Part shown: one piece after another, positions 1-64,000 of the stretch
How positions within the stretch are numbered: the stretch's first letter is position 1
Layout: every line of letters starts with the position of its first letter
DNA from: Kiritimatiellia bacterium
GTDB lineage: Bacteria > Verrucomicrobiota > Kiritimatiellia > JAKQHR01
Length of the DNA stretch: 64,000 bases
NCBI GenBank assembly: GCA_050178035.1
Contig: JBFXGK010000014.1
Location: 8,649-72,648, forward strand
Direction: 5' to 3'
Translations under genes and position numbers: made by a program
The notes under the pieces: generated by a model
Seen by the model: only the letters and a program-made list of their open reading frames with translations
Told to the model about the DNA's origin: nothing
The model's database searches: none

Positions 1-3000
1 GTCTTTGTGGATGACATTGTCCTGCTTGATGCCGGCCAGACCAACCACGCTCCGCTTGCCGACTTCGAGACCCCACTGACTGACTACTGGGATTTCAAGG
101 GTAATCACAGTGCATCGACACAGGAATTCCTCAGCGCGGAAAACAGCAATGGGGTTCTGCACGTGGTTTCGACCGGACCGGGAACAAGCTACTGGAGCGG
201 TGTCGTGATGGAAATGATTCCCAACTTTGTGACGAATATCGATACTCTTGTGGCCCTCTCCTTCCGCGCGCGGCAGATCAGCCGGGAAGTTCCCCAATGG
301 AACTGGATCGCCGTCGGCACGCCGCCGCCGGAACCGGTGATCAATGAAATCATGTTTCACTCTGCCGCCACCAATGAAGATGATTACGAGTACATTGAAC
401 TCTTCAATCCCGGGCCGGACATGGATCTTTCAGGGGCACGCCTCAGCGGCGCGGGATTCACATTCCCGGACGGAACGATGCTCGCATCCAACGCCTTTCT
501 CGTGGCCTGCAAATCCACTGCCGCCATGACCGCGGAATACGGTGTCACAAACGCACTTGGAACTCTCGGAGGAAGCCTGCAGAACAGCGGCGAGGAAATC
601 CGGCTTGAAAACAGCTACGGACGCGTCATGGATGCCGTGGAATACAATGACAAGCGGCCCTGGCCCGAGGCGGCCGACGGCTATGGCCCGTCGCTGGAAC
701 GCCGCAGCCATCTCCTGCCCGCCTCCAACGCGGCCAGCTGGGCAGCCTCCGCCGTTTCCACCAACTGGCAGGCCGTCAGCTGGACCGGGCAAATAGCATC
801 CGCCAACACCGGCCTGAAATTCTTCCTCGATTTTGACGGCAAGGTCTGGCTGGACCAAATTTCCGTCAAGCCGGCCGCGGGCGGGGGAGAAATGCTGGCC
901 AACGGGAATTTCGAAACGGGTATGACCGGTTGGAGCGCAACCGGAAACCACTGGCGCTCAAGGACCGAAGCCTCTGCCGGCGTCACGGGCAGCACGGCCC
1001 TGGCCGTGGCCGGAACCTTCTCGCGCTTTGTCTTCCCGGGCCAGACTCCCGATCTGGTCGTCAACCACGGTGACCCGGCCAGCAACCGGATCACATCTGT
1101 CTCGCTCCCGACCACAAACAGTCACAGTTATGTGATATCCCTTCAGGTTCGGCGCAGCGGTGTTGCGGGCACCCTGTTCTGTGTTGCGGGGAGCACCACC
1201 AACAGCGTTCAGCTCGGTCTTAACGGCACACCCGGCGCCACCAACTCCGTTCAGCAGACTTTGCCTGCTCCGCAAATTGAGGACGTTGACAAACTGTATG
1301 ACATCGTTGATCTCTCGCAGACCAATGTCATCAAGGCAGAAATATCATCCGGCGGAATTGGTTCCGTTAACCTGAAATATCGCGTCTTTACCACCAACGG
1401 CTACCAGTTCACAGACCACCTGTATTCCTCGACACAAATGCTTGATAATGGAGTTGCCCCCGACCTTGCGGCGGGGGACGGAATTTTCTCGGTGGCTTTC
1501 CCGCCGGTCACCACACGCTGGTCGATTGTCCGTTATCACATCGTTGCGGCGGGAACCAACGGAACTGTGTCACGCATCCCGCGCGAAGATGATCCTCAGT
1601 GCGACTATGCCTTCTGGGTCAATGGCCATAATCCGCAAACGGTGCTGCCCAACTGGCACCTGTATGTTGACGGCAACCCCATCCTGTATCCCGTATCCGC
1701 GCACGGCTGCGCGGTGAGTCCGGACGGGCAGATATTCCTGGACACGGAAATCCGCCACCGCGGGGGGCCCACGGTTTCGGACCGGCGCGGCATCGCCATG
1801 AGGACACACCGCGCTCACACCTACGATGCATGGTTCGCTAACAACCAGGGCGGCATCAATTTCCGGCACCGGCAGAACAACAGCCAGTTCTACTACCGGC
1901 GCGTGGTGAATGAACCCATCGCCTACGACCTGCAGCGCGCCATCGGCCTGCCCGCTCCGCGGCTTCGGCATGTTGCCGTGTGGATTGACGGCGCCCCCAC
2001 CATCACCACCGAACTGGAAGATCCGGACGAGTCCTATGTGACGGATCACGGCATCCCGCTTGAAGATCTGGTGACCCGCTCCGGAAACGCGGGGCGGCGC
2101 ATCATTGCCGGGGATGAAACGCTCGACAACCTCTGGAGCGTGGTCAATACGCTGGATGCCGCCAATCCCGCTGATATCCCTTCGCTGGTTGAAACGCATC
2201 TGGACTACGAGTCCATCCGCTATGCGCTGGGACTGCTGGCGGCCGTCGGCAACATTGACCAGAACGTTTCCTGGAACATGTTCCAGCACCGTTCGGCCAG
2301 CGACGGGAAATGGAAGCTGTATCCCTGGGACACGGATTACAGCTTCGCCATTGACGACACCTTCAGCCCCGCCCCGACCAACATGCACCCCTACTACGCC
2401 ACTCCTCTGCATTGGAGCGACATCACCGACAACACCAACGGCACGCAGTTCACGCGCGCGCTGTTCTATCCGGAGAGCGGAACCGGCGAGGAGTTCACCC
2501 TGCCCCACCGTCACCGCCAGCAGATGACGCTGTGGCGCTATTCCCATACGCTGCTCACCACCAATTATCTCCATCCGCGACTGAATGCCCTGCAGGCGCA
2601 ACTGCTGCCGGCCTATGTGCAGCTGGGAATAAACACAAACTATCTGACGGATCAGGTTCTGCTGGTTAAGATATTCATCTCCTCCCGCCGGAATTTCCTG
2701 ATGAACCGGACATGGTCGGACAAGGACACCAACATTTGGAGCGGGCTTCCGTCCTATGACCCGGGCACCGTCGTCATCAACGAGATTATGCCCGATCCGG
2801 CCAGCGGAGGGGAATATCTGGAACTGTATAACCGGGCATCCTATCCCGTGGACCTGAGCTGGTGGAAACTGCAGATCGGAGATGAAGAATACCGCATGCC
2901 CCACGGCGCAACACTCGGAGCAACATCTTACGTTGTGATCGCAGATACACAGTCATGGCTCACCAATGCCTACCAGGAAATCTCCGATCCAGCCCAAATG

Positions 3001-3747
3001 GTTCTGCGCCATGCCGGAGGGAAAGTCTGGGATTGGCCGATCGTATGGACATCCGCCGTGGAGCATTCCGCGCGCGTCATCGAAGTTCCCTCCATCACCC
3101 TGCCCAATTCCGGCGCGGACATTTCGCTGATGGATGTCTGCAGCAACCTGATTGACAGCCTCACCTACACCAATGCCGCACCGTGGCCGTACACAGCGGG
3201 CATTTCCATGGAACTGCTGGAGGACACACTGGACAACTCGCTGGCCACCAACTGGCGCGCAAGTTTTGTGGTCGGCACTCCGGGCTGGAAGAACAGCTCG
3301 ACCGCGGACTCCGACGAGGACGGCATGAATGACGAGTTCGAGTGGCAGATCATCAGCGCTTCCGGCGGAGCTTTCAGCAATATTCTCGATGTGGCTGCGG
3401 CCGATGATTTTGATGGAGACGAGATCCCGAACTACCATGAATTCGTCCACGGAACAGATCCGACAACCGATGACGCCTTCGATGCGCTGGTGGAGATTTC
3501 CGCGACCGGCAGCGCCATCACAGTCTCCATGCAAACCCGCGCACCCGCCGGTGCTGCGTATCAGCTTTACAGCCGGCGCGACTACACGCTGGAGCAAACG
3601 CCGCAGCTGACCAATTCGTGGAACTGGATCACCAATTACTGGCAGATAACGGGTAATGGACAGGAAATAGTCTTTACCAATGCATTGCCTGACAACGAGG
3701 GATTCTACCGCAGCCTGATCCAGCTCGTGCCGCTGCGCCAGCCCTGA
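1..3747 (+). CDS. Secreted CotH-family (spore-coat-H-like kinase) protein flanked by two lamin-tail domains (LTD). 5'-truncated by the window edge. C-terminal FN3-like tail ending GFYRSLIQLVPLRQP.
   Basis: 1246-aa ORF, open to position 1. LTD motifs are INEIMFHSA...YEYIELFNPG and VVINEIMPDP...EYLELYN. The central region (HRAHTYDAWFANNQGGINFRHRQNNSQFYYRR...) looks like a CotH kinase domain. Confidence 0.7.
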   Translation, partial: VFVDDIVLLDAGQTNHAPLADFETPLTDYWDFKGNHSASTQEFLSAENSNGVLHVVSTGPGTSYWSGVVMEMIPNFVTNIDTLVALSFRARQISREVPQWNWIAVGTPPPEPVINEIMFHSAATNEDDYEYIELFNPGPDMDLSGARLSGAGFTFPDGTMLASNAFLVACKSTAAMTAEYGVTNALGTLGGSLQNSGEEIRLENSYGRVMDAVEYNDKRPWPEAADGYGPSLERRSHLLPASNAASWAASAVSTNWQAVSWTGQIASANTGLKFFLDFDGKVWLDQISVKPAAGGGEMLANGNFETGMTGWSATGNHWRSRTEASAGVTGSTALAVAGTFSRFVFPGQTPDLVVNHGDPASNRITSVSLPTTNSHSYVISLQVRRSGVAGTLFCVAGSTTNSVQLGLNGTPGATNSVQQTLPAPQIEDVDKLYDIVDLSQTNVIKAEISSGGIGSVNLKYRVFTTNGYQFTDHLYSSTQMLDNGVAPDLAAGDGIFSVAFPPVTTRWSIVRYHIVAAGTNGTVSRIPREDDPQCDYAFWVNGHNPQTVLPNWHLYVDGNPILYPVSAHGCAVSPDGQIFLDTEIRHRGGPTVSDRRGIAMRTHRAHTYDAWFANNQGGINFRHRQNNSQFYYRRVVNEPIAYDLQRAIGLPAPRLRHVAVWIDGAPTITTELEDPDESYVTDHGIPLEDLVTRSGNAGRRIIAGDETLDNLWSVVNTLDAANPADIPSLVETHLDYESIRYALGLLAAVGNIDQNVSWNMFQHRSASDGKWKLYPWDTDYSFAIDDTFSPAPTNMHPYYATPLHWSDITDNTNGTQFTRALFYPESGTGEEFTLPHRHRQQMTLWRYSHTLLTTNYLHPRLNALQAQLLPAYVQLGINTNYLTDQVLLVKIFISSRRNFLMNRTWSDKDTNIWSGLPSYDPGTVVINEIMPDPASGGEYLELYNRASYPVDLSWWKLQIGDEEYRMPHGATLGATSYVVIADTQSWLTNAYQEISDPAQMVLRHAGGKVWDWPIVWTSAVEHSARVIEVPSITLPNSGADISLMDVCSNLIDSLTYTNAAPWPYTAGISMELLEDTLDNSLATNWRASFVVGTPGWKNSSTADSDEDGMNDEFEWQIISASGGAFSNILDVAAADDFDGDEIPNYHEFVHGTDPTTDDAFDALVEISATGSAITVSMQTRAPAGAAYQLYSRRDYTLEQTPQLTNSWNWITNYWQITGNGQEIVFTNALPDNEGFYRSLIQLVPLRQP

Positions 3748-3861
3748 TCGGAGCGTTTGTCCTCGGAACAATGGAGGGTCGCGCTCCGTCGCGACCGTCT
3801 TAGAGGACTTGCCATCCAGCATGCAGGGAGTAAAATACAAGCAGAGAGGAGGATTGCGGAC

Positions 3862-4269
3862 ATGCGCGAATTCATACGGCATCCGACGGACATGCCGATC
3901 ACCTACCGGATGGTGGATGTGGTATCCGACAAGCAGGAGTATCTGCGCAACATAAGCCACGGCGGGCTCTGCTTCCGGTCCAGCCGCGAACTGCCCATCG
4001 GATCAAAAATCTTCATCCAGATTCCGCTCACCAAACCTGTATTCTCCGCGATCGGCACTGTGACATGGACCGCGCGCGCCGAAGACCATTTTGAAATCGG
4101 CGTGGAGTTCGACAATCCCGGGACGGAGTTTTCCCTGCGCATGGTCGAGCAGATCTGCTACATCGAAGACTACAAAAAGCATGTCTTTGAAAAAACCGGC
4201 CGCCAGCTCAATGGCGAGGAGGCCGCGCTGGAATGGATCTCCAAATACGCGGCCAGCTTCCCAACGTGA
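3862..4269 (+). CDS. PilZ-domain protein (c-di-GMP-binding type). ATG at 3862 preferred over the ORF start at 3757.
   Basis: REFIRHP ... NISHGGLCF resembles the PilZ RxxxR / D-x-S-x-G-G motifs. A GAGAGGAGG RBS sits 7 nt upstream of the ATG at 3862. Confidence 0.5.
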   Translation: MREFIRHPTDMPITYRMVDVVSDKQEYLRNISHGGLCFRSSRELPIGSKIFIQIPLTKPVFSAIGTVTWTARAEDHFEIGVEFDNPGTEFSLRMVEQICYIEDYKKHVFEKTGRQLNGEEAALEWISKYAASFPT

Positions 4270-4321
4270 ATGCAGCGCCTGCTTCCTTGTTCGCGTGGTT
4301 TCGTGTCCATTTGCGGTTCCC

Positions 4322-4436
4322 ATTGAAATTTTGCAAAATTCGTCAAATTATGGCCAATTTTGGCGGTTTTTGAGCATTTTGGGCCGTTTTTTGGCCTTTT
4401 TTGAGCATTTTTGACCATTTTTTGCGCATATTTTGC
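4322..4436 (+). repeat. Phased T-tract repeat block, curved-DNA-like (family copy 1). Built from TTTTTGGCCR / TTTTTGAGCA units.
   Basis: T4-6 tracts start at about 4357, 4366, 4376, 4386, 4396, 4407 and 4417, a period of about 10 bp. Homologous blocks occur at five other loci. Confidence 0.8.
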
Positions 4437-4498
4437 AGGTCGACAGGAATCCGCCAAAACCGTATAAATCAGGTTTTTCCAGTAAAGAGAGGCAGTTT

Positions 4499-5761
4499 AT
4501 GGCTTTTGATAAAATTAAGGTTCCGAAAACAGGCGAAAAGATCACGATGGGCCGCGACGGCAAACTGGTCGTTCCGGATTTCCCCATCCTTCCGTTTATC
4601 GAAGGCGACGGCATCGGCCCGGACATCACCCGCGCCGCGATGATCGCCTGGAACGCCGCCGTTGAAAAAGCCTACAAGGGCGAACGCCGCATTTCGTGGA
4701 TGGAAGTCTATGCCGGCGAAAAATCCGTCAGCGTCTACGGCGACGGGGTCTGGCTTCCCGATGAAACTATTGCCGCCATCCGCGAATATCTCGTGGCCAT
4801 CAAAGGCCCGCTCACCACGCCCGTCGGCGGCGGCATCCGCAGCCTGAACGTCGCCCTGCGGCAGCTTCTCGATCTCTATGTCTGCCTCCGCCCCGTGCGC
4901 TGGTTCGCAGGCGTCCCCTCGCCCGTCCGCCAGCCCGAGCTGACCGACATGGTGATTTTCCGTGAGAATTCCGAAGATATTTATGCGGGCATCGAATGGG
5001 CCGCAGGCACACCCGAATGCAAAAAGGTGATCGAATTCCTGCAGAAGGAAATGGGCGTCAAAAAAATCCGCTTTCCGAACTCCTCCGGCATCGGCATCAA
5101 GCCTGTCTCCGAGGAAGGCACGCGCAGGCTGGTGAAAGCGGCCATCGAGTACGCCATTGACAACAGCAGGCCCTCCGTAACGCTTGTCCACAAGGGCAAT
5201 ATCATGAAGTTCACCGAAGGCGGCTTCCGCGACTGGGGCTACAAGACCGCGAAGGAACTTTTCGGCGCGACGCCGCTTGATGGCGGGCCGTGGCATAAAC
5301 TTAAAAGCCCCAAGAGCGGCAAGGATATCATCATCAAGGATGTCATTGCCGACGCGATGCTCCAGCAGATTTTGACGCGCCCGGCGGACTACGATGTGAT
5401 CGCCACGCTGAACCTCAACGGCGATTATCTCTCCGACGCCCTCGCCGCCTGCGTGGGCGGAATCGGCATCGCGCCCGGGGCCAACATCAACTACGACACC
5501 GGCCATGCGGTCTTCGAGGCCACCCACGGCACCGCACCCAAGTACGCGGGCAAGGATCAGGTGAATCCCGGCTCGCTGATTCTGTCCGGCGAGATGATGC
5601 TCCGCTACATGGGCTGGACCGAGGCCGCCGACCTGATTCTGGATTCCATGAGCAAGACCATCTCGCAGAAGCGCGTGACTTATGACTTCCACCGCCTGAT
5701 GGAAAATGCGACGCTCCTGAAATGCAGCGAGTTCGGACAGGCCCTGGCGGAGAACATGTGA
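4499..5761 (+). CDS. icd: NADP-dependent isocitrate dehydrogenase.
   Basis: Dimeric IDH signatures are conserved across the full length ([36 protein letters not shown]). An RBS precedes the ATG at 4499. Confidence 0.9.
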
Positions 5762-5771
5762 TGAGGTCAAT

Positions 5772-6266
5772 GTGAACCTGGCATCGTCCAAAATACTTTC
5801 GCGCGACGAGATGAAAAAGGAACGCGCGCGCCTGAAGGCCGCCGGCAAGAAGGTCTCCTTCACCAACGGATGCTTTGACATCATTCATGCGGGCCATGTG
5901 GACTATCTCCAGTGGGCCCGCAACCAGGCCGATGCCCTCATTGTCGGACTCAATTCCGATGCATCCGTCCGCCGCAACAAAGGCGAAAAGCGGCCCATCG
6001 TGAGCGAGGGCGACCGCGCCTATGTGCTGGCCGCGCTGGCCTGCGTGGATTACGTGGTGCTCTTCGACGAGGACGAACCCGCGCAGCTCATCGCCGAGAT
6101 TGTTCCCGACGTGCTGGTGAAGGGCGAAGACTGGGCGCATTACGTGAGCGGGCGCGAAACGGTCGAAGCCGCCGGCGGACGCGTCGCGCTGGCTCCGCTG
6201 GTGGAAGGACGCTCGACCACGAACCTGATCAGCAAGATTGTTGATGTGTACGGAGGCACGGACTGA
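5772..6266 (+). CDS. D-glycero-beta-D-manno-heptose-1-phosphate adenylyltransferase (RfaE/HldE domain II, stand-alone).
   Basis: Cytidylyltransferase fold motif FTNGCFDIIHAGHVDYL. Only 164 aa, so adenylyltransferase domain only. Confidence 0.8.
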   Translation: MNLASSKILSRDEMKKERARLKAAGKKVSFTNGCFDIIHAGHVDYLQWARNQADALIVGLNSDASVRRNKGEKRPIVSEGDRAYVLAALACVDYVVLFDEDEPAQLIAEIVPDVLVKGEDWAHYVSGRETVEAAGGRVALAPLVEGRSTTNLISKIVDVYGGTD

Positions 6267-6267
6267 C

Positions 6268-7224
6268 ATGGCTAAAATCATTGTAACCGGCGGAGCGGGA
6301 TTCATCGGAAGCAACCTCGTCGCGGAGCTCAACGCGCGCGGCGAAAAGGATATCCTGATTGTTGACCATCTGGGGACCGCTGAAAAATGGAAAAACCTGC
6401 GCGGCCTGCAGTTCGAGGGTTTTCAGGAGAAGAAAGAATTCCGCGAAAACTTCCTGAACGACCTGGTCGAGCCGGCCGAAACCGTTTTCCATCTCGGCGC
6501 GTGCAGCGCGACCACGGAAACCGATGCGGATTACCTGATGGACAACAACTACCGCTACACGCGCGACCTCTGCGAGTGGAGTCTTTCGAATGAAAGCCGC
6601 TTCATCTATGCCTCGAGCGCGGCCACCTACGGCAACGGCGAGCAGGGCTATTCGGATGACGACGCGGTCACGCCCAAACTGACCCCGATGAACATGTACG
6701 GTTTCTCCAAACACCTTTTTGACCTGTGGGCGATGGAGCATGAACTGTTCAACGAAATCGTCGGACTGAAATATTTCAACGTCTACGGCCCAAACGAATA
6801 TCACAAGGGCGACATGCGCTCGGTGGTGCACAAAGCCTTCTGCCAGATCCGCGACACGGGCAGTGTCTCTCTTTTTAAATCCTACCGGCCGGATTACGCC
6901 GACGGCGAGCAGGTTCGCGATTTCATCTATGTGAAAGATGCGGTCGCCGTCACCCTGTTCTTCATGGAAAATCCGGAGACCGAAGGACTGTTCAACTGCG
7001 GCACCGGCAAGGCGCGTTCATGGAACGATCTGGCGAAATCGGTCTTTGCGGCCATGAACAAAAAGCCGAACATCAAATACATCGAAATGCCGGAGCACCT
7101 GAAGGGCCAGTACCAGTATCACACCGAAGCCGTCATGCATAAACTCAAAGCCGCAGGCTACTCCAAACCCTTCCACACGCTCGAAGACGGGGTGCGGGAT
7201 TACGTCCAGAATCAACTGACATGA
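6268..7224 (+). CDS. hldD: ADP-L-glycero-D-manno-heptose 6-epimerase.
   Basis: N-terminal Rossmann fold MAKIIVTGGAGFIGSNL. SDR epimerase with the length and motifs typical of RfaD. Its start overlaps the stop of the upstream gene. Confidence 0.85.
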   Translation: MAKIIVTGGAGFIGSNLVAELNARGEKDILIVDHLGTAEKWKNLRGLQFEGFQEKKEFRENFLNDLVEPAETVFHLGACSATTETDADYLMDNNYRYTRDLCEWSLSNESRFIYASSAATYGNGEQGYSDDDAVTPKLTPMNMYGFSKHLFDLWAMEHELFNEIVGLKYFNVYGPNEYHKGDMRSVVHKAFCQIRDTGSVSLFKSYRPDYADGEQVRDFIYVKDAVAVTLFFMENPETEGLFNCGTGKARSWNDLAKSVFAAMNKKPNIKYIEMPEHLKGQYQYHTEAVMHKLKAAGYSKPFHTLEDGVRDYVQNQLT

Positions 7225-7407
7225 GCTCGCTGGCCCGAGATGCTACAATGTATGGCCCCTTTCCAGCACGGAGTTGATGCGGCGTTATTTTATATTTTAA
7301 TGGGTACCCCCACTTCCAGACACGCATAAGCCCATCTATGCTCAAGGTGCCAGCTTGAATCCCATGTTCAGGTCACTTTCCTGACGCACACCCCAATCTC
7401 CATTCAT

Positions 7408-9558
7408 CTATTCTTGCTGCTCGACCACGCGATAGAAAAGTATTATATCTTCACGTATTGGTTCAGATATCGAGTGGATGATGTTGGTAGCAAGTATATC
7501 AGAATAAATGTTTGTCCAATTAGAGGGGTTGAGTGATGTGGCATATTCCACATCATAAGTTTCTCCCGTAAAGGCGACCCATTCAAGCCTCAAGTCCGCT
7601 TCAGTCCGTATTAGGTCTATTGCCGGACGATCCATAAGTAGATGAACTGATTTCTTCGTATTCGTAAAAACAATGGGGTTGGCATAATATTCTGCTGTTG
7701 TTTCATCGAGGTCTACAGCACCATTCCCGTTTGCATCTAAAAAAGCAAATAGATAATAATTCTGATCACTTGTAAGATTTTGAAAGTTAAATGAGCCGGG
7801 GCCGGGAAGCACCACAACATTTGGATTTGGCCCCCAGCTCAATGCAACCATGTTAGGCGATTGAACTGGATAGGAAATCCGAGACAGTTCTCCGCCTGTT
7901 AATACATTTATTGTTTTAAGATATCTGTTGCCCGCATCGTAATCTGATGTAAATACACGCAATACTCCGTTTGGATCAAAATCAAGATCCCACATATCTC
8001 CACAACAACTCGGATTCGATACAAGTGCACTTGCCCCCGTCCATGAAACATTACCCACGGTTTTACTCAAATGATAGAGTCTTCCGGACCACTCATCACT
8101 GCACCAGAGCATCCCGTCCTCATCGATGTCATTGCCCAATATGCTTAACAATCCCGTCTGCTGGCCAGGATTGACATCTCTGGCAGTTAGCGCCACAGTG
8201 TCTATCTTCTTCAGAGTTCCTTGTGCTGTTGCAGTTTCTTCATTCACCGCATAAATAATATCGTTAGTATCAAAAGAAATAGATGTGAATTTCCCACTAA
8301 TTGAATGCCGCATAATAGATGATCCGGTGCTCCGATCAATCGAATATAATTGATTTGATACGCCAGCCACAGAGAGCCATAAATTTGCGTTGCGATCAAT
8401 ATCCATTGTTTTCAACCCGCTATGATTGACACCTATTGGGCCGACAGGATTTACCTCACCATTCACAGGATCAATGGTGACTAGATTTGTTGAGTTTTCG
8501 TCAATACTATACAGAGTCCAGTTTAGAGATGGCAACGAACCATTTGTTGTTAAAACAACCCAACACAATCCGGTAGATGCCCCTCCGTACAAGAACTCCC
8601 CATAAATTGATGCATTTGTAATATCAGGTATTACATTCCACGTGGCCGTTGCTGCGCTTGTAAAGTTTGAATAGTATTTATAGTAGGTTTCGACCCAATA
8701 ATAGTACCGTTGCCCAGTCATCACCGAACCGTCGTTATAAGAGAACATTCCTTTAACCCTCCAGGTTAATGATGTAGCAGTCGGTAAATTGCTTACAGTG
8801 TTTCTAAACACACGATAATATAAACCGGTAAATCCATTCCATGACAACAAGATGTTTGTTTCCACACCCTCTACGGCCTTAAAATCTGATGCTTTTGGCA
8901 CTGGGGCACGAACCTCCCATTGTGAAGGACTAAATTCACTTGTTCCATATTCAGTGCGCGCCTTAATCCAATACCAATATATTATCGACGGTTGAGCAGT
9001 ATAATCATTGTAGGTTGGTACTGTACATTCTCCAATTTTCACCGCTCCCGCAGGTTCGTTGATGGTACTCCGCCATACATCATATGCAACAAGCGGAACA
9101 CCCCCGCTCAACCAATACCATTCGAGTTCGATATGATCAGAATACGTACTTGAATAAAGATCATGCGGTGGTGCGGGTGTAGAATAATTGGTATTTCCCG
9201 AAGAAACATCGGCAAGAAAATATATGTAATACGCACCAGTATCAGGCGAATATGTCGCCTGTTTAATTTCTTCAGATACAAAAGTAGTGCCGTAATTGTC
9301 TGTAATTCTCAGTTTAAACCAAGCGGTTGCATTCACACCCGGACTTATATCCGGTTCACCTCTATATACACTTCTATCATAATCCTCATACAGCACCCAG
9401 TTGGCATTTACATTTTGATAATATAATTCCCAGTCCACACCAAGAGGAAACGGGTCTGGAATGCAATCAATCGAAATATGCGTGTATGCAAAAGATGATG
9501 ATCCCAGTAAAATATAGAAGAGGATTAACGGGCACCACCTTGCTTGAAACACCTTCAT
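7408..9558 (-). CDS. Large secreted protein (FN3-like repeats plus a beta-propeller-like region) encoded in a low-GC island. C-terminal FN3-like tail ending LFYRVVEQQE.
   Basis: The ORF is visibly AT-rich compared with its flanks. N-terminal hydrophobic signal (MKVFQARWCPLILFYILLGSSSFA). Rich in W and Y. No recognisable enzyme motif. Confidence 0.45.
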   Translation of the reverse strand: MKVFQARWCPLILFYILLGSSSFAYTHISIDCIPDPFPLGVDWELYYQNVNANWVLYEDYDRSVYRGEPDISPGVNATAWFKLRITDNYGTTFVSEEIKQATYSPDTGAYYIYFLADVSSGNTNYSTPAPPHDLYSSTYSDHIELEWYWLSGGVPLVAYDVWRSTINEPAGAVKIGECTVPTYNDYTAQPSIIYWYWIKARTEYGTSEFSPSQWEVRAPVPKASDFKAVEGVETNILLSWNGFTGLYYRVFRNTVSNLPTATSLTWRVKGMFSYNDGSVMTGQRYYYWVETYYKYYSNFTSAATATWNVIPDITNASIYGEFLYGGASTGLCWVVLTTNGSLPSLNWTLYSIDENSTNLVTIDPVNGEVNPVGPIGVNHSGLKTMDIDRNANLWLSVAGVSNQLYSIDRSTGSSIMRHSISGKFTSISFDTNDIIYAVNEETATAQGTLKKIDTVALTARDVNPGQQTGLLSILGNDIDEDGMLWCSDEWSGRLYHLSKTVGNVSWTGASALVSNPSCCGDMWDLDFDPNGVLRVFTSDYDAGNRYLKTINVLTGGELSRISYPVQSPNMVALSWGPNPNVVVLPGPGSFNFQNLTSDQNYYLFAFLDANGNGAVDLDETTAEYYANPIVFTNTKKSVHLLMDRPAIDLIRTEADLRLEWVAFTGETYDVEYATSLNPSNWTNIYSDILATNIIHSISEPIREDIILFYRVVEQQE

Positions 9559-9586
9559 AAGCCACCGATGATTATAATGCACGTGA

Positions 9587-9808
9587 TCATTTTCGCTTAC
9601 TTATTCGTATTGCATATTCATCTGCATTATTTGGATTCACCTTAATTTTTTCAAAAGTGAAATCTGAATTCTTCTTTATGCGTTCTTGCTCCACTTCACG
9701 GGCAAAAGTTTCGGGATCAATACTCATTCCATCTAAAGTTTGCGTGGAAACCACAACACTATCGTTTGCTCCAAGAAGATCCAGTATCGTTGCTTCAAAA
9801 CTCTTCAT
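9587..9808 (-). CDS. Small hypothetical protein, co-oriented with and 5 bp upstream of the island's large secreted protein.
   Basis: 73-aa ORF with the same low-GC composition, sitting tightly upstream of 7408-9558. Confidence 0.35.
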   Translation of the reverse strand: MKSFEATILDLLGANDSVVVSTQTLDGMSIDPETFAREVEQERIKKNSDFTFEKIKVNPNNADEYAIRISKRK

Positions 9809-10752
9809 TTGTGAACCCTTTCCATATGTCTCCCTTTGTTCATTCTAGGTTGAGGGGTCAGGTCTCAACGGCCTGTACATTGAAACATTTTCCTCATCAG
9901 GCTCCTGATTCTGCTGCTCATCTCCCGCTCAAAAAAGAAACCGCCCGCGAGGCGGTGGTTCTCTTAAAGGTAGGGCGCGCACTCCGTGCGCGCCGCGGCG
10001 GTCACGGAGTGACCGCCCTACCCATGAAATCAAACATTTCATGTCGCCGCATACATGCCCCGCACAACCCGCTGTCTGCGTCCCTCGCATGTTCTGTTTA
10101 TCCCATTCGCCGGCCTTCCGATCAAGCTCTATTCGCTATCGGATGCCGCTCACAGAGCGGCTACTACAACACAAACACATGCCGCCTGGTGTAGTAGCGC
10201 CTCTGTGAGGCGCATCATCCATTCCCTATTCAGATTTTAACCATTAAGGGCATGAAGTTCATGAAGGAAAGACGAATATTCTTCCATCCGTGGGCCGCCT
10301 TTGGCATCCGTGGGGAATTTTCTTTCTCTCCTCATCTTTTCACGGAAATGCAACGGACAGGAAAAGCTACGAATGGAATTATGATATTCGCCGCTTTCTT
10401 CATTCGCTGCCAATCGCTTTTGCATACGCGTCCAACACGCCTCGCGCAAGGCTTCGCAGGACACGTCCGTGGTTTCTTTTTTCTTCATGCGCTTCTTGTC
10501 TTCATGGTGAAATCTTGTTTTGGTTGAGGATTGAAAATGAATCAGAAGATGGACAGGACAGAGCCCGTCCCTCCATGAACCGTCTCGATCGCGAGCTCCC
10601 TTCCCATTCGCGCAGGTTCGCGGTTCCATCTTTGGTTGCGGTCTGCCCCGCGGCTTTATCCGTGCAGCATTTTCTGCCACTCGCCGCTTGGATTCGGGTT
10701 TCCTCCAGTATAAAGTCCGCGCTCATGAGAACAGGGCTTTTCCGGCCCAACT

Positions 10753-11562
10753 ATGGAAGAGATGAATATGAATAGAGCAGCACTGTTGATGTTCGCGGCA
10801 ACATTGTCCATCGCATTCTGCGCCTGGTCCGCAAACGCCCAACTGATCGCCGACCCGGTCGGCATCACCGAAGTCGGATATTTCGAGGGTGGCGGCATGC
10901 TCATGCGTTCGACCATCGAATACGAAGAAGAGGAAATCACCCGGAACATTGTCGGCGGTTACTGCATCTACGGGCTCAACGACTACATAGACATCTACGG
11001 ATCCCTAGGTATCAGCGCGTCGGTTGAACCCGAAGGCTGGGATGACAGCGGGCACGGCTACATTTTTGCGGGCGGCATGCGCGGGTTCATCTGGGGCGAC
11101 GGTCCGCTGTCCATTTATGCCTACGGGCAACTGCAGTACCTTGCGGAAGACTATGGCGAATACACGGAGAAGTTCGATGACGGAGACATTTATCAGGAGG
11201 CCACCGTCGGGGCGGAAGCCTCACTGATCGAGCTTATTACGGGCGTCATGGCGGAATATGCCCTGAGCGAACAGTTCATGCTCTACGGGGGCCTGGAGCT
11301 GATCCCGATCAGCGACGGCGAGGCGGAGGCATCCATGGACTACGATCTTCATGTGGATGATGAAGGCATGACCTCGGTCGAACACATCGTGGCTGAAACC
11401 ACAGAAGCCATTGGCTACGAGGAAAGCTACGACGTCAAAAGGGACCTCCCGGCGGTTGTGAGGGGCGGCGCCAGGTTCAACATTGGCAACTGGTTCATTC
11501 GCGGCGAAATCGCGCTTGGCGGGGAAACCGCGTTCGGCATCGGAGCAGGGATTAAGTTCTGA
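10753..11562 (+). CDS. Putative outer-membrane beta-barrel protein (acidic, C-terminal Phe).
   Basis: Signal peptide MNRAALLMFAATLSIAFCAWSANA. Alternating amphipathic segments. Ends ...GIGAGIKF. Confidence 0.4.
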   Translation: MEEMNMNRAALLMFAATLSIAFCAWSANAQLIADPVGITEVGYFEGGGMLMRSTIEYEEEEITRNIVGGYCIYGLNDYIDIYGSLGISASVEPEGWDDSGHGYIFAGGMRGFIWGDGPLSIYAYGQLQYLAEDYGEYTEKFDDGDIYQEATVGAEASLIELITGVMAEYALSEQFMLYGGLELIPISDGEAEASMDYDLHVDDEGMTSVEHIVAETTEAIGYEESYDVKRDLPAVVRGGARFNIGNWFIRGEIALGGETAFGIGAGIKF

Positions 11563-11660
11563 TTGATGGCAATTCTTCGGCTCGGCGGGACGCCTCGCCC
11601 CACCTGACGGAATTCGCCCGATCGGGGACCGGGCCTACAAAATGACAGTCCGATATTTTG

Positions 11661-12041
11661 TCACTTACAAGATTTCCGGAGCCATGCGGCGTACTGGCGT
11701 TCACGGATTTTGCCTGAGGCAAGGGCCAGCGTGTGCAGGACCACCTCTTCCTCGGGGGCGGTGAATTTACAGTCGTTCAGTTCGAGAAACAATGCTGCGG
11801 CCATGAAACCCGCCCGCTTGTTCCCGTCAAGGAATGGGTGGTTCTTAATTATTCCAGCCGCATAGGATGCCGCCAGTTCAAAAAGATCGGGATGCCCATA
11901 GGCAAACAAATGCTTCGGCCGGTTCAATGCAGATTCCATCAGACCGCGGTCACGAATACCGGCAAGGCCGCCGAAACGCGCCAGCATTTCCTCATGGAAG
12001 GCCAGACAGTCGGCTTCATCAATCCAGACGGGCTCTTTCAC
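11661..12041 (-). CDS. doc: Doc (Fic-fold) toxin.
   Basis: Fic motif HPFLDGNKRAG. A GTG start at 12041 overlaps the antitoxin stop, giving a GTGA junction. Confidence 0.75.
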   Translation of the reverse strand: MKEPVWIDEADCLAFHEEMLARFGGLAGIRDRGLMESALNRPKHLFAYGHPDLFELAASYAAGIIKNHPFLDGNKRAGFMAAALFLELNDCKFTAPEEEVVLHTLALASGKIRERQYAAWLRKSCK

Positions 12042-12268
12042 TTGGCCAGCTCTCGCAGGGCATTCCGGTACCGGCGCATCAATTTGTCGGCAATGGCCGC
12101 CTTTTCGGCAAAGCCCTTCTGCTCCGGCGTCACGCGCAGGGCGCATTCCGGGGCCTCGGTCAGATAGAGGGTATCGCCCTCCTTGACCTTCAGGGCATGC
12201 AGGGCTTCCTTCGGGAGCACGATCCCGTAGGAGTTGCCAATCTTGCGAACTTTGGTTTCCATCGTCAT
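12038..12268 (-). CDS. AbrB/MazE-family antitoxin (Phd-like partner of Doc).
   Basis: VRKIGNSYGIVLPKEAL is a SpoVT/AbrB swapped-hairpin motif. 76 aa, immediately upstream of doc. Confidence 0.7.
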   Translation of the reverse strand: MTMETKVRKIGNSYGIVLPKEALHALKVKEGDTLYLTEAPECALRVTPEQKGFAEKAAIADKLMRRYRNALRELAK

Positions 12269-12299
12269 GTTATAACTTTAGTTATAACGTTCGATTTTG

Positions 12300-13214
12300 T
12301 CAATCGGTTTCGTGATCGGCCGGCGGCTCAAGGATCCATTTCTTGTTGAACCAGAAGTACTGGTCGGGATGCAGGCCGATCAGGTGGTCGAAATTGCTCA
12401 TGACCGCCTGCGTCATGCGAAGCCAGTCAGCGCTCTTCTCCAGTGACGGATCGGGGGTGATTTCGTCGTAGACAATCCACTTGTGCCGCCCCCACCCTTC
12501 GCGTATTACACAGCCTGAGAAAATCGGCACACCGGCCTGCCGCGCAAAGAGCGCCATGCCGGCGGCAATCATCGGGCGGCCGCCAAGGAAGTCCACTTCC
12601 ATCGCGTCGGTGCGCGCGCGGATGTCGGGCAGGATGGCCAGCACCTTGCCCTCTTTGATTTTCTTGAGGATCACGCGCAGCAGCGGCAGATCGCGGTCCA
12701 CGCATTCCTGCCCGGTGCGGCTCCGAATGCGGTTGATGAAGTTGCCGATCAGCACATTCTTCTGCTGGCGCGTGATAAAAAGAAGCGGAACGCCGAGCAG
12801 GCTCGCAGAAAGTCCGGCGGTCTCCCAGCTTCCCATGTGCGGCAGGGCCAGAATCACGTTCTGGCCGGACTTCAGTTTTGCCAGCACCTTTTCGAACTGC
12901 GAATAGTCCGTGTATTTGTTGACCCACCGCAAATTCACGCGCGGCGCGCGCAGCATTTCGATTCCGTTGAACACCAGGTTGCGCCATGCGATCCAGACGA
13001 TGCGCCCGGCCTCCTGCTTCCCAAAGCGGCCTCCGAAAACCTGCATAACGCGGGCTTTTGCGCGGCGCATTCTTTTACCCATCAGCAAAAAGGAAAGTTT
13101 CGCGAAGCAACAGCCCAGCGCAAGGGCGGCATAATAAGGAAGCAGACACAAAAGCCATCCAACGAGCCGCAGAACAGCATATTCCACATAATGGGCTGGC
13201 TTATGCTTCGGCAT
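12300..13214 (-). CDS. Lipid A biosynthesis acyltransferase (LpxL/HtrB family).
   Basis: LPLAT H-x4-E motif LPHMGSWE. N-terminal membrane anchor. Start MPKHK at 13214 overlaps the obg stop. Confidence 0.6.
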   Translation of the reverse strand: MPKHKPAHYVEYAVLRLVGWLLCLLPYYAALALGCCFAKLSFLLMGKRMRRAKARVMQVFGGRFGKQEAGRIVWIAWRNLVFNGIEMLRAPRVNLRWVNKYTDYSQFEKVLAKLKSGQNVILALPHMGSWETAGLSASLLGVPLLFITRQQKNVLIGNFINRIRSRTGQECVDRDLPLLRVILKKIKEGKVLAILPDIRARTDAMEVDFLGGRPMIAAGMALFARQAGVPIFSGCVIREGWGRHKWIVYDEITPDPSLEKSADWLRMTQAVMSNFDHLIGLHPDQYFWFNKKWILEPPADHETD

Positions 13215-14238
13215 CCGGCTCTCCGGCTTCCTTCGGCGGCTCGGTGATCGCGCAGCCCCTGAGGGCCTCGATGACCTTCTCGATTCCGTCGCCCTGTTCG
13301 GCGGATATTTCGATCGGATTTTCGCCGGCAGTGAGTTTGAACTCGGCAAGGTTTTCGGAAGCTTCCGGCAAATCCATTTTGTTTGCGACAATGAAATAGG
13401 GCCGCTCGTCGAGTTCCGGGCGGTACATGCGCAGCTCATGCCGGAGATTGAAGTAGTCTTCGACCGGCTTGCGTCCATCCATGCCGCCCATATCAATCAC
13501 GAACAGCAGATAGCGCGTGCGCTCGATGTGCCGCAGGAAGTCGTGGCCGAGGCCGACGCCCTTGTGCGCGCCCTCGATCAGCCCGGGAATGTCGGCCACG
13601 CGCAGGCGGCGCTCGTCATCGAGTTCGACGATGCCGATGACCGGATTCAGCGTGGTGAACGGATAAGCCGCAATCTTCGGCCGCGCGCGGCTGATTTTGC
13701 TCAGCAGGGTGGATTTTCCGGCGTTGGGATAGCCGATGAGCCCGACATCAGCCACCATTTTCAGTTCGAGAATCAGCGTGAACTCTTCGCCCTTCTCGCC
13801 GGGCGTGAACTCGCGCGGGGCCTGGTGCGTGGAGGACTTGAAATGCATATTGCCCAGCCCCCCGCGGCCGCCGCGGGCGATGCGGAGGGAATCCCCTTCG
13901 GCCACCACCTCCCCGACGTATTCGCCGGTTTCGGCGTTGCGAACCACCGTGCCGCAGGGAACCAGGAGATCCAGCGACGCGCCGTCCTTTCCGGTGCACT
14001 GCTTGCCGCGACCGGCGCCGCCGTGCCCGGCGCGCTGGTGGGGCATGAAATAGAGATCGACCAGTGAATCCACATCCTTGTTGGCGTGAATCGTGATGTC
14101 GCCGCCCCGTCCTCCGTCACCTCCGTCAGGACCGCCTTTCGGGATGAACTTTTCGCGGCGGAACGAGGCCGAGCCGCTGCCGCCATTGCCGGCGGTGGCG
14201 TAAATCCGGACCTTGTCCTTGAAGGTAATTGATTTCAT
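13201..14238 (-). CDS. obg: GTPase Obg/CgtA.
   Basis: Gly-rich Obg fold (GGDGGRGGDI), G1 motif GYPNAGKST, G3 motif DIPGLIEGA. Confidence 0.9.
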   Translation of the reverse strand: MKSITFKDKVRIYATAGNGGSGSASFRREKFIPKGGPDGGDGGRGGDITIHANKDVDSLVDLYFMPHQRAGHGGAGRGKQCTGKDGASLDLLVPCGTVVRNAETGEYVGEVVAEGDSLRIARGGRGGLGNMHFKSSTHQAPREFTPGEKGEEFTLILELKMVADVGLIGYPNAGKSTLLSKISRARPKIAAYPFTTLNPVIGIVELDDERRLRVADIPGLIEGAHKGVGLGHDFLRHIERTRYLLFVIDMGGMDGRKPVEDYFNLRHELRMYRPELDERPYFIVANKMDLPEASENLAEFKLTAGENPIEISAEQGDGIEKVIEALRGCAITEPPKEAGEPDAEA

Positions 14239-14274
14239 GAATATCCGCCTTGTAATCTATCCCCCGGCACAAGG

Positions 14275-14310
14275 CAACAAAAGAGGCGGGCCGTCACCGG
14301 CCCGCCTCTG
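14275..14310 (-). terminator. Rho-independent terminator downstream of rpmA (between rpmA and obg).
   Basis: Perfect 11-bp stem GAGGCGGGCCG / CGGCCCGCCTC, followed on the minus strand by TTTTGTTG. Confidence 0.55.
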
Positions 14311-14328
14311 TGCAAATGCCTTCCTTTT

Positions 14329-14586
14329 TCAGGAAACGGTTTCGCCCTTCTCGATGTTCATCCGCTTTCCGCTGCGGTCGAAACGAACGACGCCGTCCTT
14401 GAGCGCAAAGAGCGTGTAGTCGCGCCCCATGCCCACATTGACGCCCGGCAGGATGCGGGTGCCGACCTGACGCACCAGGATGTTGCCCGCGCGCACCGGC
14501 TGGCCGCCGAATTTCTTTACGCCGCGCCGCTGACTGTTGCTGTCGCGGCCGTTGCGGCTTGATCCCTGTCCTTTTTTATGTGCCAT
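14329..14586 (-). CDS. rpmA: 50S ribosomal protein L27.
   Basis: [16 protein letters not shown]... is the canonical L27 N-terminus. Confidence 0.95.
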
Positions 14587-14602
14587 ATCCGTGCCCTCCC
14601 GA

Positions 14603-14917
14603 TTAGCTTAAACTCTCGATTTTGACCTGAGTGATTTCCTGGCGGTGGCCGACCTTGCGCTTGTAGCCCTTGCGGCGCTTTTTCTTGAACGCCACGACCT
14701 TCCGGTCGCGCTTCTGCTCCATGATCTGCGCCTTGACCTTCGCGCCCTTGATGACCGGCGCGCCGATGGTCAGACTGCTGCCGTCGGAAACGGCCAGCAC
14801 GGGCGAAAGTTCCACCTTGGAACCGGCCTCGCCTTCGATCCGCTCAATCTTAATAACATCGCCCTTCTGGACCCGGTGCTGCTTGCCACCAGTCTCAATT
14901 ACGGCATACGCTTCCAT
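14603..14917 (-). CDS. rplU: 50S ribosomal protein L21.
   Basis: [20 protein letters not shown]... Start taken at the fifth codon of the listed ORF. Confidence 0.9.
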
Positions 14918-15109
14918 AATAAGCCTCATTTCTTCCCGCGGTTTGTGCGGGAACCCTGAATATTTTCAAACAAGGCCGCAAAATGTACGGGACAACCGCG
15001 GCGTTGTCAATACTCCAGCGTATTTCTGTGGATTTTTTTATTCCGCCGCCGGGAAAAGATTTCTTGCTGGAACCGCCGGGCGGAGTAGGATGGGAACCGG
15101 GAGAGCGGA

Positions 15110-17944
15110 ATGGAACACTGGGGAAAGCCAAACGAGGAGTTCAGCGGGCGCAAGGCGCTTGCGGTTGATGATCAGGCTTCCAGTCTTGACCTTCTCAAGA
15201 GCATATTCCTGTCGCAGCTTCCTGAGATGGAACTGCACTGCTGCACCAGCGGCGAGGAAGGCCTGCGTCTGGCCGAAGCGCTGAAACCGGACATCATCAT
15301 CCTGGACATCAAAATGCCCGGCATGAACGGCCTTGAGGTCTGCAGCCGCCTCAGGGATGATCCGGAACTGAGGCATATTCCCGTACTCGCGATTTCCGGT
15401 GTCTACGTGACCGCAGACGACCGCGCCAACGCCTTGAACACCGGCGCCAACGCCTACCTTTGCAAGCCTTTCAAGGCAGCGGAACTGGCCGCCAACGTCA
15501 AGGCGCTGCTGCGCATGCAGGGCACCACTGAAAACAGAAGCTTCCAAGGGATCAATGAAGCGCTCCAGCAGGTGCTTGAAGGCGTTTCATCTCTGACCGG
15601 CAACATATTCTTCTATACGCTGACCGGGCATCTGGCCCGGGCCCTCAATCTGGATGCGGTGCTGCTGGCGGAAACGAATCCGGACCGGCCCGAGAGCTTT
15701 TCCCTGGTCTCGGTCTATCCCGCGGATGTCTTCAGCGGCCGGCGGCTTTGCCTCGCCGACTTCTACCCGGGGAAGGACGGCCGGGAAATCGAGCCGCTCA
15801 TGCTGCTGGACAATGCCGCGGACATTTTCCCGCCGGGCAATCCTGTCCGCCGGTGGAATGCGCGCGCGCTGATTGTGCTCCCGCTCCGCTCAACGCGGGG
15901 CAATCTGCTGGGCATCCTCGCCATCATGCACCGCGACACGATCCAGGACATGGGTCTGATCCCCATCCTGCTGCAGGTTTTTGCGACACGCGCCGCATCC
16001 GAAATCGAACGCGAGCAGGCCACCAACAAGCTGTGGCAGAGCGAGGAGCGCTACCGGTCCCTCACCGACGACGTCATGGGATCCTCCTCCATCGGCACAC
16101 TGATCGTTGACGCAAACAACCGCGTCGCCTGGTCCAACAAGGCTTTCTTCAGGCTCCTGAACCTGCCGGTTGGCGATCTGACCGGCCACCCAAAAAGGGA
16201 GATACTGGAGACCCTGCTGAAGAAAATTGACGCACCGGAGGTTTTCGAGGAGGCCGTGGCGCAGTCCTACCGGAGCGGCATGCCGCTGGAGCCCGTCGAG
16301 ATCCATTTGCCGGACGAGGATAAATCCAGAGAGCGCTGGATCCGGCACTGGAACCAGGTCATCGGATCCGGGCTCTACATGGGCGGGCGCATCGAGCACT
16401 ATGCCGACATCACCGCCCAGATGCGCGCTGAGCAGGGCCGGCGGCACCTCGAAATGGCCATCGAGCAGGCCGCGGAAATATTTCTGATCACGGACACGCA
16501 GGGCATCGTGCAGTACGCCAATCCGGCGTTCGAAACCGTCACCGGGTACAGCCGGAGCGAAATCCTCGGCCGGACGCTGAGCGCCCTGAAAAGCTATGAG
16601 CATGATGACGGCTTCTACCAGAAAATATGGGCCATGCTCGCGGAGGGGATCGTGTGGTCCGGCCACATCACCCACCGCAAGAAGGACGGGCGCGACTACA
16701 AAGCCGAGATGGTCATTTCGCCTGTCCGCGATTCCGGGGGCCGGATCATCAACTACGTGGCGGTTTCGCGCGACGTGACGCACGAAATGGAACTGGAGGC
16801 CCAGTTCCGGCAGGCGCAGAAGATGGAGAGCATCGGGCGCCTCGCCGGCGGCGTCGCGCACGACTTCAACAATCTGCTCACGTCCATCATCGGCTTTGCC
16901 AAGCTGGTGCAGGACGAACTGCCCGCCGGATCGCCCGCCGTCGAGGACGTGCAGGAAATCATCAGCGCCGGCGACCGCGCCGCCGCGCTCACGAAAAAGC
17001 TGCTGGCCATCAGCCGCAAGGAGACCATGCAGCTGCAGGCGATGGACCTGAACCAGGTCATCCGCGGCATACAGAATCTGCTGCAGCGCACGCTGGGCGA
17101 GGACATTGAAATCACGCTCAACCTGAGCGGGATGCCCACGGTCATCATGGCCGACTCCGGCATGCTTGAGCAGGTGATCATGAATCTGGCCGTGAACAGC
17201 CGGGATGCCATGCCGCGCGGAGGCAAGATCATCCTCTCCACCCGCCCTGTTCATCTGGACCACAGCTTCATCGGAACGGGCGGCCATGTGCAGGGCGGCG
17301 ACTTCATCCTGTTCAGCATCAAAGACACTGGAACCGGAATAAGTCCGGAAATACAGAAGTTCATGTTCGAGCCGTTTTTCACCACCAAGCCCAAGGGCAA
17401 GGGAACCGGGCTCGGCCTCGCGACCGTGTACGGCATCGTCCGCCAGCTCAAGGGTCACATCGATATCGAGAGCAGGGTCGGCGAAGGAGCGGAAATACGC
17501 ATCTACTTTCCGGCCAGCGCAAAGGATTCCGCTGCGCGCGCGGCCGCAGGCGAGACGGCACCCGCCCGCGGCGGCACCGAAACCATCCTGCTGGTGGAGG
17601 ACGAGGATCCCGTCCGCGTGCTGTCCGGCCGCATCCTGCGCTCACTGGGCTACCATGTGCTGGATGCCGCCAACGCCGAAAAGGCTCTCCAGATCGGCCG
17701 CAGCTTTGGAGATAAAATCCACCTCGTGCTCAGCGACATCGTCATGCCCGGCATGAACGGGCCGCAGATGATCGAGGAACTCCGAAAAATCCGGACCGAT
17801 TTCAAGACCATGTACTGCTCCGGCTTCGCGGATGACCGCACTCTCGAATACGGGCTGAAAAACCAGTCTGCCGTCATCCTCGCCAAGCCGTTCACCGCGC
17901 CGCAGCTCGCCGCCTGCGTCCGTCAAATTCTGGACAACCTGTAA
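15110..17944 (+). CDS. Hybrid sensor histidine kinase / response regulator (REC, GAF/PAS region, HisKA, HATPase, REC).
   Basis: N-terminal REC (LAVDDQ...LDIKMPGMNGLE), H-box ESIGRLAGGVAHDFNNLL, G-boxes, C-terminal REC (LLVEDEDPVR...DIVMPGMNG). Confidence 0.85.
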   Translation: MEHWGKPNEEFSGRKALAVDDQASSLDLLKSIFLSQLPEMELHCCTSGEEGLRLAEALKPDIIILDIKMPGMNGLEVCSRLRDDPELRHIPVLAISGVYVTADDRANALNTGANAYLCKPFKAAELAANVKALLRMQGTTENRSFQGINEALQQVLEGVSSLTGNIFFYTLTGHLARALNLDAVLLAETNPDRPESFSLVSVYPADVFSGRRLCLADFYPGKDGREIEPLMLLDNAADIFPPGNPVRRWNARALIVLPLRSTRGNLLGILAIMHRDTIQDMGLIPILLQVFATRAASEIEREQATNKLWQSEERYRSLTDDVMGSSSIGTLIVDANNRVAWSNKAFFRLLNLPVGDLTGHPKREILETLLKKIDAPEVFEEAVAQSYRSGMPLEPVEIHLPDEDKSRERWIRHWNQVIGSGLYMGGRIEHYADITAQMRAEQGRRHLEMAIEQAAEIFLITDTQGIVQYANPAFETVTGYSRSEILGRTLSALKSYEHDDGFYQKIWAMLAEGIVWSGHITHRKKDGRDYKAEMVISPVRDSGGRIINYVAVSRDVTHEMELEAQFRQAQKMESIGRLAGGVAHDFNNLLTSIIGFAKLVQDELPAGSPAVEDVQEIISAGDRAAALTKKLLAISRKETMQLQAMDLNQVIRGIQNLLQRTLGEDIEITLNLSGMPTVIMADSGMLEQVIMNLAVNSRDAMPRGGKIILSTRPVHLDHSFIGTGGHVQGGDFILFSIKDTGTGISPEIQKFMFEPFFTTKPKGKGTGLGLATVYGIVRQLKGHIDIESRVGEGAEIRIYFPASAKDSAARAAAGETAPARGGTETILLVEDEDPVRVLSGRILRSLGYHVLDAANAEKALQIGRSFGDKIHLVLSDIVMPGMNGPQMIEELRKIRTDFKTMYCSGFADDRTLEYGLKNQSAVILAKPFTAPQLAACVRQILDNL

Positions 17945-17945
17945 C

Positions 17946-18080
17946 CATTTTGGGGCTATTTTTCATGTTTTTCACTGTTTTTGAGCATTTTTGACCAAAA
18001 AATGGCCATTTTTTGCGATTTTTTGGCATTTTGGGCCTTTTTTTGCCAATTTTTGACACTTTTTGACAGCCGCGCGTCCG
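17946..18080 (+). repeat. Phased T-tract repeat block (family copy 2).
   Basis: Eleven T4-7 tracts at about 10-bp spacing. Shares the word TTTTTGAGCATTTTTGACCA with copy 1. Confidence 0.8.
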
Positions 18081-18126
18081 CATTAGCCTTTACTTCCCCA
18101 GCTGGTTTTGAGACCTTCCGGGCCTG

Positions 18127-19065
18127 ATGCCGGATATTCAAAACACATTCTCGTGGTCGTTCTCGGCCGCCGAAGCCTTCGACGCCTGTCCCCGCAAGCG
18201 CTACTGGGGGGTTTATGCCCGCTGGGGCGGATGGGCGTCCGGCGCAACGGAAATCCAGCGCAAGGCGTGGCAGCTCAGCCGCATGGACACCCTCCCCGCC
18301 CTGCGCGGCAAGGCCGTCGAAAAGGCCGTCATGTGGGCCCTGCGCGAGATGCAGGCCGGCCGGCCGGCCGATCCGGCGCTGGCCTATGACCAGATTGCAA
18401 AGCCCTATCTGAACAACTGCTGGCGGCAGTCAAAGGAAGGCCTCTGGCGGGCCGACTGCAAAGCCAACTGCTGCCTGCGCGAGCACTACTATCAGCAGTG
18501 GAATCCCGGACAGGAGAAAGAAGCGGCAGCCGGCGAGGTCGCGAAAATACGCCAGTGCATCGCCAATTTCATGGATCGCGTCTGGCCGCGCCTGAAGGAT
18601 ATCCCGCCCGAAAATGAAATCCCCATCGCCGGCCCCGGTGAAGAATTCTTCATGCTCCACGACGTGAAGATCAATGCCATCCCCGACTATGCCCTGCGCG
18701 CAGACGGCATGATTCACATTCACGACTGGAAATCGGGAAAGACCTCCGAAAGCCACCGCACGCAGCTCGATGTCTACGGCCTGTGGGCGAAGGAAAAACA
18801 CGGCGCAGCACCGGAGAAGATCCTGCTGTTCGTGGAATATCTCGCCGACGGGAAAGTGGCCGCCTGGTCCTTCAGCGAGGAGGAGTTGCAGGAAACACTT
18901 CTGCGGATCGAAAATTCCGTGGCCGCCATGACCGGATATCTCGAGGGCGAGGACCGCGCCCGCAATGTTCCCCTGCCCCGCGACCAGTGGGATCTCTCCA
19001 CCGACCCCGACCTGTGCCGCAACTGCAACTTCTACGAACTCTGCAAACCCGAACTGGGGTTCTGA
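18127..19065 (+). CDS. PD-(D/E)xK nuclease with a Cas4/AddB-type FeS-cluster cysteine set. Stand-alone, with no cas genes nearby.
   Basis: N-terminal DACPRK cysteine plus C-terminal CRNCNFYELC (C-x2-C-x5-C). RecB-like motif HIHDWKSGK. Confidence 0.55.
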   Translation: MPDIQNTFSWSFSAAEAFDACPRKRYWGVYARWGGWASGATEIQRKAWQLSRMDTLPALRGKAVEKAVMWALREMQAGRPADPALAYDQIAKPYLNNCWRQSKEGLWRADCKANCCLREHYYQQWNPGQEKEAAAGEVAKIRQCIANFMDRVWPRLKDIPPENEIPIAGPGEEFFMLHDVKINAIPDYALRADGMIHIHDWKSGKTSESHRTQLDVYGLWAKEKHGAAPEKILLFVEYLADGKVAAWSFSEEELQETLLRIENSVAAMTGYLEGEDRARNVPLPRDQWDLSTDPDLCRNCNFYELCKPELGF

Positions 19066-19113
19066 ACATTCATGAGTTGACTCTGGTGATGTTCCCGCTT
19101 AGCCTCGGCGCCC

Positions 19114-20022
19114 ATGAAAACTTGCATTCTAACCATCGCATGCTGCGGTTTGCTGAGCTCGGGCATGGCCTATGCACAGGAAGCCGCAACCAACGAGGTT
19201 CTGCCCGATGTTGAACCCGCCGCCGCGGAAGATATAGTCATCAAGCCGCCGAAACCCGTGTCCCCCTTCAAAGGCTCCGACATGCTGGATGCCTTCAAGG
19301 GCAAGGATGTTTCACGCTTCGGCGTCAGCGGGCGCGTCCACAAGATGCCCGACAAGAAATCTAAAAAACGGGAAAAGGGCTGCTGGCGCGGGAAACTGGA
19401 TATCGGTGTCAGCACGGCATCGGGCAACAGCGACATCCTGCGCTACGACGGTTCGCTTACCGCATCCAAGGAGACCGAGGAGAACTATTTATTTCTGAAG
19501 GGCGCCGGGCGCTATGGCGAATGCGACCAGGAAAAGGATACCGAGAACGCCACCGGTGAAGCCAAATACCAGCACCGCTTGTCGGACAGAATGTATTCCT
19601 CACTGGACGGGCACATCATGCACGACGGCATCGCTGATGTCTCCTACCGCGCGCGCGGCAGTCTTTCGCTGGGCCGGAAGTTCATCTGGACCGACCGGAC
19701 CGTGCTGGCCATCGAAGCCGGCCCCGGCTACGTGGAAGAGCGCAAGGGCGGCGAGGAAACCGGCTTTGTGGCCGGGCGCGCGGCTCAGTATCTTGAAATC
19801 CTGATCACCGACAGCCTGCAGATCTGGCAGTCGGCAGAGTACGTCGCCGACATCACCGATTCCGCCGTCTACTTCATCAATGCCGAAGTCGGACTTGAAA
19901 CCGTTCTGGTAGCCAACATGAGCCTGCGCTTCACCGTCGAAGACCACTACGACAGCAATCCCGCCGAGGACAAGGAAAGCAACGACCTGCTGACCACCAC
20001 CTCGTTCGTCTGGAATTTCTGA
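19114..20022 (+). CDS. Outer-membrane beta-barrel protein, possibly DUF481/YdiY-like.
   Basis: Signal peptide, followed by about 250 aa of alternating beta-strand pattern, ending ...TTSFVWNF. Confidence 0.45.
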   Translation: MKTCILTIACCGLLSSGMAYAQEAATNEVLPDVEPAAAEDIVIKPPKPVSPFKGSDMLDAFKGKDVSRFGVSGRVHKMPDKKSKKREKGCWRGKLDIGVSTASGNSDILRYDGSLTASKETEENYLFLKGAGRYGECDQEKDTENATGEAKYQHRLSDRMYSSLDGHIMHDGIADVSYRARGSLSLGRKFIWTDRTVLAIEAGPGYVEERKGGEETGFVAGRAAQYLEILITDSLQIWQSAEYVADITDSAVYFINAEVGLETVLVANMSLRFTVEDHYDSNPAEDKESNDLLTTTSFVWNF

Positions 20023-20049
20023 CGCCCGCAAAAGTTCCAACCATTGGAA

Positions 20050-20137
20050 GTTTTGCCGGAAAAAGTTCCAATCATTGGAAGTTTTTGCGCGGAAAGTTCC
20101 AATGATTGGAAAAAGTCTGTTCATCCGCGTTTTCCAT
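20050..20137 (+). promoter_or_regulatory. Triple tandem array of the pseudo-palindrome AAGTTCCAA-N3-TTGGAAGTTTT (period about 31 bp), immediately upstream of the murC-like gene.
   Basis: Copies lie at about 20050-20074, 20081-20107 and 20113-20137. The core has 6-bp arms TTCCAA / TTGGAA with a 3-nt spacer (CCA, TCA, TGA). Confidence 0.6.
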
Positions 20138-20152
20138 CCTATTATAGGCCGC

Positions 20153-21493
20153 ATGTTTTTTCAGGTTGCACAGAAGCATTGCCATCTGGCGGGCGTCGCC
20201 GGGGTCGGCATGAGCGCCATGGCCGAACTGCTGATGGATCTCGGCGCGGAGGTCTCCGGCTCGGACCGGTTCCATGACCAGGGCCAGGAGGTCCCCGTTC
20301 TCCGCAGGCTGACCGCGCAGGGCATGAAGCTGGTTCCGCAGGACGGGTCCGGCATCCGCCGCGACACCGCCGCGCTGATCTGCAGCACGGCCATCGAGGG
20401 CGACAATCCCGAACTGGCCGCCGCAAAAAAGCTGAACATCCCCGTCATCACCCGCGGCGACATGCTGGGGCGGCTTGCGGAGGGCCAGCGCTGCGTGGCG
20501 GTCGGCGGAACTTCCGGTAAAACCACCGTCACCGGCATGACCGGCTGGCTTCTCACGGAACTGGGCGGCGATCCGACCGTCGCGAACGGCGGAGCCGTGA
20601 TCGGCTGGGACAGCGAAACCCGCGTCGGGAGCATCCGCGCCGGCAAATCTGATTTGTGGGTGGCCGAAGCCGACGAGAGCGACCGCTCCTGCCTTTTCCT
20701 GCATCCGGAGTGGAGCATCATCACCAACATATCCCACGATCATTTTCCGCTCCCGGAAACCATCGAGCTGTTCCGGCAGTTTGCCGCGCAGACCGCCAGG
20801 CAGGTCGTGTGCTTTCCGGAAATTGCGAAACATTTTCCCAACAGCCGCGCCATTGAGAACACGGTTTTCAGAAAAGGAGAACGATGGGTTTTCAATTTGG
20901 AAAATCTGGAATTCGCGTCTCCCCTGCCCGGACGGCATAATGCGGAAAACGCGCTGCTGGCCTGCGCGCTGTGCGTCGCGATGGAATACGATGCAAAAGC
21001 CGTCCGGAAGGCGCTGGCGAGTTTCAAGGGCATACGCCGCCGTCTGGAACTGGCGGGCGAGGCCCGCGGCATCCGGGTTTATGACGACTATGCCCACAAC
21101 CCGGCCAAGATCGCGGCGGCATGGGCCACCGTGGCGGAAAATTCATCCCGCGTGCTGGGCGTGTGGCGGCCGCACGGCTTCGGGCCGATGCGGCAGATGA
21201 AGGATTCGCTGATCGAAATGTTCTGCGCCACGCTCCGCAAAGATGATGAACTTTTCCTCCTGCCCGTTTATTACGCAGGCGGAACCGCCGCGAAGGATAT
21301 TTCATCGGACGATCTCGCCGCCGCGCTGCAGGCACGGGGCGTGAAGGCTTCGGCGGTCCGGAATTACGATGACCTGACGAAACAGATTCTTGAAACAGTG
21401 ACCGCCCGTGACGCCGTCCTGGTCATGGGCGCGCGCGATCCGGAGCTGCCTGTTTTTGCGCGGCAGACGGCAAAGAGGATTCATGACCAGTAA
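20153..21493 (+). CDS. murC: Mur ligase, most likely UDP-N-acetylmuramate--L-alanine ligase.
   Basis: N-terminal HLAGVAGVGMSAMAELL, P-loop GGTSGKTTVTGM, and the AEADESDRS motif. The ORF's upstream ATG at 20075 merely reads through the repeat array. Confidence 0.65.
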   Translation: MFFQVAQKHCHLAGVAGVGMSAMAELLMDLGAEVSGSDRFHDQGQEVPVLRRLTAQGMKLVPQDGSGIRRDTAALICSTAIEGDNPELAAAKKLNIPVITRGDMLGRLAEGQRCVAVGGTSGKTTVTGMTGWLLTELGGDPTVANGGAVIGWDSETRVGSIRAGKSDLWVAEADESDRSCLFLHPEWSIITNISHDHFPLPETIELFRQFAAQTARQVVCFPEIAKHFPNSRAIENTVFRKGERWVFNLENLEFASPLPGRHNAENALLACALCVAMEYDAKAVRKALASFKGIRRRLELAGEARGIRVYDDYAHNPAKIAAAWATVAENSSRVLGVWRPHGFGPMRQMKDSLIEMFCATLRKDDELFLLPVYYAGGTAAKDISSDDLAAALQARGVKASAVRNYDDLTKQILETVTARDAVLVMGARDPELPVFARQTAKRIHDQ

Positions 21494-22919
21494 AACACGA
21501 GCGCCCTTTGTGCCCGGCGGCTACCGGGAGGTTTTCCAGGTGGCCTGGCCTCTGATCGTCAGCATGGGCTCATTCACGCTGATGACTTTCGCGGACCGCA
21601 TTTTTCTTGCGCGCTACAGCACCACCGCGATTCAGGCGGCCGTGCCGTCCGGCATCCTGGTGTTCTGCCTCTGCTGCGGATTCATGGCGCTGGCCTCCTA
21701 TGCCTCGACTTTTGTCTCGCAGTATTACGGGGCGCGCGAGTTTCCGCTTTGCGGCGTGGCCACGGCGCAGGGCGTGCTGCTCGCGCTGATCACCTGGCCG
21801 CTGCTGATCATCCTGATCCCGTGCGGCCGCTGGCTGCTGGCGATCAGCGGGCACGCGCCGGCGGTGCTGGAGATGGAGCTCACGTATTTCACCATCCTGA
21901 TGTGGGGCGCGGGATCCATCGCGCTGGGCGCGGCCATCGCGGGATTTTTCACCGGCCTGGGCGACACGCGCACCACGATGATCACCAACGTGCTCGGCAA
22001 CGGGCTGAACATCGTGCTCGACTATGCGATGATCTTCGGCAAATGGGGCTTCCCCGAAATGGGCATCGCGGGCGCGGCCGTCGCGACGGTGATTGCCGGC
22101 TTTGTGAGCCCGCTGATCCTTCTGGGCCTTTACTTCAGCAAGCGCTATCTTGAGGTGTTCCAGACGCGCAGCACGTTCCGCTACAACCACCGCATTTTCT
22201 GGCGGGTCGTGCGCTTCGGGCTTCCGTCGGGCATTCATCTCTCGCTGGACATTGCCTCGTTCACCATGTTCGTGATCCTCACCGGCCGGCTGGATCCGAC
22301 GGAGCTGGCCGCGAGCAACATCGCGCTGAGCATCAACACGCTGGCCTTCATGCCGCTGATCGGTCTGGGGATCGCCGCTTCGATCCTGGTCGGGCAGTAC
22401 ATCGGGCGGAGCCAGCCGGAGCACGCCGAAAAGGCCGCCTGGAACGCATGGCAGATGGGCATGCTCTACATGCTGCTGACCGGCATCACGTTTGTGCTGT
22501 TCCCGGAATTCTACTATGCGCTCTTCGTGAACCGCGCCACCAGCGGCATTCCCCTCAGCGATCTTGTGCCCATCGGGCGGATGCTTCTGCTGATCCTTCC
22601 GGTGTGGGGCATCATGGATGTCAGCAACCTCGTCATCGGGCACGCGCTCAAGGGCGCGGGCGACACGGATTATGTGATGTATTATTCGGTGGGCGCGGCA
22701 TGGCTCCTGCTGGTGCCGGGGCAGCTGCTGATCGTCAACGTGCTGCACGGATCCATCGTCCATTCGTGGATGTGGACGGCCTTCTTCATTGCCGTGCTGG
22801 GCGTCGGCTATCTGTTCCGTTTCCGGAAGGGGCGCTGGAAAACGATTGACCTGATGGGCCGCCACACGCCGCCGATCGAGCCCGCGCGCGGAGGCGCCGA
22901 GGCGCTGGCCGCGGATTAA
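21483..22919 (+). CDS. MATE-family multidrug/oligosaccharidyl-lipid efflux transporter.
   Basis: Twelve predicted TM helices. The repeat organisation and length are typical of NorM/DinF. ATGA overlap with murC. Confidence 0.8.
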   Translation: MTSKTRAPFVPGGYREVFQVAWPLIVSMGSFTLMTFADRIFLARYSTTAIQAAVPSGILVFCLCCGFMALASYASTFVSQYYGAREFPLCGVATAQGVLLALITWPLLIILIPCGRWLLAISGHAPAVLEMELTYFTILMWGAGSIALGAAIAGFFTGLGDTRTTMITNVLGNGLNIVLDYAMIFGKWGFPEMGIAGAAVATVIAGFVSPLILLGLYFSKRYLEVFQTRSTFRYNHRIFWRVVRFGLPSGIHLSLDIASFTMFVILTGRLDPTELAASNIALSINTLAFMPLIGLGIAASILVGQYIGRSQPEHAEKAAWNAWQMGMLYMLLTGITFVLFPEFYYALFVNRATSGIPLSDLVPIGRMLLLILPVWGIMDVSNLVIGHALKGAGDTDYVMYYSVGAAWLLLVPGQLLIVNVLHGSIVHSWMWTAFFIAVLGVGYLFRFRKGRWKTIDLMGRHTPPIEPARGGAEALAAD

Positions 22920-22928
22920 CTCCGCGCA

Positions 22929-24557
22929 TTATGCGTTATCGCCTTTCGCCGAATGTATCCGCTGAGGAAGGTTGAGCAGTTTGGCTTCCGGGTTGCGCTC
23001 GCAGAAATATTTCAGCATCCACTCGGTGTCGAACAGCGCCACTTTGCGGCCGGACGCATCCTGCGCCAGCCGGCACGTGGAGGGAAGCATGCCCTCCTCA
23101 ACCACTGATTTCCCGCCGGCGGATTCATCCACCCAGCGGATCACCTTGTACGGCGCCGGCTCAAGCCGCGCCGTCGCGCCGTACTCGTTTTCCAGCCGGT
23201 ATTTGAACACCTCGAACTGGAGCGTGCCGACCGCGCCCAGCAGCGGCGTGTTTTGAGCCTGCCCCGGGAACTGGAACGACTGCAGGGCGCCCTCCTGCAG
23301 CAGATGATTCACCCCGGCCCGGAAACGCTTGTATTGCGCGGGAACCGGATTGTAGAGCATGGCGAAGCACTCCGGGGCGAACTGCGGCATTTCGTCATAC
23401 AAAATCGCCGGGTCCTCCGTCAGCGTGTCCCCGATGCCGAAGACGGAATGACCGACCAGCCCGATGACATCGCCGGGATATGCCGTGTCCACCGTCTCGC
23501 GTTCGCGGGCGAGCACCCGGTGGGAACTGGAAAGCCGCACCTGCTCGCCGGTGCGCGAATGGGTCACGCGCATGTCGCGGGTGAAGCAGCCGGAGCATAT
23601 GCGCAGGAAAGCGATCTGGTCGCGATGCTTCGGATCCATGTTGGACTGGATCTTGAAGATGAAACCCGAAAACGCTGAATCCTCCGGAAGAATTTTCCGC
23701 GCGCCCGAAAAACGCGGCTGGGGCGGCGGGGCATAGTCAAGAATGGCGTCCAGCATCATCTGCACCCCGAAATTGTTGAGGGCGCTTCCGAAAAACACAG
23801 GGCTGAGTTCACCGGCCTGCACCTCCGGCAAATCGAACTTTTCCCCGGCGGCGTCCAGGACATGGAGGTCGCTGATGACGGCTTCATAGACATCGGACGG
23901 GAGCCGCTCGCGCACCTGCGGATCGGTGACGGAATGCACCGCCACGGGCGCGCGGTAAGCGCCGTGGTCAGTTCGCTCATAGAAGTGAGCCTGGCTGGCC
24001 CGGCGGTCATAGACCCCCTGGAACCCGGCGCCATCGCCCATGGGCCAGTTCATCGCGCAGACGCGCAGTTGCAGCGTATGCTCCAGTTCGTCCAGCAGTT
24101 CCAGCGGATGGCGCGACGGGCGGTCGAGCTTGTTCATGAAGGTGAAAATCGGGATGCCGCGCATGCGGCAGATTTCAAACAGCTTGCGGGTCTGGCTCTC
24201 GATGCCCTTGGCCGCGTCAATCACCATGATCACCGCGTCCACCGCCATCAGCACACGATAGGTGTCTTCCGAAAAATCACGATGCCCGGGGGTGTCGAGC
24301 AGGTTGACGCAAAACCCGCGGTAATCGAACTGGAGCACGGTTGAGCTGACGGAAATTCCGCGCTGCTTCTCCAGTTCCATCCAGTCAGACGTGGTGGTGC
24401 GCTGATTCCTGCGCGCCGTCACGGAGCCGGCAAGCTGGATCGCGCCGCCGTACAGCAGCAGCTTTTCCGTCAGCGTCGTTTTGCCGGCGTCCGGGTGCGA
24501 AATAATCGCAATCGTCCGCCGCCTGGCAATTTCCTGTTTGATGCTCATTGATGTCAT
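22929..24557 (-). CDS. prfC: Peptide chain release factor 3.
   Basis: RRTIAIISHPDAGKTTLTEKLL, DTPGHRDF, and NKLDR GTPase motifs. Length fits RF3. Confidence 0.9.
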   Translation of the reverse strand: MTSMSIKQEIARRRTIAIISHPDAGKTTLTEKLLLYGGAIQLAGSVTARRNQRTTTSDWMELEKQRGISVSSTVLQFDYRGFCVNLLDTPGHRDFSEDTYRVLMAVDAVIMVIDAAKGIESQTRKLFEICRMRGIPIFTFMNKLDRPSRHPLELLDELEHTLQLRVCAMNWPMGDGAGFQGVYDRRASQAHFYERTDHGAYRAPVAVHSVTDPQVRERLPSDVYEAVISDLHVLDAAGEKFDLPEVQAGELSPVFFGSALNNFGVQMMLDAILDYAPPPQPRFSGARKILPEDSAFSGFIFKIQSNMDPKHRDQIAFLRICSGCFTRDMRVTHSRTGEQVRLSSSHRVLARERETVDTAYPGDVIGLVGHSVFGIGDTLTEDPAILYDEMPQFAPECFAMLYNPVPAQYKRFRAGVNHLLQEGALQSFQFPGQAQNTPLLGAVGTLQFEVFKYRLENEYGATARLEPAPYKVIRWVDESAGGKSVVEEGMLPSTCRLAQDASGRKVALFDTEWMLKYFCERNPEAKLLNLPQRIHSAKGDNA

Positions 24558-24696
24558 CCGTGCATTTTTGCGGGGGATACTGCATGCGATTTCACGCAAT
24601 GTCAATCTGACGGACTCAATTTGATTCGCGCCTGAACGGGAGGCTTCGTTCAAAAGAATCTTTGTGAATCAGCCCCCTTTGTGCTAGGGATGCGGC

Positions 24697-25818
24697 ATGG
24701 AACAGAACCATGAGTTTTTTGCGTCCTGCATTTCCGGCACGGAAGAGGTGCTGTGCGATGAGCTGCGCGAGCTGAAGATCCCGAGTGTCCGCCTGAACCG
24801 GGGAGGCATTCCCTTTCGCGGGGAATGGCGCGACGGCTGGAGGGCCTGTCTCGAAAGCCGGATCGCCCAGCGCATCCAACTGCTTCTGGCGCGGTTCCCC
24901 TGCCCCGACGAGAATGCGCTCTACAAAGGCATCCGCGGCATTGCGTGGGAACAGTACATCACTCCGCAGAAATCCTTTGCCGTGAGCGCTGTCCTGCGCG
25001 CCAGCCATCTCACGCACAGCGGCTTTGCCGCGCTCAAGGTCAAGGATGCCATCGTGGATCATATCCGCGACCGCGAAAACAAGCGCCCTTCCGTTGACCG
25101 CGACGATCCGGATGTGCGCGTGTTTCTGTATGTGGCGAACGACAAGGCCACGGTCTATCTCGACATGTCCGGGGAATCGCTCCATATCCGCGGCTACCGG
25201 GCCCATGCCGTTGAAGCTCCTCTCCGCGAAACACTCGCGGCGGCGCTCCTGCGGATGTCCGGCTGGGACCGCAAGACCCCGCTGATGGACCCCATGTGCG
25301 GCTCTGGGACCATCGCCATTGAAGCGGCCCTGTGGGCGATCAGCAAAGCGCCCAATCTCGACCGCAAGCGGTTCGGCTTTGAGCGCTGGGCAAATTTCGG
25401 CGCGACGGAGGCCGATGCCATGCGTGAACTTCGCGGACAGCTACGGAGCGAAATCTCCGGCACCAGCCCGCGCATTCAGGCCTCGGACATAGATCCCGCT
25501 GCAATAGAAATTGCCCAGAAAAATGCGCGCACCGCGGGTGTCAGGCTTTCCTTCAAGCAGCGCTCCCTGTTCGAGACTCAATTTGACGGAGGGCGGCATC
25601 TGGTCATCTTCAATCCGCCTTACGGCGAGCGTTTGGAAGCGGATCAGGATTTCATCCGCAAAACGGCCTCCGCCGTCAGCCGGATGCACGGCTGGAGGGT
25701 CTGCATTCTTGCCGGAAGTCCCGATTATGAGCGCATGATATCGGCCAAACCCGAAGCCGTAATCCCCATTAAAAACGGGGACATCCCGTGCGACTTCCTG
25801 GTGTACGAAATAGATTGA
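24697..25818 (+). CDS. THUMP-domain class I SAM-dependent RNA methyltransferase (RlmL/Trm-like).
   Basis: N-terminal THUMP region. SAM motif DPMCGSGTIAIEAA. Catalytic NPPYGER motif. Confidence 0.8.
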   Translation: MEQNHEFFASCISGTEEVLCDELRELKIPSVRLNRGGIPFRGEWRDGWRACLESRIAQRIQLLLARFPCPDENALYKGIRGIAWEQYITPQKSFAVSAVLRASHLTHSGFAALKVKDAIVDHIRDRENKRPSVDRDDPDVRVFLYVANDKATVYLDMSGESLHIRGYRAHAVEAPLRETLAAALLRMSGWDRKTPLMDPMCGSGTIAIEAALWAISKAPNLDRKRFGFERWANFGATEADAMRELRGQLRSEISGTSPRIQASDIDPAAIEIAQKNARTAGVRLSFKQRSLFETQFDGGRHLVIFNPPYGERLEADQDFIRKTASAVSRMHGWRVCILAGSPDYERMISAKPEAVIPIKNGDIPCDFLVYEID

Positions 25819-25893
25819 CACAAACCCCGCACGGGATGACACTATGGTTAGAGCGGGGCAGTAATTACAGGTTCCCCGTGGGGAGGGTGTGTC

Positions 25894-28800
25894 ATGAAAA
25901 AGGGGTTGCTGGTTCTCTCATCTTTCTGCTTGTTGCACTTCGCGTTTTCTGCTCCCGCGCAAGATTTAGATTTCGGTGATGCCCCGGAGGGAGCACTGGC
26001 ATATCCGGCAGGTGGTGTTTCAGGCTCTTTCCCAACTTGCCAAAACGTACCCGTAGCAGGCTGGATCCAACATGGCTGGGTTTGGGCATATTTCGGACTT
26101 TCCAAAGATTATGAGACGGAGGGTAATGCTGGCAGCTGCCCTTTATTCAATCCCAACATGTATGACCAGGATGAATGCATGGGCGGCAACGACGCCGGAT
26201 TGATGTTTCCCGATTCTTTTACCATAGTCGGACCGCTCGGATCAGAAACAGTCCAGCCATGCAGTCCCGGTGCAACCAATACGCTGGGAGCCACCTGCCA
26301 GACGGCTGTCTGGGGAACAAATATTGACATTCTGGTGGTCAACAACATGCCTGTGGTCGGCTATGTCAACGTGCTTATGGACTGGGATCAAAACGGTGTA
26401 TGGTCTGGCAGTTCAACGTGCACGGCCGTCTCTGTACCAGAACACGTACTGATCAACTTCCCGGTGCCGGCCCCATATGCCGGCCCCCTGTCAGCCCTAG
26501 GGCCTCCGAGCTTTGTCATTGGGCCTAACGCCGGCCACGTGTGGTGCCGTTTTTCAATCACTGAAACGAATGTGCCTCTTCCATGGACCGGCGAGGGACA
26601 GTTTGAAGATGGCGAAAGCGAGGACTATCTTCTGGAAGTGCTCGCCGGAGGGACAGAAGAAGAGATAGACTTCGGCGATGCACCGGATCCAACCTATCCA
26701 ACACTGCTGGCTAATAACGGAGCGCGGCACACAATCGTGGCGGGGCTTTCCCTTGGAGCGCTGATTGACGCTGAAGGGGACGGCCAGCCAACAGCCAAAG
26801 CCGATGGAGATGACGTAAATCCTCCGATCGCTTTGGACGACGAGGATGGGGTCACCTTCTTGAACGCGATGTTTGCAGGCGTGCCGAATACTATCCAGGT
26901 GGTGGCACTCGTTCCGGCCGGCACGAACGCCTATCTGAGCGCGTGGATGGATTTCGACGGCGACGGGACATGGACAAACGCCGGTGAGCAAATTCTGGCC
27001 GACACCCCCGTGACAACCGGCACCAACTACGTAAAGTTCGTGCCGGGAGCCATCACGGCGACCAATTCGGTCTTTGCGCGTTTCCGCTTGAGCACACAGA
27101 CAAACCTGACCATCACAGGATTGGCACCTGACGGCGAAGTGGAGGACTATGAGGTCCCCATCGTTCCTGTCAAATGGCTGCAGCCTCCGGATCTGACCAC
27201 CACAGGTGTTGATGTGGACAATACCAGCGTCAGACTCGCAGACGACTTCCTCTGCAACCAGACCGGGCCTCTCACCGATTTCCACATCTGGACCTCATTC
27301 AGCGGAGACGTATTCCCCGAGGATCTTACAAGCCTGAGTTTCACCTTATATCTCTATGCAGATGTCCCGGCAGGTGTGGACCTGCCCTACAGCCATCCCG
27401 GCGAGGAACTCTGGGCTCAAACCTTCGCGGCCGGCACATACCATGCCGGACTTGTATCGAGCGGGATCACCGAGTGGTGGTTTGATCCGGTGCTGGGAAC
27501 ATGGACGTTCCCTGGCGATTCTATGGTCTTCCAATACGATTTTCTCATTCCAGAAGAAGAGGCCTTTGTCCAAACCAACGGCACCATCTACTGGCTGGGC
27601 GTGAAATTCGACGAGGCGGATCCCGGCGGATACCAGCTGGGCTGGAAGAGTTCGCAGGCGCAATGGAACGACGATGCCTGCTGGTATGATGGAGCAATAT
27701 GGCAGGAGCTCCGGTATGGAGATGGACATGAGTTGGCACCAGATTCGATGGATTTGGCATTCGCCGTGACTGGTATCGAGAAGGAGGAAGAAGAGCAGCT
27801 CGACTTCGGCGACGCGCCCGATCCGACCTATCCCACCGTCCTGGCCAGCGGCGGGGCCCGTCATGTCATCGTCCCCGGCGTCTTCATGGGTGCGTCCGTT
27901 GATGCCGAACCCGACGGACAGCAGGATCCGAACTCCCTTGGCGATGACAACAACCCTCCGGCAGGCATTGACGATGAAGATGGGATAATTCTGCCTTCCA
28001 TGCTGGTGGCCGGATCCGCCGCGCCGGTTCAGGTCACGGCCTCCACCAGCGGTTTCCTCAACGTCTGGATTGACTTCAACTGCGATGGTGACTGGGCAGA
28101 CGTCGGCGAGCAGGTATTTCTGAACCATGCCATCAGCGCAGGACTGAATGCTGTTCTGATGGGAATTCCACCGCCGCCGGTAACCAAATCCGGCGGACCG
28201 CATTCCCGCTGGCGCTTCACCACCTATCCACCTGCGGTTCCAGCCTACACAAATTTGGAAATGGACGGCGAAGTTGAAGATTATGAAGTCCGTCTGGAGG
28301 TGCTGGATTTCGGCGACGCTCCGGATCCGTCATATCCAACACTTGCGGCGAGCACCGGCGCCTGCCATCGGATTCCCTCCATTTATTATCTGGGGGCGAC
28401 GGCTCCCGATGATGATCCCGACGGCCAGCCCACTTCAGATGCGACAGGTGACGACAGCGATGGCACGGACGACGAAGACGGTGTGACTCTTGGAGGATCG
28501 CTTATTCAGGGTCAATTAACCGCAGCCACAGTCGTCGCCTCCACAAACGGCTGGCTCGATGCCTGGATGGACTTCAATGCGGACGGTGACTGGGCAGACT
28601 CCAGTGAACCCATTGCGTCATCCTCGAACCTGCTGCCGGGGGCCAACACATTGAACATCAGCGTTCCCTTCACGGCCGCGCTCGGCCCGACCTTTGCCCG
28701 CTTCCGCTTCAGCAGTTCCGCCGCCGGGCTGAACCCCGACGGACTGGCCACGGACGGCGAAGTGGAAGATTACATGATCACGATTTATCAGCGCGGACCG

Positions 28801-29049
28801 GACACCAACACATTCTTCATCACCAACATCACGCGCGGCGCCAGCTCCGCCCTGATAGAATGGAGCGGCGGCACCGGCGCAACTTATCAAACACAATACA
28901 CCTTGAACCTGCTCAGCACCGATAATCCGCCGTGGACCGCCTGGGGCCCCTATGTAACCGGCACGCCGCTCGCTCAAACCGACACCAACATGGTGCAAAC
29001 AGCCAAGTTCTACCGTGTGGTTGCGCCATACGCCCCACCGCCCCCATAA
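25894..29049 (+). CDS. Secreted multi-repeat protein. Four repeats of about 190 aa, each starting (L/I)DFGDAP(D/E)..YP and ending DGEVEDY(E/M)(V/I) (GEVED-type domains). One distinct central domain. C-terminal FN3-like tail ending AKFYRVVAPYAPPPP.
   Basis: Signal peptide MKKGLLVLSSFCLLHFAFSAPAQD. DFGDAPD units begin at about 25960, 26668, 27799 and 28303. GEVED-type motifs at residues about 235, 417, 792 and 950. Confidence 0.7.
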   Translation: MKKGLLVLSSFCLLHFAFSAPAQDLDFGDAPEGALAYPAGGVSGSFPTCQNVPVAGWIQHGWVWAYFGLSKDYETEGNAGSCPLFNPNMYDQDECMGGNDAGLMFPDSFTIVGPLGSETVQPCSPGATNTLGATCQTAVWGTNIDILVVNNMPVVGYVNVLMDWDQNGVWSGSSTCTAVSVPEHVLINFPVPAPYAGPLSALGPPSFVIGPNAGHVWCRFSITETNVPLPWTGEGQFEDGESEDYLLEVLAGGTEEEIDFGDAPDPTYPTLLANNGARHTIVAGLSLGALIDAEGDGQPTAKADGDDVNPPIALDDEDGVTFLNAMFAGVPNTIQVVALVPAGTNAYLSAWMDFDGDGTWTNAGEQILADTPVTTGTNYVKFVPGAITATNSVFARFRLSTQTNLTITGLAPDGEVEDYEVPIVPVKWLQPPDLTTTGVDVDNTSVRLADDFLCNQTGPLTDFHIWTSFSGDVFPEDLTSLSFTLYLYADVPAGVDLPYSHPGEELWAQTFAAGTYHAGLVSSGITEWWFDPVLGTWTFPGDSMVFQYDFLIPEEEAFVQTNGTIYWLGVKFDEADPGGYQLGWKSSQAQWNDDACWYDGAIWQELRYGDGHELAPDSMDLAFAVTGIEKEEEEQLDFGDAPDPTYPTVLASGGARHVIVPGVFMGASVDAEPDGQQDPNSLGDDNNPPAGIDDEDGIILPSMLVAGSAAPVQVTASTSGFLNVWIDFNCDGDWADVGEQVFLNHAISAGLNAVLMGIPPPPVTKSGGPHSRWRFTTYPPAVPAYTNLEMDGEVEDYEVRLEVLDFGDAPDPSYPTLAASTGACHRIPSIYYLGATAPDDDPDGQPTSDATGDDSDGTDDEDGVTLGGSLIQGQLTAATVVASTNGWLDAWMDFNADGDWADSSEPIASSSNLLPGANTLNISVPFTAALGPTFARFRFSSSAAGLNPDGLATDGEVEDYMITIYQRGPDTNTFFITNITRGASSALIEWSGGTGATYQTQYTLNLLSTDNPPWTAWGPYVTGTPLAQTDTNMVQTAKFYRVVAPYAPPPP

Positions 29050-29109
29050 CGATGAAAAGCCGTCTCGACTTGCGCGGCCGGTTGGATTAGTGTGGCGGCA
29101 TTGGAAATC

Positions 29110-29198
29110 AAAAGTTCCAACCATTGGAAGTTTTGCGTAAAAAAGTTCCAATGATTGGAAGTTTTTTGGAGAAAAGTTCCAACCATTGGAAGTTTTGA
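29110..29198 (+). promoter_or_regulatory. Second triple tandem array of the AAGTTCCAA-N3-TTGGAAGTTTT pseudo-palindrome, immediately upstream of the glycogen synthase gene.
   Basis: Copies at about 29110-29134, 29140-29167 and 29172-29198. An extra half-site CATTGGAAAT lies at about 29096. Near-identical to the 20050-20137 array. Confidence 0.6.
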
Positions 29199-29211
29199 GA
29201 GAGGTGGCAGC

Positions 29212-31038
29212 ATGAGTCCTGAAACAGTGACCGGGAAAAAATCATCATCCGTCGCGGAGAACCTGCGCCCGCTGCTTTTTGAAACCGCGTGGGAAGTCTG
29301 CCAGAAGATCGGCGGCATCTACACGGTGATCCGCAGCAAGGTGCCGGAGGTCATGTCCACATGGGGCCAGCGCTACTGCCTGCTGGGCCCCTACAATCCC
29401 GAGGTCTCGCCGCTGGAGTTCGAGGAGATGGAGCTCGACGGCCCCATAGCGCCGGTCGTCAAGAAGATGCGCGAAAAGGGCTTTGCGGTGCACACCGGCT
29501 ACTGGCTGGTGACCGGACGCCCGCGGGTGATCCTGTTTGAATACAAGCAGTTTGAGGAACAGCTTCCGGAAATCCGGAAGATGTTCCTGGACAACCACCA
29601 GATTCCGGTCGCGCCCGAGGACAGCCTCACCAACGAGGTTGCGATGTTCGCATGGGTGCTGATCAGTTTCTTTACCATGCTGAACGACCTCAAGTCGCTC
29701 AAGAATCCGGTGATTGCCCATTTTCACGAATGGATGTCGGCGATGGCGATTCCGGAATTGCGCCGCCGCAGCAACCGCGCGGGCATTGTCTTCACGACGC
29801 ACGCCACAATGCTCGGACGCTACCTCGCGATGAACAACCCGGAGTTTTACACGAACATGACCGGCGTGGACTGGCAGGCGCAGGCGGCCCATTTCAACAT
29901 TATGGGGCCGGTGGTCATCGAGCGGGCCGCCGCGCACGGCGCGCATGTTTTCACGACGGTCAGCAAGGTGACCGGACGCGAATGCGAGGCGCTGCTTGGC
30001 CGCGCGCCGGACGTGCTGCTGCCCAACGGGCTCAACCTTCGCCGGTTCGTGGCCATGCACGAGTTCCAGAACCTGCACCGCAGCTACAAGGAGAAGATCC
30101 ACCAGTTCGTGATGGCGCACTTTTTCCCGAGCTACACGTTCGACCTCGACAACACCCTCTATTTTTTCACTGCAGGGCGCTACGAATACCGCAACAAGGG
30201 TTTCGACATGACCCTCGAGGCCATGGCGCGCCTGAACTACCGCATCAAGCTCAGCGGCCTCAACCGGACGATCGTGTTTTTCCTGATCACCCGCCAGGCC
30301 TACAAGTCCGCCACCGCCGAGGTGTTCCGGCGGCAGGCCATGCTCGAGGAAATGCGCGGCGCATGCGAGTCCATCAAGGATTCTCTGGGAAACAAACTTT
30401 TAATTGCGGCCGCGAAGGGCCATATCCCCGAATATGAAACACTGGTGGACGAGACTTCCCGCATGCGCCTGCGCCGCATCATGCACGCATGGCCGTCCAG
30501 TGCGCTGCCGCCGTTCGTCACGCATGAACTGGTCAGTGACGACGAAGTGATGCAGAAAATCCGCGCCTGCAAGCTGATCAACCGCCCCGACGATCCCGTG
30601 AAGGTGATTTATTATCCCGAGTTCGTCTCCACCAGCGACGGCCTCATCGGCATTGACTATGACAACTTCGTGCGCGGCTGCCATCTGGGCATCTTCCCGA
30701 GCTACTACGAGCCGTGGGGCTACACGCCGCTCGAGTGCGTGGCCTGCGGCGTGCCGGCCGTCACCAGCGACCTCAGCGGCTTCGGAAGCTACCTCAACCG
30801 ATGCATGCCGGACTGGGCCGAGCGCGGACTTTATGTGGCTCCGCGCAGCGAAAAATCCGAGGACGAGGCCACGAACGACCTCACCAACTGGCTCTACGAC
30901 TTCGCCCAGCTCGACCGCCGCGAGCGCATCGCGCTCCGCAACAAGGTGGAGCGTTCGTCGGATGATTTCGACTGGCACAACCTTGGCAAGAACTACACCG
31001 AGGCCTACGAGATGGTTTGCCGCAGAGCCGGGTTTTGA
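29212..31038 (+). CDS. Eukaryote-type (GT3 family) glycogen synthase.
   Basis: LLFETAWEVCQKIGGIYTVIRSKVPEV...YCLLGPY closely parallels the Gsy/GYS N-terminus. About 610 aa. ATG at 29212 has a GAGAGAGG RBS. The listed ORF start at 29155 only translates the repeat array. Confidence 0.7.
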   Translation: MSPETVTGKKSSSVAENLRPLLFETAWEVCQKIGGIYTVIRSKVPEVMSTWGQRYCLLGPYNPEVSPLEFEEMELDGPIAPVVKKMREKGFAVHTGYWLVTGRPRVILFEYKQFEEQLPEIRKMFLDNHQIPVAPEDSLTNEVAMFAWVLISFFTMLNDLKSLKNPVIAHFHEWMSAMAIPELRRRSNRAGIVFTTHATMLGRYLAMNNPEFYTNMTGVDWQAQAAHFNIMGPVVIERAAAHGAHVFTTVSKVTGRECEALLGRAPDVLLPNGLNLRRFVAMHEFQNLHRSYKEKIHQFVMAHFFPSYTFDLDNTLYFFTAGRYEYRNKGFDMTLEAMARLNYRIKLSGLNRTIVFFLITRQAYKSATAEVFRRQAMLEEMRGACESIKDSLGNKLLIAAAKGHIPEYETLVDETSRMRLRRIMHAWPSSALPPFVTHELVSDDEVMQKIRACKLINRPDDPVKVIYYPEFVSTSDGLIGIDYDNFVRGCHLGIFPSYYEPWGYTPLECVACGVPAVTSDLSGFGSYLNRCMPDWAERGLYVAPRSEKSEDEATNDLTNWLYDFAQLDRRERIALRNKVERSSDDFDWHNLGKNYTEAYEMVCRRAGF

Positions 31039-31089
31039 CAAATCTTCCGCGGGCGGCTATCTTGCCCGAATAAAACAGGAGAAATTCAA

Positions 31090-32265
31090 ATGAAAGCGAT
31101 AGTGATTGTTCTCGATTCGGTTGGCATCGGCGAAGCGCCTGACGCGGCGGCTTTCGGCGATGCCGGCGCCGCCACCCTGCCCCATCTGGCGGAGGCCGTC
31201 GGCGGCATCAAGGCCCCCACGTTTGAAGCCATGGGCCTTGGCAACATCCCTAAAATGATTCCCAAGGGGAAAGAAATCGCCGGCGTGAAGGTCGTCAAGA
31301 AACCGATCGCTTCCTTTGGCGCCATGGAGGAAGTCTCCATTGGCAAGGACACCATCACCGGCCACTGGGAATTTGCGGGCCTCGAAATCAATCCGGGCTT
31401 CACCAATTTCCCGCTCGATTTCCCCTCATTCCCCGAGGATCTGCTGAAGGCCTTCGAGAAGCAGACCGGGCGCGGCACCATTGGCAACAAGAGCGCCAGC
31501 GGAACGGCCATCCTCGACGAACTCGGCGAAGAGCACATGAAAACCGGCAAGTGGATTGTCTATACCAGCGCGGATTCTGTCTTCCAGATTGCCGCGCACA
31601 ACGACATTGTGCCGCTGCAGGAACTCTACAAGGCTTGCGAAATCGCGCGCAAGCTGTGCGACCCGCTCCGCGTCGGCCGCATCATTGCGCGCCCCTTTGT
31701 CGGCCAGCCGGGGTCTTTCCAGCGCACTCACGACCGCAAGGATTATGCCTTCGAGCCGACGGAACCCACCATTCTGGAGCGGCTCAAGGATGCGGGAGTT
31801 CCCGTCTACGCCGTCGGCAAGATCGAGGACATCTATGTCCACCGCGGCATCACCGAGTCGGTTCACACCGGCAACAATGTGACCTCGCAGGCGCAGGTCG
31901 AAAAGTACACAAAGGAGAAGAAGGACGGCCTGATCTTCGCCAACTACATTGACTTCGACATGGTCTACGGCCACCGCCGCGACTCCCGCGGCTATGCCGA
32001 TTCCATCGAACAGACCGACCAGTGGCTTGCAACCTATCTGCCGATGCTTACGGAAGAGGACATGCTGATCATCACTGCAGACCACGGCAACGACCCGACC
32101 TTCAAGGGCACGGACCACACACGCGAATTTGTTCCGCTGCTGGTGTACCGCAAGGGGCATCCGGGCCAGTCGCTGGGCATCCGCAAGGGGTTTTACGACA
32201 TCGCTCAGACCCTGGCTGATTTCTTTGGAATCGGCGCGGTTCCCCGCGGCAAAAGCTGGTTGTGA
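31090..32265 (+). CDS. deoB: Phosphopentomutase.
   Basis: MKAIVIVLDSVGIGEAPDA... and ITADHGNDPT metal-binding motifs. Confidence 0.9.
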   Translation: MKAIVIVLDSVGIGEAPDAAAFGDAGAATLPHLAEAVGGIKAPTFEAMGLGNIPKMIPKGKEIAGVKVVKKPIASFGAMEEVSIGKDTITGHWEFAGLEINPGFTNFPLDFPSFPEDLLKAFEKQTGRGTIGNKSASGTAILDELGEEHMKTGKWIVYTSADSVFQIAAHNDIVPLQELYKACEIARKLCDPLRVGRIIARPFVGQPGSFQRTHDRKDYAFEPTEPTILERLKDAGVPVYAVGKIEDIYVHRGITESVHTGNNVTSQAQVEKYTKEKKDGLIFANYIDFDMVYGHRRDSRGYADSIEQTDQWLATYLPMLTEEDMLIITADHGNDPTFKGTDHTREFVPLLVYRKGHPGQSLGIRKGFYDIAQTLADFFGIGAVPRGKSWL

Positions 32266-32310
32266 TGTTCCGTTGACACCGGCAGGCGGAAAAGCTAATC
32301 TGCCGGCGTT

Positions 32311-33630
32311 ATGGTACCACAATGGATTATTGAAAAGAAACGCGACGGCGGGGCCCTCACGCGTGAGGAAATCGAATTCTTCATCAACGGCTTCACCGAT
32401 GGCAGCCTTCCCGACTATCAGATGGCTGCCATGGCAATGGCAATCTACCTCAAGGGCATGACCTTTGACGAAGTCGCCGTGCTCACCGAAACCATGATGA
32501 ACTCCGGCGACATCGTGGACACCTCGTCCATCAAACGCCCCAAGGTGGACAAGCATTCCACCGGCGGCATTGGCGACAAGGTGTCTCTCATCCTCGCCCC
32601 GCTTGTGGCCTGCTGCGGCGGCGCCGTCCCCATGATCTCCGGCCGCGGGCTGGGCATCACCGGCGGCACGCTCGACAAGTTCGAGGCCATTCCCGGCTAC
32701 CGCACCGATCTCAGCGAGAAGGAATTCCTGAAGGTCGTGGACAAGTGCGGCTGCTCCATCATCGGGCAGACCGGCCAGATCGCCCCGGCCGACAAGAAGC
32801 TGTACGCTTTGCGTGATGTCACCGGAACGGTGCCGTCCATCCCCCTGATCACGGCCAGCATCATGAGCAAGAAAATGGCCGCCGGGCTTGATTGCCTCGT
32901 GCTGGACGTCAAATGGGGAAAAGGCGCTTTCATGAAGAGCCGAGAGGATGCGAAAGCGCTGGCCCTCAGCATGGTTGAAGTGGGAACGCGCATGGGCAAA
33001 GGCATGGCCGCCCTCATCACCGATATGAACCAGCCGCTCGGGCGAACCGCCGGCAACACCGTGGAAATCATCGAGACCATTGAGGCTTTGAAGGGCAACG
33101 GGGCGAAAGATCTTATGATCGTCACCATGGCCCTCTGCGCGCAGATGCTGACGCTGACCGGGCTGGCTCCCGGAGAGAGCGCGGCCATGAGCATGCTGGA
33201 GGAGAAAATCAACTCCGGCGAGGCCCTCGAAAAATTCAAGGAAATGGTGCGCCTGCATGACGGCGATGTGTCGTCGCTGGAGGATTTCAAGAAAATGCCG
33301 ACGGCGAAGACCGTCCGGCCGATGCCTTCGCCGAAGAGCGGTTACATCGCGAGCGTGGACGCGGAGAAAATCGGAAAGGCCGTCCTGCTGCTCGGCGCGG
33401 GCCGCATGAAGACCACCGACAAGGTGGATCATGCCGTAGGCGTCACGGACCTGCTGAAGATCGGCGAAAAAGTGTCCAAGGGCTCCCCCCTGCTCACCAT
33501 GCACATCAACAGCAAGGATCGCCTGGCGGAGGCGGAGCAGTTCTTCACAGACGCATTCACCTTCTCCGACAAACCCTTTACCCCGCCCCCGTTTATTAAT
33601 GAACTGATTCTCCCGGAGGATAAACAATGA
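32311..33630 (+). CDS. deoA: Thymidine / pyrimidine-nucleoside phosphorylase.
   Basis: IIEKKRDG..L..EEI.FFINGF and KHSTGGIGDKVSL motifs. 439 aa. Confidence 0.9.
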   Translation: MVPQWIIEKKRDGGALTREEIEFFINGFTDGSLPDYQMAAMAMAIYLKGMTFDEVAVLTETMMNSGDIVDTSSIKRPKVDKHSTGGIGDKVSLILAPLVACCGGAVPMISGRGLGITGGTLDKFEAIPGYRTDLSEKEFLKVVDKCGCSIIGQTGQIAPADKKLYALRDVTGTVPSIPLITASIMSKKMAAGLDCLVLDVKWGKGAFMKSREDAKALALSMVEVGTRMGKGMAALITDMNQPLGRTAGNTVEIIETIEALKGNGAKDLMIVTMALCAQMLTLTGLAPGESAAMSMLEEKINSGEALEKFKEMVRLHDGDVSSLEDFKKMPTAKTVRPMPSPKSGYIASVDAEKIGKAVLLLGAGRMKTTDKVDHAVGVTDLLKIGEKVSKGSPLLTMHINSKDRLAEAEQFFTDAFTFSDKPFTPPPFINELILPEDKQ

Positions 33631-34469
33631 GCATCAATTATGACATACTGGAACGGGCACTTCAGAGCATTAAGCAGGCGTGGCCCGAGGCCAAGCCGGC
33701 ATGCGGACTGATCCTCGGCTCCGGCTGGAGCGATGTGGCGGAAGCCTTCAAGATCAAGTCCACCCTCGCCTACGAAGACATTCCCGGGCTGGGAGCGCCG
33801 GGCGTCGCCGGACATTCCGGCCGGCTCATCTGGGGGGAATACGCGGGGCTGGAAACATTCGTATTCCAGGGCCGCCGCCACTGGTATGAAGGTGAAGGCT
33901 GGACCCCGGTATCCATGCCGCTCTATGTCCTCAAAAAACTGGGGTGCACGCGCATCATGCTCACCAACGCCGCGGGCGGCATCAACGCCAACTTCAAACC
34001 CGGCGACCTGATGGTCATCACCGACCACATCAACGCGATGGGCGCACATCCGCTGATCGGCAAGGCCAACTCCATCTGGGGCCCGCGGTTCCCGGATCAG
34101 ACCTATCTCTACAATGCAAAGCTTCGCGACCTGATGACCTCCGCAGCGCGCAAATGCAACATCCGCCTCAAGACGGGCGTGTATCTGGCTGCTTCCGGGC
34201 CGACCTATGAGACCCCGGCCGAAATCCGCATGTATAAGATCTGGGGCGCCGATGCCGTGGGCATGTCCACCGTGCCTGAGGCCATGCTGGCCAACGCGGC
34301 GGGAATAAAGGTTCTGGGGCTTTCATGCATCACCAACTTCGCAGCGGGCATCCTCGACCAGCCTCTGTCGCACGAGGAAGTCACCGAGGCCACGCGCGTG
34401 GCCATGCCCAAGATGAAATCCCTTGTGCTGCAGTTCTGGGGCGAAATGGCCGAAGCCGGCGCGGAATAA
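33627..34469 (+). CDS. punA: Purine nucleoside phosphorylase (PNP/MTAP family I).
   Basis: GLILGSGW and TNAAGGIN motifs. Overlaps the deoA stop (operon deoB-deoA-punA). Confidence 0.85.
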   Translation: MSINYDILERALQSIKQAWPEAKPACGLILGSGWSDVAEAFKIKSTLAYEDIPGLGAPGVAGHSGRLIWGEYAGLETFVFQGRRHWYEGEGWTPVSMPLYVLKKLGCTRIMLTNAAGGINANFKPGDLMVITDHINAMGAHPLIGKANSIWGPRFPDQTYLYNAKLRDLMTSAARKCNIRLKTGVYLAASGPTYETPAEIRMYKIWGADAVGMSTVPEAMLANAAGIKVLGLSCITNFAAGILDQPLSHEEVTEATRVAMPKMKSLVLQFWGEMAEAGAE

Positions 34470-34473
34470 AACA

Positions 34474-34503
34474 AGGGCCGAAACTTTCGTTCCGGCCCTT
34501 CAA
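34474..34503. terminator. Possible bidirectional hairpin terminator between punA and tRNA-Met.
   Basis: GGGCCGAAAC-TTTC-GTTCCGGCCC stem, roughly 10 bp with one mismatch. Weak T run. Confidence 0.3.
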
Positions 34504-34505
34504 AC

Positions 34506-34582
<77 letters not shown>

Positions 34583-34740
34583 ATCGTGATTTGCCATTGC
34601 AAGATAATGCAATTGGACCGGGATTCAAGAGAAAAAGAAAAATATTCCTGCCGCTCTCACGCTAACGACTCGCAGAGTGCAAATCTAACAGCGCCACAGC
34701 CCGCCTGTCATCACAGCCGTCCGCATCAGGAAGCCGTTGG

Positions 34741-34862
34741 GATTTCCAATAAGAAAATCGTTTCGGGGTGTTTTTGCCATTTTTTGGCCGTTTTTGGGCG
34801 TTTTTTTGTGTTTTCGGCCATTTTTTGGCCATTTTGGTGCGTTTTTTGGCGTTTTTTGAACC
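34741..34862 (+). repeat. Phased T-tract repeat block (family copy 3).
   Basis: TTTTTGCCATTTTTTGGCCGTTTTTGGGCGTTTTTTTGTG... with tracts every 9-11 bp. Confidence 0.75.
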
Positions 34863-34953
34863 TTCAGGACGCGGAGACTGTTTCTCTTGTTATTATTCCT
34901 TTGTCAGAAAAAACTCAAACGGGTACCATATAGGCGATGGGAGGTGACGAAGC

Positions 34954-35277
34954 ATGAAAACAAAGGGGTTCGAGCCGGCAGATGTTGTTCTGATCATTAT
35001 ACTGATCAGCATGATCACCGTCATTGGCGTTCCAATGTATCTCAGGATAAGGCAGACCGGGCAAACCGATGCCTGCATGAACAACCTGAGCCAGTTGGAC
35101 AAGGCCAAGGATAAATGGGCCGTCAAGGAAGGAAAGACAAAAGCAGACACGCCGACCCAAACCGATCTTCTCCCCTATCTGCAAGCATGGCCGGTGTGCC
35201 CCGCCAATGGGGCCTATACGCTCAACCGGGTCGGAACCAAACCGGAATGCTCGGTGGAAGGCCATGTTTGTCCATGA
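34954..35277 (+). CDS. Small pilin/pseudopilin-like protein: N-terminal hydrophobic helix, then a C..NNLSQLDKAKDKWA motif.
   Basis: MKTKGFEPADVVLIIILISMITVIG, then TDACMNNLSQLDKAKDKWAVKEGK. This resembles the post-helix motif of PVC-group prepilin-type proteins. The canonical GFTLIE is absent. Confidence 0.35.
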   Translation: MKTKGFEPADVVLIIILISMITVIGVPMYLRIRQTGQTDACMNNLSQLDKAKDKWAVKEGKTKADTPTQTDLLPYLQAWPVCPANGAYTLNRVGTKPECSVEGHVCP

Positions 35278-35289
35278 AATGAGACGGGC

Positions 35290-35374
35290 TGGTGGGCGAG
35301 GCGGGACTCGAACCCGCAAGCCTTTCGGCACAAGATCCTAAGTCTTGCGTGTCTGCCAATTTCACCACTCGCCC
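35290..35374 (-). tRNA. tRNA-Leu (anticodon UAG).
   Basis: 85-nt cloverleaf with a long variable arm and anticodon loop CTTAGGA. Acceptor GGGCGAG / CTCGCCC + A + CCA. Confidence 0.85.
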
Positions 35375-35391
35375 GGAGCGGGTTAAAAAAC

Positions 35392-35467
35392 TGGTGGAGG
35401 GTAGGAGGTTCGAACTCCCGACCTCCTGAATGCCATTCAGGCGCTCTCCCAACTGAGCTAACCCCCC
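35392..35467 (-). tRNA. tRNA-Ala (anticodon GGC).
   Basis: 76 nt. G3:U70 identity pair. Anticodon loop ATGGCAT. 3' CCA encoded. Confidence 0.85.
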
Positions 35468-35766
35468 ACCAAAATAGAAGGTCGCGGTCAATATAGGGAT
35501 TTATTTCCCGATGTCAACCCCGCGAAAATTTATATTATGGGTCAACCTATTCAGGCAGGGCAGTCGCTCTGCCGACCGCCTCGGCGCGCACGGAGTGCGC
35601 GCTCTTCCTGCAAATCCAACAATATATTCTTTGCACGGTTCAACCGAGCTTTTCCCGTGACTGGACCGGGGATTGCCTGTGAAGAACATGCAGAGTCGCG
35701 GAATGAACTCCGAGATCCTGGATTGCCATGTTATCGGGCGCTTCTTTCCAACAGAGTGAATTTTTG

Positions 35767-37170
35767 TTATACGGGGGATTCTTGTGCCAGTTCACGAACA
35801 AGATCATATCCGAGCGCCAGCAGAACCGGGCCCAGAAATAGTCCGATGAAGCCAAAGGCAATCATCCCGCCGGTAATGCCAATGAGCATCAACGCAAACG
35901 GCACACGCTCATCCACAGGTCGCCTCGCCCCGGGGGCAGGAATTTTCACCTCGGGAACCCAGCGCCGCACCGTGGCTGTTATGAATGGAGAGAGAAACAT
36001 CAATACAAATGCGAACAGAAAAAGCCAAAAGCCGTTGACCAGTTCCCCTGTCGCGAAAAGCCAGATGGCGCCGCCCAGAAAGCTCACAACGCCAGCCGAC
36101 GCGAAGGGTGTCAGTCCCACGGCAACCGCAACCGCGATCCCAACTATCCAAGGCAGACCCACGAAGGCGAATCCTGCGCCCGTCAGCAAGCCGGCAGCAA
36201 CCCCGGAAACGAGCGCACGCCGTCGGCGCAGCAAACGGGTAAAATCCCACGATCCCGCAATCAGGACAGGCCGCACGACATTATCGATGCCGCTGATGAT
36301 CACACCTCCATAGAGCAGCATGCCGATGCCGTCCCCCATCCGTCCGCCCGCCAGCAGCCACAGGCCCACAGGAATCCAAAGAATCGGCGGCCCCATCGGC
36401 AGAATGCCCAAAACAAAAACAACCGCCGAGAACAGCACCACGTTCGGCACGCCAAAGATCACAAATCCAATGGCCGCCGCAACAGCCTGAACAAGAGAAG
36501 TGCCCACCGTGCCGCGCACGACCGTATTAAGCGTCAGCGCCATCCGATGACGCAGCCGCGCCATGAAGGCCCCGGCAACGCGCTCCATAAGGGCCATGAC
36601 ACGGTCGGTGACCACCTCCCCGTGGAGATAGAACAAGAACATGAAAATCAGGCTGAAAATGATCTGGAAGATTCCATATCCGATGCTGACGCCTCTCTGC
36701 ATCAGCCAGGGCACAGCCACCTTGGAGGCCTGTGCTCCCCATTGGGTCACCTGCTCGGTGTCACTGAAAAGTTTTTCAAGCGCATTGCTTATCGAATCCG
36801 CATACGGTCCAAGAACGGCATGAGCTCGCAGCGCCTCCGTCAGTTGCGGGATGCCCGTGCCGCGCAACGCCTGAACGCGGTCAATGACCCACGCCGCGAT
36901 ATCCAGCGAAGATCGGGCCAGCATCCACAACGGGATCAAAAGCATCACCGTGGCCAGCAGGGTCATCAGCCCCGCCGCCGCGATGGCGTTTCCGCCCGTC
37001 AGACGACGCTTCATGAATCCAAAGACCGGCCAGGACGCAAACACAAGAATCGCCGCCCACAGCATGGCGGTGAAAAAGGGCTTCAATACCAGTCCGCAGA
37101 AAAAGACCAGCAGTCCCACAAGCGTCAGCCCTGCGCCTGTTTCGATCAGCTTCCTGTTTTTGAGATTCAT
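35767..37170 (-). CDS. AI-2E family transporter (PerM/YhhT-like, UPF0118).
   Basis: Eight TM segments with AI-2E conserved blocks (GILPMGPPILWIPV, GGVIISGIDNVVRP). Confidence 0.7.
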   Translation of the reverse strand: MNLKNRKLIETGAGLTLVGLLVFFCGLVLKPFFTAMLWAAILVFASWPVFGFMKRRLTGGNAIAAAGLMTLLATVMLLIPLWMLARSSLDIAAWVIDRVQALRGTGIPQLTEALRAHAVLGPYADSISNALEKLFSDTEQVTQWGAQASKVAVPWLMQRGVSIGYGIFQIIFSLIFMFLFYLHGEVVTDRVMALMERVAGAFMARLRHRMALTLNTVVRGTVGTSLVQAVAAAIGFVIFGVPNVVLFSAVVFVLGILPMGPPILWIPVGLWLLAGGRMGDGIGMLLYGGVIISGIDNVVRPVLIAGSWDFTRLLRRRRALVSGVAAGLLTGAGFAFVGLPWIVGIAVAVAVGLTPFASAGVVSFLGGAIWLFATGELVNGFWLFLFAFVLMFLSPFITATVRRWVPEVKIPAPGARRPVDERVPFALMLIGITGGMIAFGFIGLFLGPVLLALGYDLVRELAQESPV

Positions 37171-37186
37171 ATTGTTCATTTCCATC

Positions 37187-38458
37187 TCACGGCGCCCATA
37201 CGATCCAGATGAAGACACTGCCGGCCAGCACGGCCGCTATTGTGAACGGAATTCCGATCCCCATGAATTGCGAAAACGACACGTGATGACTTCTCTTGCG
37301 CAGGATGCCGAGCGTGACCACATTCGCTGACGCCCCGATGGGCGTCAGATTGCCGCCCAGGCATGCGCCAATCAGCAGTCCAAATATCAGCGGGGGCACA
37401 GGTGCGTGCATTTGATCCGCCACTTTCTGCACGACAGGTATCATGGCCAGAAGGAAGGGAACGTTGTCAACAAATCCAGAGATCACAACGGCCAATGCGA
37501 CAATCGAAATGAACGCAAGCAGGACACTGGACCCAACCCCGGAAGAAATAGCCGTGGACAGCTTGTCCAGCCAGCCCGATTCGCTCAATGCGCCCACGAG
37601 TATGAAAACCCCGATGAGAAAGAACGTGGTATCCCAGTCCAGCGTGCGGATAAGTTCGCGGACGGTGCCCCACCGCGCGCGCGCGTACCATGCCGTTCCG
37701 GCCAAAGCGATGACCAGTGTGTACGTCCCGGCAAACCAGGAGAATTCGGGATCGAACACTGTGGCAACCGAAAGCCCGGCGATCAAAGCCGCCAGCAGAA
37801 TCGTCGGAATCCATGAACGGGCCTTTTCGACCGGAATCAACTCAATCGCTTCCTTGTGCTCCCGAAAGATATATCCCAGAACGGCCAGCGAAGCCACCGC
37901 GCCAACCTGAACCGCAAAGAATATCCCGGGACGTCCATGATACACCATGAAATCGAAGAAGCCCATTTGCATATAACCCGCCAGAATCATGCTGGGCGGA
38001 TCGCCGATCATCGTTGCCGTGCCCTGCAGGTTGCTGCTGATCGCAATGCCAATCAGAAGTTTCACGGGATTCATCCTGAGCTTGTCGGCAAGGCTCAGCG
38101 CCACGGGGGCCACCAGCAGCACCACGGCCACATTCTCCACGAACATTGAAATGGCGCCGGACAGAGCGCAGAGGAAAAGCATGGCGGACCGCGCGGTTCC
38201 GGCGCGGTCAACCAGCCGTTCCGCCATAACGGCCGGCACGCGCGACAGCATGAACAGTTCCGCAAGAATCAGGGTTCCGAAGAAGAGCCCCATGACATTC
38301 CAGTTGACCCTCACCAGCAGGGCTTCGCGCCAGCCCAGAACACCCAGCAGGATCAGGGCGAGGCTTCCGCCGCACGCCACCCACGATCGGCGGTCTGAGA
38401 AAACCACAAACAAGGCATAGCACAGAATAAAAACAGCCAGACTGATCCATTCGGTCAT
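37187..38458 (-). CDS. ArsB/NhaD-superfamily anion permease.
   Basis: Internal two-fold repeat of about 12 TM helices. Motifs GTATMIGDPPSMI and GASANVV. Confidence 0.65.
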   Translation of the reverse strand: MTEWISLAVFILCYALFVVFSDRRSWVACGGSLALILLGVLGWREALLVRVNWNVMGLFFGTLILAELFMLSRVPAVMAERLVDRAGTARSAMLFLCALSGAISMFVENVAVVLLVAPVALSLADKLRMNPVKLLIGIAISSNLQGTATMIGDPPSMILAGYMQMGFFDFMVYHGRPGIFFAVQVGAVASLAVLGYIFREHKEAIELIPVEKARSWIPTILLAALIAGLSVATVFDPEFSWFAGTYTLVIALAGTAWYARARWGTVRELIRTLDWDTTFFLIGVFILVGALSESGWLDKLSTAISSGVGSSVLLAFISIVALAVVISGFVDNVPFLLAMIPVVQKVADQMHAPVPPLIFGLLIGACLGGNLTPIGASANVVTLGILRKRSHHVSFSQFMGIGIPFTIAAVLAGSVFIWIVWAP

Positions 38459-38493
38459 TTTTGTTCAACTTTTCGCAAGGTTACAGACAAGAC

Positions 38494-39495
38494 TTAATCA
38501 TTGAAGATCGCATTCACGGCTTCATCCGCGGCGCGTGCGCCGATCGCGCCGGTAAATCCGCCAACCGTCGCCGTTACGGTTGCGCCCACCACGGCCTTGA
38601 TCTTTGCGCCCCACCCGTTCTTGCGCTGCTCCAGCGCCTCGGCCTCGGTGGCCGCCAGTTTCTCGGCCTGGCGCCGCATGTTGTCGGCTTCCGCCTGCGC
38701 GGCCGCAAGTTTTTTCGCCGCGTATTCCTGCTCTTCAGCCTCGCGCTCGGCCGCCACCTGAGCCATCCCGGCCTGCGACTGCTCCAGCACCTTCTGGCGA
38801 CGCTCCTCGCGCGACTGCGCAAACGCGCCCAGCGGACCGCCGCGGCCTTCCTCCCCGCTCCAGCCCTCCATGGACGCCGGAGCGGCCTCCGCGGCCTTCA
38901 GGGGATTGACGGGCTTGGACGAAACTGGGGGCTCGCCCGTTTCCGCGGTACGGGCTGAACGATCCATCCATATCTTCAAAGGCATCATGGCCTTCCCCTT
39001 CGCGCGCATATCCGCCCACGTCTGGATTTCCGCCAGCAGATCGGCGCCGGACTTCAAATCGGCCGCCAGGACAACTTCTGCAACATGCATCCGCAGGGTC
39101 TCATAACTATCGGGCATTTTCGGGAACCAGCCCAGTGAGGAAACAAGCGTTTTCAGAAGAGCCGGATCTCCGGCTTTTTCGGCTTCCGTGATATCTGTTA
39201 TGAAAGCTTCGAACTTCGCCCGCGACGATTCGCCCATGGCGTTTTCGAGTTTTGTCTTAATGGCCTCACGCTTACCCGAAACCCAGCCGCTCACCGCTTC
39301 GGCCGCTTCGGCCCTGGTCTCTCCGGCATACTGCCCGCACAGGGCGGCCCCTTGAGACTGCACCTGCTGGATAACCAGAAACAGGGTGTAGGACTCCATC
39401 AGCGGCTTTGCGTCGGCCGGCTGCCAGAGCGCTGCCGTCGATGACGCCGCCAGCGCCATGGATGCAAAACAAATCACAAGGAGGAAAGTTTTCAT
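38494..39495 (-). CDS. Secreted Ala/Glu-rich coiled-coil protein with a C-terminal Gly-zipper.
   Basis: Signal peptide. Long heptad-like AEAEAL... region. C-terminus GATVTATVGGFTGAIGARAA. Confidence 0.4.
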   Translation of the reverse strand: MKTFLLVICFASMALAASSTAALWQPADAKPLMESYTLFLVIQQVQSQGAALCGQYAGETRAEAAEAVSGWVSGKREAIKTKLENAMGESSRAKFEAFITDITEAEKAGDPALLKTLVSSLGWFPKMPDSYETLRMHVAEVVLAADLKSGADLLAEIQTWADMRAKGKAMMPLKIWMDRSARTAETGEPPVSSKPVNPLKAAEAAPASMEGWSGEEGRGGPLGAFAQSREERRQKVLEQSQAGMAQVAAEREAEEQEYAAKKLAAAQAEADNMRRQAEKLAATEAEALEQRKNGWGAKIKAVVGATVTATVGGFTGAIGARAADEAVNAIFND

Positions 39496-39507
39496 GCGTT
39501 CCTCATC

Positions 39508-40407
39508 CTATTCTGAAACGGCCTTCAGTCCTATGTTCCCGGCCGCGATTTCCAGCACCTGGAACTTTATGTCGGCCGGCGGATCAAGCACAATGGCTTC
39601 TGACAGCTCCTCAATCGGCACGATGGCATCCATTTCGAAAATGGCCACGCCTGCAGTATAACTCCGCTGCACGACATTGATGCCCGCGCCTTCCAGAGAG
39701 ACCAGTTTCTCGCGGATCGCCTTCAGTTTCCACATCTGATCCACGCCGCCAACTGTGATCGTCACGTGATTCACGCGCGCGGCGCCGCTTCGCCCGGCCT
39801 TTGCCCAAGAGTCCAGCATCGCGGGGATCAGCGAATCCAGACTTTTGGCGCCCGCCGCCTTGATGGCCTTGGAACTGCCCGCCACATCGTCCAGCCCGAT
39901 CACGCTGGCGTCTTCGGAACTGGACGCAACGGTCGCGGAATTGTCCGTGCGCACCGCGCGCAGCGTGGCCACGGCCTGATAGGTGCGCAGGTTGGAATCC
40001 GCAATTCGCCGCGCGGAAGGCTTGGCCACAACTTCGCCCACGATGATCATGTCCGCACCGAACTGCAGGCCCAGCGTGGCCGCGCCTCTGTTGTCGCCGG
40101 CCATTTTCAAAAGCTGCTGGCCCTTGCTGATATTGGCCCGCACCATGTCCTGATCCACAATCAAGGCATTGGCATCCAGCAGCCTCTGAATGGTCATCGC
40201 CTCCAGTTCCGCTGTCGGAATCGTGCCCAGGCTCTTTTCATCTACGAGGATCATGACCCGCGGCTGCTCTGACATCTTGCGGGAGGCCGCAACGGCTTTT
40301 CGGGTTCCCTCCGCTTCACGTTCCTCCCATGTCCGCGCGCGCGGAGCCTGGGTCTGGCATCCGCACAGATATCCGCAGGCCATCAGCAAAGCCAGGATTC
40401 TTTTCAT
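39508..40407 (-). CDS. Lipoprotein with a CsgG/LpoB/TolB-N-like fold domain.
   Basis: Lipobox LLMACGYLCGC. VMILVDEKSLGTIP...LLDANALIVDQ...GADMIIVGEV matches the CsgG/TolB-N pattern. Confidence 0.45.
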   Translation of the reverse strand: MKRILALLMACGYLCGCQTQAPRARTWEEREAEGTRKAVAASRKMSEQPRVMILVDEKSLGTIPTAELEAMTIQRLLDANALIVDQDMVRANISKGQQLLKMAGDNRGAATLGLQFGADMIIVGEVVAKPSARRIADSNLRTYQAVATLRAVRTDNSATVASSSEDASVIGLDDVAGSSKAIKAAGAKSLDSLIPAMLDSWAKAGRSGAARVNHVTITVGGVDQMWKLKAIREKLVSLEGAGINVVQRSYTAGVAIFEMDAIVPIEELSEAIVLDPPADIKFQVLEIAAGNIGLKAVSE

Positions 40408-40408
40408 G

Positions 40409-40987
40409 TCAGCGCTGCTCCTTCCATTCCGCATAAAGGGCGGCCACCATGCTGTGCACCACCGCCCGCGAATACTGCGCAAGGGCCACATCGCGATCCC
40501 TCGACCGGTCGGCATAGTCCACACTCCACACGACCTTGCCGGAGGTGCAGTCAATCATACGGGTCGAGATCCCGACCACTGCATAGGATTTTCCACGCTC
40601 GGCAATGGTTCCGTATTCGTCCACCGTCCCGATGATCACCCCGTCCGCGCCCATCATGTTGCCGATTTCAACGGCTTTTGCCTGAGACAATCCAGCCAGC
40701 GCCAGTTCGGACTCGTTCAGCACCTGGGCCATCTGGCCGCGTTCCACAAGGTCATAGCGCCCGGCCTTGAGGAACTCCGTCACGAACATGTCGGAGACCG
40801 AGCTGCCGATGAGCTCCGTGGGGGCCTTGAAAGGCATGATGGCCACCTTCTGGATGTTCCGGTGCGGGCCCTGCACATACACATTGGCCGGGCTCTCGGT
40901 TTCCAGAAAATACTTGTCCTGGGTGCTGGCGCAGCCCGTCAGCAGGCCAGCCGCAGTCAGTGCAAGCAATAAGCCTTTCAGATTCAT
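40409..40987 (-). CDS. Small lipoprotein, CsgG/LpoB-fold.
   Basis: Lipobox LLTGC. KVAIMPFK...VTEFLKAGRYDLVERGQMAQVLNESELALAG...GADGVIIGTV is the classic CsgG-family motif, but the protein is only 192 aa. Confidence 0.5.
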   Translation of the reverse strand: MNLKGLLLALTAAGLLTGCASTQDKYFLETESPANVYVQGPHRNIQKVAIMPFKAPTELIGSSVSDMFVTEFLKAGRYDLVERGQMAQVLNESELALAGLSQAKAVEIGNMMGADGVIIGTVDEYGTIAERGKSYAVVGISTRMIDCTSGKVVWSVDYADRSRDRDVALAQYSRAVVHSMVAALYAEWKEQR

Positions 40988-41601
40988 GGATGATCCCCCT
41001 GCCGGCTGATCCTTTCCGTCACGGCCTTGTTGATTCTCGTGAACACGTCCGCATAAACTTCAGGCAGGAGCAGCTCCACCGACTCCTCGCGGGCCGGCGC
41101 GTTGATCATGACCTCGCGGCGGTGAATGCGGTCGGCATAGGACATGGCCGGAAGCGAACCCCTGCGCGAAAAGACAATACGCTGCTGCGTCATGCCGCCG
41201 GGCCACGGCTCGGTGTGAATCACCATTTCCTCCCAGCGTGTCCACTGATCTTTTTCAGTCGTGCGCTTGCTGATGGCCTCCCTGCGGAAATCAAAGTCCG
41301 TGACCTTTTCCTCCTGCGGGCCCAGAGGCTCAAGCCGCTTCTCGGTGGTGGCCCGGATCAGACCGCTGGCGCGGTCTACAGAATCCAGTTTCCACCCTAT
41401 GTCCTGCAGCACGGCAATGGTTCCCGCGAAAACGGTGTCTGGCGCGGCGCGATAAATCCGGGACTGCATGCCGGCGCGCTGCTCGGGAGTTATTTCCGGC
41501 TGGCCCGAAATATCCCTCATCGGCATCCGGCTGAGGCATCCGGACAGCAGCATGCACGACATCAAACTGACAAATGCACATATTCTTCTCACGGCACTCA
41601 C
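40984..41601 (-). CDS. Lipoprotein, hypothetical.
   Basis: Lipobox LLSGC. Overlaps its neighbour by 4 bp (operon). Confidence 0.4.
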   Translation of the reverse strand: MSAVRRICAFVSLMSCMLLSGCLSRMPMRDISGQPEITPEQRAGMQSRIYRAAPDTVFAGTIAVLQDIGWKLDSVDRASGLIRATTEKRLEPLGPQEEKVTDFDFRREAISKRTTEKDQWTRWEEMVIHTEPWPGGMTQQRIVFSRRGSLPAMSYADRIHRREVMINAPAREESVELLLPEVYADVFTRINKAVTERISRQGDHP

Positions 41602-41658
41602 CTCCTGTTTTCGGCGGAATCTGCCATAATGCAGACTGAATCATCAATTCTTTTTGAC

Positions 41659-42054
41659 TTAATGGCGTTCCGCGCGCCTAACCCTGCGCTCCAGGTCGTC
41701 GATGTCCCGTTCGATCCTTTTCAGCCGCCGTTCCAGGTCCGCGAGCTGATCTTCGATTGATTCCGCCGGGCTGCGGCTTCCGACCACGCGTGTGCCGAGC
41801 TTCTTCTCAAACTCTGCGACGGTTTTCTCGAGGCGGTCAATCCTCATCTCCGTTTCAGCGGCCGGAGCCGTCACAGCTTCTGCAGCATTGGTTTCACCCC
41901 ACACCACAACCGCCGCAGGGGGCGCAACCTGCGCCACAGCCGATGCACAAACGGTCAGCAGCATTCCCAGAATCCATATTCTCATAACACGCTCCTTCCT
42001 GTTTGGCCGGAATCCTATCACGGCGATATTTTCCTGTCCATATACAGCATGCAA
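41659..42054 (-). CDS. Small secreted coiled-coil protein, first gene of the lipoprotein operon.
   Basis: Signal peptide plus a RIDRLEKTV...LERRLKRIERDIDDLERRVRRAE heptad region. Confidence 0.35.
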   Translation of the reverse strand: MHAVYGQENIAVIGFRPNRKERVMRIWILGMLLTVCASAVAQVAPPAAVVVWGETNAAEAVTAPAAETEMRIDRLEKTVAEFEKKLGTRVVGSRSPAESIEDQLADLERRLKRIERDIDDLERRVRRAERH

Positions 42055-42074
42055 ATGTAGAGTCGGATCTGTTT

Positions 42075-42686
42075 ATGCAGGCAAAGGACAGCGTCATCAC
42101 CGTTCTGGACTTCGAGACCACCGGCTCCATGCCGGGCTGGCCCGACCAGCCCTGGCAGATCGGCATGGTCACGCTCAACCGCGGACAGCTTGACCTGCAG
42201 GATTCACTGGATTCCCTGCTTCACGTTCAAGACCGCCCCTTTAATCCCGCCGCGCCCGGAAATCACCGGCTTCTAAAATGGGAGCTGGCCTCCGCCCCAT
42301 CGCTTGCGGACTTGTGGCCGCAGATCGAGCCGCGCATCGCGGGACGCCCGCTCGCAGCGCATAACATCGGCACCGAGAGGAAATTCCTTCGCAAGCTTGC
42401 GCCTTTGCACAAACCGGGGCCCTGGATTGACACCTTGAAGCTCGCTCGTCTGGTCTGGCCGGAACTGCCCTCACACAATCTGGGTTTTCTGCTGGAGCAT
42501 CTGCACCTGAAAGCAAAAGCCGATGACCTCTGCCCGGGCCGCACGGAACACGATGCCTTCTATGACGCAGTCGGATGCGCCCTGCTCCTGCAGCATCTGC
42601 TCGATCAGCCCGGCTGGGACAAGCTGGAAATCCACCAGCTTGCGAAGGCCGCCCCGCGGGCCTATCACAGGCTCCGCAGAAAATGA
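42075..42686 (+). CDS. DEDDh 3'-5' exonuclease (DnaQ/epsilon-like).
   Basis: Exo I motif VLDFETTG, Exo II AHNIGTERKFL, Exo III HDAFYDAVGCA. Confidence 0.75.
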   Translation: MQAKDSVITVLDFETTGSMPGWPDQPWQIGMVTLNRGQLDLQDSLDSLLHVQDRPFNPAAPGNHRLLKWELASAPSLADLWPQIEPRIAGRPLAAHNIGTERKFLRKLAPLHKPGPWIDTLKLARLVWPELPSHNLGFLLEHLHLKAKADDLCPGRTEHDAFYDAVGCALLLQHLLDQPGWDKLEIHQLAKAAPRAYHRLRRK

Positions 42687-43381
42687 AAAATGACGGGCAA
42701 CAGGAACTTTTCCCCGCGCAGGCGCACAGCCGCGAATCGCTCGCGCAATTCCTGAACAACGGGGCAAGCATGCCGGTCGAGGTTGCCATCACCTCCAACC
42801 GGCACAACATGCTCAGCATCCGCTTTCATCCGGGCCGCATCAGCGTGCGGATGCATGAAGCATTCCTGAACGCGCCGCAGGATATCCTGCAGTCACTGAA
42901 GGACTGGCTGAAAACCCGGCGGCGCGAACGGTGGTCTCCAGTTGCAGAATTTGCCAAAGGCATCCAGATACGGGAAGCGCTGCCTGCACACGTCCGCACC
43001 GCAGGCGAAGTGTATAACCTGAAGGAACTGTTTCGCGAAGTCAGCCTGGAATTTTTCGGCGGGAAACCTAAATGCCAAATCAGCTGGGGACGCGCAGGCC
43101 GGTGCAGGCGGCGCGCAAAAATCCGGACCGTGCGCTGGGGAACCTATGACACGCGAAGCAAACTCATCCGCGTTAATCCGCGGCTCGATTCAAAAACGGT
43201 TCCACGCAGCTTCGTGAAATACATCATCTATCACGAACTGCTGCACGAATGCATTCCCGCCGAGCGCCGCAATGGACGCAACGCGCATCACCATGCAACC
43301 TTCAAAATAATGGACCGGAAATTTCCCGACTGGCCGCAAATGCAGGAAATCTCCGCTCAACTGCTGAAGAACCTGAAATAG
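42683..43381 (+). CDS. DUF45/YgjP-like metal-dependent hydrolase (HExxH...H).
   Basis: YIIYHELLHECIP...RNAHHHATF. ATGA overlap with the upstream exonuclease gene. Confidence 0.55.
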   Translation: MKNDGQQELFPAQAHSRESLAQFLNNGASMPVEVAITSNRHNMLSIRFHPGRISVRMHEAFLNAPQDILQSLKDWLKTRRRERWSPVAEFAKGIQIREALPAHVRTAGEVYNLKELFREVSLEFFGGKPKCQISWGRAGRCRRRAKIRTVRWGTYDTRSKLIRVNPRLDSKTVPRSFVKYIIYHELLHECIPAERRNGRNAHHHATFKIMDRKFPDWPQMQEISAQLLKNLK

Positions 43382-43394
43382 CATAAAAATAGCG

Positions 43395-43500
43395 AAAATA
43401 TGCGAAAAGCGACCGTTTTTCGCGATTTTTTGCTGTTTTTGGCCTTTTTTGGCGTTTTTGAGCCAAAAATGAGCAATTTTGGCCGTTTTTGGCCGTTTTT
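43395..43500 (+). repeat. Phased T-tract repeat block (family copy 4).
   Basis: CGTTTTTCGCGATTTTTTGCTGTTTTTGGCCTTTTTTGGCGTTTTTGAGCC...GGCCGTTTTTGGCCGTTTTTT. Confidence 0.75.
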
Positions 43501-43503
43501 TAA

Positions 43504-46164
43504 CTATTTTGAGGCGTCTGTGTTAAAGCCGGAATTTTCAGCCTGGATCTGTCCCTGAGACAGTTCGCTCTTCAACTGCTCAACCGGACGCTGCTTCAAA
43601 TCCTCGATGGCCGCAGGGTCATTGCGCTGGGCCATGATCATCCAGCTCACTTTTGCGCCCGCAACGCCTCCGCCGACCACAAAGCGGTTCCCGCTGATTT
43701 CTTCCTTCACATACAGATTCATCTGCGCGCCCACGGGCGTCAGGAGATATTGCGGATTGATGTTCAGACGGTCGAAGTAAGCCGGAAGCTGCACAACGGC
43801 TTCACCATTTGCATCCAGCACTTCGGTTCCGTTGTAGATATTCTGGACCACCGGCCCCTCTGCGCAAAAATGCCGCAGCACTTTGTTTTCCGGGTCCAGC
43901 GGGTGATCAATGACAAAAGCTTTTGTGCTCCAGGCTCCAGTGCCGAATGTCTGGCGGTATTTGATGTTGGCATCCGCTGTACCGGTGCCGTCAATATAGA
44001 GCGTTCCGCGCACCGCCGTGCTGTTGTTATATAAATTAGTGATATTGTGCCCGATGGCAATGCGTTCGCTTCCATATGCTGTGCTGGCCCCGGCACCAAT
44101 GGCAATATTCGTGGAACTGGCCTGGGCTCCATATCCAATGGCCACGCCGGGACCAATGCCGGAATTTGCCGATCGGCCAACGGCAACGCCGCCGTTATAA
44201 CGCGCATTGGCACTGGGTCCCACTGCAACTCCACCACCATAATCGGCCATGGAACTGCTGCCGATGGCAACACCAGCATTGGAATGGACATTGGCCAAAT
44301 AGCCGATAGCTATGCCTGAGGCATGTGCATTGGCACCCCGTCCCACGGACACAGCATAACCATCCGCATTCGCGCCTGAGCCCAACGCCGTGGCGTTAGT
44401 AAGCGCAACAGCCTGATAGCCGACGGCCGTATCATACTGCTTCATAGCGCGGGCTTCAGATCCAATGGCCACAGACATGTTGGTTGCCTTGGCCAGATGA
44501 CCAATACCCACGGAGTAACTGAAACCTGTGGCGCCTGTGCCCATGGCGACGCCCCACCAGGCTCCATTGGCCGAGCTGCCCAGCGCAACCCCGCTCCATC
44601 CGTTCGCATCGTATCCGATCTCAATCGCACCACCCGGAGAGTTGGTGATGACAAGTTCGCCGCCGGCGCCGATATTGAATCCCAGAGCACCGGTCATCTG
44701 ATCGCCCGACACCTGAACATACTGCGATGGATCGCCAATGAGATTGCTCCAGCTTCCAGATCCAAAAGATGAGCGATAATAAATTCCCGTTCCGCCATCC
44801 AGATAAAGCGAACCGCGAATGGCGGCCGTATTGTTGATTGCGTTGGTGACATTGTGGCCAATGGCAATGCGTTCGCTTCCCGCACTGGCCCTTGCAGCCG
44901 CACCGATGGCAATGTTGGTTCTCGCACTGCTGAGGCTGAGGCTGTTGGCGGCGGCATCATTGATCGTCAGTGTGCCCGTCATGGTGTCGCCGGTTTTCTG
45001 CACAAAGCCTGTAGTTGAGCCGCCGCTGGCCAGCGCAGTCCACACCCCGCTTCCGAAGTTAGTGCGGAAATACACATTTGACCCGCCATCCAGAAACAGG
45101 GTGCCCCGCATGGCCACGGCGTTGTCCTGGGGAGTGGAAACCGCATGCCCGATGGCAATGCGCTCTGAACCCACGCCGGATGCCGCCATCCATCCGATGG
45201 CAATGTTGGTTGATGCTCCGCATGCGGAATTGCCGATGGCAATGCCGGTATTGTCGGCATCGGCAAATGCGCCGACCGCCACTCCGGCAAGAGATCCGTT
45301 AGCACTCCGGCCCACCGCCACTCCGGCGTTGTATCCATCGGCGGCTCTGCCGATGGCCGTGCCGTTGTTGCCCCCGTTGGCGTTTGCGCCCACCGCGGCG
45401 CCGGACCAGTAGCCGAAGGCGCCGTAGCCAAGGGCCGCGCCCATCTGGCTGCCATCCGCATAGGCGCCCACGGCGGCGCCCGTAATGCTTCCGTCACTGT
45501 TGTAGCCAACGCCCGCGCCGTAATCGGAACCGGCTGCCTGCGAACCAACGGCCACGCCCCGTGAGGACCCGTACGAGTTGTTGCCGACGCCCACGCCATA
45601 AGCCGATCCATTCGCCGTATTGCCGACCGTTGCCCCGTAATTGAAAGCATTGGCGTCAAATCCAACGGCTGCACCGTAGGAATTTCCGTTGGCGACATTG
45701 CCAACCATGACATCCTGCCCTGAGCTGGAGATAATCAAGTCGCTGCCGGCCCCGGCGTTCATGTGAAGCGGCCCGGTCATCGTGTCCCCGCTTTTCCGGA
45801 CGGCCGTGATGGCATAAGCCACCTGATTGATTTGCTCACGCGGAGACAGAGTGACACCGTTGACCGCCACCTCGATATAAACAATGGGATTCGTCAGTGC
45901 CGAATAAAGAGTGGGTGTCAGGGCGTTGATCCCAATCGTGGTTGAATAGAGTCCGTCCACGGCGGTTACCTTCTGGGTCTCGGCATATAGAAGCGTTCCG
46001 CCCGCGGAAGCATTATAAAGCCGAAAAACGTTGGTTACTGTACCGTTTACGAGATTCGTGCCAACAATCAGCCGACCCTGGTAATTGAACTTCGTATCGG
46101 TTTCCCCCGCATAAACAGCAGAAACCGCGAATGCGAGAAGAACTGCAAACATCAACCTCTTCAT
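43504..46164 (-). CDS. Giant secreted Gly/Ala-rich repeat protein (YadA-head-like NIAIG/ERIAIGH repeats). Adhesin or tail-fibre-like.
   Basis: Signal peptide MKRLMFAVLLAFAVSAVYA. Dozens of xAxGxxAxG repeats. Recurring TNIAIG(A/W)xAxx(A/G)SERIAIGH(N/A)(V/I)(S/T). Confidence 0.6.
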   Translation of the reverse strand: MKRLMFAVLLAFAVSAVYAGETDTKFNYQGRLIVGTNLVNGTVTNVFRLYNASAGGTLLYAETQKVTAVDGLYSTTIGINALTPTLYSALTNPIVYIEVAVNGVTLSPREQINQVAYAITAVRKSGDTMTGPLHMNAGAGSDLIISSSGQDVMVGNVANGNSYGAAVGFDANAFNYGATVGNTANGSAYGVGVGNNSYGSSRGVAVGSQAAGSDYGAGVGYNSDGSITGAAVGAYADGSQMGAALGYGAFGYWSGAAVGANANGGNNGTAIGRAADGYNAGVAVGRSANGSLAGVAVGAFADADNTGIAIGNSACGASTNIAIGWMAASGVGSERIAIGHAVSTPQDNAVAMRGTLFLDGGSNVYFRTNFGSGVWTALASGGSTTGFVQKTGDTMTGTLTINDAAANSLSLSSARTNIAIGAAARASAGSERIAIGHNVTNAINNTAAIRGSLYLDGGTGIYYRSSFGSGSWSNLIGDPSQYVQVSGDQMTGALGFNIGAGGELVITNSPGGAIEIGYDANGWSGVALGSSANGAWWGVAMGTGATGFSYSVGIGHLAKATNMSVAIGSEARAMKQYDTAVGYQAVALTNATALGSGANADGYAVSVGRGANAHASGIAIGYLANVHSNAGVAIGSSSMADYGGGVAVGPSANARYNGGVAVGRSANSGIGPGVAIGYGAQASSTNIAIGAGASTAYGSERIAIGHNITNLYNNSTAVRGTLYIDGTGTADANIKYRQTFGTGAWSTKAFVIDHPLDPENKVLRHFCAEGPVVQNIYNGTEVLDANGEAVVQLPAYFDRLNINPQYLLTPVGAQMNLYVKEEISGNRFVVGGGVAGAKVSWMIMAQRNDPAAIEDLKQRPVEQLKSELSQGQIQAENSGFNTDASK

Positions 46165-46299
46165 GAGACCTCCTTAAACAAAAGCGGATCGGGACACTAT
46201 AATCTTAAGAGCCTTTATGTAAAGGCGGAAGGAGCGACAGGACCGGAATCGCCGTTCCATCTCTGCGTCAGGAAAGATGCACCAAAATCCGGAAACGCT

Positions 46300-46360
46300 G
46301 CAATTCTGGGCGTGCCTATTCATTTTTGAGCATATTTGAGCAATTTCCGGCCGGCTTATA
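46300..46360 (+). repeat. Short member of the T-tract repeat family (copy 5), next to the island boundary.
   Basis: CATTTTTGAGCATATTTGAGCAATTT shares the TTTTGAGCA word. Confidence 0.5.
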
Positions 46361-46390
46361 ACGCAACAAGCAGTTCTTCCAACTGTTTGT

Positions 46391-46450
46391 AAGGGGGAAA
46401 ACTGGTAGAGGCGCAGGGACTCGAACCCTGGACCCGCTGATTAAGAGTCA
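46391..46450. repeat. attL-type direct repeat: duplicated 3' 48 nt of tRNA-Lys plus about 10 nt downstream.
   Basis: 46403-46450 is identical to 55571-55618. The flanking GGGGAAAACTGG matches GGGGAAAAACTGG. Confidence 0.85.
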
Positions 46451-46537
46451 ATAGCATACGTGCATTTAATGGGCTTTTTTTGATTGACTGTCTCAAAACT
46501 TGCTGTAATGTCCGGGGATATGTAGTCATATAAGGCA

Positions 46538-47899
46538 ATGGAACGCAATAGAGGAAAGGCGGCTAAAATGACACGGAAGCACCGGACCGGGAACTTATAC
46601 AGGCGGGGAAATGTTTGGTGGCTCAGGTACATGGTGGAGGGTAAAACCGTTTATGAATCCCTGCACTGCACCAGCCGGGATGATGCCGAGAAGGAGCGCA
46701 AGCGGATCATGCGCCCCTTGATGGCCGCCGACAAAGCCGACGTGCTGGCCAATATCTCAAAGCGACTGACCGACGCGAAGGACGAACAGGCCGCCGCCAA
46801 CGAGGAAGCCAATCCCCCGCTGGCAATCGCCGCCGCTTGGGATGCGTACTATGACAGCAAGAGCCGTCCCGATTCATCGGAGAGAACGCTGGCCGGATAT
46901 GAGAGCGCATGGAAAAGATTCAAGCGGTGGATCGAGAAGGAACACCCGGACATCAAACAGATGCGCGATGTTTCAAAGAACCTTGCCGCCGCTTACGCAA
47001 AAAAACTTGAAGCTGATGGAGTGACCGCCAGCACGTTCAACCAGCATATCGGGCTGATGCGTCTGGTATGGCGCACACTGGCAGAGGAGATTCGCGCAGG
47101 TTCAAACCCGTGGATGGACATGCGCCGGAAGAAACTCGGAGCGCAGAAGGTGGCGCACCGCCGCCGCAATCTGACACCTGAGCAATTTGATACCCTTCTA
47201 AAATGCGCTGGCAGTGCAGACATGCACGACCTTCTTTTTACTCTTGGATGGACTGGCCAGCGTCTCGCGGATATTGTTCTGTTGAAATGGAACTCAATAG
47301 ATTTCAAGCGTAAGGTTGTCACGATTCACCCGCTGAAATTGCGGCGCACAGGCAAGGAGGTTCATATTCCCCTGCTGCCACAGCTTGCGGATATTCTCAG
47401 AATGAGAAAGCGGAACGCCGCCGGGCCTCATGTGTTCCCCGAACTGGTGGAAGATTATCAGCGTGATCCGTCAGCACTGAGCAAGCGGATTGCCGCCGCC
47501 TTTGACAAGGCCGAACTGAACCCCCGCGAAAAACTGCCCGGAGTATCTAGGGCCGTTGTCGTTTATGGGGCGCATAGTCTGAGGCACTACTTCGCAACGC
47601 AAGCCCTTGCCGCAGGGATACCCTCCGAGATCGTGAAGCGAATCACCGGACACACCAGCGACACCATGCTTGCCAACTACGAGCATTTGGATGCGCGATT
47701 TATCGGAGAACTGGCGAACAAGCTACAGGCTCAACCACTGAACCCGCAGAAGCAAATCGCCGCACCGCCAGCGCATGAAGATAATCCCCTGCCCCCGTGG
47801 GCCGCGAAAATGATCGAGGGAATGACAGCAAAGAACTGGAAGAAAGTGAAAACCGAACTGCTCAAGATTCATGCGGAACCACAGGAGGCCGGACAATGA
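46538..47899 (+). CDS. int: Tyrosine site-specific integrase.
   Basis: C-terminal catalytic region HSLRHYFATQALAAGIP...ITGHTSDTMLANYEH (R, HxxR, Y). Confidence 0.85.
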   Translation: MERNRGKAAKMTRKHRTGNLYRRGNVWWLRYMVEGKTVYESLHCTSRDDAEKERKRIMRPLMAADKADVLANISKRLTDAKDEQAAANEEANPPLAIAAAWDAYYDSKSRPDSSERTLAGYESAWKRFKRWIEKEHPDIKQMRDVSKNLAAAYAKKLEADGVTASTFNQHIGLMRLVWRTLAEEIRAGSNPWMDMRRKKLGAQKVAHRRRNLTPEQFDTLLKCAGSADMHDLLFTLGWTGQRLADIVLLKWNSIDFKRKVVTIHPLKLRRTGKEVHIPLLPQLADILRMRKRNAAGPHVFPELVEDYQRDPSALSKRIAAAFDKAELNPREKLPGVSRAVVVYGAHSLRHYFATQALAAGIPSEIVKRITGHTSDTMLANYEHLDARFIGELANKLQAQPLNPQKQIAAPPAHEDNPLPPWAAKMIEGMTAKNWKKVKTELLKIHAEPQEAGQ

Positions 47900-48972
47900 A
47901 AAAGAAATCCTCACAGAACAAGAACCGCAAGCCCAAAAATATCAGCCTGTCTCTTGACTGCTTCGGGCTGTCAAACGCGGTGCATCCATATAGTGGAGAA
48001 GTTGGCGGGCAGGGAGAACAAGAGCGCATGAAGTGCAAGAAATGCGGCGGGCTGGCAATGTGGTACGGGGATGCAAATAACCCTGCCGCGCTGTATGTCA
48101 AATGCAAGAAATGCGGATGCCGCGAATATGATGTCGTGCCAAGAGAAGAGATTATTGATGATGGCGAAGGGGAGTTGAGAAAGCCACTGTCAAAAGCTGA
48201 TGCGAAGGCGGCGCGTGATGCCATATCGAAGGCAGAGGACAGCATGAGGGCGGCGCACAGCGTCTTGCTGAAATATGCCGGAAGCTCAGACTACGACATT
48301 GCCGCATATGCAATGCGCGTCCTGCTGAAAGAAACTCTTGCGCTTACTCAAAACGCGTCCGGTCTGTCTGGTGGAACAAATGCTGAGCTGGTGATGGCAA
48401 TCGCCGCGCAAAGTCATCATTGGCCTGTTATGGTGGGCATTCAACCCGAAAGCTGGAAGGCCGCAAGGAAACAAATCGAACGTATCGGACTTGGAACCAG
48501 AATCCCCATTGCTGAACAGTACCGCAACAAGAAAGCATTCAAACCTGATCGAGCCACAAACGCCATTGCATGGGAGATACTGCAAACAATTATAAAGACC
48601 CGCGCCGAGGTTCAGCAGTACGACCGGAACACCCTCAAGCATGGCCGCCTGAACGGCGAACCTGTGCCGGAATGGGTTTGCCTTTGTCGGGATCTGCCAG
48701 CACTGACACCCGATAAGAATATCCTGAAAGATTACCGCGATCTTGCCCGAAAGCACATTGCCACCATGAAAGCAAAAAGAGTTTCCAAGCATGAAACCGC
48801 TTTTGAGCTTCTTCTGCGAACCGCCGCCCCTGAATGGTTTGATTCCATTTGGGGCCGATGCACTGACGAGACAAGCCGGAAGAAAAGCAATCGCACTACT
48901 CGCGGCGCACTTCGTAAAAATGCCGAGGATGATATTCTGTCCGCACTGGTCACGATAGCAAAGAACCTTTGA
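47896..48972 (+). CDS. Hypothetical protein with an N-terminal C4 zinc ribbon. Translationally coupled to int (ATGA).
   Basis: CKKCGG...CKKCGC motif. No other recognisable domain. Confidence 0.4.
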   Translation: MKKKSSQNKNRKPKNISLSLDCFGLSNAVHPYSGEVGGQGEQERMKCKKCGGLAMWYGDANNPAALYVKCKKCGCREYDVVPREEIIDDGEGELRKPLSKADAKAARDAISKAEDSMRAAHSVLLKYAGSSDYDIAAYAMRVLLKETLALTQNASGLSGGTNAELVMAIAAQSHHWPVMVGIQPESWKAARKQIERIGLGTRIPIAEQYRNKKAFKPDRATNAIAWEILQTIIKTRAEVQQYDRNTLKHGRLNGEPVPEWVCLCRDLPALTPDKNILKDYRDLARKHIATMKAKRVSKHETAFELLLRTAAPEWFDSIWGRCTDETSRKKSNRTTRGALRKNAEDDILSALVTIAKNL

Positions 48973-49096
48973 CCCGTTTCCGCTGGTGAAAAAACAGGGG
49001 GCATTTTCACCCCTGCACCTCATTAGGACTTTTTGCGCCTATCCCATATTTTTCCCGCAGTGAGATTGTGAGTCTCAAAACACAGAAAGGGAAAAT

Positions 49097-49372
49097 ATGA
49101 GCAACAACATTGAACTTGCGCGACTGGCCGTTGCGGGACTGACGGCAAAGGATAGGGCCGTCCTGCTGAAAGACTTAACCCCGGCACAGCCGACCGAACA
49201 GCGACTTGTCCGGCGCAGGGAGGCCGCCCGTCTGCTGGCGTGTTCTGTGCGAACCATAGACCACTACGTCGAGAAGGGACTGCTTCGGCGCGTATCGGTT
49301 CCGGGGCTTAGCCGAGCAATCGGATTCAGACTGGCCGACGTTCAGGCAGTCATTGACGGGCGGGCCGCGTGA
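49097..49372 (+). CDS. AlpA/excisionase-like MerR-type HTH DNA-binding protein.
   Basis: RREAARLLACSVRTIDHYVEKGLL..GFRLADVQAVI. Confidence 0.6.
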   Translation: MSNNIELARLAVAGLTAKDRAVLLKDLTPAQPTEQRLVRRREAARLLACSVRTIDHYVEKGLLRRVSVPGLSRAIGFRLADVQAVIDGRAA

Positions 49373-49656
49373 CTGCCGCCACGTTATCCACGAAAGCCCA
49401 TGAAGGCCGTTCGTGGGATCAAAAACGTGAGGAGGAGCTTCAAAGAGTCAATGACGAAGCCCCCTCATGCCTAAAGACCTTCAAAGCCGCTTTTGGTGGG
49501 AAATCCCTTCGCGCCGGAATCAATGCTATGTGCCTTCAATGCACCTGCTTTGACCGTCTCTACATTCGGGACTGTCCCTCATCGAACTGCGGCTTGTGGC
49601 GTTATCGCCCGTTTCAAAAAATGAAGGGCCGGAGCCAGAAGGAGAGCAACCCATGA
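49369..49656 (+). CDS. Small Cys-rich hypothetical protein.
   Basis: Overlapping start. CLQCTCFDRLYIRDCPSSNC. Confidence 0.3.
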   Translation: MTAATLSTKAHEGRSWDQKREEELQRVNDEAPSCLKTFKAAFGGKSLRAGINAMCLQCTCFDRLYIRDCPSSNCGLWRYRPFQKMKGRSQKESNP

Positions 49657-49844
49657 AAGCGCATTGCCACATTTGCCAGCGCGAGACAGAAACCGCAATC
49701 CTTCAGCTTCGTGGTGGACTTGGAAATTGTTGCTCAGTCTGCCGAACCTGCCGGAAGGGAAAACCGTACTTCTCGAAGTCTGAAGTTTCAGCACTAACGG
49801 CCAAAGGCCAGAGGGTGGAACATGAACAGCACGAAATCCGATAA
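49653..49844 (+). CDS. Small zinc-ribbon protein.
   Basis: CHICQRE...CCSVCRTC. ATGA overlap. Confidence 0.3.
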   Translation: MKAHCHICQRETETAILQLRGGLGNCCSVCRTCRKGKPYFSKSEVSALTAKGQRVEHEQHEIR

Positions 49845-51081
49845 CCGCCCGACCAACTTTGACGGAATCACCGTCTCAATGGTTGCGAACTGCCAGCGCA
49901 CAAAAACCAGCGACGTTTCCTTTATGGCGGTGCTAAACGATATTCAGGCTGGCCGCTGGCGCGAAAAAGTTGAGGCCGTTCGTGAAGCTCAGTTGCAACA
50001 CGGAAAGCCTGCCGCCGATGCCCTAAAGAAGAAACTGCCCGCCGTTCTTTTCAGTGGAAAGTTTTCCCGGCGCGACAACGCTCACTTGCTGGAACACTCC
50101 GGCTTTATATGTGCCGATCTGGACGACTTGAACAGTGCATTGAGCCGGATACGCCAGCGCGTCGAAAGCGATCCGCACACCTTCGCTTGCTTCCTATCGC
50201 CCAGGGGAAACGGGCTGAAGGTTCTCTATCGCGTCCCGGCAAGCACTGATAACCACAAGGCGGCATGGAATCGCGTCGCGGCATACATTCGCGAGAACTA
50301 CAGCGTCGAGACAGACCCGACGTGCAAGGAAGTTGCCCGGCTGTGCTTCGTTTCCTTTGACCCCCATCTATATCTGAAACATGAGGCTGAAAACATCAAG
50401 TGTGATACAGAGGATACAGCACACACAGACAATTCAGCATATCCAGCAAATTCATGCCATGTGGGGGAGAAGGGAGTTGCCCCCAGCGCCCCCCGCCCCC
50501 CCACAACCGAAAAGGGGGCTATATTAGCTGTATCACACTCGGAGAAGGTGCAGCAGATCATCTTGCAGACTCAACCGAGCTTTGGAGGACAGCGGAATAA
50601 AAAGGTCTTGAATCTTGCACGCGGCCTGAAACTCGATGCCGGGCTAAGTGATGCGCCAAAATCCGAACTGAAAAAAATTGTCCGCGAATGGTTCCGGCTG
50701 GCACTTCCTCATATCAAGACCAAAGATTTTACGGAAACTTGGGCTGACTTTGTTTACGCATGGGATCGTGTTCGCACACCACTTTCAGAAGGGGCCATTA
50801 TTTCTGCTTGGCACCGAGTTGAAAGCGAACCGTTGCCGGAAGTGTGCGAGGCATACGCTGACAATGAGCGGGCAAGCCGCTTGTTGGCTCTCTGCTGGCA
50901 CCTGAAACGACAAGACGGCACCTTTTACCTGTCTATGCCACAGGCCGCGAAACTGCTCAAGATGCACCCTCATCAAGTTTTGCGGTTTTTGAAAATGTTT
51001 CGCGCCGACGGACTGTTTAGCATAATCGAAAAGGGCCAGTTGGAAAAAAGAAAAGCAACGCTGTACAGGTGGACGAAATGA
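49822..51081 (+). CDS. Replication/primase-associated protein (VirE-N / BT4734-like N-terminal domain).
   Basis: LPAVLFSGKFSRRDNAHLLEHSGFICADLDDL...FLSPRGNGLKVLYRV pattern, typical of VirE-N domains of phage/ICE primases. Confidence 0.45.
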   Translation: MNSTKSDNRPTNFDGITVSMVANCQRTKTSDVSFMAVLNDIQAGRWREKVEAVREAQLQHGKPAADALKKKLPAVLFSGKFSRRDNAHLLEHSGFICADLDDLNSALSRIRQRVESDPHTFACFLSPRGNGLKVLYRVPASTDNHKAAWNRVAAYIRENYSVETDPTCKEVARLCFVSFDPHLYLKHEAENIKCDTEDTAHTDNSAYPANSCHVGEKGVAPSAPRPPTTEKGAILAVSHSEKVQQIILQTQPSFGGQRNKKVLNLARGLKLDAGLSDAPKSELKKIVREWFRLALPHIKTKDFTETWADFVYAWDRVRTPLSEGAIISAWHRVESEPLPEVCEAYADNERASRLLALCWHLKRQDGTFYLSMPQAAKLLKMHPHQVLRFLKMFRADGLFSIIEKGQLEKRKATLYRWTK

Positions 51082-51566
51082 CCGCGCCGCCTGTGCTGAA
51101 CATCGTTTGCGATTCCAGAGAGCAACTGCCCTTTGCCTTCGCTGGCTATCCCGTGGAAGTGACAACCGGAACCCTGGAGGCCGGGGACTACAGCCTATCG
51201 GGATTCACGCGGCGCATTGCCATAGAGAGAAAAGCCCTGTCCGATCTGGTTGGCTGTCTGGGCGGTGAACGTGACCGCTTCGAGAGAGAGCTTGCAAGGC
51301 TCCGGGGTTATGACTTCGCCGCCGTCGTAGTCGAAGCCCCTGCCGAACTGCTGCAACAGGGGCGGTATCTTGGCAAACTGGATTGCAAGGCCGCATGGCA
51401 AAGCGTTCTGGCGTTCAGTCAGCGATATAGATTGCCGTTCTACTTTTGCCGGGACAGGGACGAAGCCGAAGCGGTTTGCTTAGACCTTTTGCGGCATTAT
51501 GCCCGTGACCGCTGGAAAGAACTTCGGGCTTTAACAGACAAACCAAAACAGAAAGGATCAATATGA
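51069..51566 (+). CDS. ERCC4-type (XPF/Mus81-like) nuclease.
   Basis: CDSREQ...GDYSLSG...IERKALSDLVGC matches the ERCC4 signature (GDx(n)ERKx3D). Confidence 0.55.
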   Translation: MDEMTAPPVLNIVCDSREQLPFAFAGYPVEVTTGTLEAGDYSLSGFTRRIAIERKALSDLVGCLGGERDRFERELARLRGYDFAAVVVEAPAELLQQGRYLGKLDCKAAWQSVLAFSQRYRLPFYFCRDRDEAEAVCLDLLRHYARDRWKELRALTDKPKQKGSI

Positions 51567-52177
51567 CCACCGAGAAAACCACGAACAACACCCCGCTTGA
51601 CCCGTCACAGCCGCTATCAAATGCCCGCTATGAAACTATGTGCGAGTTACGGGTTAATGATATGCCTCAGCATGAGTGCTATTCAAAGACAGCAGACAGG
51701 CGGATTAAAAAGAAAACCGCTATGGTTAGAGCGTCTGAAATCTTTTCCCGCCCCGACGTTCGGGCGCGTTTGAATTTCTTACGTTATGAAGCGATAAAGG
51801 CCAGCCAGCAACCGCCCGCGCCCTTCATGCAAACAATTCGGGATCAACTGGACGGGAAAGCCCCACTGTCCAGCGGCGACATGATGGAGCTTGCCCGTAA
51901 AAAGGCAGAACAGGCTTTAGCATTGGCCGAGACTCCGCAAGATGTTGTGAAGGCGGTTCAGGTCTGCCGTGATTTAGGCGTGATAACTTCGGGAGACAGC
52001 GACGACGTAGACCCCACCGCCGTTTTAAGATATGTTCTTTCATGCGCTGGCAAGGACGGCCAAACGATTGTCAGGGAGCTTGGCGGGTTGCGGTTTATGG
52101 TGGACTCATTCTGTGACATTTGCAAGGTCAGCCTGGACGATCTACACGAGATCACGAGGCCAGCGGTCAAAGAGTAG
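51563..52177 (+). CDS. Terminase small-subunit-like protein.
   Basis: ECYSKTADRRIKKKTAMVRASEIFSRPDVRARLNFL resembles the TerS pattern (AGYSxKTA...A..L...P.V...I). Confidence 0.4.
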   Translation: MTTEKTTNNTPLDPSQPLSNARYETMCELRVNDMPQHECYSKTADRRIKKKTAMVRASEIFSRPDVRARLNFLRYEAIKASQQPPAPFMQTIRDQLDGKAPLSSGDMMELARKKAEQALALAETPQDVVKAVQVCRDLGVITSGDSDDVDPTAVLRYVLSCAGKDGQTIVRELGGLRFMVDSFCDICKVSLDDLHEITRPAVKE

Positions 52178-52761
52178 ACATAATCGGCATTATTAACGAC
52201 ATGCCATAAAACCCCAATAAAACCGCATGTTTTTTCGGGTAGTATTTTTGAACCACCGTGTTTTTTGTCGTTTGCATAATTATGTCCGTTGAAAACCGTC
52301 CGCATTTTGAGGCGGTGGGGCGATATGCAACCGCCCGGCTTGCCCTTGCCCTATGTGGTTTGACAGTGTAGAACGTTCATAATTGCCGCGCCTGTGCTCG
52401 CAACAGGATCACACCAGCAGAGAGATCGAGGCGCAACGTGTGAGGATTTGGGAACGGATAGAAGCGGGCCGCATACCTTCAAGCGTTACAGGCAAGACAC
52501 CAGCACAGCGTCAGCGTGTCGTCGTCGGCGGTGTTCATCATCGTGGACACAGGACAATCATTGTCATTCAATAGACACCCCCCGGAGGGGGCTGCCAGCA
52601 CTCTTGATATATATATATGCCCCGTTCCCGAAAATTTAAAAATTGACAAAATGTGTCACACATAAAAGCGAGGATAACGCGTTGCAGTTGACAATAACAA
52701 ATGCAGGTGGCCCGACAAACTGACGTGCGCTGTCAAAACTATTTTCCAGCCCCGGTTTCGG

Positions 52762-53382
52762 CTAGTAGAACCGGCGAGGGCTGGAGGTGGCGGCGGGTGT
52801 TTGCTTTTTCTCTTTTGGGGGCTGAACGGGAGGAAGCCTTTCCCGCCTGTTTATACGAACAGGTTTTCCCTCGACGTGTCCCATCCATTGTCCATACCCA
52901 TCATCTTCTAAATATTCATAGAAACTTTCTGGGTAGCCCAGCCGCAGCGCACTATATTCAATGCGGCATTTTGAAAGATCATCTTTAAAGCGGATGTCTA
53001 TAATTCTGACATCATCTGTTTGTCGTTTGAGTTCCCAATATTCCGGCATTCTATACAATGGATTCATCAACAGAATCACCTTTACGGCTACGACAATGAT
53101 CACCAATGCAGCTGGGATGATCCATATCAGCGATCTTCTTTTGAAAAGTCGTTTAGTGATGATTTTTGCCTGTCCTTCTCGCGAAATGGGAACTTCTATT
53201 TTCTCTTGTGGAGAACCCGTTCCCGTCGGAGGTTGTGGAATCGTGATAAGCTGGCCGCAAGCGGGACATTTTATACTTTCACCAACCATATCTCCGGGGG
53301 CTTCCATACTCTGTTTGCAACGCGGGCAATTGAAATTCACTTCTGTCATGTTCATCTCCAGTGCATGGTTTGCATTCGTCAA
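52762..53382 (-). CDS. Zinc-ribbon membrane protein (cargo gene 3). Paralogous N-terminus to 54301-55089.
   Basis: FNCPRCKQSMEAPGDMVGESIKCPACGQLITIP, then one TM helix and a C-terminal domain. Lower GC than the host. Confidence 0.45.
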   Translation of the reverse strand: MTNANHALEMNMTEVNFNCPRCKQSMEAPGDMVGESIKCPACGQLITIPQPPTGTGSPQEKIEVPISREGQAKIITKRLFKRRSLIWIIPAALVIIVVAVKVILLMNPLYRMPEYWELKRQTDDVRIIDIRFKDDLSKCRIEYSALRLGYPESFYEYLEDDGYGQWMGHVEGKPVRINRRERLPPVQPPKEKKQTPAATSSPRRFY

Positions 53383-53478
53383 TGCTATATCCCGTGCTTG
53401 AGTCCGGCAACTGTTTCATTCGTGATGCAACACACTTTCGGCCGGTATATTATGCGCCTTATCTTTATATGGCGGTCG

Positions 53479-54240
53479 TTACCAAGAATATGATGAACGG
53501 CCGCCCATCCTTGTGATCCAACTTGTGCCGACTGCCGTCAATACTGGGCCGGTTTCTTTTGCGCCATATTCATTTACCAGTGTCCCCGTTGATACAAGAA
53601 CATACAAAGAACTAGGAGGAGACTTGCCCCCTTTTTTATACCATTTGTGGCCGATGTCGGCAGGAATCAACACGACCGCAACAGTCACACCCGAGCCATA
53701 ATTCGCGGAATAGTATTCCTTGGATTCTTGACGGGCATTGGCGCGGGGGAAACCGATCTTGATTACCTTCCCTTCCAAATCAAACATATTTCTATATATG
53801 TCGGCCCCGGTGTAGGTTTTATTGCTTGAGGGCGGAGGCACCTTGCTAGATGTTTCTGATGAACTGCTATCGGTCTGGTCGCTTGAATCACCAGCACTTG
53901 CCTCCGCAGACTCAAACTGTTTTGCGCGCTTTTCTAAATCGGTTGGCTGCGATTGAACCTTTTTCAAGTATGCCGCCTGTGCCTGCGAAGACTGTCGTGA
54001 ATAAGCCGCTGCCTTCTGCGGATCATATCCATATTTCTTTTGTATCTCCTCCGGCAACTCCCAAAATGGAATCTTAGCGATGCCGCCTGCGTGGGAGAAG
54101 GAAATGCCATCGGGTTCGACCCGTGTGATTCTGGCATTTATATAGGTCTTGCCTTTTGATGTTGTGATGTCCTCGGCGGGAATGGAAAGAGCGGCAAATA
54201 GCGAAATAATAATGCCAAATAGTGTATTCTGTATCTTCAT
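53479..54240 (-). CDS. Secreted Ser-rich hypothetical protein (cargo gene 2).
   Basis: Signal peptide MKIQNTLFGIIISLFAALSIPA. Low-complexity S/Q-rich linker. Confidence 0.4.
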   Translation of the reverse strand: MKIQNTLFGIIISLFAALSIPAEDITTSKGKTYINARITRVEPDGISFSHAGGIAKIPFWELPEEIQKKYGYDPQKAAAYSRQSSQAQAAYLKKVQSQPTDLEKRAKQFESAEASAGDSSDQTDSSSSETSSKVPPPSSNKTYTGADIYRNMFDLEGKVIKIGFPRANARQESKEYYSANYGSGVTVAVVLIPADIGHKWYKKGGKSPPSSLYVLVSTGTLVNEYGAKETGPVLTAVGTSWITRMGGRSSYSW

Positions 54241-54300
54241 AGCCGATCTCCTAAAATGACGAACACCTTTCCATACAGCAGCCCATGAGAAACTATGTTG

Positions 54301-55089
54301 CTATTGTGATATTAGACCCAGGAATAGAAAGAACAGCAAAATACCGCCGATGACCATTACCCCAAGACAAGAGCAGGATGAATTCTTGCTCCTATCGTCA
54401 CTCCCGGCAACTCCAGATTCTATTAGCTTTTCTCTGTATGCGAGAGCCTGTTCAATCATGCTGCTTGCTTGTCCTATCCCAAGAGTGGATAAGACTGTCT
54501 GATCTTTAAATCCAAGAGCGATCAGATAATCAATTTGTTTTTGCGTTGCAGGTCTTTCATTTGGTTCACGTTTAGGGCATTTCAATTTACGACTCAAATC
54601 AGGGGCATATTCGCCCTGTAGCTTTTCTTTCCGATAACCCCGATCAAGTTCTCCCATCTCCTTTAGATATGACGCCCTAATTAATGATGGAAAGAATTCT
54701 GTAATCACATCTTCAAGAAAATATTCATCCGCGCATAATTGTTCTGCATGTTCCTCGACATATTGAAAAATCTTCTTTTTCTTGGCCTCAGATATGTTCT
54801 TAACCACCTCATTGGCATATAGGTCGTAAAGGGAAGCTTCGTAGTCATTTTTGAAATCGACCACATATTTACTGACAGCGGGCTTACGGGTTTTCTCGAT
54901 TGCGGGTGGTTTCTTCGGTGCTTTCTTTTTGCGTGTTCTGGGTGAATCGGCATCAGGCTTCTGCTGTTCTGGAATACTAATAGACTGCTTGCACGTTGGG
55001 CATTCAATATATTCCCCCGCCATCTCCGGCGGCGCTTCTAGGGGCTGCTGGCAATGGGGACAACCAAAAGCAATATCAGTCATTCTCAT
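54301..55089 (-). CDS. Zinc-ribbon protein with a C-terminal TM anchor (cargo gene 1).
   Basis: FGCPHCQQPLEAPPEMAGEYIECPTCKQSISIP. C-terminal LGVMVIGGILLFFLFLGLI. Confidence 0.45.
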   Translation of the reverse strand: MRMTDIAFGCPHCQQPLEAPPEMAGEYIECPTCKQSISIPEQQKPDADSPRTRKKKAPKKPPAIEKTRKPAVSKYVVDFKNDYEASLYDLYANEVVKNISEAKKKKIFQYVEEHAEQLCADEYFLEDVITEFFPSLIRASYLKEMGELDRGYRKEKLQGEYAPDLSRKLKCPKREPNERPATQKQIDYLIALGFKDQTVLSTLGIGQASSMIEQALAYREKLIESGVAGSDDRSKNSSCSCLGVMVIGGILLFFLFLGLISQ

Positions 55090-55352
55090 TTCCTCCCGTA
55101 TGCGGCTTGCATGAAAAGGATGCTAGACCCGCCCCCATTATGCAGTCAAGCCGAACATTCAACGTGAAAGAGAGGACCGGGAATAGAATCCGCTCGTTGA
55201 CCCATCGAGAGAAACCGAAGAACTCCCCGAAGTAATGGTATGACCGCCCCCGCCCCGCTTTGTGTCAGGGATGGCCGAGACGGGCCGCCGTGACCGCCAG
55301 AAACGACAATCACCCCCAGAGAGGTATCAACACCCTACCCGCTCCCCGGCCT

Positions 55353-55452
55353 CATTTGGGACATCATTTGAGACACTGCCATACCCGCTGACTACACGCT
55401 GAATCTTTCGGACTGTCCTAAACTGTCTCAAATGTAAAAGGATTTTGAGACA
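55353..55452. promoter_or_regulatory. Cluster of four CATTTGRGACA motifs (three direct, one inverted), near attR. Candidate integrase arm-type sites or cargo-operon operator.
   Basis: Motif copies at 55353, 55365, 55424 (inverted) and 55442. The same motif (CTGTCTCAAAA) occurs at 46488-46498 near attL. Confidence 0.55.
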
Positions 55453-55570
55453 TATCCGCGAAAAGCCATTGAGAGCAAAAAAAGGCAACAAGGGCAAATG
55501 GCGATATTCGTTTGACTATTGCAAATATTGATCGAAATACAGTTTTTCCCACTGTGTTCATTGGGGAAAA

Positions 55571-55646
<76 letters not shown>

Positions 55647-55719
55647 CCACCAAAAGGATGCAAATTAGTACCGCAAGACGCCGCGTGTGGCAATCCCGCA
55701 AATCATTTTTTTTTGATTT

Positions 55720-56916
55720 TTATTGCGCAAGGGCTTCCGCAATGCTCTCGCAGACATATTTCATATTGGAGTCATTGAGGCCAGCGACGTTGATGCGGCC
55801 GCCGCCCACCATGTAGATCGCCTTCTGGTCGCGCAGGAAGGCGACCTGAGCATCGTTCAGCCCGCTGAAGGAGAACATCCCGTGCTGCTTCTCAATGAAA
55901 GTGAAGTCGCCCGGCACCTTCATGGACTTGAGCCCGTCCACCAGATGCGTGCGCAAGGATGCAATCCTGTTGCGCATCCCGGCCACTTCACCAAGCCACT
56001 GCTTGCGCAGGGATGCATCGCCCAGAATGGTCTGCACGATGATGCCGCCGTGCGCGGGCGGGTTGGAATAGCTGACGCGAATGCGCGTCAGCACATGACT
56101 GAAGGCCGCAGTCGCCCGGTCAGGAGTTCCGCCGATAACGGTCAGCGCGCCCACGCGGTCGCGGTACAGCCCGAAGTTCTTGGAGAACGAACTGGCCACC
56201 AGCATCTCGGGATTCTCCGCAGCCAGCGCGAGAATGGCCGCGCGGTCATCCTCAAGGCCGGCGCCAAAACCCTGATAGGCAAAATCCACAAACGGAAGCC
56301 ATCCGGCTTGTTTCGCAATGCCGGAAATTTCCGTCCACTGCGCAGCGGTCAAGTCAACACCGGTCGGATTGTGACAGCAGGCATGGAGCAGAACAATGTC
56401 CTCCGCCGGCACCTTGCGCAGCGTCTTTTTCATCCCCTCAAAGTCGAGGCCTTTGGACGCGGCGTCATAATAAGGATATTCTTTGATGGGGAACCCGGCC
56501 GCTGTGAAGATGCCCTTGTGGTTGGCCCATGTGGGTGAACTGATCCAAACGGCAGCGCCTGGCGCAAAGAGTTTCAGAAAGTCGGCGCCGATGCGAAGCG
56601 CGGCAGTCCCGCCAGGCGTGTGGGCTGTGCAGGCGCGTCCGCCCAAAACCAGTTCGTGCCCCTCGCCCGCCATCAGTTCGCGGACGCATTTGCCGTATTC
56701 GGGCGTTCCTGAAATGGAGTAATATGTTTTGGTCTTCGCCGAGGCCAGTATGCGCCTCTCCGCCTCCTTTACGGAATCGAGAATCGGGGTGGTTCCCTGC
56801 TCGTCCTGATAGACCCCGACACCCAGGTTGACTTTCCCCGGACGCGGATCTTTCTTGAAGGCTTCAGTCAGTCCCAGAATCGCATCGGCCGGGGCGGGCT
56901 GGATTTCCTCGAACAT
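55720..56916 (-). CDS. aspC: Aspartate/aromatic aminotransferase (class I).
   Basis: MFEEIQPAPADAILGLTEAFKKD...VNLGVGVYQDE. PLP-lysine region SFSKNFGLYRDRVG. Confidence 0.85.
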   Translation of the reverse strand: MFEEIQPAPADAILGLTEAFKKDPRPGKVNLGVGVYQDEQGTTPILDSVKEAERRILASAKTKTYYSISGTPEYGKCVRELMAGEGHELVLGGRACTAHTPGGTAALRIGADFLKLFAPGAAVWISSPTWANHKGIFTAAGFPIKEYPYYDAASKGLDFEGMKKTLRKVPAEDIVLLHACCHNPTGVDLTAAQWTEISGIAKQAGWLPFVDFAYQGFGAGLEDDRAAILALAAENPEMLVASSFSKNFGLYRDRVGALTVIGGTPDRATAAFSHVLTRIRVSYSNPPAHGGIIVQTILGDASLRKQWLGEVAGMRNRIASLRTHLVDGLKSMKVPGDFTFIEKQHGMFSFSGLNDAQVAFLRDQKAIYMVGGGRINVAGLNDSNMKYVCESIAEALAQ

Positions 56917-56931
56917 ATGTTTTCCTCTCCT

Positions 56932-58089
56932 TTACGGATAATACTGCTGCACCAGTTTTTTGATGGTGTCTTGTTCAACCTTGATGATCTTCATCTCGCG
57001 GGCGGCGTTTTCAGGCGAATCGGAGGCGTGGGCGGCATTGACCATCACATCGCTTCCGAATTCCTTTCGCACGGAGCCGGGCTGGGCCTTGCTGGGATCG
57101 GTGGGCCCAAGGATGTCGCGAATTTTGCTGATCGCGTTCTCGCCGGCATAGACCAGCGCGAGGCACTTGCTCTTGCCGGGACATTCCTTTCCATCAGCGC
57201 CGCAGGAAGGAGCCCACCAGCCGGTCATGAACTCAATGATCTTGTAGAACTGATGATCGGCCACCAGCGGACCGAACATTTCACCGAGCTGCTCTTTCAT
57301 GCTTTCCGGGATGGCAACCCCGAATTTCTTTGAAAGGGCTTCGTAGGCCTGCTCGCCGGCGGATCCCTTGAACTTCTTGCGCAGAAATTCCCGGACCGGC
57401 CCGTAGAATTCTTCGGCCTCGCCCACACTCATCTGATGCAGCTTCGCGCCGACAATGCGCAGGCCGGAACCCGAAAACAAGTCAATGATGTTTCCCGCGC
57501 GCGAGCTCGGAAAGCGGAAATTGTCGGGCTTGATCAGGACAAGGGTCTTCTCAATATTGTCGTCCGCCAGATCAAAGGCGTCGGCGATAATGCCGCCGTC
57601 TTTTGCGCTGTATTCAGCCCAGAGTTTCAGCGTGGCCGCGCAGGATTTTGCCGTGGGGCCGATCAGAACAGCCGGTTCGACATAGAGCACCTGCCCGTTG
57701 GGCCCGGTGACGTAATCGCCGTAGATGTCGCGGACCGTGCGGCCGGAAGTCATGTTGTAACGAACCTTTCCGGTGGCTTCACGGATGCGGTCAATGGCAT
57801 TGTCGCCTTCAAACAGAAGCATGAACACCCGGTGACGGCGGTTGTTCTTTGAATCGGGCATGTAGGTGCGGAGAACATAATCGGCGATGATGTCGCGCTG
57901 ATCCTCGTCGACCTCCTGATCCTCACGGATCATGGCGGCATATTTTTCGGTCAGCGCCCTGCTGGGCCCGAAAATGCGTGCGCCGACCAGGTCGAGTCCG
58001 GTGCGAATGTAGCGGCCAATCACGCCGCCTGTGCGCGATTTTCCGATCGTGTAAGGATTTATCAATACAAATGCCAGTTCTTTTGCCAT
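56932..58089 (-). CDS. Tandem nucleoside-diphosphate-kinase-fold protein. Degenerate N-terminal NDK-like domain plus a canonical C-terminal NDK domain.
   Basis: C-terminal domain has LVLIKPD...GENAISKIRDILGPTDP...NAAHASDSPENAAREMKI. The N-terminal domain (FVLINPY...) lacks the catalytic His. Start MAKELAF at 58089. Confidence 0.6.
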   Translation of the reverse strand: MAKELAFVLINPYTIGKSRTGGVIGRYIRTGLDLVGARIFGPSRALTEKYAAMIREDQEVDEDQRDIIADYVLRTYMPDSKNNRRHRVFMLLFEGDNAIDRIREATGKVRYNMTSGRTVRDIYGDYVTGPNGQVLYVEPAVLIGPTAKSCAATLKLWAEYSAKDGGIIADAFDLADDNIEKTLVLIKPDNFRFPSSRAGNIIDLFSGSGLRIVGAKLHQMSVGEAEEFYGPVREFLRKKFKGSAGEQAYEALSKKFGVAIPESMKEQLGEMFGPLVADHQFYKIIEFMTGWWAPSCGADGKECPGKSKCLALVYAGENAISKIRDILGPTDPSKAQPGSVRKEFGSDVMVNAAHASDSPENAAREMKIIKVEQDTIKKLVQQYYP

Positions 58090-58118
58090 AATGGCCTCCA
58101 AATTTTTGCATACGCTAT

Positions 58119-59438
58119 TTGAATGAAGCCTTTCAATCAAGACTGGAAATGAAGAATCGCACAAATCATAATCCGGCCGCTGCCGGCGGAACAAGCCGGC
58201 GCACAGAACTGGCACTCGGCATCCTTGAGCAGGTATGCAGCGAGGTCGCCCGGAATAATCCGGCAGACGCTTCATTGCAGGCCGTTTTCCGTAAGCACCG
58301 TGAATACGGGTCACGCGACCGCAGGTTCTACTCTCGCGTTGTTTTTTCATATTTCCGCTGGCGCGGCTGGCTGGAAGGCGCCGCGCCGGTCAAGGCCTGC
58401 GCCGTCGCCCTGCTGCTCGATGCCGAGAACGTGAACGACGATCTCCGGGCCGTCTGCACTGATGCCGGATTTTCCGAAGGGAAGATGAAGCCGATGGCGG
58501 CGATGACACTCCCGGAGAAGGCGGCGATGGCGGGCAGCCTGCTGGGACGAAGCGTGGCGGTGGAGAACATCATCCCGAAGAATGTGCTCGATAGGATTGC
58601 ATTCCCCCGCCATCTGAATCCCTGGGAAGCCCGCTCACAGTTCCTGGAGTCCATGCAAATCCGGCCGCCCGCATGGCTGCGTTTCGCAACGGCGGCCGAT
58701 GCTATGGCTATCGAAGCGCCCGGCGCCCAGGCGCATCCCCGCATCCCGACGGCGCTTGCGCTCCCCGAAAATTTCAACCGCGGACTGCTCAACACCCCCG
58801 AGGGCAGAAAGGCGGATGTGCAGGATTTATCTTCTCAGTGCGCCGGATTGATCGCGGCGCCGCAGGCCGGCGAAAGCTGGTGGGACGTCTGTTCCGGCGC
58901 GGGCGGCAAGGCGCTGCACCTGGCGGCGCTGTCCGGATGCCGCGCAGAAATACTGGCGACCGACCTCCGTCCGTCGAGTCTCGGACAGATCCGTGAACGC
59001 GCGGAACGCACGGGTATGCGCGGCATCCGAACAGCCGTGCTCGACGGAAGCAAAGACAGCCCCGGATGCGGCGATTTCGACGGAATCATTGTGGACGCCC
59101 CCTGCTCCGGGATTGGGACATGGCCCCGCAATCCGGATGCCCGATGGAGATTCGATCCGTCAAACATCAATCGCAGCGCGGCTGTCCAGAAAAGGATCGT
59201 GATGCATGTGTCGCAGTTCCTCCGGCCCGGCGGCCGCCTGATCTATGCGGTCTGCACCTGCACGGCCGACGAGACAGACGCTGTGGCGGCCGCATTCCTC
59301 AATGAAAAGAGGAATTTCGAGCCGCTTGATTTCACGCATCCGCTGACCGGAGCCGCCTGCCCGGGGCAATGCATGATCTGGCCTGCGGACGGGCCATGCA
59401 ATGGGATGTTCATCGCAGGATTCAGAAAAGCTGAATAA
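58119..59438 (+). CDS. rsmB: 16S rRNA m5C methyltransferase, RsmB/Sun (NOL1/NOP2) family.
   Basis: NusB-like N-terminus, SAM motif DVCSGAGGKALHLA, catalytic DAPCSGIGTWPRNPD and PGGRLIYAVCT. Confidence 0.8.
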   Translation: MNEAFQSRLEMKNRTNHNPAAAGGTSRRTELALGILEQVCSEVARNNPADASLQAVFRKHREYGSRDRRFYSRVVFSYFRWRGWLEGAAPVKACAVALLLDAENVNDDLRAVCTDAGFSEGKMKPMAAMTLPEKAAMAGSLLGRSVAVENIIPKNVLDRIAFPRHLNPWEARSQFLESMQIRPPAWLRFATAADAMAIEAPGAQAHPRIPTALALPENFNRGLLNTPEGRKADVQDLSSQCAGLIAAPQAGESWWDVCSGAGGKALHLAALSGCRAEILATDLRPSSLGQIRERAERTGMRGIRTAVLDGSKDSPGCGDFDGIIVDAPCSGIGTWPRNPDARWRFDPSNINRSAAVQKRIVMHVSQFLRPGGRLIYAVCTCTADETDAVAAAFLNEKRNFEPLDFTHPLTGAACPGQCMIWPADGPCNGMFIAGFRKAE

Positions 59439-59489
59439 AAACCGGCACGCCATTGACACATCGAACATCTGCATACTATATTCTCTCCT

Positions 59490-59948
59490 TTGGAGATCGC
59501 CATGAGTTACAATATGGAACCCGTTGAGATTCTTCTGGTGGAGGACAATCCGGACGACGTCGAACTGACCCTCCGGGCGCTGCAATCCAAGAACATCGTC
59601 AACAGGATCTTTGTGGTGCGCGACGGCGAAGAAGCTCTTGAATACATCTTCTGCGAAAAAAGGCATGCCTCGCGCAGCATAGAGCACCCCCCAAAGCTGA
59701 TCCTTCTGGATCTCAAGCTCCCCAAGATAGACGGGCTTACGGTTCTGCGTCGCATCAAGAGCGATGCACGCACAGAGGGCATCCCCGCCGTGATCCTGAC
59801 CGCGTCAGACGAAGAAAGGGATCTCATCAACACCTACAATTACGGGGCCAACAGCTACCTTGTGAAACCCATCGCGTTTGACAAACTCGCTGAAATCATC
59901 GTCACGCTGGGACTGTCATGGGCCATAGTCAGCGCGAGAGCCTCATAA
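59490..59948 (+). CDS. Single-domain CheY-like response regulator.
   Basis: ILLVEDNPDD...LILLDLKLPKIDG...K motif set. Confidence 0.8.
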   Translation: MEIAMSYNMEPVEILLVEDNPDDVELTLRALQSKNIVNRIFVVRDGEEALEYIFCEKRHASRSIEHPPKLILLDLKLPKIDGLTVLRRIKSDARTEGIPAVILTASDEERDLINTYNYGANSYLVKPIAFDKLAEIIVTLGLSWAIVSARAS

Positions 59949-59964
59949 CAGGAAGGCTGCCGTC

Positions 59965-61530
59965 ATGGAGTCCGGAGCAGAATTCAAAATCCTGATGCTC
60001 GAAGACCGGTCGGAAGACTGCGAGCTGATTCAGCGCGTTCTCGTCAAGGAAGGTTTCAGGTTCACGCTGCATCGTGTGGACACGGAAAACGACATGCTCC
60101 GGGAACTCCGGGAGTTCAAGCCCGACATGATCATCTCGGACTATGTCATGCCCGGCTTCGATGCAATCAAAGCCCTCGGCATAGCCCAGAAGGCTGCGCC
60201 GGACGTGCCCGTCATTGTTGTTTCCGGAACAGTCGGCGAAGAAACCGCGGCAGACGCCATCCGCAACGGCGCCAGCGACTATGTCATGAAAGACAACCTG
60301 AAGCGCCTCGGGCCGGCCGTCAGGCGGGAACTGCAGGAAATAGACCGGCGGCACAAAGCGCACCAGATTGAAACCGAGCTGCGCAAGCGCCTGCAGAACG
60401 CCGAGCAGATGGAAACGCTGGGCAAACTGGCCGGCAAGGTTGCTCACGACCTCAACAATATCCTTGGGCCCATTGTGGCTTACCCCGACCTGATTCTCGA
60501 ACAGCTTCCGCCCGACAGTCCGGTGCGTGACGACATTCTCGAAATCCGAAAATCCGCCGAGCACGCGGCGGAAATAATCAAGGATCTCCTGACCCTTGCC
60601 CGGCGCGGAAATTTCCAGCCGGGGTCCATCAGCCTGAACACGGTGGTCAGGAATTACATGAAGTCGCTGGGATTCATCGCCCTCAGGAATAAGCTGCCCG
60701 AGCAGCAGGTTGAGTGCCGGCTGGACGATGCGCTTCCTGACATTCTCGGATCCGCGCCCCATCTGCAGGCCGTGATCATGAACCTGATCATCAACGCATT
60801 CGACGCCAGCAAAGGGGAACCCGTCATCGTCAGCACCCGGTCAGTTGTTCTGGATAAACCCCTGAACGGTTACGAGAAAATTCCCGCGGGCCACTACGCT
60901 GTTCTGAGCGTGGCTGACAAGGGGCGCGGCATCGATCCGGATGACATGAAACGCCTGCTGGAACCATTCTTCTCGCGCAAAGATATGGGCAACAGCGGAA
61001 CCGGCCTGGGACTGACCATCATCTTCGGGATCCTTAAGGATCATCAGGGTTACATTGACATCATATCCGAAGTCGGGTCAGGCACGGAATTCATCCTGTA
61101 CTTCCCCGCCGCCAACGCGGAAACCCCGCAGCCTGCTGAGAAGGACATCAGCTATGAGGGCACCGAAACCATTCTGGTTGTTGATGACCTCCGGCCGCAG
61201 AGGGCGCTGGCGCGGGCACTCCTGCGTTCGTTGGGCTACAGGGTGCTGACCGCATCCAACGAATACGAGGCGTTGAACATCCTCGAGGGGAAAACCGTAG
61301 ACCTGGTCCTGCTGGACATGAACATGGGCAAAGAGAACGACGGCGTCAATCTATACCGGAAAATCGTCGAGAAGGTTCCCGGACAGGCCTGCATGCTGGT
61401 CAGCGGATCCACGCCGCAGGCGCAGCTGGAGGAGGCCAGAAAAATCGGATGCGATGCCTTCATCCCCAAACCCTTCAGCCGGCCCGCGCTCGGGCGGGCA
61501 GTCCGTGCGCAGCTTGACAAGCGGAAATAG
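59965..61530 (+). CDS. Hybrid histidine kinase (REC-HisKA-HATPase-REC).
   Basis: N-terminal REC, H-box LGKLAGKVAHDLNNIL, N/G boxes, C-terminal REC. Confidence 0.85.
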   Translation: MESGAEFKILMLEDRSEDCELIQRVLVKEGFRFTLHRVDTENDMLRELREFKPDMIISDYVMPGFDAIKALGIAQKAAPDVPVIVVSGTVGEETAADAIRNGASDYVMKDNLKRLGPAVRRELQEIDRRHKAHQIETELRKRLQNAEQMETLGKLAGKVAHDLNNILGPIVAYPDLILEQLPPDSPVRDDILEIRKSAEHAAEIIKDLLTLARRGNFQPGSISLNTVVRNYMKSLGFIALRNKLPEQQVECRLDDALPDILGSAPHLQAVIMNLIINAFDASKGEPVIVSTRSVVLDKPLNGYEKIPAGHYAVLSVADKGRGIDPDDMKRLLEPFFSRKDMGNSGTGLGLTIIFGILKDHQGYIDIISEVGSGTEFILYFPAANAETPQPAEKDISYEGTETILVVDDLRPQRALARALLRSLGYRVLTASNEYEALNILEGKTVDLVLLDMNMGKENDGVNLYRKIVEKVPGQACMLVSGSTPQAQLEEARKIGCDAFIPKPFSRPALGRAVRAQLDKRK

Positions 61531-61679
61531 CATTCTCCCTTCCTGAACTTGCAGATGTTCCGCCGCCGCGCTATACTTCTCGTTCAATAATAGAATTTAT
61601 ATTGGTCGGCAGGATGGGCACTGCGTGCCCGCCGCGGCGGTCGGCAAATCGCCCGCCTTACTTGAAGTGATGCCCATGA

Positions 61680-62000
61680 ATGGCCGGAGAATTGAACATG
61701 ACAGCATATCAGAGGTTTAAATCCGAGGACTTGATACTTCGCGACGAACTGGCGATTGACCGCACACTCCTGGCCAACGAGCGCACACTCCTGGCCTATC
61801 TGCGTTCCGGCGTTGCTCTCATGCTGGCCGGCGTCACCCTTTTCCATTTTTCGGCGGCAAAATGGTTTCAGGTCATTGGCCTTTCCTGCATTCCGGCCGG
61901 GGTGATCGTCATGCTCATCGGCACCCTGCGCTATCGTCAGATGAACTCCCGCATCTTAACCGCCCGCAATCAAAGCAATGCCGACAAATCCGGCAAATAG
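61680..62000 (+). CDS. DUF202 (YidH-family) small membrane protein.
   Basis: LANERTLLAYLRSGVALMLAGV is the DUF202 signature. Two TM helices. Confidence 0.6.
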   Translation: MAGELNMTAYQRFKSEDLILRDELAIDRTLLANERTLLAYLRSGVALMLAGVTLFHFSAAKWFQVIGLSCIPAGVIVMLIGTLRYRQMNSRILTARNQSNADKSGK

Positions 62001-62370
62001 GACATCGCGCGCGGACCGGTACACACTTCCGGACGGCTGGGAAATCCTCGCCGGTAAATCCGATCGCGACAACGATGTGCTCAGCATCGGAACGGCCCAT
62101 CCGTCCGACTGGTGGTTCCACATCAAGGGCATGTCCGGGAGCCATGTGATTTTGAGTCATCCGGATCATCTGGAGCCGTCAAAGGAACTTCTGGAATGCG
62201 CAGCCGCAGTTGCCGCATGGCACAGCAAGGCCCGCAACGGAGGGGTTACAGCGGTCTCCTGCACGCAGGCGAAAAATGTATCCAAACCGCGCGGCGCAAA
62301 GCCCGGAACCGTCCACATCACCAAATCCCGCGTCCTGAAAGTACGGCCGGCCCTTCCCGCGGCCCATTGA
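61978..62370 (+). CDS. DUF814 / NFACT-R-type RNA-binding domain protein.
   Basis: PSDWWFHIKGMSGSHVIL matches the DUF814 core (D.WFH....GSHV). Confidence 0.5.
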   Translation: MPTNPANRTSRADRYTLPDGWEILAGKSDRDNDVLSIGTAHPSDWWFHIKGMSGSHVILSHPDHLEPSKELLECAAAVAAWHSKARNGGVTAVSCTQAKNVSKPRGAKPGTVHITKSRVLKVRPALPAAH

Positions 62371-62472
62371 TAAAAATCGCTGTTTTTTGGCCTTTTTTGA
62401 GCATTTTTAAACGTTTTTAGGCATTTTTGGCCATTTTTTGGCCATTTTGGGCCGTTTTTTGTGTTTTTTCAG
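62370..62472 (+). repeat. Phased T-tract repeat block (family copy 6).
   Basis: TGTTTTTTGGCCTTTTTTGAGCATTTTTAAACGTTTTTAGGCATTTTTGGCCATTTTTTGGCC... Confidence 0.75.
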
Positions 62473-62477
62473 ACTTT

Positions 62478-64000
62478 TTACGGGAAAGTGACCATTGTGC
62501 GGTAATAGCCAGTCGCACCGTTGTTGGTTACTGAAAGCACGACTGCACCCCCGATGCCGGGCTTGTTCAGGCCCATACGCGTCCAGGTTATGCTCCCGGT
62601 CAGGTTTGTGGTCCAAATGAGGTCGTACACGCGGTCGCTCGATGTCGGCGGGCCCGTGGTGATGTTCAGGACGGCCGTGCCCACGGCGCTGGTGATGGTG
62701 TTCTGGTAGAACGAGAGTATGTTCAGCGGATCGGTGTCAGTGATATATTCATAATGATTGTCTTTCCCGTCGCCGTCGGCATCGTCGCCCGGATTGTTGG
62801 TCAGGCTCGTGAATTTCGTCCATTCCCACGCATCCGCGATACTGTCGAGATCGGAGTCGAACGGAACCACGATGACGGTTGCATTCGTCACCACGCTGTT
62901 GGTTTCGGCCTGTCCGTCATCGGCGACGAAGACAACCGCATTGGTCGTGTTCGCATGAACGACGCCCGCGGTCCATGAGAAGGTCGTGCCGACATAAGAT
63001 GCCCCGGCCGGCGCGACGGTGTTGGTCAGGGTCACGGGATCACTGTCCGAATCGCTGGCGGTCACGGCAAAGTTGGTGGCCGCGCCCACAGGCAGGATGT
63101 GCGGGCCGGGCAGGCTGATCACCGGCGCATGGTTCTGCGCCATTTCCTCAATCTTCAGGTACTGCACCAGCTCGCCGTCGTTGGTGATCGCGTTGACCGT
63201 GCCGCCCTCCAGATTCACCCAGACGCCGCTGCTGTAGAGTTCCGCGCCCGACTTATTGGTCGGCCAGAGATACACACCGGCATCACTCGAGGCCAGGTTG
63301 CGCACGTTGTAGAATTTGCCGGTATCCATCCCCAGCAGACTCCACGGTCCTGTCAGATCATAAGTGGCCGACGCGCCCGCATGCGCCTCGCCGTGCCGGA
63401 ACAGCAGCGCGAACGCCAGCACGACATCCTTGTCGATCGGCGAGGCATAGGCCTCCTCGTATTTCGCCACCGCCATGATTTTACCCTCGTCGCCGCCACC
63501 GACCTTGCTCAGGAAATACCGGTTCTGGCTCTGGAGCGCGGGGCTGTTCAAACGCGCCCAGTTCACGCGGCCGTACCACTGCGCAAGGCCTCCGTTGTTC
63601 GGCGGAGGATTGGACCAGACCATCAACTGGTTCCACTGCTTGAATTGCGGGATGTACTTGCCAAAGTTCTCCTCGTGGTCGGTGCGGAAGCCGTCGTAGT
63701 ACCAGAAGGACGGATCGGAATTATAGTTCTGGATGCCCTGCTCCTGCCCGTAAAACATCATCGGAATGCCGTCCACCGTTGAGACCGCCCCGTAGCGGCT
63801 GGCCGTCAGCCAGGTGTCGTTGTCCGGCAGCACTTCGTCATGCGAGGTCAGGTTCAGCAGCACCGCGCCGCCGTTGTAGCTGCTGCGCCGGTCTTCCAGC
63901 GCGCTGCGGATGGCCCACGAATCGTTGATGTGCGCCTGCGTGAACTGAAACACGAGGTTCTCGTTCAGCACGTCGAAATGGCGGTTCGACCGGTAGCCGG
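62478..64000 (-). CDS. GH13 (alpha-amylase family) glycoside hydrolase, C-terminal portion. 5' end lies beyond the window. C-terminal FN3-like tail ending GYYRTMVTFP.
   Basis: FYGQEQG and LLNLTSHDE resemble GH13 conserved regions. The ORF stays open to the window edge. Confidence 0.5.
   Translation of the reverse strand, partial: GYRSNRHFDVLNENLVFQFTQAHINDSWAIRSALEDRRSSYNGGAVLLNLTSHDEVLPDNDTWLTASRYGAVSTVDGIPMMFYGQEQGIQNYNSDPSFWYYDGFRTDHEENFGKYIPQFKQWNQLMVWSNPPPNNGGLAQWYGRVNWARLNSPALQSQNRYFLSKVGGGDEGKIMAVAKYEEAYASPIDKDVVLAFALLFRHGEAHAGASATYDLTGPWSLLGMDTGKFYNVRNLASSDAGVYLWPTNKSGAELYSSGVWVNLEGGTVNAITNDGELVQYLKIEEMAQNHAPVISLPGPHILPVGAATNFAVTASDSDSDPVTLTNTVAPAGASYVGTTFSWTAGVVHANTTNAVVFVADDGQAETNSVVTNATVIVVPFDSDLDSIADAWEWTKFTSLTNNPGDDADGDGKDNHYEYITDTDPLNILSFYQNTITSAVGTAVLNITTGPPTSSDRVYDLIWTTNLTGSITWTRMGLNKPGIGGAVVLSVTNNGATGYYRTMVTFP

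Follow-up and report, generated by a model that had tools for sequence, protein, structure and literature searches.

Phased T-tract arrays of 60-130 bp were found in about one third of the longer intergenic gaps of the 64-kb window (the whole stretch of DNA analysed here) from a Kiritimatiellia bacterium. On a dinucleotide wedge model the arrays are predicted to be intrinsically curved intergenic DNA with sharp bends. Copy number and content of the repeat units vary between close strains; phasing and position stay. With middling confidence, the arrays are interpreted as curved architectural elements at promoters and transcription-unit boundaries, made by local 10-bp duplication and kept by a constraint on phasing. 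The feature belongs to known curved-DNA phenomena. What sets it apart is its regularity, a unit vocabulary shared as in a family, and its single polarity: curved DNA between bacterial genes is usually a weak statistical signal, whereas the modules described here are discrete, near-perfect and easily recognised.

Array composition and predicted curvature

For array detection, both strands of the whole window were scanned for at least three T4+ runs with 8-12 bp between their starts. Seven T-arrays were found on the + strand, merging into five strong blocks (arrays 1-4 and 6, Table 1), and only one A-array (3 units, 43385-43408) on the opposite strand, adjoining block 4; about 0.055 arrays per window were expected by chance on average (composition-preserving local shuffles). 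The motif TTTTTGRSCR was observed 14 times against 2.1 expected, a count reached by 0 of 100 shuffles, and 13 of the 14 matches lay on the + strand within the blocks. All six blocks listed in an initial annotation of this DNA were present at their coordinates; the family of six copies held for the five strong arrays, and the remaining copy (block 5, 46300-46360) was marginal, with just 2-3 units. The tract starts that had been quoted for block 1 were off by one (true starts 4358, 4367, 4377, 4387, 4397, 4408, 4418), and the GC content of the window was about 0.57-0.58, not the 60% given for the genome.

The strong arrays carry 5-13 T4-7 runs each, as curved phased A/T-tract DNA does, and their unit length agrees with helical-repeat spacing (mean 10.16 bp, sd 0.82; 10-11 bp in 76% of units). 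For the 97 units collected from the window and its relatives, lengths of 9, 10 and 11 bp made up 15, 51 and 27%, respectively, and the modal T-run length was 5. Period-10 arrays were reported by TRF at all five strong sites, together with higher-order periods of 20, 30, 31 and 41 bp. The measured period of 10.2 bp supersedes an earlier figure of 9 bp, and with it the claim that a 9-bp period keeps reading frames open: on the minus strand blocks 1 and 3 are indeed stop-free, and the other blocks contain stop codons.

The blocks share words of 20 nt (blocks 1 and 2), 26-27 nt (blocks 1 and 6, depending on block bounds) and 22 nt (blocks 3 and 6), the first of which confirms a match already noted between copies 1 and 2. 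When units were shuffled among arrays, the top three common words (summed length 68, shuffle mean 51) were longer than expected (P<0.001), and the longest common word by itself gave P = 0.02. Unit order is therefore shared beyond unit shuffles, as anticipated by the view that the blocks are homologous and not chance AT-rich spacers; it lends modest support to common descent or to sequence exchange between arrays.

Curvature was predicted with a dinucleotide wedge trajectory model and Bolshoy-Trifonov parameters. The five strong arrays gave the five highest predicted peaks of the 64 kb (155-174 degrees per ~90 bp, array 1 being the highest; window background median 24 degrees, 99th percentile 86 degrees), with end-to-end/contour ratios of 0.18-0.48. 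An apparent sixth peak at 63948 was an end-of-window artefact. Both the 10.2-bp phasing and the position of the strong blocks at the top of the predicted-curvature list sustain the curved-DNA reading of the initial annotation. Brukner et al. (1994), a study cited in PMC3402463, reportedly found that A-tracts bend toward the minor groove and GGCC toward the major groove. The dinucleotide wedge model gave no support to T5+GGCC as the combination of maximal curvature: GGCCA stood at the 44th percentile and GAGCA at the 95th among all T5N5 units.

Table 1. Positions of the arrays and of other features in the window. Scan intervals and run numbers are from the array scan; bends are predictions of the wedge model.
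Feature	Position	Strand	Scan interval (runs)	Predicted bend (degrees)	Description and context
Array 1	4322-4436 (core 4358-4436)	+	4358-4423 (7)	174	8 T-runs at ~10-bp spacing in core; between PilZ-domain gene (stop 4269) and icd
Promoter-like box TCGACA-N17-TATAAA	4440-4468	+			4 bp 3' of array 1, 31 bp 5' of icd ATG
icd (isocitrate dehydrogenase)	4499-5758	+			ATG 4499
Low-GC stretch	7408-10200				GC 0.43 at 8-10 kb; 724-aa minus-strand ORF
GC-rich terminator	14309-14282				Ordinary terminator
Array 2	17946-18068	+	17948-17992 and 18009-18064 (5+6)	173	2 bp past hybrid histidine-kinase stop (17944); 59 bp before PD-(D/E)XK nuclease ATG (18127)
Palindrome CAAAAAATGGCCATTTTTTG	17996-18015				Perfect, 20 nt; separates array 2 sub-arrays; formed by one inverted unit, T-runs after
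31-bp repeats, first site	20030-20111				Three tandem units; 5' of Mur-ligase-family gene
31-bp repeats, second site	29110-29197				Three tandem units; 5' of glycogen synthase gene (ATG about 29213)
GC-rich terminator	34500-34473				Ordinary terminator
Promoter-like site, array 3 flank	34711-34682	-			For tRNA-Met
Array 3	34741-34862 (core 34771-34862)	+	34771-34857 (9)	155	9 T-runs in core; between divergent promoter-like sites
Promoter-like site, array 3 flank	34901-34929	+			For 107-aa ORF (ATG 34955, GGAGG ribosome-binding site)
Array 4	43385-43510	+	43416-43459 and 43477-43510 (5+4)	163	Fills whole gap between SprT-like gene (+, stop 43381) and 886-aa gene (-, stop 43504-43506)
Block 5	46320-46346	+		96	Marginal, 2-3 units (CATTTTTGAGCATATTTGAGCAATTT); 3' of tRNA-Lys remnant
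Integrative island	46398-55620				9.2 kb, in 3' end of tRNA-Lys(ctt)
Direct repeat, island bound	46398-46450				53 bp; partial tRNA copy
Tyrosine integrase	46538-47899				Island gene
Direct repeat, island bound	55568-55620				Exact 53-bp copy; within intact tRNA
tRNA-Lys(ctt), intact	55573-55648	-			Island in its 3' end
Array 6	62383-62479	+	62383-62479 (10)	158	10 T-runs; fills gap between NFACT-R gene (+, stop 62370) and 497-aa gene (-, stop 62478-62480)

Gene context and turnover in relatives

Neighbouring genes were named from Pfam scans and translations; the product of icd is 100% identical to a protein of a Kiritimatiellia MAG. Three strong arrays (1, 2 and 3) lie upstream of + genes and two (4 and 6) between convergent genes; in line with the claim that four blocks are 3' of + genes, blocks 1, 2, 4 and 6 begin 53, 2, 4 and 13 bp past a stop codon, respectively. 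The first part of array 1 (4322-4357) is made of degenerate AT-rich units. Its T-runs fall at about -44, -55, -65 and onward relative to the start site inferred from the TCGACA-N17-TATAAA box, all on one helix face, as in upstream phased A-tract activators and UP elements; the first two coincide with the positions of UP-element subsites in E. coli. The box was absent from the consensus scan list because TATAAA lacks the T required at position 6 of the second hexamer, and its tight link to block 1 had been overlooked in the initial annotation.

Regarding a position directly 5' of a -35 element, array 1 has its box 4 bp downstream and array 3 is plausible; no consensus sigma-70 promoter was found by the consensus scan between array 2 and its downstream gene, and arrays 4 and 6 are convergent. 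Array 2 consists of two sub-arrays (17948-17992 and 18009-18068) and reads TTGACA at its 3' end. Inverted units occur inside blocks 2 and 4. Array 4 starts with three A-type units (43385-43408), followed by T-type units (43413-43510), and its minus-strand neighbour encodes a surface-type protein. Arrays 4 and 6 both touch or overlap the stop codon of the minus-strand gene, the final T-run doing so in array 6.

For the icd array, relatives with ICD 95-97% identical were compared (loci L119-L125 and L129-L136). In every close relative examined, the array was directly 5' of icd, ended ~4 bp before the conserved box, and the box kept equal spacing in all array-carrying relatives. On the upstream side five contexts were found: the PilZ gene, an unrelated gene, the CotH/LTD gene directly, a 270-bp spacer, or an IS element; the distance from the array to the upstream gene ranged from 24 to 271 bp. 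The number of T-runs was 7, 8, 11 or 13, with promoter-proximal units kept and distal units variable. No array was present over 21 kb in relatives with ~80% ICD identity.

Array 4 was compared with one metagenome locus, L137, found via its SprT-like protein (86% identical). The same convergent junction carries an array there, with A-type units after the + stop and T-type units up to the minus stop, and with different unit sequences. Block 5 is identical in L137, beside an intact tRNA-Lys. Array 2, including its palindrome, is kept in 97%-identity relatives (L266-L268) and was not found in a 79%-identity relative (L269), in which the upstream gene differs. Array 6 is identical in a same-strain contig (L139) and is absent in 84%- and 79%-identity relatives, where the downstream genes differ. 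A non-orthologous array was present in two 79%-identity relatives, L143 and, up to the contig end, L144: it lies 5' of a minus-strand sulfotransferase gene. The corresponding site in L142 has the first two units of this sulfotransferase-upstream array, then unrelated sequence.

Between strains whose genes share 90-92% DNA identity, alignment of the arrays gives just ~70%. The array family is confined to a narrow clade, in which quick internal turnover is combined with retention at particular junctions. Since arrays 2 and 6 occur only in very close strains and distant Kiritimatiellia are array-free, the arrays are dispensable.

Metagenome contigs of several separate assemblies stop at an array or no more than ~120 bp from one (starts of L119-L122; ends of L131 and L144), and several stop inside an array, which suggests that the arrays break short-read assembly; this, together with the spurious ORFs that they create, matters for MAG annotation of the clade. 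IS elements (rve-type, ISL3) and Y1_Tnp genes lie beside or near arrays at L129 898-1875, L143 9775-11001, L142 11320-11450 and L130 5157-8234; Y1_Tnp genes are found near the icd locus in relatives, and one Y1_Tnp gene near arrays carries a DnaA_C domain. The arrays may be hotspots of insertion or rearrangement.

Polarity, phasing constraint and competing explanations

In the six window arrays and in the L143 array one and the same strand is T-rich (the + strand of the window or the syntenic strand), so the same-strand orientation described originally is real and is also seen in an additional array, not orthologous to any in the window, at a syntenic locus of a relative. The orientation of three arrays, those upstream of + genes, may be no more than that of the gene, and the evidence of six out of six is thinner than it appears. 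The L143 array is upstream of a minus-strand gene, yet T-rich on the plus strand, and a fixed orientation relative to the promoter is thus not required; together with the two convergent arrays and block 5, this case shows that the downstream gene does not determine polarity. At third codon positions, C and A are enriched on the + strand whatever the gene direction (skew components -0.075 for GC and +0.084 for AT), the usual signature of a lagging strand. The T-runs therefore oppose the background AT skew.

For the assessment of phasing constraint, T-run and spacer lengths were compared over 82 units and were found to be negatively correlated (r = -0.64). The variance of unit length (0.67) was below that of all 10,000 permutations of spacers among T-runs, and when permutations were held to the 8-12 bp detection range, the minimum variance (0.77) was still above the observed value. 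Array 2 and its ortholog in 97%-identity relatives differ by 5 substitutions in 123 bp (4.1%, similar to the 6.4% at third codon positions of the downstream gene), with 0 indels across 11 homopolymer T-runs. Length compensation and the lack of indels together make the helical period look constrained. Because substitutions at T-run borders produce compensation automatically, the real signal is the absence of indels, and a 10-bp unit decaying by substitutions alone could show the compensation with no selection at work. The missing indels suggest, short of proof, that spacing is under selection.

An array is a series of 5-13 T4-7 tracts set one helical turn (10.2 bp) apart by short G/C-rich spacers. 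In the mechanism favoured here, it would arise and turn over via local duplication and loss of 10-bp units, and would persist in intergenic DNA because of the apparent constraint on helical phasing. For arrays 1, 2 and 3, taken to precede promoters, the bend would present phased A/T minor grooves to RNA polymerase, and may fix the tip of a supercoiled loop just 5' of the -35 element, raising or setting promoter activity. At arrays 4 and 6 the same module would fill convergent gaps, with array 4 adding a putative hairpin-plus-T-run terminator made from inverted units. Phased A-tract curved DNA upstream of bacterial promoters, with UP-element-like activating curvature, is established.

Curved segments of at least ~70 bp pin plectoneme tips, with a predicted signal that peaks ~100 nt 5' of prokaryotic start sites (PMC6301789); that paper and PMC9825172 both discuss curvature 5' of start sites. 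According to work by Bolshoy and colleagues, in the summary given by PMC4060949, bent DNA is in excess at promoter and at terminator intergenic segments, and an excess of that kind fits the mixture of promoter-proximal and convergent arrays observed here. Against this mechanism, nothing lies downstream for two of the five strong arrays to activate; the orientation of the L143 array, the lack of a consensus promoter after array 2 and the narrow conservation of arrays 2 and 6 also speak against it. With units that vary between close strains at kept phasing and position, the arrays would make the lineage a natural experiment on curvature itself, as opposed to a bound protein, in the setting of promoter strength and supercoil geometry.

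The main rival, which we consider somewhat unlikely, is that the arrays are non-adaptive minisatellites: lineage-specific products of slippage or duplication that are tolerated in intergenic DNA, with curvature as a by-product and polarity derived from strand-asymmetric mutation via replication or transcription. Such minisatellites would explain the quick turnover of unit number and content, the restriction to a narrow clade, and the occurrence of all arrays on one strand regardless of gene direction. The TRF periods of 20-41 bp are typical of segmental duplication, and the contig breaks (L119-L122, L131, L144) and the IS or rearrangement junctions (L129, L142/L143) point the same way. What they would not explain is the lack of homopolymer indels at 4% divergence, a period variance below every permutation, the array 4 layout kept despite sequence change, and the persistence of the icd array through five different rearrangements on its upstream side, each of which left it adjoining the promoter box.

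We consider it decidedly unlikely that the lineage has evolved its own bacterial version of the C. elegans PATCs. In that case the arrays would be self-propagating, strand-polar helical-repeat minisatellites with a sequence-encoded mechanical function at transcription-unit boundaries, as topological insulators or by pinning supercoil tips, and with their polarity set by replication direction or transcription-coupled mutation and not by neighbour genes. PATCs derive from Helitron minisatellites, remodelled to the helical repeat, and are proposed to act mechanically, not as protein-binding motifs (bioRxiv 10.64898/2026.08.08.743475). They are the closest conceptual parallel, being likewise minisatellite-like, of helical-repeat period and curvature-encoding (bioRxiv 10.64898/2026.08.08.743475). 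PATCs are eukaryotic, largely intronic, chromatin-related and transposon-derived, whereas the present arrays are bacterial and intergenic, and no parent mobile element was found for them; no cognate transposase gene was detected among the 20 window ORFs scanned.

The make-up of the spacers bears on a third explanation, in which the arrays would be bound by a protein specific for a 10-bp direct repeat (T-run plus G), either a ring-shaped or filament-forming regulator or a spreading nucleoid-associated protein. The spacer consensus is G-R-S-C-R, with a G directly after the T-run in 72% of the 97 units, unit order is common between arrays beyond chance, and the 10-bp register places all units on one helix face. 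Set against this, the spacers are highly heterogeneous (~40 kinds among the 97 units), orthologous arrays change unit sequence freely while phasing stays, and neither the window nor the relatives revealed a candidate binding-protein gene with a link to the arrays; this explanation is held to be highly doubtful. An iteron/parC-type array was rejected: the units are heterogeneous and the neighbours are metabolic, signalling and surface-protein genes.

RNA folding was compared with shuffles on both strands. Arrays 1, 2, 3 and 6 folded no better than shuffles (z = -0.1 to -1.6), and contain no stable hairpin with a U-run directly after it, as in an intrinsic terminator, apart from weak single hairpin-plus-T-run matches in arrays 1, 3 and 6. 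A stable hairpin with a U-run was found in array 4 (z = -4.7 on the + strand, -3.9 on the - strand) and in its L137 ortholog (z = -2.7 and -5.5): in array 4, base pairing between A-type and T-type units forms a long hairpin whose centre is at 43401-43424, and T-runs follow it. The consensus scan counted five terminator-like sites there where 0.9 would be expected, one hairpin being terminator-like on both strands. This module inside block 4 had escaped the initial annotation. A general-terminator reading was rejected, since fold z-scores were not significant in four of five arrays and canonical GC-rich terminators occur at other sites of the window (Table 1).

Polar stop or pause signals for plus-strand transcripts, in which repeated U-runs and weak GGCC-loop-GGCC hairpins would act on polymerase coming from the upstream + gene, are very improbable: four of the five strong arrays do start 2-53 bp past a + stop codon, array 4 does have its strong hairpin followed by T-runs, and arrays 1, 3 and 6 do have their weak matches, but the other four arrays fold like shuffles, ordinary terminators occur elsewhere in the window, the icd array stays with the downstream promoter at a variable distance from the upstream gene, and the L143 array has no upstream + gene.

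Known systems and other features of the window

The arrays resemble UP elements and upstream curved promoters in that A/T runs at helical-turn spacing lie directly 5' of a -35 element. An UP element is typically ~20 bp, whereas the arrays, with 7-13 phased runs, extend over 60-130 bp, also occur between convergent genes, share a unit vocabulary among sites, and have no fixed orientation (L143). With the intergenic A-tract clusters of prokaryotes (Tolstorukov et al.; Kozobay-Avraham, Hosid and Bolshoy), as these are presented in PMC4060949, they have in common phased clusters of ~100 bp at the 5' and 3' ends of genes. In that account the clusters are weak genome-wide statistics, whereas the arrays are discrete, near-perfect tandem repeats, lineage-specific and of single polarity.

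Like REP/BIME and MITE elements, the arrays are short, dispersed, intergenic, lineage-specific and assembly-breaking; unlike them, they vary in length and content and are without conserved ends, terminal inverted repeats or a palindromic unit. Comparison of the array flanks revealed no shared element ends or terminal repeats (chance 9-14-nt matches only, all E >= 0.012). Because flanks and terminal repeats are not shared and four of the five arrays lack significant palindromic or RNA structure, a REP/BIME or MITE reading was rejected, and with it the REP-like element put forward in the initial annotation. Rfam identified four tRNAs in the window and nothing else.

When genome contigs were scanned with a three-unit pattern, the matches listed came from unrelated taxa and were mostly period-9 or period-12 repeats. 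Period-10 arrays of the T-run/GGCC type (4-7 units) were also seen in MAGs of unrelated bacteria, and contigs of phages and giant viruses gave such arrays too, some with at least 5 units: L008, L010 and L075 (Chloroflexota MAG Bse_22), L100 5758-6317 (Dehalococcoidia), L017, and the viral contigs L149, L165, L192, L207, L232 and L233. The search pattern required TTTTGRSC, so these outside matches are no independent evidence for convergence on GGCC spacers. A conserved flank, GACACGGTTTTGGGGCGAGTTTTGGCGG, is common to the arrays of the Chloroflexota MAG and suggests a mobile element in that genome.

Besides the arrays, the window contains an integrative island bounded by exact direct repeats (Table 1). 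It encodes the tyrosine integrase, a BT4734-like_N protein and an ERCC4 nuclease, and its GC content is 0.48-0.54 over most of its length (window ~0.58). The island site is empty in L137, and L142 carries the BT4734-like_N/ERCC4 pair upstream of syntenic aminotransferase-NDK genes.

A stretch of low GC (7408-10200) holds a minus-strand ORF with a weak DUF4394 match, and may have been horizontally acquired. A second repeat family was found at two sites, where each of the 31-bp units contains the palindrome AAAAGTTCCAAYCATTGGAAGTTTT. These triple repeats resemble operators at which a dimeric regulator would bind three times, at a spacing of three helical turns; the two sites rank 7th and 9th among the curvature peaks.

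Follow-up and report, generated by a model that had tools for sequence, protein, structure and literature searches.

The REP and BIME elements of Enterobacteria and Pseudomonas are abundant, clustered palindromes that lie mostly outside genes, often just past stop codons and also in the gaps between convergent genes. HIP1 (GCGATCGC), a hyper-abundant palindrome of cyanobacteria that extends over a whole phylum or class and is conserved both within and between ORFs, has been proposed to play a role in nucleoid structure, and no function at the level of single genes has been found for it (PMC5861425). As to proteins, dimers of the Lrp family that interact on clustered palindromes, spaced by two or three helical turns, have about 100 bp of DNA wrapped around them (PMC2995911), binding of NrdR needs whole turns between the centres of its boxes (PMC12051234), and Irr, a member of the Fur family, reads the ICE box TTTAGAA-N3-TTCTAAA (PMC1698941).

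The window, by which we mean the whole 64-kb stretch of Kiritimatiellia DNA that was analysed, carries six copies of TTCCAA-N3-TTGGAA where 0.17 would be expected (exact-match count; none of 100 shuffles reaches six). The core is a 15-bp palindrome, and its copies stand about three helix turns apart in two arrays of three units each. The targets of Lrp/AsnC (FFRP) proteins, for example the three boxes of Ss-LrpB, are similar in that the boxes, 13-15 bp long, are palindromes interrupted by a short spacer at the centre and grouped as two to four sites per cluster with centres two or three turns apart on one face. Lrp boxes, however, differ in sequence, are degenerate and promoter-associated and number tens to hundreds, whereas the Kiritimatiellia arrays have a 12-base invariant core, reach up to one per roughly 3 kb and occur in coding sequence as well. 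Pairs of NrdR boxes, the palindromes of which lie 15-16 bp apart, have the same 31-32-bp period; yet these boxes have another sequence, come in pairs and are found only upstream of ribonucleotide reductase operons, in contrast to arrays of 2-7 units spread over the whole genome. The ICE box shares with TTTCCAA-N3-TTGGAAA the 7-3-7 geometry and five of the seven bases of each half-site, but it occurs singly, as an operator of alpha-proteobacterial iron genes, and the likeness may serve as a lead on the type of reader and for nothing beyond that. All three likenesses are matters of resemblance, not of membership.

Like REP and BIME, the Kiritimatiellia arrays are abundant clustered palindromes, often situated close behind stop codons. 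REPs, by contrast, form longer hairpins that are rich in G+C and have GTAG as their conserved foot, and RAYT transposases mobilise them; divergent gaps seldom contain them, coding sequence lacks them, and they are free of helical phasing and not conserved throughout a class. Assignment to REP/BIME is not supported, given the missing stem covariation, the 11 arrays in divergent gaps (among the matches listed) and the units in coding sequence. HIP1 is an uninterrupted 8-mer linked to orphan methyltransferases, with a periodicity of 10-90 kb and no 31-bp tandem arrays; unlike it, the Kiritimatiellia motif does not occur in coding sequence in the lineage of the window. What sets the element apart from known iterated palindromes and phased operator arrays is its helical phasing across genome and class. 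No description of this genome-wide and class-wide element was found in the searchable literature, and it is apparently undescribed. What could be the significance of keeping one palindrome in register with the helix at so many places?

Two arrays in the window and their neighbouring genes

The units of both arrays and the features that adjoin them are the following (positions are those of the window).

19114..20022, + strand: DUF481 gene (PF04338, 121.9 bits); its stop codon is 8 bp ahead of array 1
20030..20054: array 1, unit 1, AAAAGTTCCAACCATTGGAAGTTTT, core 20035-20049; kept in USDE_metabat.36
20060..20086: array 1, unit 2, AAAAAGTTCCAATCATTGGAAGTTTTT, core 20066-20080; 31 bp past unit 1
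20093..20114: array 1, unit 3, AAAGTTCCAATGATTGGAAAAA, core 20097-20111; right flank A-rich, not GTTTT
20116..20152, + strand: conserved block from array 1 to the ATG, TCTGTTCA ... TATTAT (20140-20145) AGGCCGC ATG, from the alignment with USDE_metabat.36
20153..21493, + strand: Mur ligase, MurC-like; true start ATG 20153, the TTG at 20075 being an artefact of the repeat
25894..29049, + strand: DUF7901/GEVED-domain gene; its stop codon is 60 bp ahead of array 2
29065..29093, + strand: promoter-like block TCGACT-N17-TAGTGT (TAATTT in USDE_metabat.36), from the same alignment
29110..29134: array 2, unit 1, AAAAGTTCCAACCATTGGAAGTTTT, core 29115-29129
29139..29167: array 2, unit 2, AAAAAAGTTCCAATGATTGGAAGTTTTTT, core 29146-29160
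29172..29196: array 2, unit 3, AAAAGTTCCAACCATTGGAAGTTTT, core 29177-29191
29212..31038, + strand: GT3 (eukaryote-type) glycogen synthase (PF05693, 652 bits); true start ATG 29212

Exact cores start at 20035, 20066 and 20097 in array 1 and at 29115, 29146 and 29177 in array 2, and Tandem Repeats Finder reports both loci with a period of 31 (20030-20111 and 29110-29197); with the A-tract and T-tract flanks included, the arrays span 20030-20114 and 29110-29196. In the window the consensus unit reads AAAAG-TTCCAA-NNN-TTGGAA-GTTTT, and about 6 nt of variable linker come after it. The initial annotation was right about two triple arrays with a 31-bp period, but array 1 lies about 20 bp further to the left than the range of 20050-20137 given there, which for this reason omits unit 1. 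Nor are the two arrays identical, as they had been called: the central triplets are CCA/TCA/TGA in array 1 and CCA/TGA/CCA in array 2, their linkers are not alike, and in array 1 the GTTTT flank is missing from unit 3, the exception to flanks (AAAAG...GTTTT) that are in general conserved, as had been said. The distance of 15-20 bp that was supposed to separate each array from a start codon applies to array 2 (ATG 29212), whereas for array 1 (ATG 20153) it is 38-42 bp. The suspicion that the annotated ORF-finder starts at 20075 and 29155 are just the translated repeat (LEVFARKVPMIGK... and LEVFWRKVPTIGS...) proved correct. A CRISPR array had been dismissed for its short spacers, and we concur: 16-17 bp separate neighbouring cores, of which only about 6 nt vary, arrays have 2-7 units, and the element is present at hundreds of loci.

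The products of the two downstream genes had been recognised correctly. The Mur ligase scores best with TIGR01082 (murC; 289.9 bits, under the cut-off of 335), and the glycogen synthase is a GT3 enzyme by its PF05693 match. A TATTAT box stands 7 nt ahead of the Mur ligase ATG in a stretch with no ribosome-binding site (20140-20155; conserved in USDE_metabat.36), and judging by its sequence the block at 20116-20152 is a putative promoter of a leaderless or near-leaderless Mur ligase mRNA, in which case array 1 would lie at about -40 to -125. The glycogen synthase has a ribosome-binding site, GAGAGAGGTGG, immediately past array 2. The block at 29065-29093 scores under the promoter-scan threshold; if used as a promoter, it would cause array 2 to be transcribed as part of the glycogen synthase 5' UTR. 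With array 1 upstream and array 2 downstream of the respective putative promoters, the position of the arrays relative to promoters would not be fixed.

The sole public contig that encodes an identical glycogen synthase (Logan, SRR27751817; L181, 4178 bp) begins 161 bp 5' of the gene, at a point about 50 bp ahead of array 2, and includes that array; its assembly may have broken near this repeat. Elsewhere in the window, a low-GC island (45%; 7225-10728), probably acquired horizontally, contains a minus-strand 724-aa gene that matches DUF4394. About 9.2 kb of the window (46398-55620; GC 51% versus about 59% around it) is an integrated element. It has a 53-bp direct repeat at its two ends (46398-46450 and 55568-55620), a sequence that corresponds to the 3' part of tRNA-Lys (55573-55648), and carries a tyrosine integrase (46538-47899), a protein with a BT4734-like N-terminal domain and an ERCC4 nuclease.

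Distribution across the Kiritimatiellia

A motif scan for AAGTTCCAANNNTTGGAAGTT with one genome per species returned at least 93 loci. Among the matches listed, motif arrays occur in about 20 genomes labelled Kiritimatiellia, Kiritimatiellales, Pontiellaceae or 'Verrucomicrobiota', and the matches in other phyla are ten chance singletons with no second unit nearby. True arrays are also found in three bins named as other phyla (L048, L050 and L070). One of them, L070, is a 1.2-kb contig binned as Oscillospiraceae with a three-unit array adjoining a tRNA-Leu identical to that of the window (35290-35374); it is probably Kiritimatiellia DNA, and all three are therefore probably mis-binned contigs. 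The tRNA-Leu of the window has no array, and the pair thus records the gain or loss of one. In IMG/VR, seven stretches on six viral contigs (L174-L180) bear arrays of 2-4 units with 31-32-bp spacing; these contigs presumably represent phages or prophages of Kiritimatiellia.

The matches listed comprise 104 arrays of at least two units, namely 58 with two, 30 with three, 14 with four, one with five and one with seven. By context, 49 are co-directional, 15 convergent, 11 divergent, 6 intragenic and 23 undetermined; these counts are approximate, coming from a simple codon-usage gene caller of our own and from loci picked by the motif search, and the mix is close to the expectation for any intergenic element. 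Divergent placement was confirmed by hand at L011, L024, L052 and L089, and a hand check likewise found the convergent gap at L004 filled by its array, which leaves no more than 4 bp to either stop codon. In co-directional gaps, the listed arrays begin at a median of 21 bp past the upstream stop codon and end 64 bp before the first possible start. The initial annotation had expected a genome-wide motif search to define a regulon; among the matches listed, it instead returned sites in convergent, divergent, co-directional and intragenic settings. The orientation of the flanks is correlated neither with gene direction nor with GC skew, and the asymmetry between G...G and C...C flanks, considered as a strand signal, turned out to be largely an artefact of the search pattern.

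Relatives of the window lineage have hundreds to thousands of arrays per genome, and in bin-1020 they recur every 1.8-4.5 kb within 8-kb pieces; in the window lineage they are fairly thinly spread, at 2 per 64 kb. If the arrays have the architectural role discussed below, a hundred or more loci of this genome may be flanked by them, the murC-like gene and the glycogen synthase gene being just two of these. Arrays in convergent gaps are present in USDE_metabat.36 too (L004, L054, L068 and L090). At the loci sampled in the window lineage, the 5' ends that face an array belong mostly to housekeeping genes, namely those for MetRS, ProRS, a release factor, enolase, PFOR, MetH, AsnB, DapA and SerA-like and FabI-like enzymes.

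Conservation of position, spacing and helical phase

Nucleotide identity between USDE_metabat.36 and the window is about 80% across 13 kb. The comparison of upstream regions in relatives, which had been recommended at the outset, finds both window arrays kept in place there with three units each; their linkers of 5-7 nt have diverged fully, and the cores are intact except for a single A-to-G substitution in the third unit of array 2. Positional conservation extends to more distant genomes. An array lies between the same gene pair in LKB_V8 bin 121 and USDE_metabat.36 (proteins 46-49% identical), the DapA gene is preceded by one in the same two genomes (68% identity), and in USDE_metabat.36 and bin-1020 an array stands 3' of a gene whose products are 46% identical. 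At these positions, with flanking proteins 46-68% identical, copy number and period differ. With no more than 25 USDE loci sampled, a match to one of them for two of the three LKB loci would be far above random placement. Homologues of the glycogen synthase were uninformative in this respect: of 80 from metagenomes, only the one that is 90% identical has the array, the others being at most 59% identical and probably outside the class. An all-against-all comparison of 201 array flanks detected shared sequence only between true orthologues, and the arrays are therefore not part of a larger mobile element.

Spacing is far more uniform than the linkers are. Among the matches listed, 206 unit-to-unit distances could be tallied, 177 of which are 31, 32 or 33 bp (108, 64 and 5, respectively), with a further six at 21-22 bp; the remaining 23 distances are longer and tend to fall close to multiples of 10.5 bp (Rayleigh R 0.53, p about 0.0015). 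The period is genome-specific, being 31 bp only in USDE_metabat.36 and the window and 32-33 bp only in bin-1020, with unrelated linkers, and A/T-rich positions recur every 10-10.5 bp along the arrays. Whole-turn spacing is thus kept and linker sequence is not, which is the geometry of an array of sites on one face of the helix.

Constraint on the palindrome and the RNA alternative

Exact units make up 217 of the 279 arrayed units among the matches listed. Variants gather at the innermost and outermost positions of the half-sites, and the inner TCCA/TGGA is almost invariant. Units that had not been selected by the search pattern have C or G without exception as their central base; T is preferred immediately to their left and A immediately to their right, A-rich and T-rich segments come further out, and the linker is G+C-rich in its middle.

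Is it the hairpin or the duplex that is being maintained? Across the 279 arrayed units, compensatory double changes in the stem are not enriched and come close to what independence predicts, and single variants show no sense-strand bias of G.U over A.C (11 versus 9). Near-invariant half-sites with neither compensation nor G.U bias therefore argue for recognition as duplex DNA and against a maintained hairpin. One unit folds weakly (-6.6 or -4.0 kcal/mol), and for complete arrays the folding energy is -32 to -43 kcal/mol (z about -6 to -8). No Rfam family matches the arrays, the only matches in the window being four tRNAs. The terminator scan of the window left the arrays unflagged because only two of the six stem pairs are G-C; it found 17 canonical terminators versus 19.8 expected, that is, no enrichment. 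An intrinsic terminator was set aside given this silence of the scan and the arrays in divergent gaps and inside coding sequence.

Units inside coding sequence

In Pontiellaceae-type genomes, units occur deep within real genes and in all three codon phases, where they are read as FQxLE, xPxxGK or SKxWK. Their density rises to nine in 6.3 kb, with seven of the nine deep in genes (GMC3.52, MAG23, B12227 and Tobar_G79). Such HIP1-like abundance within genes is not seen in the window, in USDE_metabat.36 or in most other genomes, and the window lineage has its units solely as intergenic arrays. The genes concerned encode a sulfatase, an MMPL transporter, a radical SAM enzyme (unit inside the domain), UvrB (unit beside the Walker A motif) and a PreP peptidase, and in the last three the coding sequence is conserved. 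Alignment of PreP with the structure 2fge indicates that its pair of units, 32 bp apart, arose via substitutions and without gaps (VPNLGK/IIFQTLEKL to EENVQK/LIMDTLKKL). Helical phasing therefore persists where the DNA also codes for protein, and promoters, UTRs, terminators and insertion elements consequently fail as general explanations.

Phased T-tract arrays

Five intergenic arrays of another kind, at 4335-4440, 17945-18070, 34765-34862, 43383-43505 and 62372-62480 of the window, consist of 9-12 phased T-tracts (TTTTTGGCCA-like) over about 90-120 bp, with a period of 10.1-10.5 bp (R 0.91-0.97). In all five, nearly all tracts read as T on the + strand, and four of the five also contain 1-4 A-tracts. 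Two of the arrays fill real convergent gaps, one between a SprT-like gene and an 886-aa gene and the other between NFACT-R and a 497-aa gene. A looser scan counted seven such arrays in the 64 kb of the window, against a single one in the 175 kb of USDE_metabat.36; other relatives had none. These arrays probably have an intrinsic curvature; they share length and phase with the TTCCAA arrays and may be functionally related to them. At L030 (1195-1340), four TTCCAA units run straight into phased T-tracts (attttttgttttggcgctgtttttggcgg), and this hybrid links the two kinds of array.

A possible architectural role and its alternatives

We are inclined, if only slightly, to regard the arrays as rows of high-affinity, same-face sites for one oligomerising, sequence-specific DNA-binding protein with a global architectural role throughout the class. 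A dimer would read the two TCCA/TGGA half-sites, with centres 9 bp apart, across an A/T-S-A/T centre; dimers bound along one array would touch each other and bend or wrap 60-125 bp, and in this genome the in-phase A4/T4 tracts may aid the bending. Arrays would in this way punctuate intergenic DNA genome-wide in an architectural or insulating capacity, for example as anchors of loops or supercoils or as roadblocks, and would modulate adjacent promoters only secondarily. We infer the binding, the oligomerisation or wrapping and the physiological role of the arrays from patterns of the kind described above. The cooperative binding of a dimer to one face of the helix, already part of the first proposal, finds its support in comparative evidence: whole-turn spacing, free linkers, invariant half-sites and no covariation.

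Placement that is neutral to gene context, true divergent promoter regions included, counts in favour of an architectural role. Against it counts that each unit in the window lineage resembles an A-tract, a hairpin and a T-tract in succession. Known nucleoid proteins have degenerate motifs, and a 12-base site that is invariant even in coding sequence, which is reminiscent of uptake sequences and of HIP1, likewise speaks against a nucleoid protein. As to the identity of the reader, no DNA-binding candidate gene was found in the 64-kb window. The Fur-family gene next to the array at L002, the only gene for a transcription factor seen beside an array, was considered as a source of the binder and rejected, as it encodes an ordinary PerR with homologues across phyla, and its orthologues (63-69%) have PerR boxes and no TTCCAA units. 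At L182-L184, classical PerR boxes, e.g. TTAGTAATCATTACTAT, lie upstream of perR and ahpC in a conserved PerR-AhpC-ferritin neighbourhood.

Could the palindrome instead be tied to uptake, recombination or methylation, with the arrays merely being clusters of the motif? About one unit per kb in Pontiellaceae-type genomes, within genes, in all codon phases and by way of substitution, would agree with this, as would a motif common to the whole class and found on a few viral contigs, and HIP1 sets a precedent in being conserved within and between ORFs alike, with a proposed role in nucleoid structure (PMC5861425). We nevertheless consider such an origin unlikely, since it leaves unexplained the strict spacing of 21-22 or 31-33 bp with its long-range 10.5-bp phasing, the genome-specific period and the restriction of the window lineage to intergenic arrays. 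We also know of no uptake sequence that is palindromic or forms phased arrays. Placement close to stop codons (the median of 21 bp and the convergent gaps in which both stops are abutted, to 4 bp) fits a function at 3' ends as well, with REP/BIME-like or terminator-like hairpins ending or stabilising transcripts in both directions; the A4-hairpin-T4 form of the window unit, the strong folding of complete arrays and the lack of enrichment of canonical terminators in the window point the same way. This, too, we hold to be improbable. The stem has too few G-C pairs to be picked up by a terminator scan, neither covariation nor a sense-strand G.U bias is apparent, arrays occupy 11 divergent gaps among the matches listed, several of them checked by hand, and phased units occur within essential genes. 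In most genomes, moreover, the immediate flanks are T...A, so that the hairpin would be followed by A, not U; a conserved period has no rationale at the level of RNA, and there is neither a GTAG-type foot nor a larger shared element.

The two readings of the initial annotation fare worse. It had placed the murC-like ligase and the glycogen synthase under a dedicated dimeric transcription factor bound to triple operators, in keeping with the position of both window arrays ahead of + strand genes, their conservation in the sister species, the sparseness of arrays in this lineage and the housekeeping character of many array-facing 5' ends (two aminoacyl-tRNA synthetases, enolase, PFOR, MetH and DapA among them). 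Such co-regulation is nonetheless very improbable and, as a two-gene operator model, largely refuted by the distribution of the arrays, which occupy every intergenic context in about 20 genomes (among the matches listed), number hundreds to thousands per genome in relatives and lie also in coding sequence; even USDE_metabat.36 has them in convergent gaps, and in the window one lies upstream and the other downstream of the likely promoter. The alternative of a MITE or other small mobile element inserted ahead of both genes would suit a repetitive, palindromic and mostly intergenic sequence, but can hardly be upheld: the 201 flanks are unrelated apart from true orthologues, terminal inverted repeats and target-site duplications are absent outside the units, positions are conserved between orthologous loci at divergence levels of 46-80%, units stay intact while linkers diverge, and those in coding sequence arose by substitution.

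The architectural reading may be carried one step further, to a hard-wired chromatin code in which a lineage-specific protein would wrap arrays at most transcription-unit boundaries and, in some families, along gene bodies. In the genome of the window, T-tract arrays of equal length (90-120 bp) and free of protein would largely replace them and pin loops or supercoils between genes. We put this forward tentatively, as a possibility that we rather doubt.

Implications for the Kiritimatiellia

Some consequences are practical. The arrays trick ORF finders into false TTG starts and break metagenome assemblies, an example being the public contig that starts about 50 bp before array 2. The motif could also serve to mark Kiritimatiellia, both taxonomically and as hosts of phages. 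If the units in UvrB and PreP are docking sites, they provide a natural test of how strongly an architecture at the level of DNA can override coding constraint. Should the architectural role be true, the arrays would be a bait for a new nucleoid or general regulatory factor, and they would map the punctuation of the chromosome for a whole, poorly studied class of PVC bacteria.

Follow-up and report, generated by a model that had tools for sequence, protein, structure and literature searches.

A C-terminal FN3-like domain with an FYR motif on diverse proteins of Verrucomicrobiota and relatives: a candidate surface-localisation module

Verrucomicrobiota and their relatives abound in soil, water and guts, where they degrade polysaccharides, and their sets of extracellular enzymes and adhesins are very large. 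To our knowledge, no phylum-typical sorting module other than PEP-CTERM has been described for Verrucomicrobiota, and neither Verrucomicrobiota nor Kiritimatiellia, in which the tail discussed below is found, is known to have a T9SS. Dockerins localise enzymes by non-covalent docking and do not export them, and PPC domains are cleaved off once the protein has been secreted. In T9SS, a sortase-like protease takes the C-terminal domain off the cargo, which is attached to the surface through lipid or LPS. Bacterial extracellular enzymes commonly contain FN3-like modules, which are functionally neutral; Fn3 modules of the classical bacterial type mostly sit inside the protein, where they link catalytic to binding modules. 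The T9SS C-terminal domain (CTD) adopts a seven-strand Ig-like fold with its export signal in the last two strands, and provides a precedent for a small C-terminal beta-sandwich that serves as an outer-membrane export signal (PMC4804311). Within 20-40 aa, tripartite signals combine a signature motif with a transmembrane helix and a basic cluster, and one of them, PEP-CTERM, is present in Verrucomicrobiota (bioRxiv 10.1101/2023.06.07.544157).

Four window tails and their family

Within the 64-kb window, by which we mean the whole stretch of DNA from a Kiritimatiellia bacterium that was analysed, four ORFs end in one module of ~70-80 aa with the pattern …W..G..Y.v.Y..L…W…[FY]YR, followed by 6-11 aa and the stop codon (Table 1). 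This FYR tail is carried by 4 of the roughly 45-50 genes in the window, and a search for further copies within the window found none beyond these four. ORFs of at least 100 aa in the six frames of the window contain 7 [FYW]YR tripeptides, 4 of which sit 6-11 residues before the stop (rough binomial P ~1e-6).

Table 1. Tails, linkers and parent proteins in the window
Feature	Position	Strand	Remarks
LTD + CotH protein	7..3747	+	Pfam LTD 2e-30, CotH 2e-13
Acidic D-x-D-x-D-G linker	3307..3471	+	Immediately upstream of CotH tail; from sequence
Divergent FYR tail, LTD-CotH protein	3481..3744	+	...GFYRSLIQLVPLRQP-stop; marginal HMM match, aligned at C-terminus
Low-GC-island secreted protein	7408..9558 (ORF 7408..9582)	-	Weak DUF4394 match
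FYR tail, low-GC-island protein	7411..7647	-	79 aa, ...LFYRVVEQQE-stop
Signal peptide, low-GC-island protein	9481-9558	-	
GEVED (x4) + DUF7901 secreted protein	25894..29049	+	1051 aa; Pfam matches
Sec signal peptide, GEVED/DUF7901 protein	25894-25965	+	
FYR tail, GEVED/DUF7901 protein	28798..29046	+	83 aa, ...FYRVVAPYAPPPP-stop; site of the earlier note
Fourth protein ('GH13' in the earlier note)	62478..63998 (ORF 62478..>63998)	-	N-terminus outside window
Divergent FYR tail, fourth protein	62481..62720	-	...GYYRTMVTFP-stop; 'YD..WTTNL...FYRT' subgroup
Acidic D-x-D-G-D-G linker	62721..62858	-	Upstream of fourth tail; from sequence

Of the four window tails, the most canonical is that of the low-GC-island protein, which is encoded in an island with a GC content of 0.43 compared to ~0.58-0.60 in the DNA on either side. 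The GEVED/DUF7901 protein is the same, at 100% identity, as P0161 from Met96 on (NCBI 'GEVED domain-containing protein [Kiritimatiellia bacterium]'). A contig search located the window proteins on short Logan contigs of run SRR27751817 and nowhere else, and it did not find P0161. The earlier note assigned signal peptides to all four parent proteins; those of the GEVED and low-GC-island proteins are clear Sec signals, while the N-termini of the CotH and fourth proteins lie outside the window, the LTD-CotH ORF being open to base 1. Its label of GH13 hydrolase for the fourth protein found no confirmation, the 506 aa inside the window matching no Pfam family and no PDB sequence. The acidic linker of this protein found no match in Pfam, and that of the CotH protein gave only a sub-threshold hint of TSP3_bac (E=0.011). 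P0070 and P0075 share the layout of the CotH protein, with an acidic linker followed by the tail.

Pairwise identity among the window tails is weak (25-28%; 28% for the CotH tail compared with the fourth), as would be expected if their likeness were a matter of chance or composition without a shared module. The tails were also scored against a family HMM that was built without any window sequence. The low-GC-island and GEVED tails reached E=4e-18 and 1e-12, respectively, while the CotH tail was marginal (6e-4) and the fourth tail, taken alone, was not significant (0.38), the latter also being in keeping with chance. The fourth tail falls in a divergent subgroup together with P0070, P0075, P0098, P0135 and P0143, and the alignment of this subgroup matches that of the main family in hhalign with 94% probability (E=1e-7); judged by sequence, the fourth tail is a family member via its subgroup profile only. 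Given these matches, the size of the family described below and the six-strand topology common to two tails that were modelled independently, chance likeness is hardly credible overall, and the HMM scores together with the subgroup profile match rule it out for at least 3 of the 4 tails. The ORF ends are exactly as the earlier note had quoted them, and its view that the four proteins share a C-terminal (F/Y)YR module is upheld by these same profile matches.

A word-indexed protein search was too insensitive for a divergent domain of 70 aa, yielding 1 match with a 4-tail profile and 11 with a 57-sequence profile, and for this reason an exhaustive search of representatives was used. With a weak 4-sequence profile, it returned 1,548 cluster representatives at E<=1e-3, most of them from Verrucomicrobiota. 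No model in Pfam-A or NCBIfam covers the tail, whether the window tails or consensus-like members of the family were tried, in agreement with the earlier statement that it matches no known family model. The Pfam fn3 model (PF00041) failed to match the window tails even at E<=10, or ten consensus-like members at E<=1; the best PDB sequence match was an FN3 domain of neuroglian (E=0.003). A search of the literature on the FYR motif and on PVC sorting domains found nothing relevant. Taken together, the sequence comparisons indicate that the tails belong to a single large domain family, which has no entry in Pfam-A or NCBIfam and is typical of Verrucomicrobiota sensu lato.

Fold and position of the tail

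Two AlphaFold models of tails (pLDDT 77 and 89) predict a six-strand FN3-like sandwich comprising strands A, B, C, C', E and F, without strand G. The final strand consists of the (R)FYRV motif, and the chain stops 2-8 residues past strand F. The modelled beta-sandwich superposes on solved FN3 domains, consistent with the fold that had been proposed from sequence, and its fold matches are generic FN3 domains, including the Fn3 modules of cellulosomal and other glycoside hydrolases. FN3 domains such as the Fn3 of C. thermocellum CtXyl5A (PDB 5g56) and the Fn3-like protein 3mpc retain strand G, and the canonical set of seven strands (A, B, C, C', E, F and G) contrasts with the six predicted for the tail. 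The earlier note had described a fold truncated after strand F. Strand G is indeed missing, but it is missing from every copy, including internal ones, in which FYRVxLxP runs directly into a Pro-rich linker; the six-strand form is therefore the native form of the family rather than a truncation.

In addition to lacking strand G, the tail differs from bacterial Fn3 modules in being strictly C-terminal with a conserved final residue. In 137 of 150 protein hits, no more than 5 residues separate the end of the last tail copy from the C-terminus. A stop-blind scan of species-representative genomes with a degenerate DNA pattern gave a comparable picture: among 83 HMM-confirmed matches, which include one false positive (the histidine kinase L044), the stop follows 3-8 residues after the V in 78, whereas chance matches scatter. 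The chain ends 4-6 residues after the invariant Arg, mostly on Pro. Of the terminal copies, 66-69% finish on Pro and 14-17% on Gln, compared with ~13% Pro at the matching position of internal copies.

A single copy is the rule (76 of 78 in a sample not biased by copy number). Tandem arrays of 2-8 copies with internal members nonetheless exist, and L064 bears one N-terminal tail domain just behind its signal peptide. These internal and N-terminal copies indicate that the tail is a folded domain rather than a simple tag, and that it can work elsewhere in a protein than at the C-terminus. Apart from the conserved last residue, terminal copies are not a clade or sequence class of their own: the nearest foreign copy came from the terminal pool (139 copies) in 40 cases and from the internal pool (118 copies) in 24.

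Passengers and comparison with known C-terminal systems

The N-terminal parts of the tail proteins are as diverse as the four window proteins had suggested, with 51 Pfam families found in 53 proteins and none of these in more than 6. A crude test showed an obvious signal peptide in 27 of the 50 hits whose sequence begins with Met.

We asked what occupies the C-terminal slot in the 120 best homologues of the GEVED/DUF7901 passenger, the one passenger family to which this comparison applies. The FYR tail was present in 43, a T9SS-type CTD (called by Pfam PF18962 or PF13860, with NCBI names of the type 'T9SS type A sorting domain-containing protein') in 38, and dockerin/EF-hand repeats in 7, all at an equal position. 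The FYR tail always finishes 87-99 residues beyond the last GEVED motif, and the T9SS CTD finishes 107-113 residues beyond it in 22 of 34 cases. None of the T9SS-type homologues has an FYR domain ahead of its CTD, and a hydropathy screen of the 120 found none with a C-terminal transmembrane helix and basic cluster. This replacement of the tail by T9SS domains or dockerin-like repeats suggests, indirectly, that it may occupy a slot for sorting or anchoring. GEVED proteins may carry sorting domains more readily than most, which would weaken this argument.

The FYR tail and the T9SS CTD are both small beta-sandwiches of ~70-100 aa that stand at the extreme C-terminus of Sec-exported proteins of many kinds, usually in single copy, and in GEVED/DUF7901 homologues both directly follow the last GEVED domain. 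In contrast to the seven-strand, Ig-like CTD, the modelled tail has six strands with an FN3-like topology and sometimes occurs in tandem arrays. It matches none of PF18962, PF13860 and TIGR04183, and aligning 38 CTDs with the family in hhalign yielded a probability of 0.35%, on which basis a diverged T9SS CTD was rejected. No T9SS component (PorK/L/M/N, Sov, PorV or PorU) was found among the annotated genes of the window (64 kb of genome).

Like the type I dockerin (PF00404), the tail is found at the C-terminus of many unrelated secreted enzymes. The dockerin is a duplicated, Ca-binding helical F-hand, whereas the tail is predicted to be an all-beta sandwich and has no PF00404 match; the acidic D-x-D-x-D-G stretch upstream of two of the window tails lies outside the tail itself. 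Dockerins have cohesin as their partner, and nothing comparable to cohesin is known to pair with the FYR tail.

With PEP-CTERM/exosortase, LPXTG/sortase, GlyGly-CTERM and MYXO-CTERM, the tail shares its C-terminal position and its occurrence many times per genome on unrelated secreted proteins. It was rejected as a tripartite signal of this kind because it is a folded domain of 70 aa with neither a hydrophobic stretch nor an Arg/Lys cluster. The four window tails end ...PLRQP, ...APPPP, ...VEQQE and ...MVTFP, and the NCBIfam sorting-signal models did not match them. The earlier judgment that the tail is neither a T9SS CTD nor PEP-CTERM accordingly stands, as it shows 0.35% in hhalign with the former and lacks the hydrophobic helix and basic end of the latter. 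The PPC domain (PF04151) is another small beta-sandwich with which secreted proteins end, sometimes in duplicate, but its model does not match the tail, and in some tail proteins PPC is found upstream as a separate domain.

A search of the neighbouring genes for a partner turned up no candidate: neither a partner enzyme, protease or secretion gene nor any recurring conserved gene was found among the neighbours at 81 loci and in the window. The only recurrent neighbour cluster not made up of the domain itself (10 loci) proved to be Arg-rich antisense ORFs of the tail-bearing genes.

Readings of function

We tentatively favour the view, with a probability of roughly one half, that the FYR tail is a lineage-specific C-terminal module for surface localisation, acting in export or docking. 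A passenger protein with its folded tail would first leave the cytoplasm via Sec, after which the tail would be recognised by a putative outer-membrane or surface component that either aids the passenger across the outer membrane or keeps it on the cell surface. We infer that the exposed edge of strand F and the free C-terminus of the tail have a role in this recognition. The logic would be the same as that of the T9SS CTD or the dockerin of other phyla. This localisation role is favoured by the large family, by a strict C-terminal placement seen with two independent methods and by the Pro or Gln specific to terminal copies, as well as by the usual single copy, the diverse passengers, the slot equivalence, the T9SS precedent and the presence of the tail in 4 window genes. 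It is weakened by the lack of a partner gene, the internal and N-terminal copies and the lack of a terminal sequence class, and further by the facts that FN3-like modules are common and neutral and that the slot test covers one passenger family. A bolder version, which we regard as less likely than not, holds that the tail is the recognition domain of a sorting pathway of the PVC group (Verrucomicrobiota, Kiritimatiellota and Lentisphaerota), that it evolved independently from an FN3-like fold as an analogue of the T9SS CTD or dockerin, and that a putative outer-membrane receptor, translocon or sortase reads it via the F-strand edge and the terminal Pro.

A serious rival, and one that is quite possible, is that the tail is a common FN3-like domain that serves for structure, spacing or adhesion and has no role in sorting. 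It would have reached the ends of proteins through domain shuffling onto the 3' ends of genes in these lineages, and it would stabilise or extend its passenger, or stick it weakly to substrates such as polysaccharides. The generic FN3 fold matches, among them glycoside hydrolase Fn3 modules, and the neuroglian domain as best PDB sequence match are what such a domain would give, and the tandem arrays, internal copies and N-terminal L064, the inseparability of terminal and internal copies as classes and the absence of a partner gene nearby all fit with it. However, 91-94% of copies end near the stop, far stricter than is usual for spacer or binding modules, the conserved final Pro/Gln is specific to terminal copies, nothing else comes after the domain (L064 excepted), and in homologous passengers it is exchanged one for one with T9SS CTDs and dockerin-like repeats. 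That same exchange with T9SS CTDs, along with the small, usually single-copy beta-sandwich at the extreme C-terminus and the conservation of its last strand and last residue, would also suit a cleaved outer-membrane export signal of the T9SS-CTD kind, unrelated in sequence and served in the PVC group by a dedicated translocon and a sortase-like protease; in T9SS, too, it is the last strands of the CTD that contain the export signal (PMC4804311). We consider this improbable, given that the tail has no sequence kinship with T9SS CTDs and six strands versus seven, that arrays of up to 8 copies would be unexpected, that no candidate machinery was found, and that dockerin-like repeats, which dock rather than export, occupy the same slot.

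How enzymes and adhesins are delivered to, and retained at, the cell surface of Verrucomicrobiota and their relatives is poorly understood, and the tail domain offers a concrete handle on this problem. It is easily recognised, and can be used as an HMM, for counts per genome and for phylogenetic profiling in the search for partner machinery. Even if the tail were merely structural, a family model would still allow thousands of 'hypothetical' proteins to be better annotated.

Four tail-bearing proteins and their family

All four ORFs named in the earlier note as carriers of the FYR tail, a ~70-80-aa C-terminal FN3-like module, are present in the window with the C-terminal ends quoted there, and a search of the window for extra copies found none beyond these four. 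Across six frames, window ORFs of 100 aa or more contain 7 [FYW]YR tripeptides, 4 of which sit 6-11 residues before the stop (chance ~1e-6, by a rough binomial). Sec signal peptides are visible in the GEVED and low-GC proteins, whose N-termini fall inside the window. Since pairwise identity among the four tails is just 25-28%, homology has to be argued from profiles. With a family HMM from which all window sequences were left out, the low-GC tail, which is the closest window match to the Verrucomicrobial consensus, scored E=4e-18, the GEVED tail E=1e-12, the CotH tail E=6e-4 and the fourth tail E=0.38. Relatives of the fourth tail form a separate subgroup (database proteins P0070, P0075, P0098, P0135 and P0143) that is C-terminal in all members, each with an acidic D-x-D-G-D-G linker preceding the tail; compared profile to profile, subgroup and main family matched with 94% probability (E=1e-7) and with landmark residues aligned. 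The pairing of acidic linker and tail found twice in the window is seen again in P0070, P0075, P0135 and P0143, and the linkers gave only a sub-threshold TSP3_bac match against Pfam. The in-window part of the fourth protein returned no Pfam or PDB sequence match supporting its earlier label of 'GH13' hydrolase.

Coordinates of the window features discussed in the text
Feature	Position	Strand	Remark
LTD-CotH protein	7..3747	+	FYR tail; runs off window
Acidic D-x-D-x-D-G linker	3307-3471		thrombospondin-type-3-like; upstream of CotH tail
Low-GC island protein, DUF4394-like	7408..9582	-	FYR tail
Putative beta-barrel	10753-11562	+	signal peptide, no tail; ends ...GIKF
GEVED/DUF7901 protein	25894..29049	+	FYR tail
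333-aa protein	38494-39495	-	signal peptide, no tail
886-aa protein	43504-46164	-	signal peptide, no tail; no Pfam match
Lower-GC block	46538-55648		GC 0.48-0.54
Tyrosine integrase	46538-47899		in lower-GC block
Protein with BT4734-like primase N-terminal domain	49822-51081		in lower-GC block
tRNA-Lys	55573-55648	-	bounds lower-GC block
Fourth protein	62478..>63998	-	FYR tail; runs off window
Acidic linker	62721-62858		upstream of fourth tail

An exhaustive search of the four-tail profile against 1.84 billion cluster representatives recovered 1,548 proteins at E<=1e-3, with the rough consensus P.I.S....G.v.ltW.sv.G..Y.lQY...L....W......vtAtg......d......qRFYRV.l.P-stop. The family is absent from Pfam-A, NCBIfam and the searchable literature. 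No model in Pfam-A (2025 copy) or NCBIfam 20.0 covers the window tails at E<=10; ten consensus-like members searched at E<=1 gave scattered partial sub-threshold matches only, and a literature search found no paper describing the FYR motif. A PDB sequence search found no solved structure in the family, the top match being a neuroglian FN3 domain (E=0.003). AlphaFold2 models of the GEVED tail (pLDDT 77) and the low-GC tail (pLDDT 89, pTM 0.74) predict a domain that is by fold an FN3 variant. The description 'FN3 truncated after strand F' holds insofar as the models lack a G strand; the truncation itself does not, because internal copies in tandem arrays likewise run from FYRVxLxP straight into a Pro-rich linker, and the six-strand form is therefore native to the family.

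The DUF4394-like gene has a GC content of 0.43, compared to ~0.58-0.60 in flanking DNA. Its location in a low-GC island, together with its near-consensus Verrucomicrobial tail, suggests that the gene, tail included, was horizontally acquired. The lower-GC block, several ORFs of which have no family match, looks like a mobile element integrated at a tRNA gene.

Position, passengers and taxonomic range

Among the best 150 of the 1,548 protein matches, the last copy ends <=5 residues from the C-terminus in 137, and the exceptions mostly end in a degenerate copy. As an independent test of position, 185,579 species-representative genomes were scanned with a DNA pattern (AACTGG, a 60-90 nt gap, then QRFYRV codons) that is blind to the stop codon. 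A stop follows 3-8 residues past the V in 78 of 83 HMM-confirmed matches, and chance matches are scattered; one of the 83, locus L044, is a histidine-kinase false positive. The one clear exception is locus L064 (minus strand, pattern match ~1635 in reverse-strand coordinates), where the domain directly follows the signal peptide and >1,500 more residues come after it. Arrays of 2-8 copies occur in the score-ranked protein list, and they are a minority, because 76 of 78 ORFs in the DNA-scan sample, which carries no copy-number bias, have a single copy. Terminal copies usually end 4-5 residues past the Arg, in Pro (66-69%) or Gln (14-17%), while Pro occupies the corresponding position in only ~13% of internal copies. 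Terminal copies as a distinct sequence class were rejected (nearest foreign copy terminal 40, internal 24; pools of 139 and 118). The passengers, i.e. the N-terminal remainders of these proteins, span 51 Pfam families across 53 proteins with no family in more than 6, and many tail-bearing matches carry clear Sec signal peptides.

Verrucomicrobiota account for ~75 of ~90 confirmed genome matches (Limisphaerales, Pedosphaera, 'subdivision 3', Opitutia, Methylacidimicrobium and Roseibacillus), with a few in Lentisphaerae and Acidobacteriota and one in Dongiaceae; because the DNA pattern favours the Verrucomicrobiota variant of the motif, the family may extend beyond these groups. The window itself belongs to a Kiritimatiellia bacterium. 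A related ...KFYRVTAE tail also closes some GEVED proteins of Cloacimonetes. Eight loci (L002, L050, L057, L077, L101, L111, L113 and L117) encode large secreted proteins with canonical FYR tails at 55-65% GC in third-party-assembled MAGs labelled Bifidobacteriaceae or Bifidobacterium; these labels look doubtful, pointing to mis-binning or mis-assignment.

C-terminal ends of GEVED homologues

With the tail removed, the GEVED/DUF7901 passenger served as query, and the 120 best homologues were grouped by what stands at their C-terminus. The FYR tail ends 43 (36 by HMM, 7 by motif only), a T9SS-type sorting domain 38 (precomputed PF18962 or PF13860; NCBI names include 'T9SS type A sorting domain-containing protein'), and dockerin or EF-hand-type repeats 7; a further 11 stop just past the last GEVED domain, and 21 have other endings or are fragments. 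From the last GEVED motif to the protein end there are 87-99 residues in FYR-tailed proteins and 107-113 in 22 of 34 T9SS-type proteins; no T9SS-type homologue has an FYR domain ahead of the CTD. Within this one passenger family, sequence comparison thus places FYR tail and T9SS CTD in equivalent positions, one replacing the other. The possibility that the tail is itself a diverged T9SS CTD was rejected (hhalign 0.35%).

Other endings were also observed. In P0162, P0163 (named as Phycisphaerae), P0164 and P0167, a Cys-containing dockerin or EF-hand-like repeat fills the FYR-tail slot, with repeated D.DDDGDVDL.DF..FQ.CFNGPN units and Cys as the final residue. Nine homologues (P0210, P0222, P0252, P0258, P0261, P0263, P0273, P0275 and P0277) end 25-40 residues past the last GEVED motif in a common short hydrophobic motif, ...LPL[VI][LMF]R.Y..., a possible further C-terminal signal of very short length. 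The deposited P0161 ('GEVED domain-containing protein [Kiritimatiellia bacterium]', 956 aa) is 100% identical to the 1051-aa window ORF from Met96 on; its start was probably mis-called (window 25894-26181), since it omits the clear Sec signal peptide MKKGLLVLSSFCLLHFAFSAPAQD.

Sorting signal, surface anchor or plain domain

The earlier proposal of a sorting or secretion tag is partly supported. In our view the FYR tail is most likely a C-terminal module for surface localisation, working as export signal, surface anchor or both. Its strict terminal position, conserved last residue and usual single copy argue for this role, as do its promiscuous Sec-exported passengers and its one-for-one swap with recognised sorting or docking domains. 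Against it stand the internal and tandem copies and the single N-terminal one, a neighbour search of 81 loci and the window that turned up no partner or sorting machinery, and a slot equivalence drawn from a single passenger family. A serious rival, to which we give about one chance in three, is that the tail is a plain terminal FN3-like domain with no part in sorting.

If surface localisation is its role, a partner would recognise the tail as a folded beta-sandwich. The T9SS CTD, a small beta-sandwich working as an outer-membrane export signal, is a precedent (PMC4804311), and the FYR tail is alike in logic to this CTD or to a dockerin. Having neither transmembrane helix nor basic cluster, it does not qualify as a tripartite sorting signal. 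Occasional arrays and the dockerin-like repeats in the FYR-tail slot lead us to lean towards docking or retention rather than a cleaved export signal. Three signal-peptide proteins of the window lack the tail, so not every exported protein here carries it. Through the FYR tail, the question of PVC surface-protein sorting becomes directly testable.

What the first reader, a model, noticed from the sequence alone, without database searches (positions are those of the whole stretch)
52762..55089. Low-GC three-gene cargo module of paralogous zinc-ribbon membrane proteins at the variable end of the satellite-like element: candidate novel defence or exclusion system
The operon runs from the tRNA-proximal end inward, on the minus strand. 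It encodes three proteins:
- A 262-aa protein with N-terminal C4 zinc ribbon FGCPHCQQPLEAPPEMAGEYIECPTCKQSISIP, a Lys-rich linker, a globular middle and a C-terminal TM anchor.
- A 253-aa secreted Ser/Gln-rich protein.
- A 206-aa protein with paralogous zinc ribbon FNCPRCKQSMEAPGDMVGESIKCPACGQLITIP, then a TM helix and an extracytoplasmic domain.
The GC is visibly lower than in both the host and the rest of the element. No known-domain match is evident.
In PICIs and P4-like satellites this position is a hotspot for anti-phage systems.
One zinc-ribbon protein is anchored at its C-terminus and the other is followed by a TM helix. Together with a secreted partner, this suggests a membrane-associated sensor/effector trio (abortive infection or superinfection exclusion), not DNA metabolism.
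Basis: inference. Interest (0 to 1): 0.7.

Follow-up and report, generated by a model that had tools for sequence, protein, structure and literature searches.

The report
Shuffled membrane-protein cargo of integrative element
Three real but uncharacterised envelope-protein genes sit in the swappable cargo slot of a small mobile element in a Kiritimatiellia genome; they are independent, reshuffled cassettes and not a fixed three-part system, and only the first belongs to a recurrent family found in defence-island-like company.

Summary
Three intact minus-strand genes with Shine-Dalgarno sites lie at 52762-55089. Their GC is 45.9%, against 54.0% for the element core and 58.5% for the host. They lie inside a 9.2-kb tRNA-Lys integrative element bounded by a 53-bp direct repeat.

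- A is a tail-anchored protein with a cytoplasmic zinc ribbon.
- B is an exported protein with an SH3-like barrel.
- C is a zinc ribbon-TM-ectodomain protein.
- None matches Pfam, NCBIfam, PHROGs, PADLOC, PDB or phage records above threshold.

The "sensor/effector trio" reading is not supported. Sister elements at the same tRNA-Lys carry C alone, C'+B'+a 112-aa gene, or A'+B'+the 112-aa gene, in a different order. A full-length B homolog occurs elsewhere without zinc-ribbon partners. A and C share only their first 39 residues. That zinc ribbon is a generic, often tandem module found in at least 1395 protein clusters.

A defence or exclusion role is plausible for A but only circumstantial. Interest is moderate.

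The parts
55573..55648 (-). tRNA-Lys(CTT), integration target of the element
   Evidence: ARAGORN; Rfam tRNA 72.5 bits
55568..55620 (.). att direct repeat, tRNA-side copy (53 bp)
   Evidence: Exact 53-bp repeat with 46398-46450; also present in L001/L005/L006
46398..46450 (.). att direct repeat, integrase-side copy (partial tRNA 3' end)
55090..55567 (-). Conserved leader between the tRNA and gene A. Holds a tandem TCATTTGRGACA pair (55352-55375) plus an inverted copy (55424-55435), probably recombinase arm sites. Also holds one sigma70-like promoter match (55149-55120).
   Evidence: 81-88% identical in sister elements from 55296 outward; repeats; promoter scan. Function is inferred.
54301..55083 (-). 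Gene A (260 aa; maximal ORF runs to 55089). Layout: ZitP/GltJ-like zinc ribbon (aa 1-38), disordered Lys-rich linker, helical domain (aa 68-154), EYAP and ATxKQxxYLxxLG..QASxLI motifs (aa 155-227), C-terminal TM (aa 239-260).
53479..54240 (-). Gene B (253 aa). Layout: signal peptide, SH3/SHD1-like barrel (aa 23-75), helical linker, Ser-rich spacer, unmodelled C-terminal domain (aa ~135-253).
52762..53349 (-). Gene C (195 aa; maximal ORF runs to 53382). Layout: zinc ribbon (aa 1-38), linker, TM (aa 74-97, N-in), small variable ectodomain (aa 98-195). Carries its own conserved upstream region, 53350-53435.
52163..52659 (.). Conserved non-coding block that bounds the cargo slot on the core side
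   Evidence: 87% identical to L006/L007 directly downstream of their C-type gene; no Rfam match; only weak repeats
46538..52177 (+). Element core: integrase 46538-47899; second variable gene about 47900-48972; excisionase/MerR-like 49097-49372; 95-aa Cys-rich ORF 49369-49656; BT4734-type primase 49822-51081; ERCC4 nuclease 51069-51566; 204-aa unknown 51563-52177

Best explanation
Shown: the three genes are independently shuffled accessory cassettes, not one system. They occupy the tRNA-proximal cargo slot of a 9.2-kb integrative, self-replicating element in a Kiritimatiellia chromosome. Each protein combines a conserved 'address' module with a faster-evolving or swappable domain.

- A: a cytoplasmic ZitP/GltJ-like zinc ribbon, a flexible Lys-rich linker, a conserved helical domain of a previously undescribed family, and a C-terminal membrane anchor. 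All of its functional parts face the cytoplasm at the inner membrane.
- B: a Sec signal, an SH3/SHD1-like barrel, a helical linker and a variable C-terminal domain, located in the periplasm.
- C: the same zinc ribbon, a TM helix and a small variable periplasmic domain.

Inferred: the genes are expressed from the integrated element, like lysogenic-conversion genes. The zinc ribbon would recruit a cytoplasmic host or invader protein to the membrane, as it does in ZitP and GltJ. The variable domains would then act at the envelope.

The most likely benefit is protection of the host-element pair against incoming phages or other mobile elements, either by superinfection-exclusion-type blocking or by membrane-associated abortive infection. 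A is the strongest single-gene candidate. B and C are more likely stand-alone envelope modifiers.

The confidence of 0.5 is a composite. I put about 0.85 on the architectural and evolutionary part (independent cassettes in a variable slot, module identities) and about 0.35 on the defence/exclusion function.
For: Element and slot:
- att repeats and core genes.
- Mosaic comparison with sister elements shows conserved core, leader and N-terminal coding parts but swapped gene content, gene order and C-terminal domains.
- C has its own conserved upstream block, joined directly to the leader in L005 and L006.

The genes are functional:
- Intact ORFs with Shine-Dalgarno motifs.
- dN/dS of 0.18-0.38 in the conserved parts, against 0.22 for the primase.

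Module identities:
- AF2 model of A, mean pLDDT 87.9.
- ZitP and GltJ zinc ribbons are protein-interaction modules of membrane proteins (PMC5182065, PMC11135422).

Context of the A family:
- Same tRNA-proximal position in an unrelated tRNA-Gly element with a DnaG-type primase and AAA_25 helicase, followed by a lipoprotein and a small TM protein.
- One gene in an array of genes each followed by a ~215-nt repeat, together with ParE, Mrr_N, DUF3800 and integrases.
- Directly downstream of a DUF2971 protein that matches PADLOC PDC-S31 at E 1.5e-24.
- Beside HipA/HTH and Unstab_antitox genes.
- Adjacent to a B-module protein in an independent locus.

Att-proximal hotspots of P2/P4-type elements are known reservoirs of anti-phage genes (PMC9122126).
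Against: - None of the three proteins matches any PADLOC model, even at E<=1.
- There are no homologs in phage records, IMG/VR contigs or plasmids.
- No enzymatic or effector domain was found.
- The context evidence is anecdotal: seven loci and no enrichment statistic. PDC systems are themselves unvalidated candidates.
- B's C-terminal domain and C's ectodomain remain structurally uncharacterised.
- The A' copy in L001 has lost the family's most conserved motif. This could mean the gene is dispensable.
- Expression and co-transcription were not measured.
Confidence: 0.5

Rival explanations
1. Non-defence conversion genes. The proteins are envelope or cell-organisation modifiers. They would be ZitP/GltJ-like adaptors that hook host cytoplasmic scaffolds to the membrane, plus periplasmic structural proteins. 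They would change host surface, adhesion, polarity or envelope physiology to the benefit of host or element, with no role in phage or MGE conflict.
For: - The zinc ribbon resembles the ZitP finger. It is a generic module in at least 1395 clusters, with no link to defence domains.
- The B-type module is widespread in ordinary secreted proteins with diverse C-termini, including Lpp-like alanine zippers and hydrolases.
- The full-length B homolog sits among other secreted proteins and not in an element.
- ZitP and GltJ act in polarity, pili and motility (PMC5182065, PMC11135422).
Against: - A-family genes recur on mobile elements and next to TA or candidate-defence genes, not in conserved envelope operons.
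- Presence/absence and domain swapping between near-identical elements is more typical of conflict genes. It is not exclusive to them.
Confidence: 0.3
2. A, B and C form one obligate three-component, membrane-associated sensor/effector defence system (abortive infection or exclusion), encoded as an operon.
For: - The three genes are co-directional and closely spaced, and together span both faces of the inner membrane.
- An A-type and a B-type gene are adjacent in the window, in L001 and, independently, in L012.
- The unrelated element L020 has an analogous order: A-family gene, exported protein, TM protein.
Against: - The trio is found only in this window.
- Sister elements carry C alone, C'+B'+112 aa or A'+B'+112 aa, with B on the other side of C.
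- A full-length B homolog occurs without zinc-ribbon partners.
- A-family genes mostly occur alone.
- The L020 partners are not homologous to B or C.
- C has its own conserved upstream region.
- There are no PADLOC hits.
Confidence: 0.08
3. Element-intrinsic function. The proteins serve the element's own life cycle. Examples are membrane tethering of the excised replicon, interference with or hijacking of a helper phage, or help with transfer.
For: - An A-family gene occupies the first position after the att site in two unrelated replicative integrative elements.
- The sister element's 203-aa protein gives a faint small-terminase-like hint (Terminase_2, E 0.009, below the cut-off).
Against: - A is absent from sister elements L005 and L006 and is internally deleted in L001, so it is dispensable for the element.
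- A-family genes also occur outside elements.
- The conserved motif lacks basic residues expected for DNA binding.
- No packaging or transfer genes were identified.
Confidence: 0.1
4. Polymorphic toxin-immunity or lysis cassette. B would be an exported toxin with a swappable C-terminal toxin domain and a downstream immunity gene. Alternatively, the set would be a holin/spanin-like lysis module.
For: B-family proteins have a conserved N-terminal module and highly variable C-terminal domains. C has an i-spanin-like N-in/C-out topology.
Against: - There are no toxin, endolysin or secretion-system domains.
- B has only a Sec signal and no Cys, so it is neither an o-spanin nor a lipoprotein.
- The gene following the same B C-terminal domain differs between the window (C) and L002 (an unrelated 339-aa protein), so there is no co-varying immunity partner.
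Confidence: 0.03

Closest known systems
ZitP (Caulobacter) and GltJ/AgmX (Myxococcus): bitopic membrane proteins with an N-terminal cytoplasmic zinc ribbon
   Same: - An N-terminal four-Cys, two-hairpin zinc ribbon followed by a flexible linker and a membrane anchor.
- C has the same ZnR-linker-TM-periplasmic domain order as ZitP.
- In both models the ribbon is a protein-protein interaction module (PMC5182065, PMC11135422).
   Different: - Neither Pfam Zn_ribbon_4 nor Zn_ribbon_5 matches above threshold (best E 0.22).
- There is no DUF3426 or GYF domain.
- A is tail-anchored with a novel helical domain.
- The genes are mobile-element cargo in a PVC bacterium, not core polarity or motility genes.
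- The partner is unknown.
Variable anti-phage hotspots of P2 prophages / P4 satellites and PICIs (Rousset et al. 2022, PMC9122126; de Sousa et al. 2023, PMC10085698)
   Same: A small integrase-bearing element in a tRNA gene. It has a conserved core and a low-GC slot whose gene content changes between otherwise similar copies.
   Different: - The element has a BT4734-type primase and an ERCC4 nuclease.
- No recognised capsid-redirection or packaging genes were found.
- No known defence gene was seen in the slot in any of the four copies.
- Helper dependence is unknown.
Prophage superinfection-exclusion and moron membrane proteins (for example HK97 gp15, P22 SieA, T4 Imm/Sp, TP-J34 Ltp, T5 Llp); recalled from general knowledge, not tested here
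   Same: Small inner-membrane or periplasmic proteins without enzymatic domains, encoded as accessory genes near att or module boundaries of integrated elements. C has the N-in/C-out bitopic topology reported for gp15-type proteins.
   Different: There is no sequence or fold relationship. The cytoplasmic zinc ribbon and A's tail-anchored architecture have no counterpart in those proteins. Function is untested.
Sla1 homology domain 1 (SHD1) / SH3-like small barrels
   Different: 9% identity. No Pfam SHD1 match. The B module is bacterial and periplasmic, and is followed by coiled coil and variable domains. The next best hits are Hfq/Sm barrels, so the resemblance is generic.

Membership tests
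Known or candidate anti-phage defence systems (PADLOC-DB v2) | Significant match of at least one protein to a PADLOC HMM | tested here: not met
   0 families for A, B and C at E<=1. The element's other unknown genes also give none.
ZitP/GltJ-type zinc-ribbon membrane adaptors | N-terminal four-Cys, two-hairpin zinc ribbon on the cytoplasmic side of a membrane protein | tested here: met
ZitP/GltJ-type zinc-ribbon membrane adaptors | Pfam zinc_ribbon_4/5 (PF13717/PF13719) membership of the ribbon | tested here: not met
   PF13717 E 0.22, 11.9 bits against a cut-off of 30.3. PF13719 is not listed.
ZitP/GltJ-type zinc-ribbon membrane adaptors | Periplasmic DUF3426 domain (ZitP, GltJ) or cytoplasmic GYF domain (GltJ) | tested here: not met
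   No such Pfam match in A or C or in the A family.
ZitP/GltJ-type zinc-ribbon membrane adaptors | Direct binding of the ribbon to a cytoplasmic partner (PopZ, MglB) | not testable with these tools
   Needs pull-down, two-hybrid or AF-multimer against the host proteome.
Phage satellites (P4-like, PICI, cfPICI, PLE) | Integrase plus own replication module in a small element at a tRNA or att site | tested here: met
   Integrase PF00589, 66 bits; BT4734-like primase, 96 bits; excisionase-like HTH; 53-bp att repeat.
Phage satellites (P4-like, PICI, cfPICI, PLE) | Genes for hijacking helper packaging or capsid (TerS-like, Sid/Psu/Delta, Cpm, capsid homologs) | tested here: inconclusive
   No PHROGs or Pfam hit for the 204-aa protein. 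Its L005 homolog hits Terminase_2 only at E 0.009, 17.1 bits against a cut-off of 26.1.
Phage satellites (P4-like, PICI, cfPICI, PLE) | Induction and packaging dependent on a helper phage | not testable with these tools
   Requires experiment, or discovery of the helper.
Phage lysis cassette (holin-endolysin-spanin) | Endolysin domain and an outer-membrane lipoprotein o-spanin with a lipobox Cys | tested here: not met
   No muramidase, amidase or peptidase domain. B contains no cysteine.
SHD1 domain family (PF03983) | Sequence match to the Pfam model; SH3-like barrel fold | tested here: inconclusive
Conserved multi-gene system (operon-level family A+B+C) | Co-occurrence and conserved order of the three families across independent loci | tested here: not met
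   The trio was seen only in the window. Other loci carry subsets in a different order, or single genes.

The most novel reading that the evidence does not exclude
The A family would be a new, structurally unprecedented, single-gene anti-phage or anti-MGE determinant of PVC-type bacteria. Its layout is zinc ribbon or another N-terminal adaptor, a helical domain, EYAP and ATxKQxxYLxxLG..QASxLI motifs, and a tail anchor. It would be carried in the att-proximal slot of several unrelated integrative elements and in cassette arrays. The widespread ZitP-like zinc ribbon would serve as a reusable module that brings an invader or host protein to the inner membrane. B- and C-type cassettes would be a companion repertoire of exclusion factors that diversify by C-terminal domain swapping.
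Probability: 0.2. Interest if true: 0.7.

Novelty: new variant of a known kind. Interest (0 to 1): 0.45.

Why it matters
Almost nothing is known about mobile elements, phage satellites or immunity in Kiritimatiellia and related PVC bacteria.

This locus gives a cleanly bounded small integrative element with two variable slots. It also gives a set of cassette-like envelope proteins that are reshuffled between near-identical copies.

The A family has no sequence or structural relative. It recurs as cargo on unrelated elements and near toxin-antitoxin or candidate-defence genes, so it is a concrete and testable candidate for a new membrane-anchored conflict gene.

The very abundant ZitP-like zinc ribbon of these phyla is also worth studying as a general membrane-recruitment module. 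If the genes turn out to be ordinary envelope modifiers, the finding is a routine example of accessory cargo.

Tried and rejected
1. Known-family assignment: Pfam, NCBIfam, PHROGs, PADLOC and PDB sequence searches gave nothing above threshold.
2. Phage, plasmid and viral-contig relatives: none. The A5 alignment was too divergent for a viral scan.
3. Widening the element sample:
   - The genome collection gave only a distant Bacteroidaceae primase.
   - The metagenome scan gave two partial copies lacking the cargo end.
4. Rosetta-stone idea: the extra C-terminal domain of A-family member P0106 is not a B-type module (hhalign probability 0.3%).
5. Homology of the L020 lipoprotein to B or C: none. 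The parallel with the window is therefore only architectural.
6. Fold searches:
   - The AFDB50 library was unavailable.
   - B's C-terminal domain could not be modelled (pLDDT below 50).
7. Lysis-cassette and polymorphic-toxin readings were rejected. There is no endolysin or toxin domain, B has no Cys, and there is no co-varying downstream partner.
8. ncRNA in the leader or in the conserved non-coding block: no Rfam match other than the tRNA.
9. Intrinsic terminators and promoters: only weak consensus matches, not informative for a PVC host.
10. A GYF-like N-terminus in P0122, seen by eye, was not confirmed by Pfam.
Full report
**Observation**

The quoted zinc-ribbon strings are exact.

The NCBI annotation of the identical MAG proteins (Kiritimatiellia bacterium, AB7T27_09640/35/30) and the homologs place the starts at MTDIAF (A, 260 aa) and MTEVNF (C, 195 aa). 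Each start is preceded by GGGAGGA, AGGAG or GGAG at proper spacing.

Hydropathy analysis gives the following topologies:
- A has a single C-terminal TM at aa 239-260.
- B has an N-terminal signal-peptide-like segment and no cysteine.
- C has a TM at aa 74-97 preceded by KRLFKRRS, so it is N-in with an ectodomain of about 98 aa.

GC is 45.9% for the cargo, 54.0% for the element core and 58.5% for the host flanks. GC3 is 0.40-0.49 for the cargo, against 0.58-0.72 elsewhere.

**The element**

tRNA-Lys(CTT) lies at 55573-55648. A 53-bp exact direct repeat, 46398-46450 = 55568-55620, copies its 3' part. Between the two repeats lie:
- a tyrosine integrase;
- a variable 391-aa gene;
- an excisionase/MerR-like HTH protein;
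- a 95-aa Cys-rich ORF;
- a BT4734-type primase;
- an ERCC4 nuclease;
- a 204-aa unknown protein;
- the three cargo genes.

This is a 9.2-kb integrative element with its own replication module. No packaging or capsid-redirection gene was recognised. The sister copy of the 204-aa protein reaches Terminase_2 only below threshold (E 0.009, 17 bits against a cut-off of 26). 'Satellite-like' therefore remains a hypothesis.

**No known family**

- Pfam, NCBIfam, PHROGs and PADLOC give nothing above cut-off for A, B or C. Only generic zinc-ribbon noise appears.
- PDB sequence searches, single and profile, are empty.
- tblastn against 50,697 phage records and 72,556 plasmids finds nothing.
- Scans of IMG/VR with the three family alignments find no relative.

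**Comparative anatomy: not a trio**

Word-indexed searches of 5.8 billion proteins gave very few homologs:
- one for A (P0002);
- one full-length homolog for B (P0004), plus about 35 hits to its N-terminal 35-40% only;
- two for C (P0042, P0043).

The contigs carrying the A and C homologs hold the same aminotransferase-tRNA-Lys junction with sister elements. The cargo differs between copies:

| Locus | Cargo next to tRNA-Lys |
|---|---|
| Window | A, B, C |
| L001 | A' (197 aa), B' (281 aa, different coiled-coil C-terminus), a 112-aa exported protein |
| L005 | C' (larger ectodomain), B', the 112-aa gene, then the same core |
| L006 / L007 | C'' alone, followed directly by the 52163-52659-like block |

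blastn of the window against the sister elements shows conservation in these stretches:

| Window stretch | Identity | Sister locus |
|---|---|---|
| 47057-47910 (core) | 96% | L005 |
| 49077-51524 (core) | 87% | L005 |
| Leader from 55296 outward | 81-88% | L001, L005, L006, L007 |
| 53030-53435 (5' half of C plus 85 bp upstream) | 84% | L005, L006, L007 |
| 54011-54192 (5' part of B) | 84-88% | L001, L005 |
| 52163-52659 (non-coding block) | 87% | L006, L007 |

Everything else in the slot is replaced.

Relative to L006, the window has a 1.86-kb A+B module inserted between the leader and C's own upstream region. Relative to L005, B lies on the other side of C.

The full-length B homolog P0004 (56% identity) lies beside a radical-SAM/SPASM gene among other secreted proteins, with no zinc-ribbon partner.

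The genes are therefore independent cassettes with their own regulatory regions. They are not a conserved operon.

They are not decaying. dN/dS in the conserved parts is 0.18-0.38, against 0.22 for the primase and 0.09 for the aminotransferase. The C-terminal and ectodomain parts are diverged to saturation.

**The zinc ribbon**

A and C share only residues 1-39 (54% identity, E 1e-13).

An exhaustive phmmer search of 1.84 billion representatives with A found 1395 clusters at E<=1e-3. Most of them match aa 1-60 only. Among 135 of the best hits:
- the module occurs in 1-9 tandem copies;
- it is usually N-terminal;
- about half of the carriers have TM segments.

Pfam sees only generic zinc-ribbon families plus occasional Sel1 or TM2 in these proteins. 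The four Cys are invariant.

ZitP has a ZnR-TM-DUF3426 architecture, and its ribbon binds PopZ (PMC5182065). The structurally similar GltJ ribbon binds MglB and an intramolecular linker (PMC11135422). The ribbon is therefore best read as a generic protein-recruitment module at the membrane, not as a signature of a defence system. Pfam membership in PF13717 or PF13719 and the DUF3426 domain were tested and not met.

**Protein A defines a new family**

The same search recovered at least 13 further clusters that match aa ~71-253 of A. Their alignment (A5) gives this layout:
- an optional N-terminal zinc ribbon;
- a helical domain with FPxL(I/L)T;
- G(E/K)YAP;
- ExxATxKQxxYLxxLGxxD...LGxxQASxLI;
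- a C-terminal TM.

P132 is invariant. E176, A179, T180, Q183, L190, G191, G202, A206 and I210 are nearly invariant (present in at least 90% of members).

The copy in L001 has lost aa 156-229, which is the most conserved motif of the family.

**Contexts of the A family**

| Locus | Member | Context |
|---|---|---|
| L020 / L021 | P0146 | tRNA-Gly, then the A-family gene, a 201-aa lipoprotein, an 81-aa TM protein, an AAA_25 helicase, a DnaG-type primase and an integrase |
| L013 (1.1-Mb contig) | P0044 | One gene in an array in which genes are each followed by a ~215-nt repeat (5 copies), with a DDE transposase, DUF3800 (weak PDC-M04A match), ParE, Mrr_N and two integrases |
| L014 | P0045 | Directly downstream of a DUF2971 protein that matches PADLOC PDC-S31 (E 1.5e-24) |
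| L017 | P0106 | Next to Unstab_antitox and DUF2513 |
| L018 / L019 | P0122 | Next to HipA and an HTH protein |
| L012 | P0046 | Adjacent to a secreted protein with the B-type module (49% identity over 74 aa) |

The L020 element is unrelated to the window's. Its primase shows no similarity, and its integrase is 29% identical to the window's over the aligned catalytic region. Its partners are not homologous to B or C.

The A family is therefore a mobile accessory gene that keeps defence-island-like company. This rests on seven loci without statistics, and PDC systems are themselves unvalidated candidates. No paper mentions PDC-S31.

**Protein B**

Family members carry diverse C-termini, including an alanine zipper, an OB fold and hydrolases. 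B therefore looks like a periplasmic protein with a binding or anchoring module and a swappable C-terminal domain.

**Protein C**

Its zinc ribbon, linker, TM and juxtamembrane NPLYRMPEYWEL are highly conserved among the three members. The ectodomain is variable and carries an insertion in P0042.

**Interpretation**

Shown:
- a bounded integrative element;
- a variable att-proximal slot;
- three functional, independently shuffled genes encoding envelope-associated proteins built from conserved address modules and variable domains;
- a new family for A.

Inferred: expression from the integrated element, recruitment of a cytoplasmic partner by the ribbon, and action at the envelope. The most likely benefit is exclusion of, or abortive response to, incoming phages or MGEs. 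This is by analogy with the att-proximal hotspots of P2/P4-type elements (PMC9122126) and from the A-family contexts.

I put the functional (defence/exclusion) part of this reading at about 0.35. My probabilities for the rivals are:
- non-defence envelope or polarity modifiers: about 0.3;
- element-intrinsic function: about 0.1;
- the obligate trio model: about 0.08;
- toxin-immunity or lysis cassette: about 0.03.

**Verdict**

The arrangement is a known kind (variable cargo of an integrative element) carrying novel protein families. Interest is moderate. The main value lies in the A family as a testable candidate and in the cassette-like domain shuffling in a poorly studied phylum.

Noticed in passing
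window 47910-49077: A second variable slot lies directly after the integrase. The window has a 391-aa ORF with a CxxC...CxxC motif and no family match (Lar_restr_allev only at E 0.065). L005 has an unrelated 338-aa gene there. L010 has the window's allele, with a small indel.
   Followed up: partly
window 52163-52659: A 500-bp block without a convincing ORF is 87% identical to the sequence directly downstream of the C-type gene in L006 and L007. It bounds the cargo slot. There is no Rfam match and only weak repeats. It may be an ori, a pac site or a regulatory region.
   Followed up: partly
window 55352-55375 and 55424-55435: A tandem pair TCATTTGGGACA/TCATTTGAGACA plus an inverted copy lies in the leader next to the tRNA. 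There are 3 matches in the window against 0.76 expected by chance. These are probably integrase or excisionase arm sites.
   Followed up: partly
window 7408-9582 (-): A separate low-GC island (43-46%) consists of a single 724-aa secreted protein with a DUF4394 match (E 6.6e-9).
   Followed up: partly
window 43504-46164 (-): An 886-aa secreted protein full of Gly/Ala-rich repeats lies just outside the integrase-side att repeat. It has no Pfam match. The corresponding flank in L010 does not align to the window.
   Followed up: no
L013 1-16597: Co-directional single genes are each followed by a ~215-nt repeat (5 copies, 68-96% identical to the reference copy). There is also a duplicated 183-aa + 110-aa gene pair, and two tyrosine recombinases at one end. 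This is an integron-like or other cassette array, and it carries an A-family gene.
   Followed up: partly
L020 5394-12289 and L021: An unrelated integrative element in tRNA-Gly (integrase, DnaG-type primase, AAA_25 helicase) has an att-proximal slot that reads A-family gene, 201-aa lipoprotein, 81-aa TM protein. This mirrors the window's layout without any homology of the partners to B or C.
   Followed up: yes
L001 8275-8862 (P0002): The A' copy in the sister element has an in-frame deletion of aa 156-229. This removes the EYAP and ATxKQ...QASxLI motifs, which are the most conserved part of the family.
   Followed up: partly
P0047-P0191 (hits): The ZitP-like zinc ribbon occurs as 2-9 tandem copies in many proteins that have no other recognisable domain. 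This suggests an avidity or scaffolding role for the module in these bacteria.
   Followed up: partly
L002 4857-5861: The locus with the full-length B homolog holds a further secreted protein. By eye, its N-terminus looks like another small-barrel module. The neighbourhood is a cluster of exported proteins next to a radical-SAM/SPASM gene.
   Followed up: no
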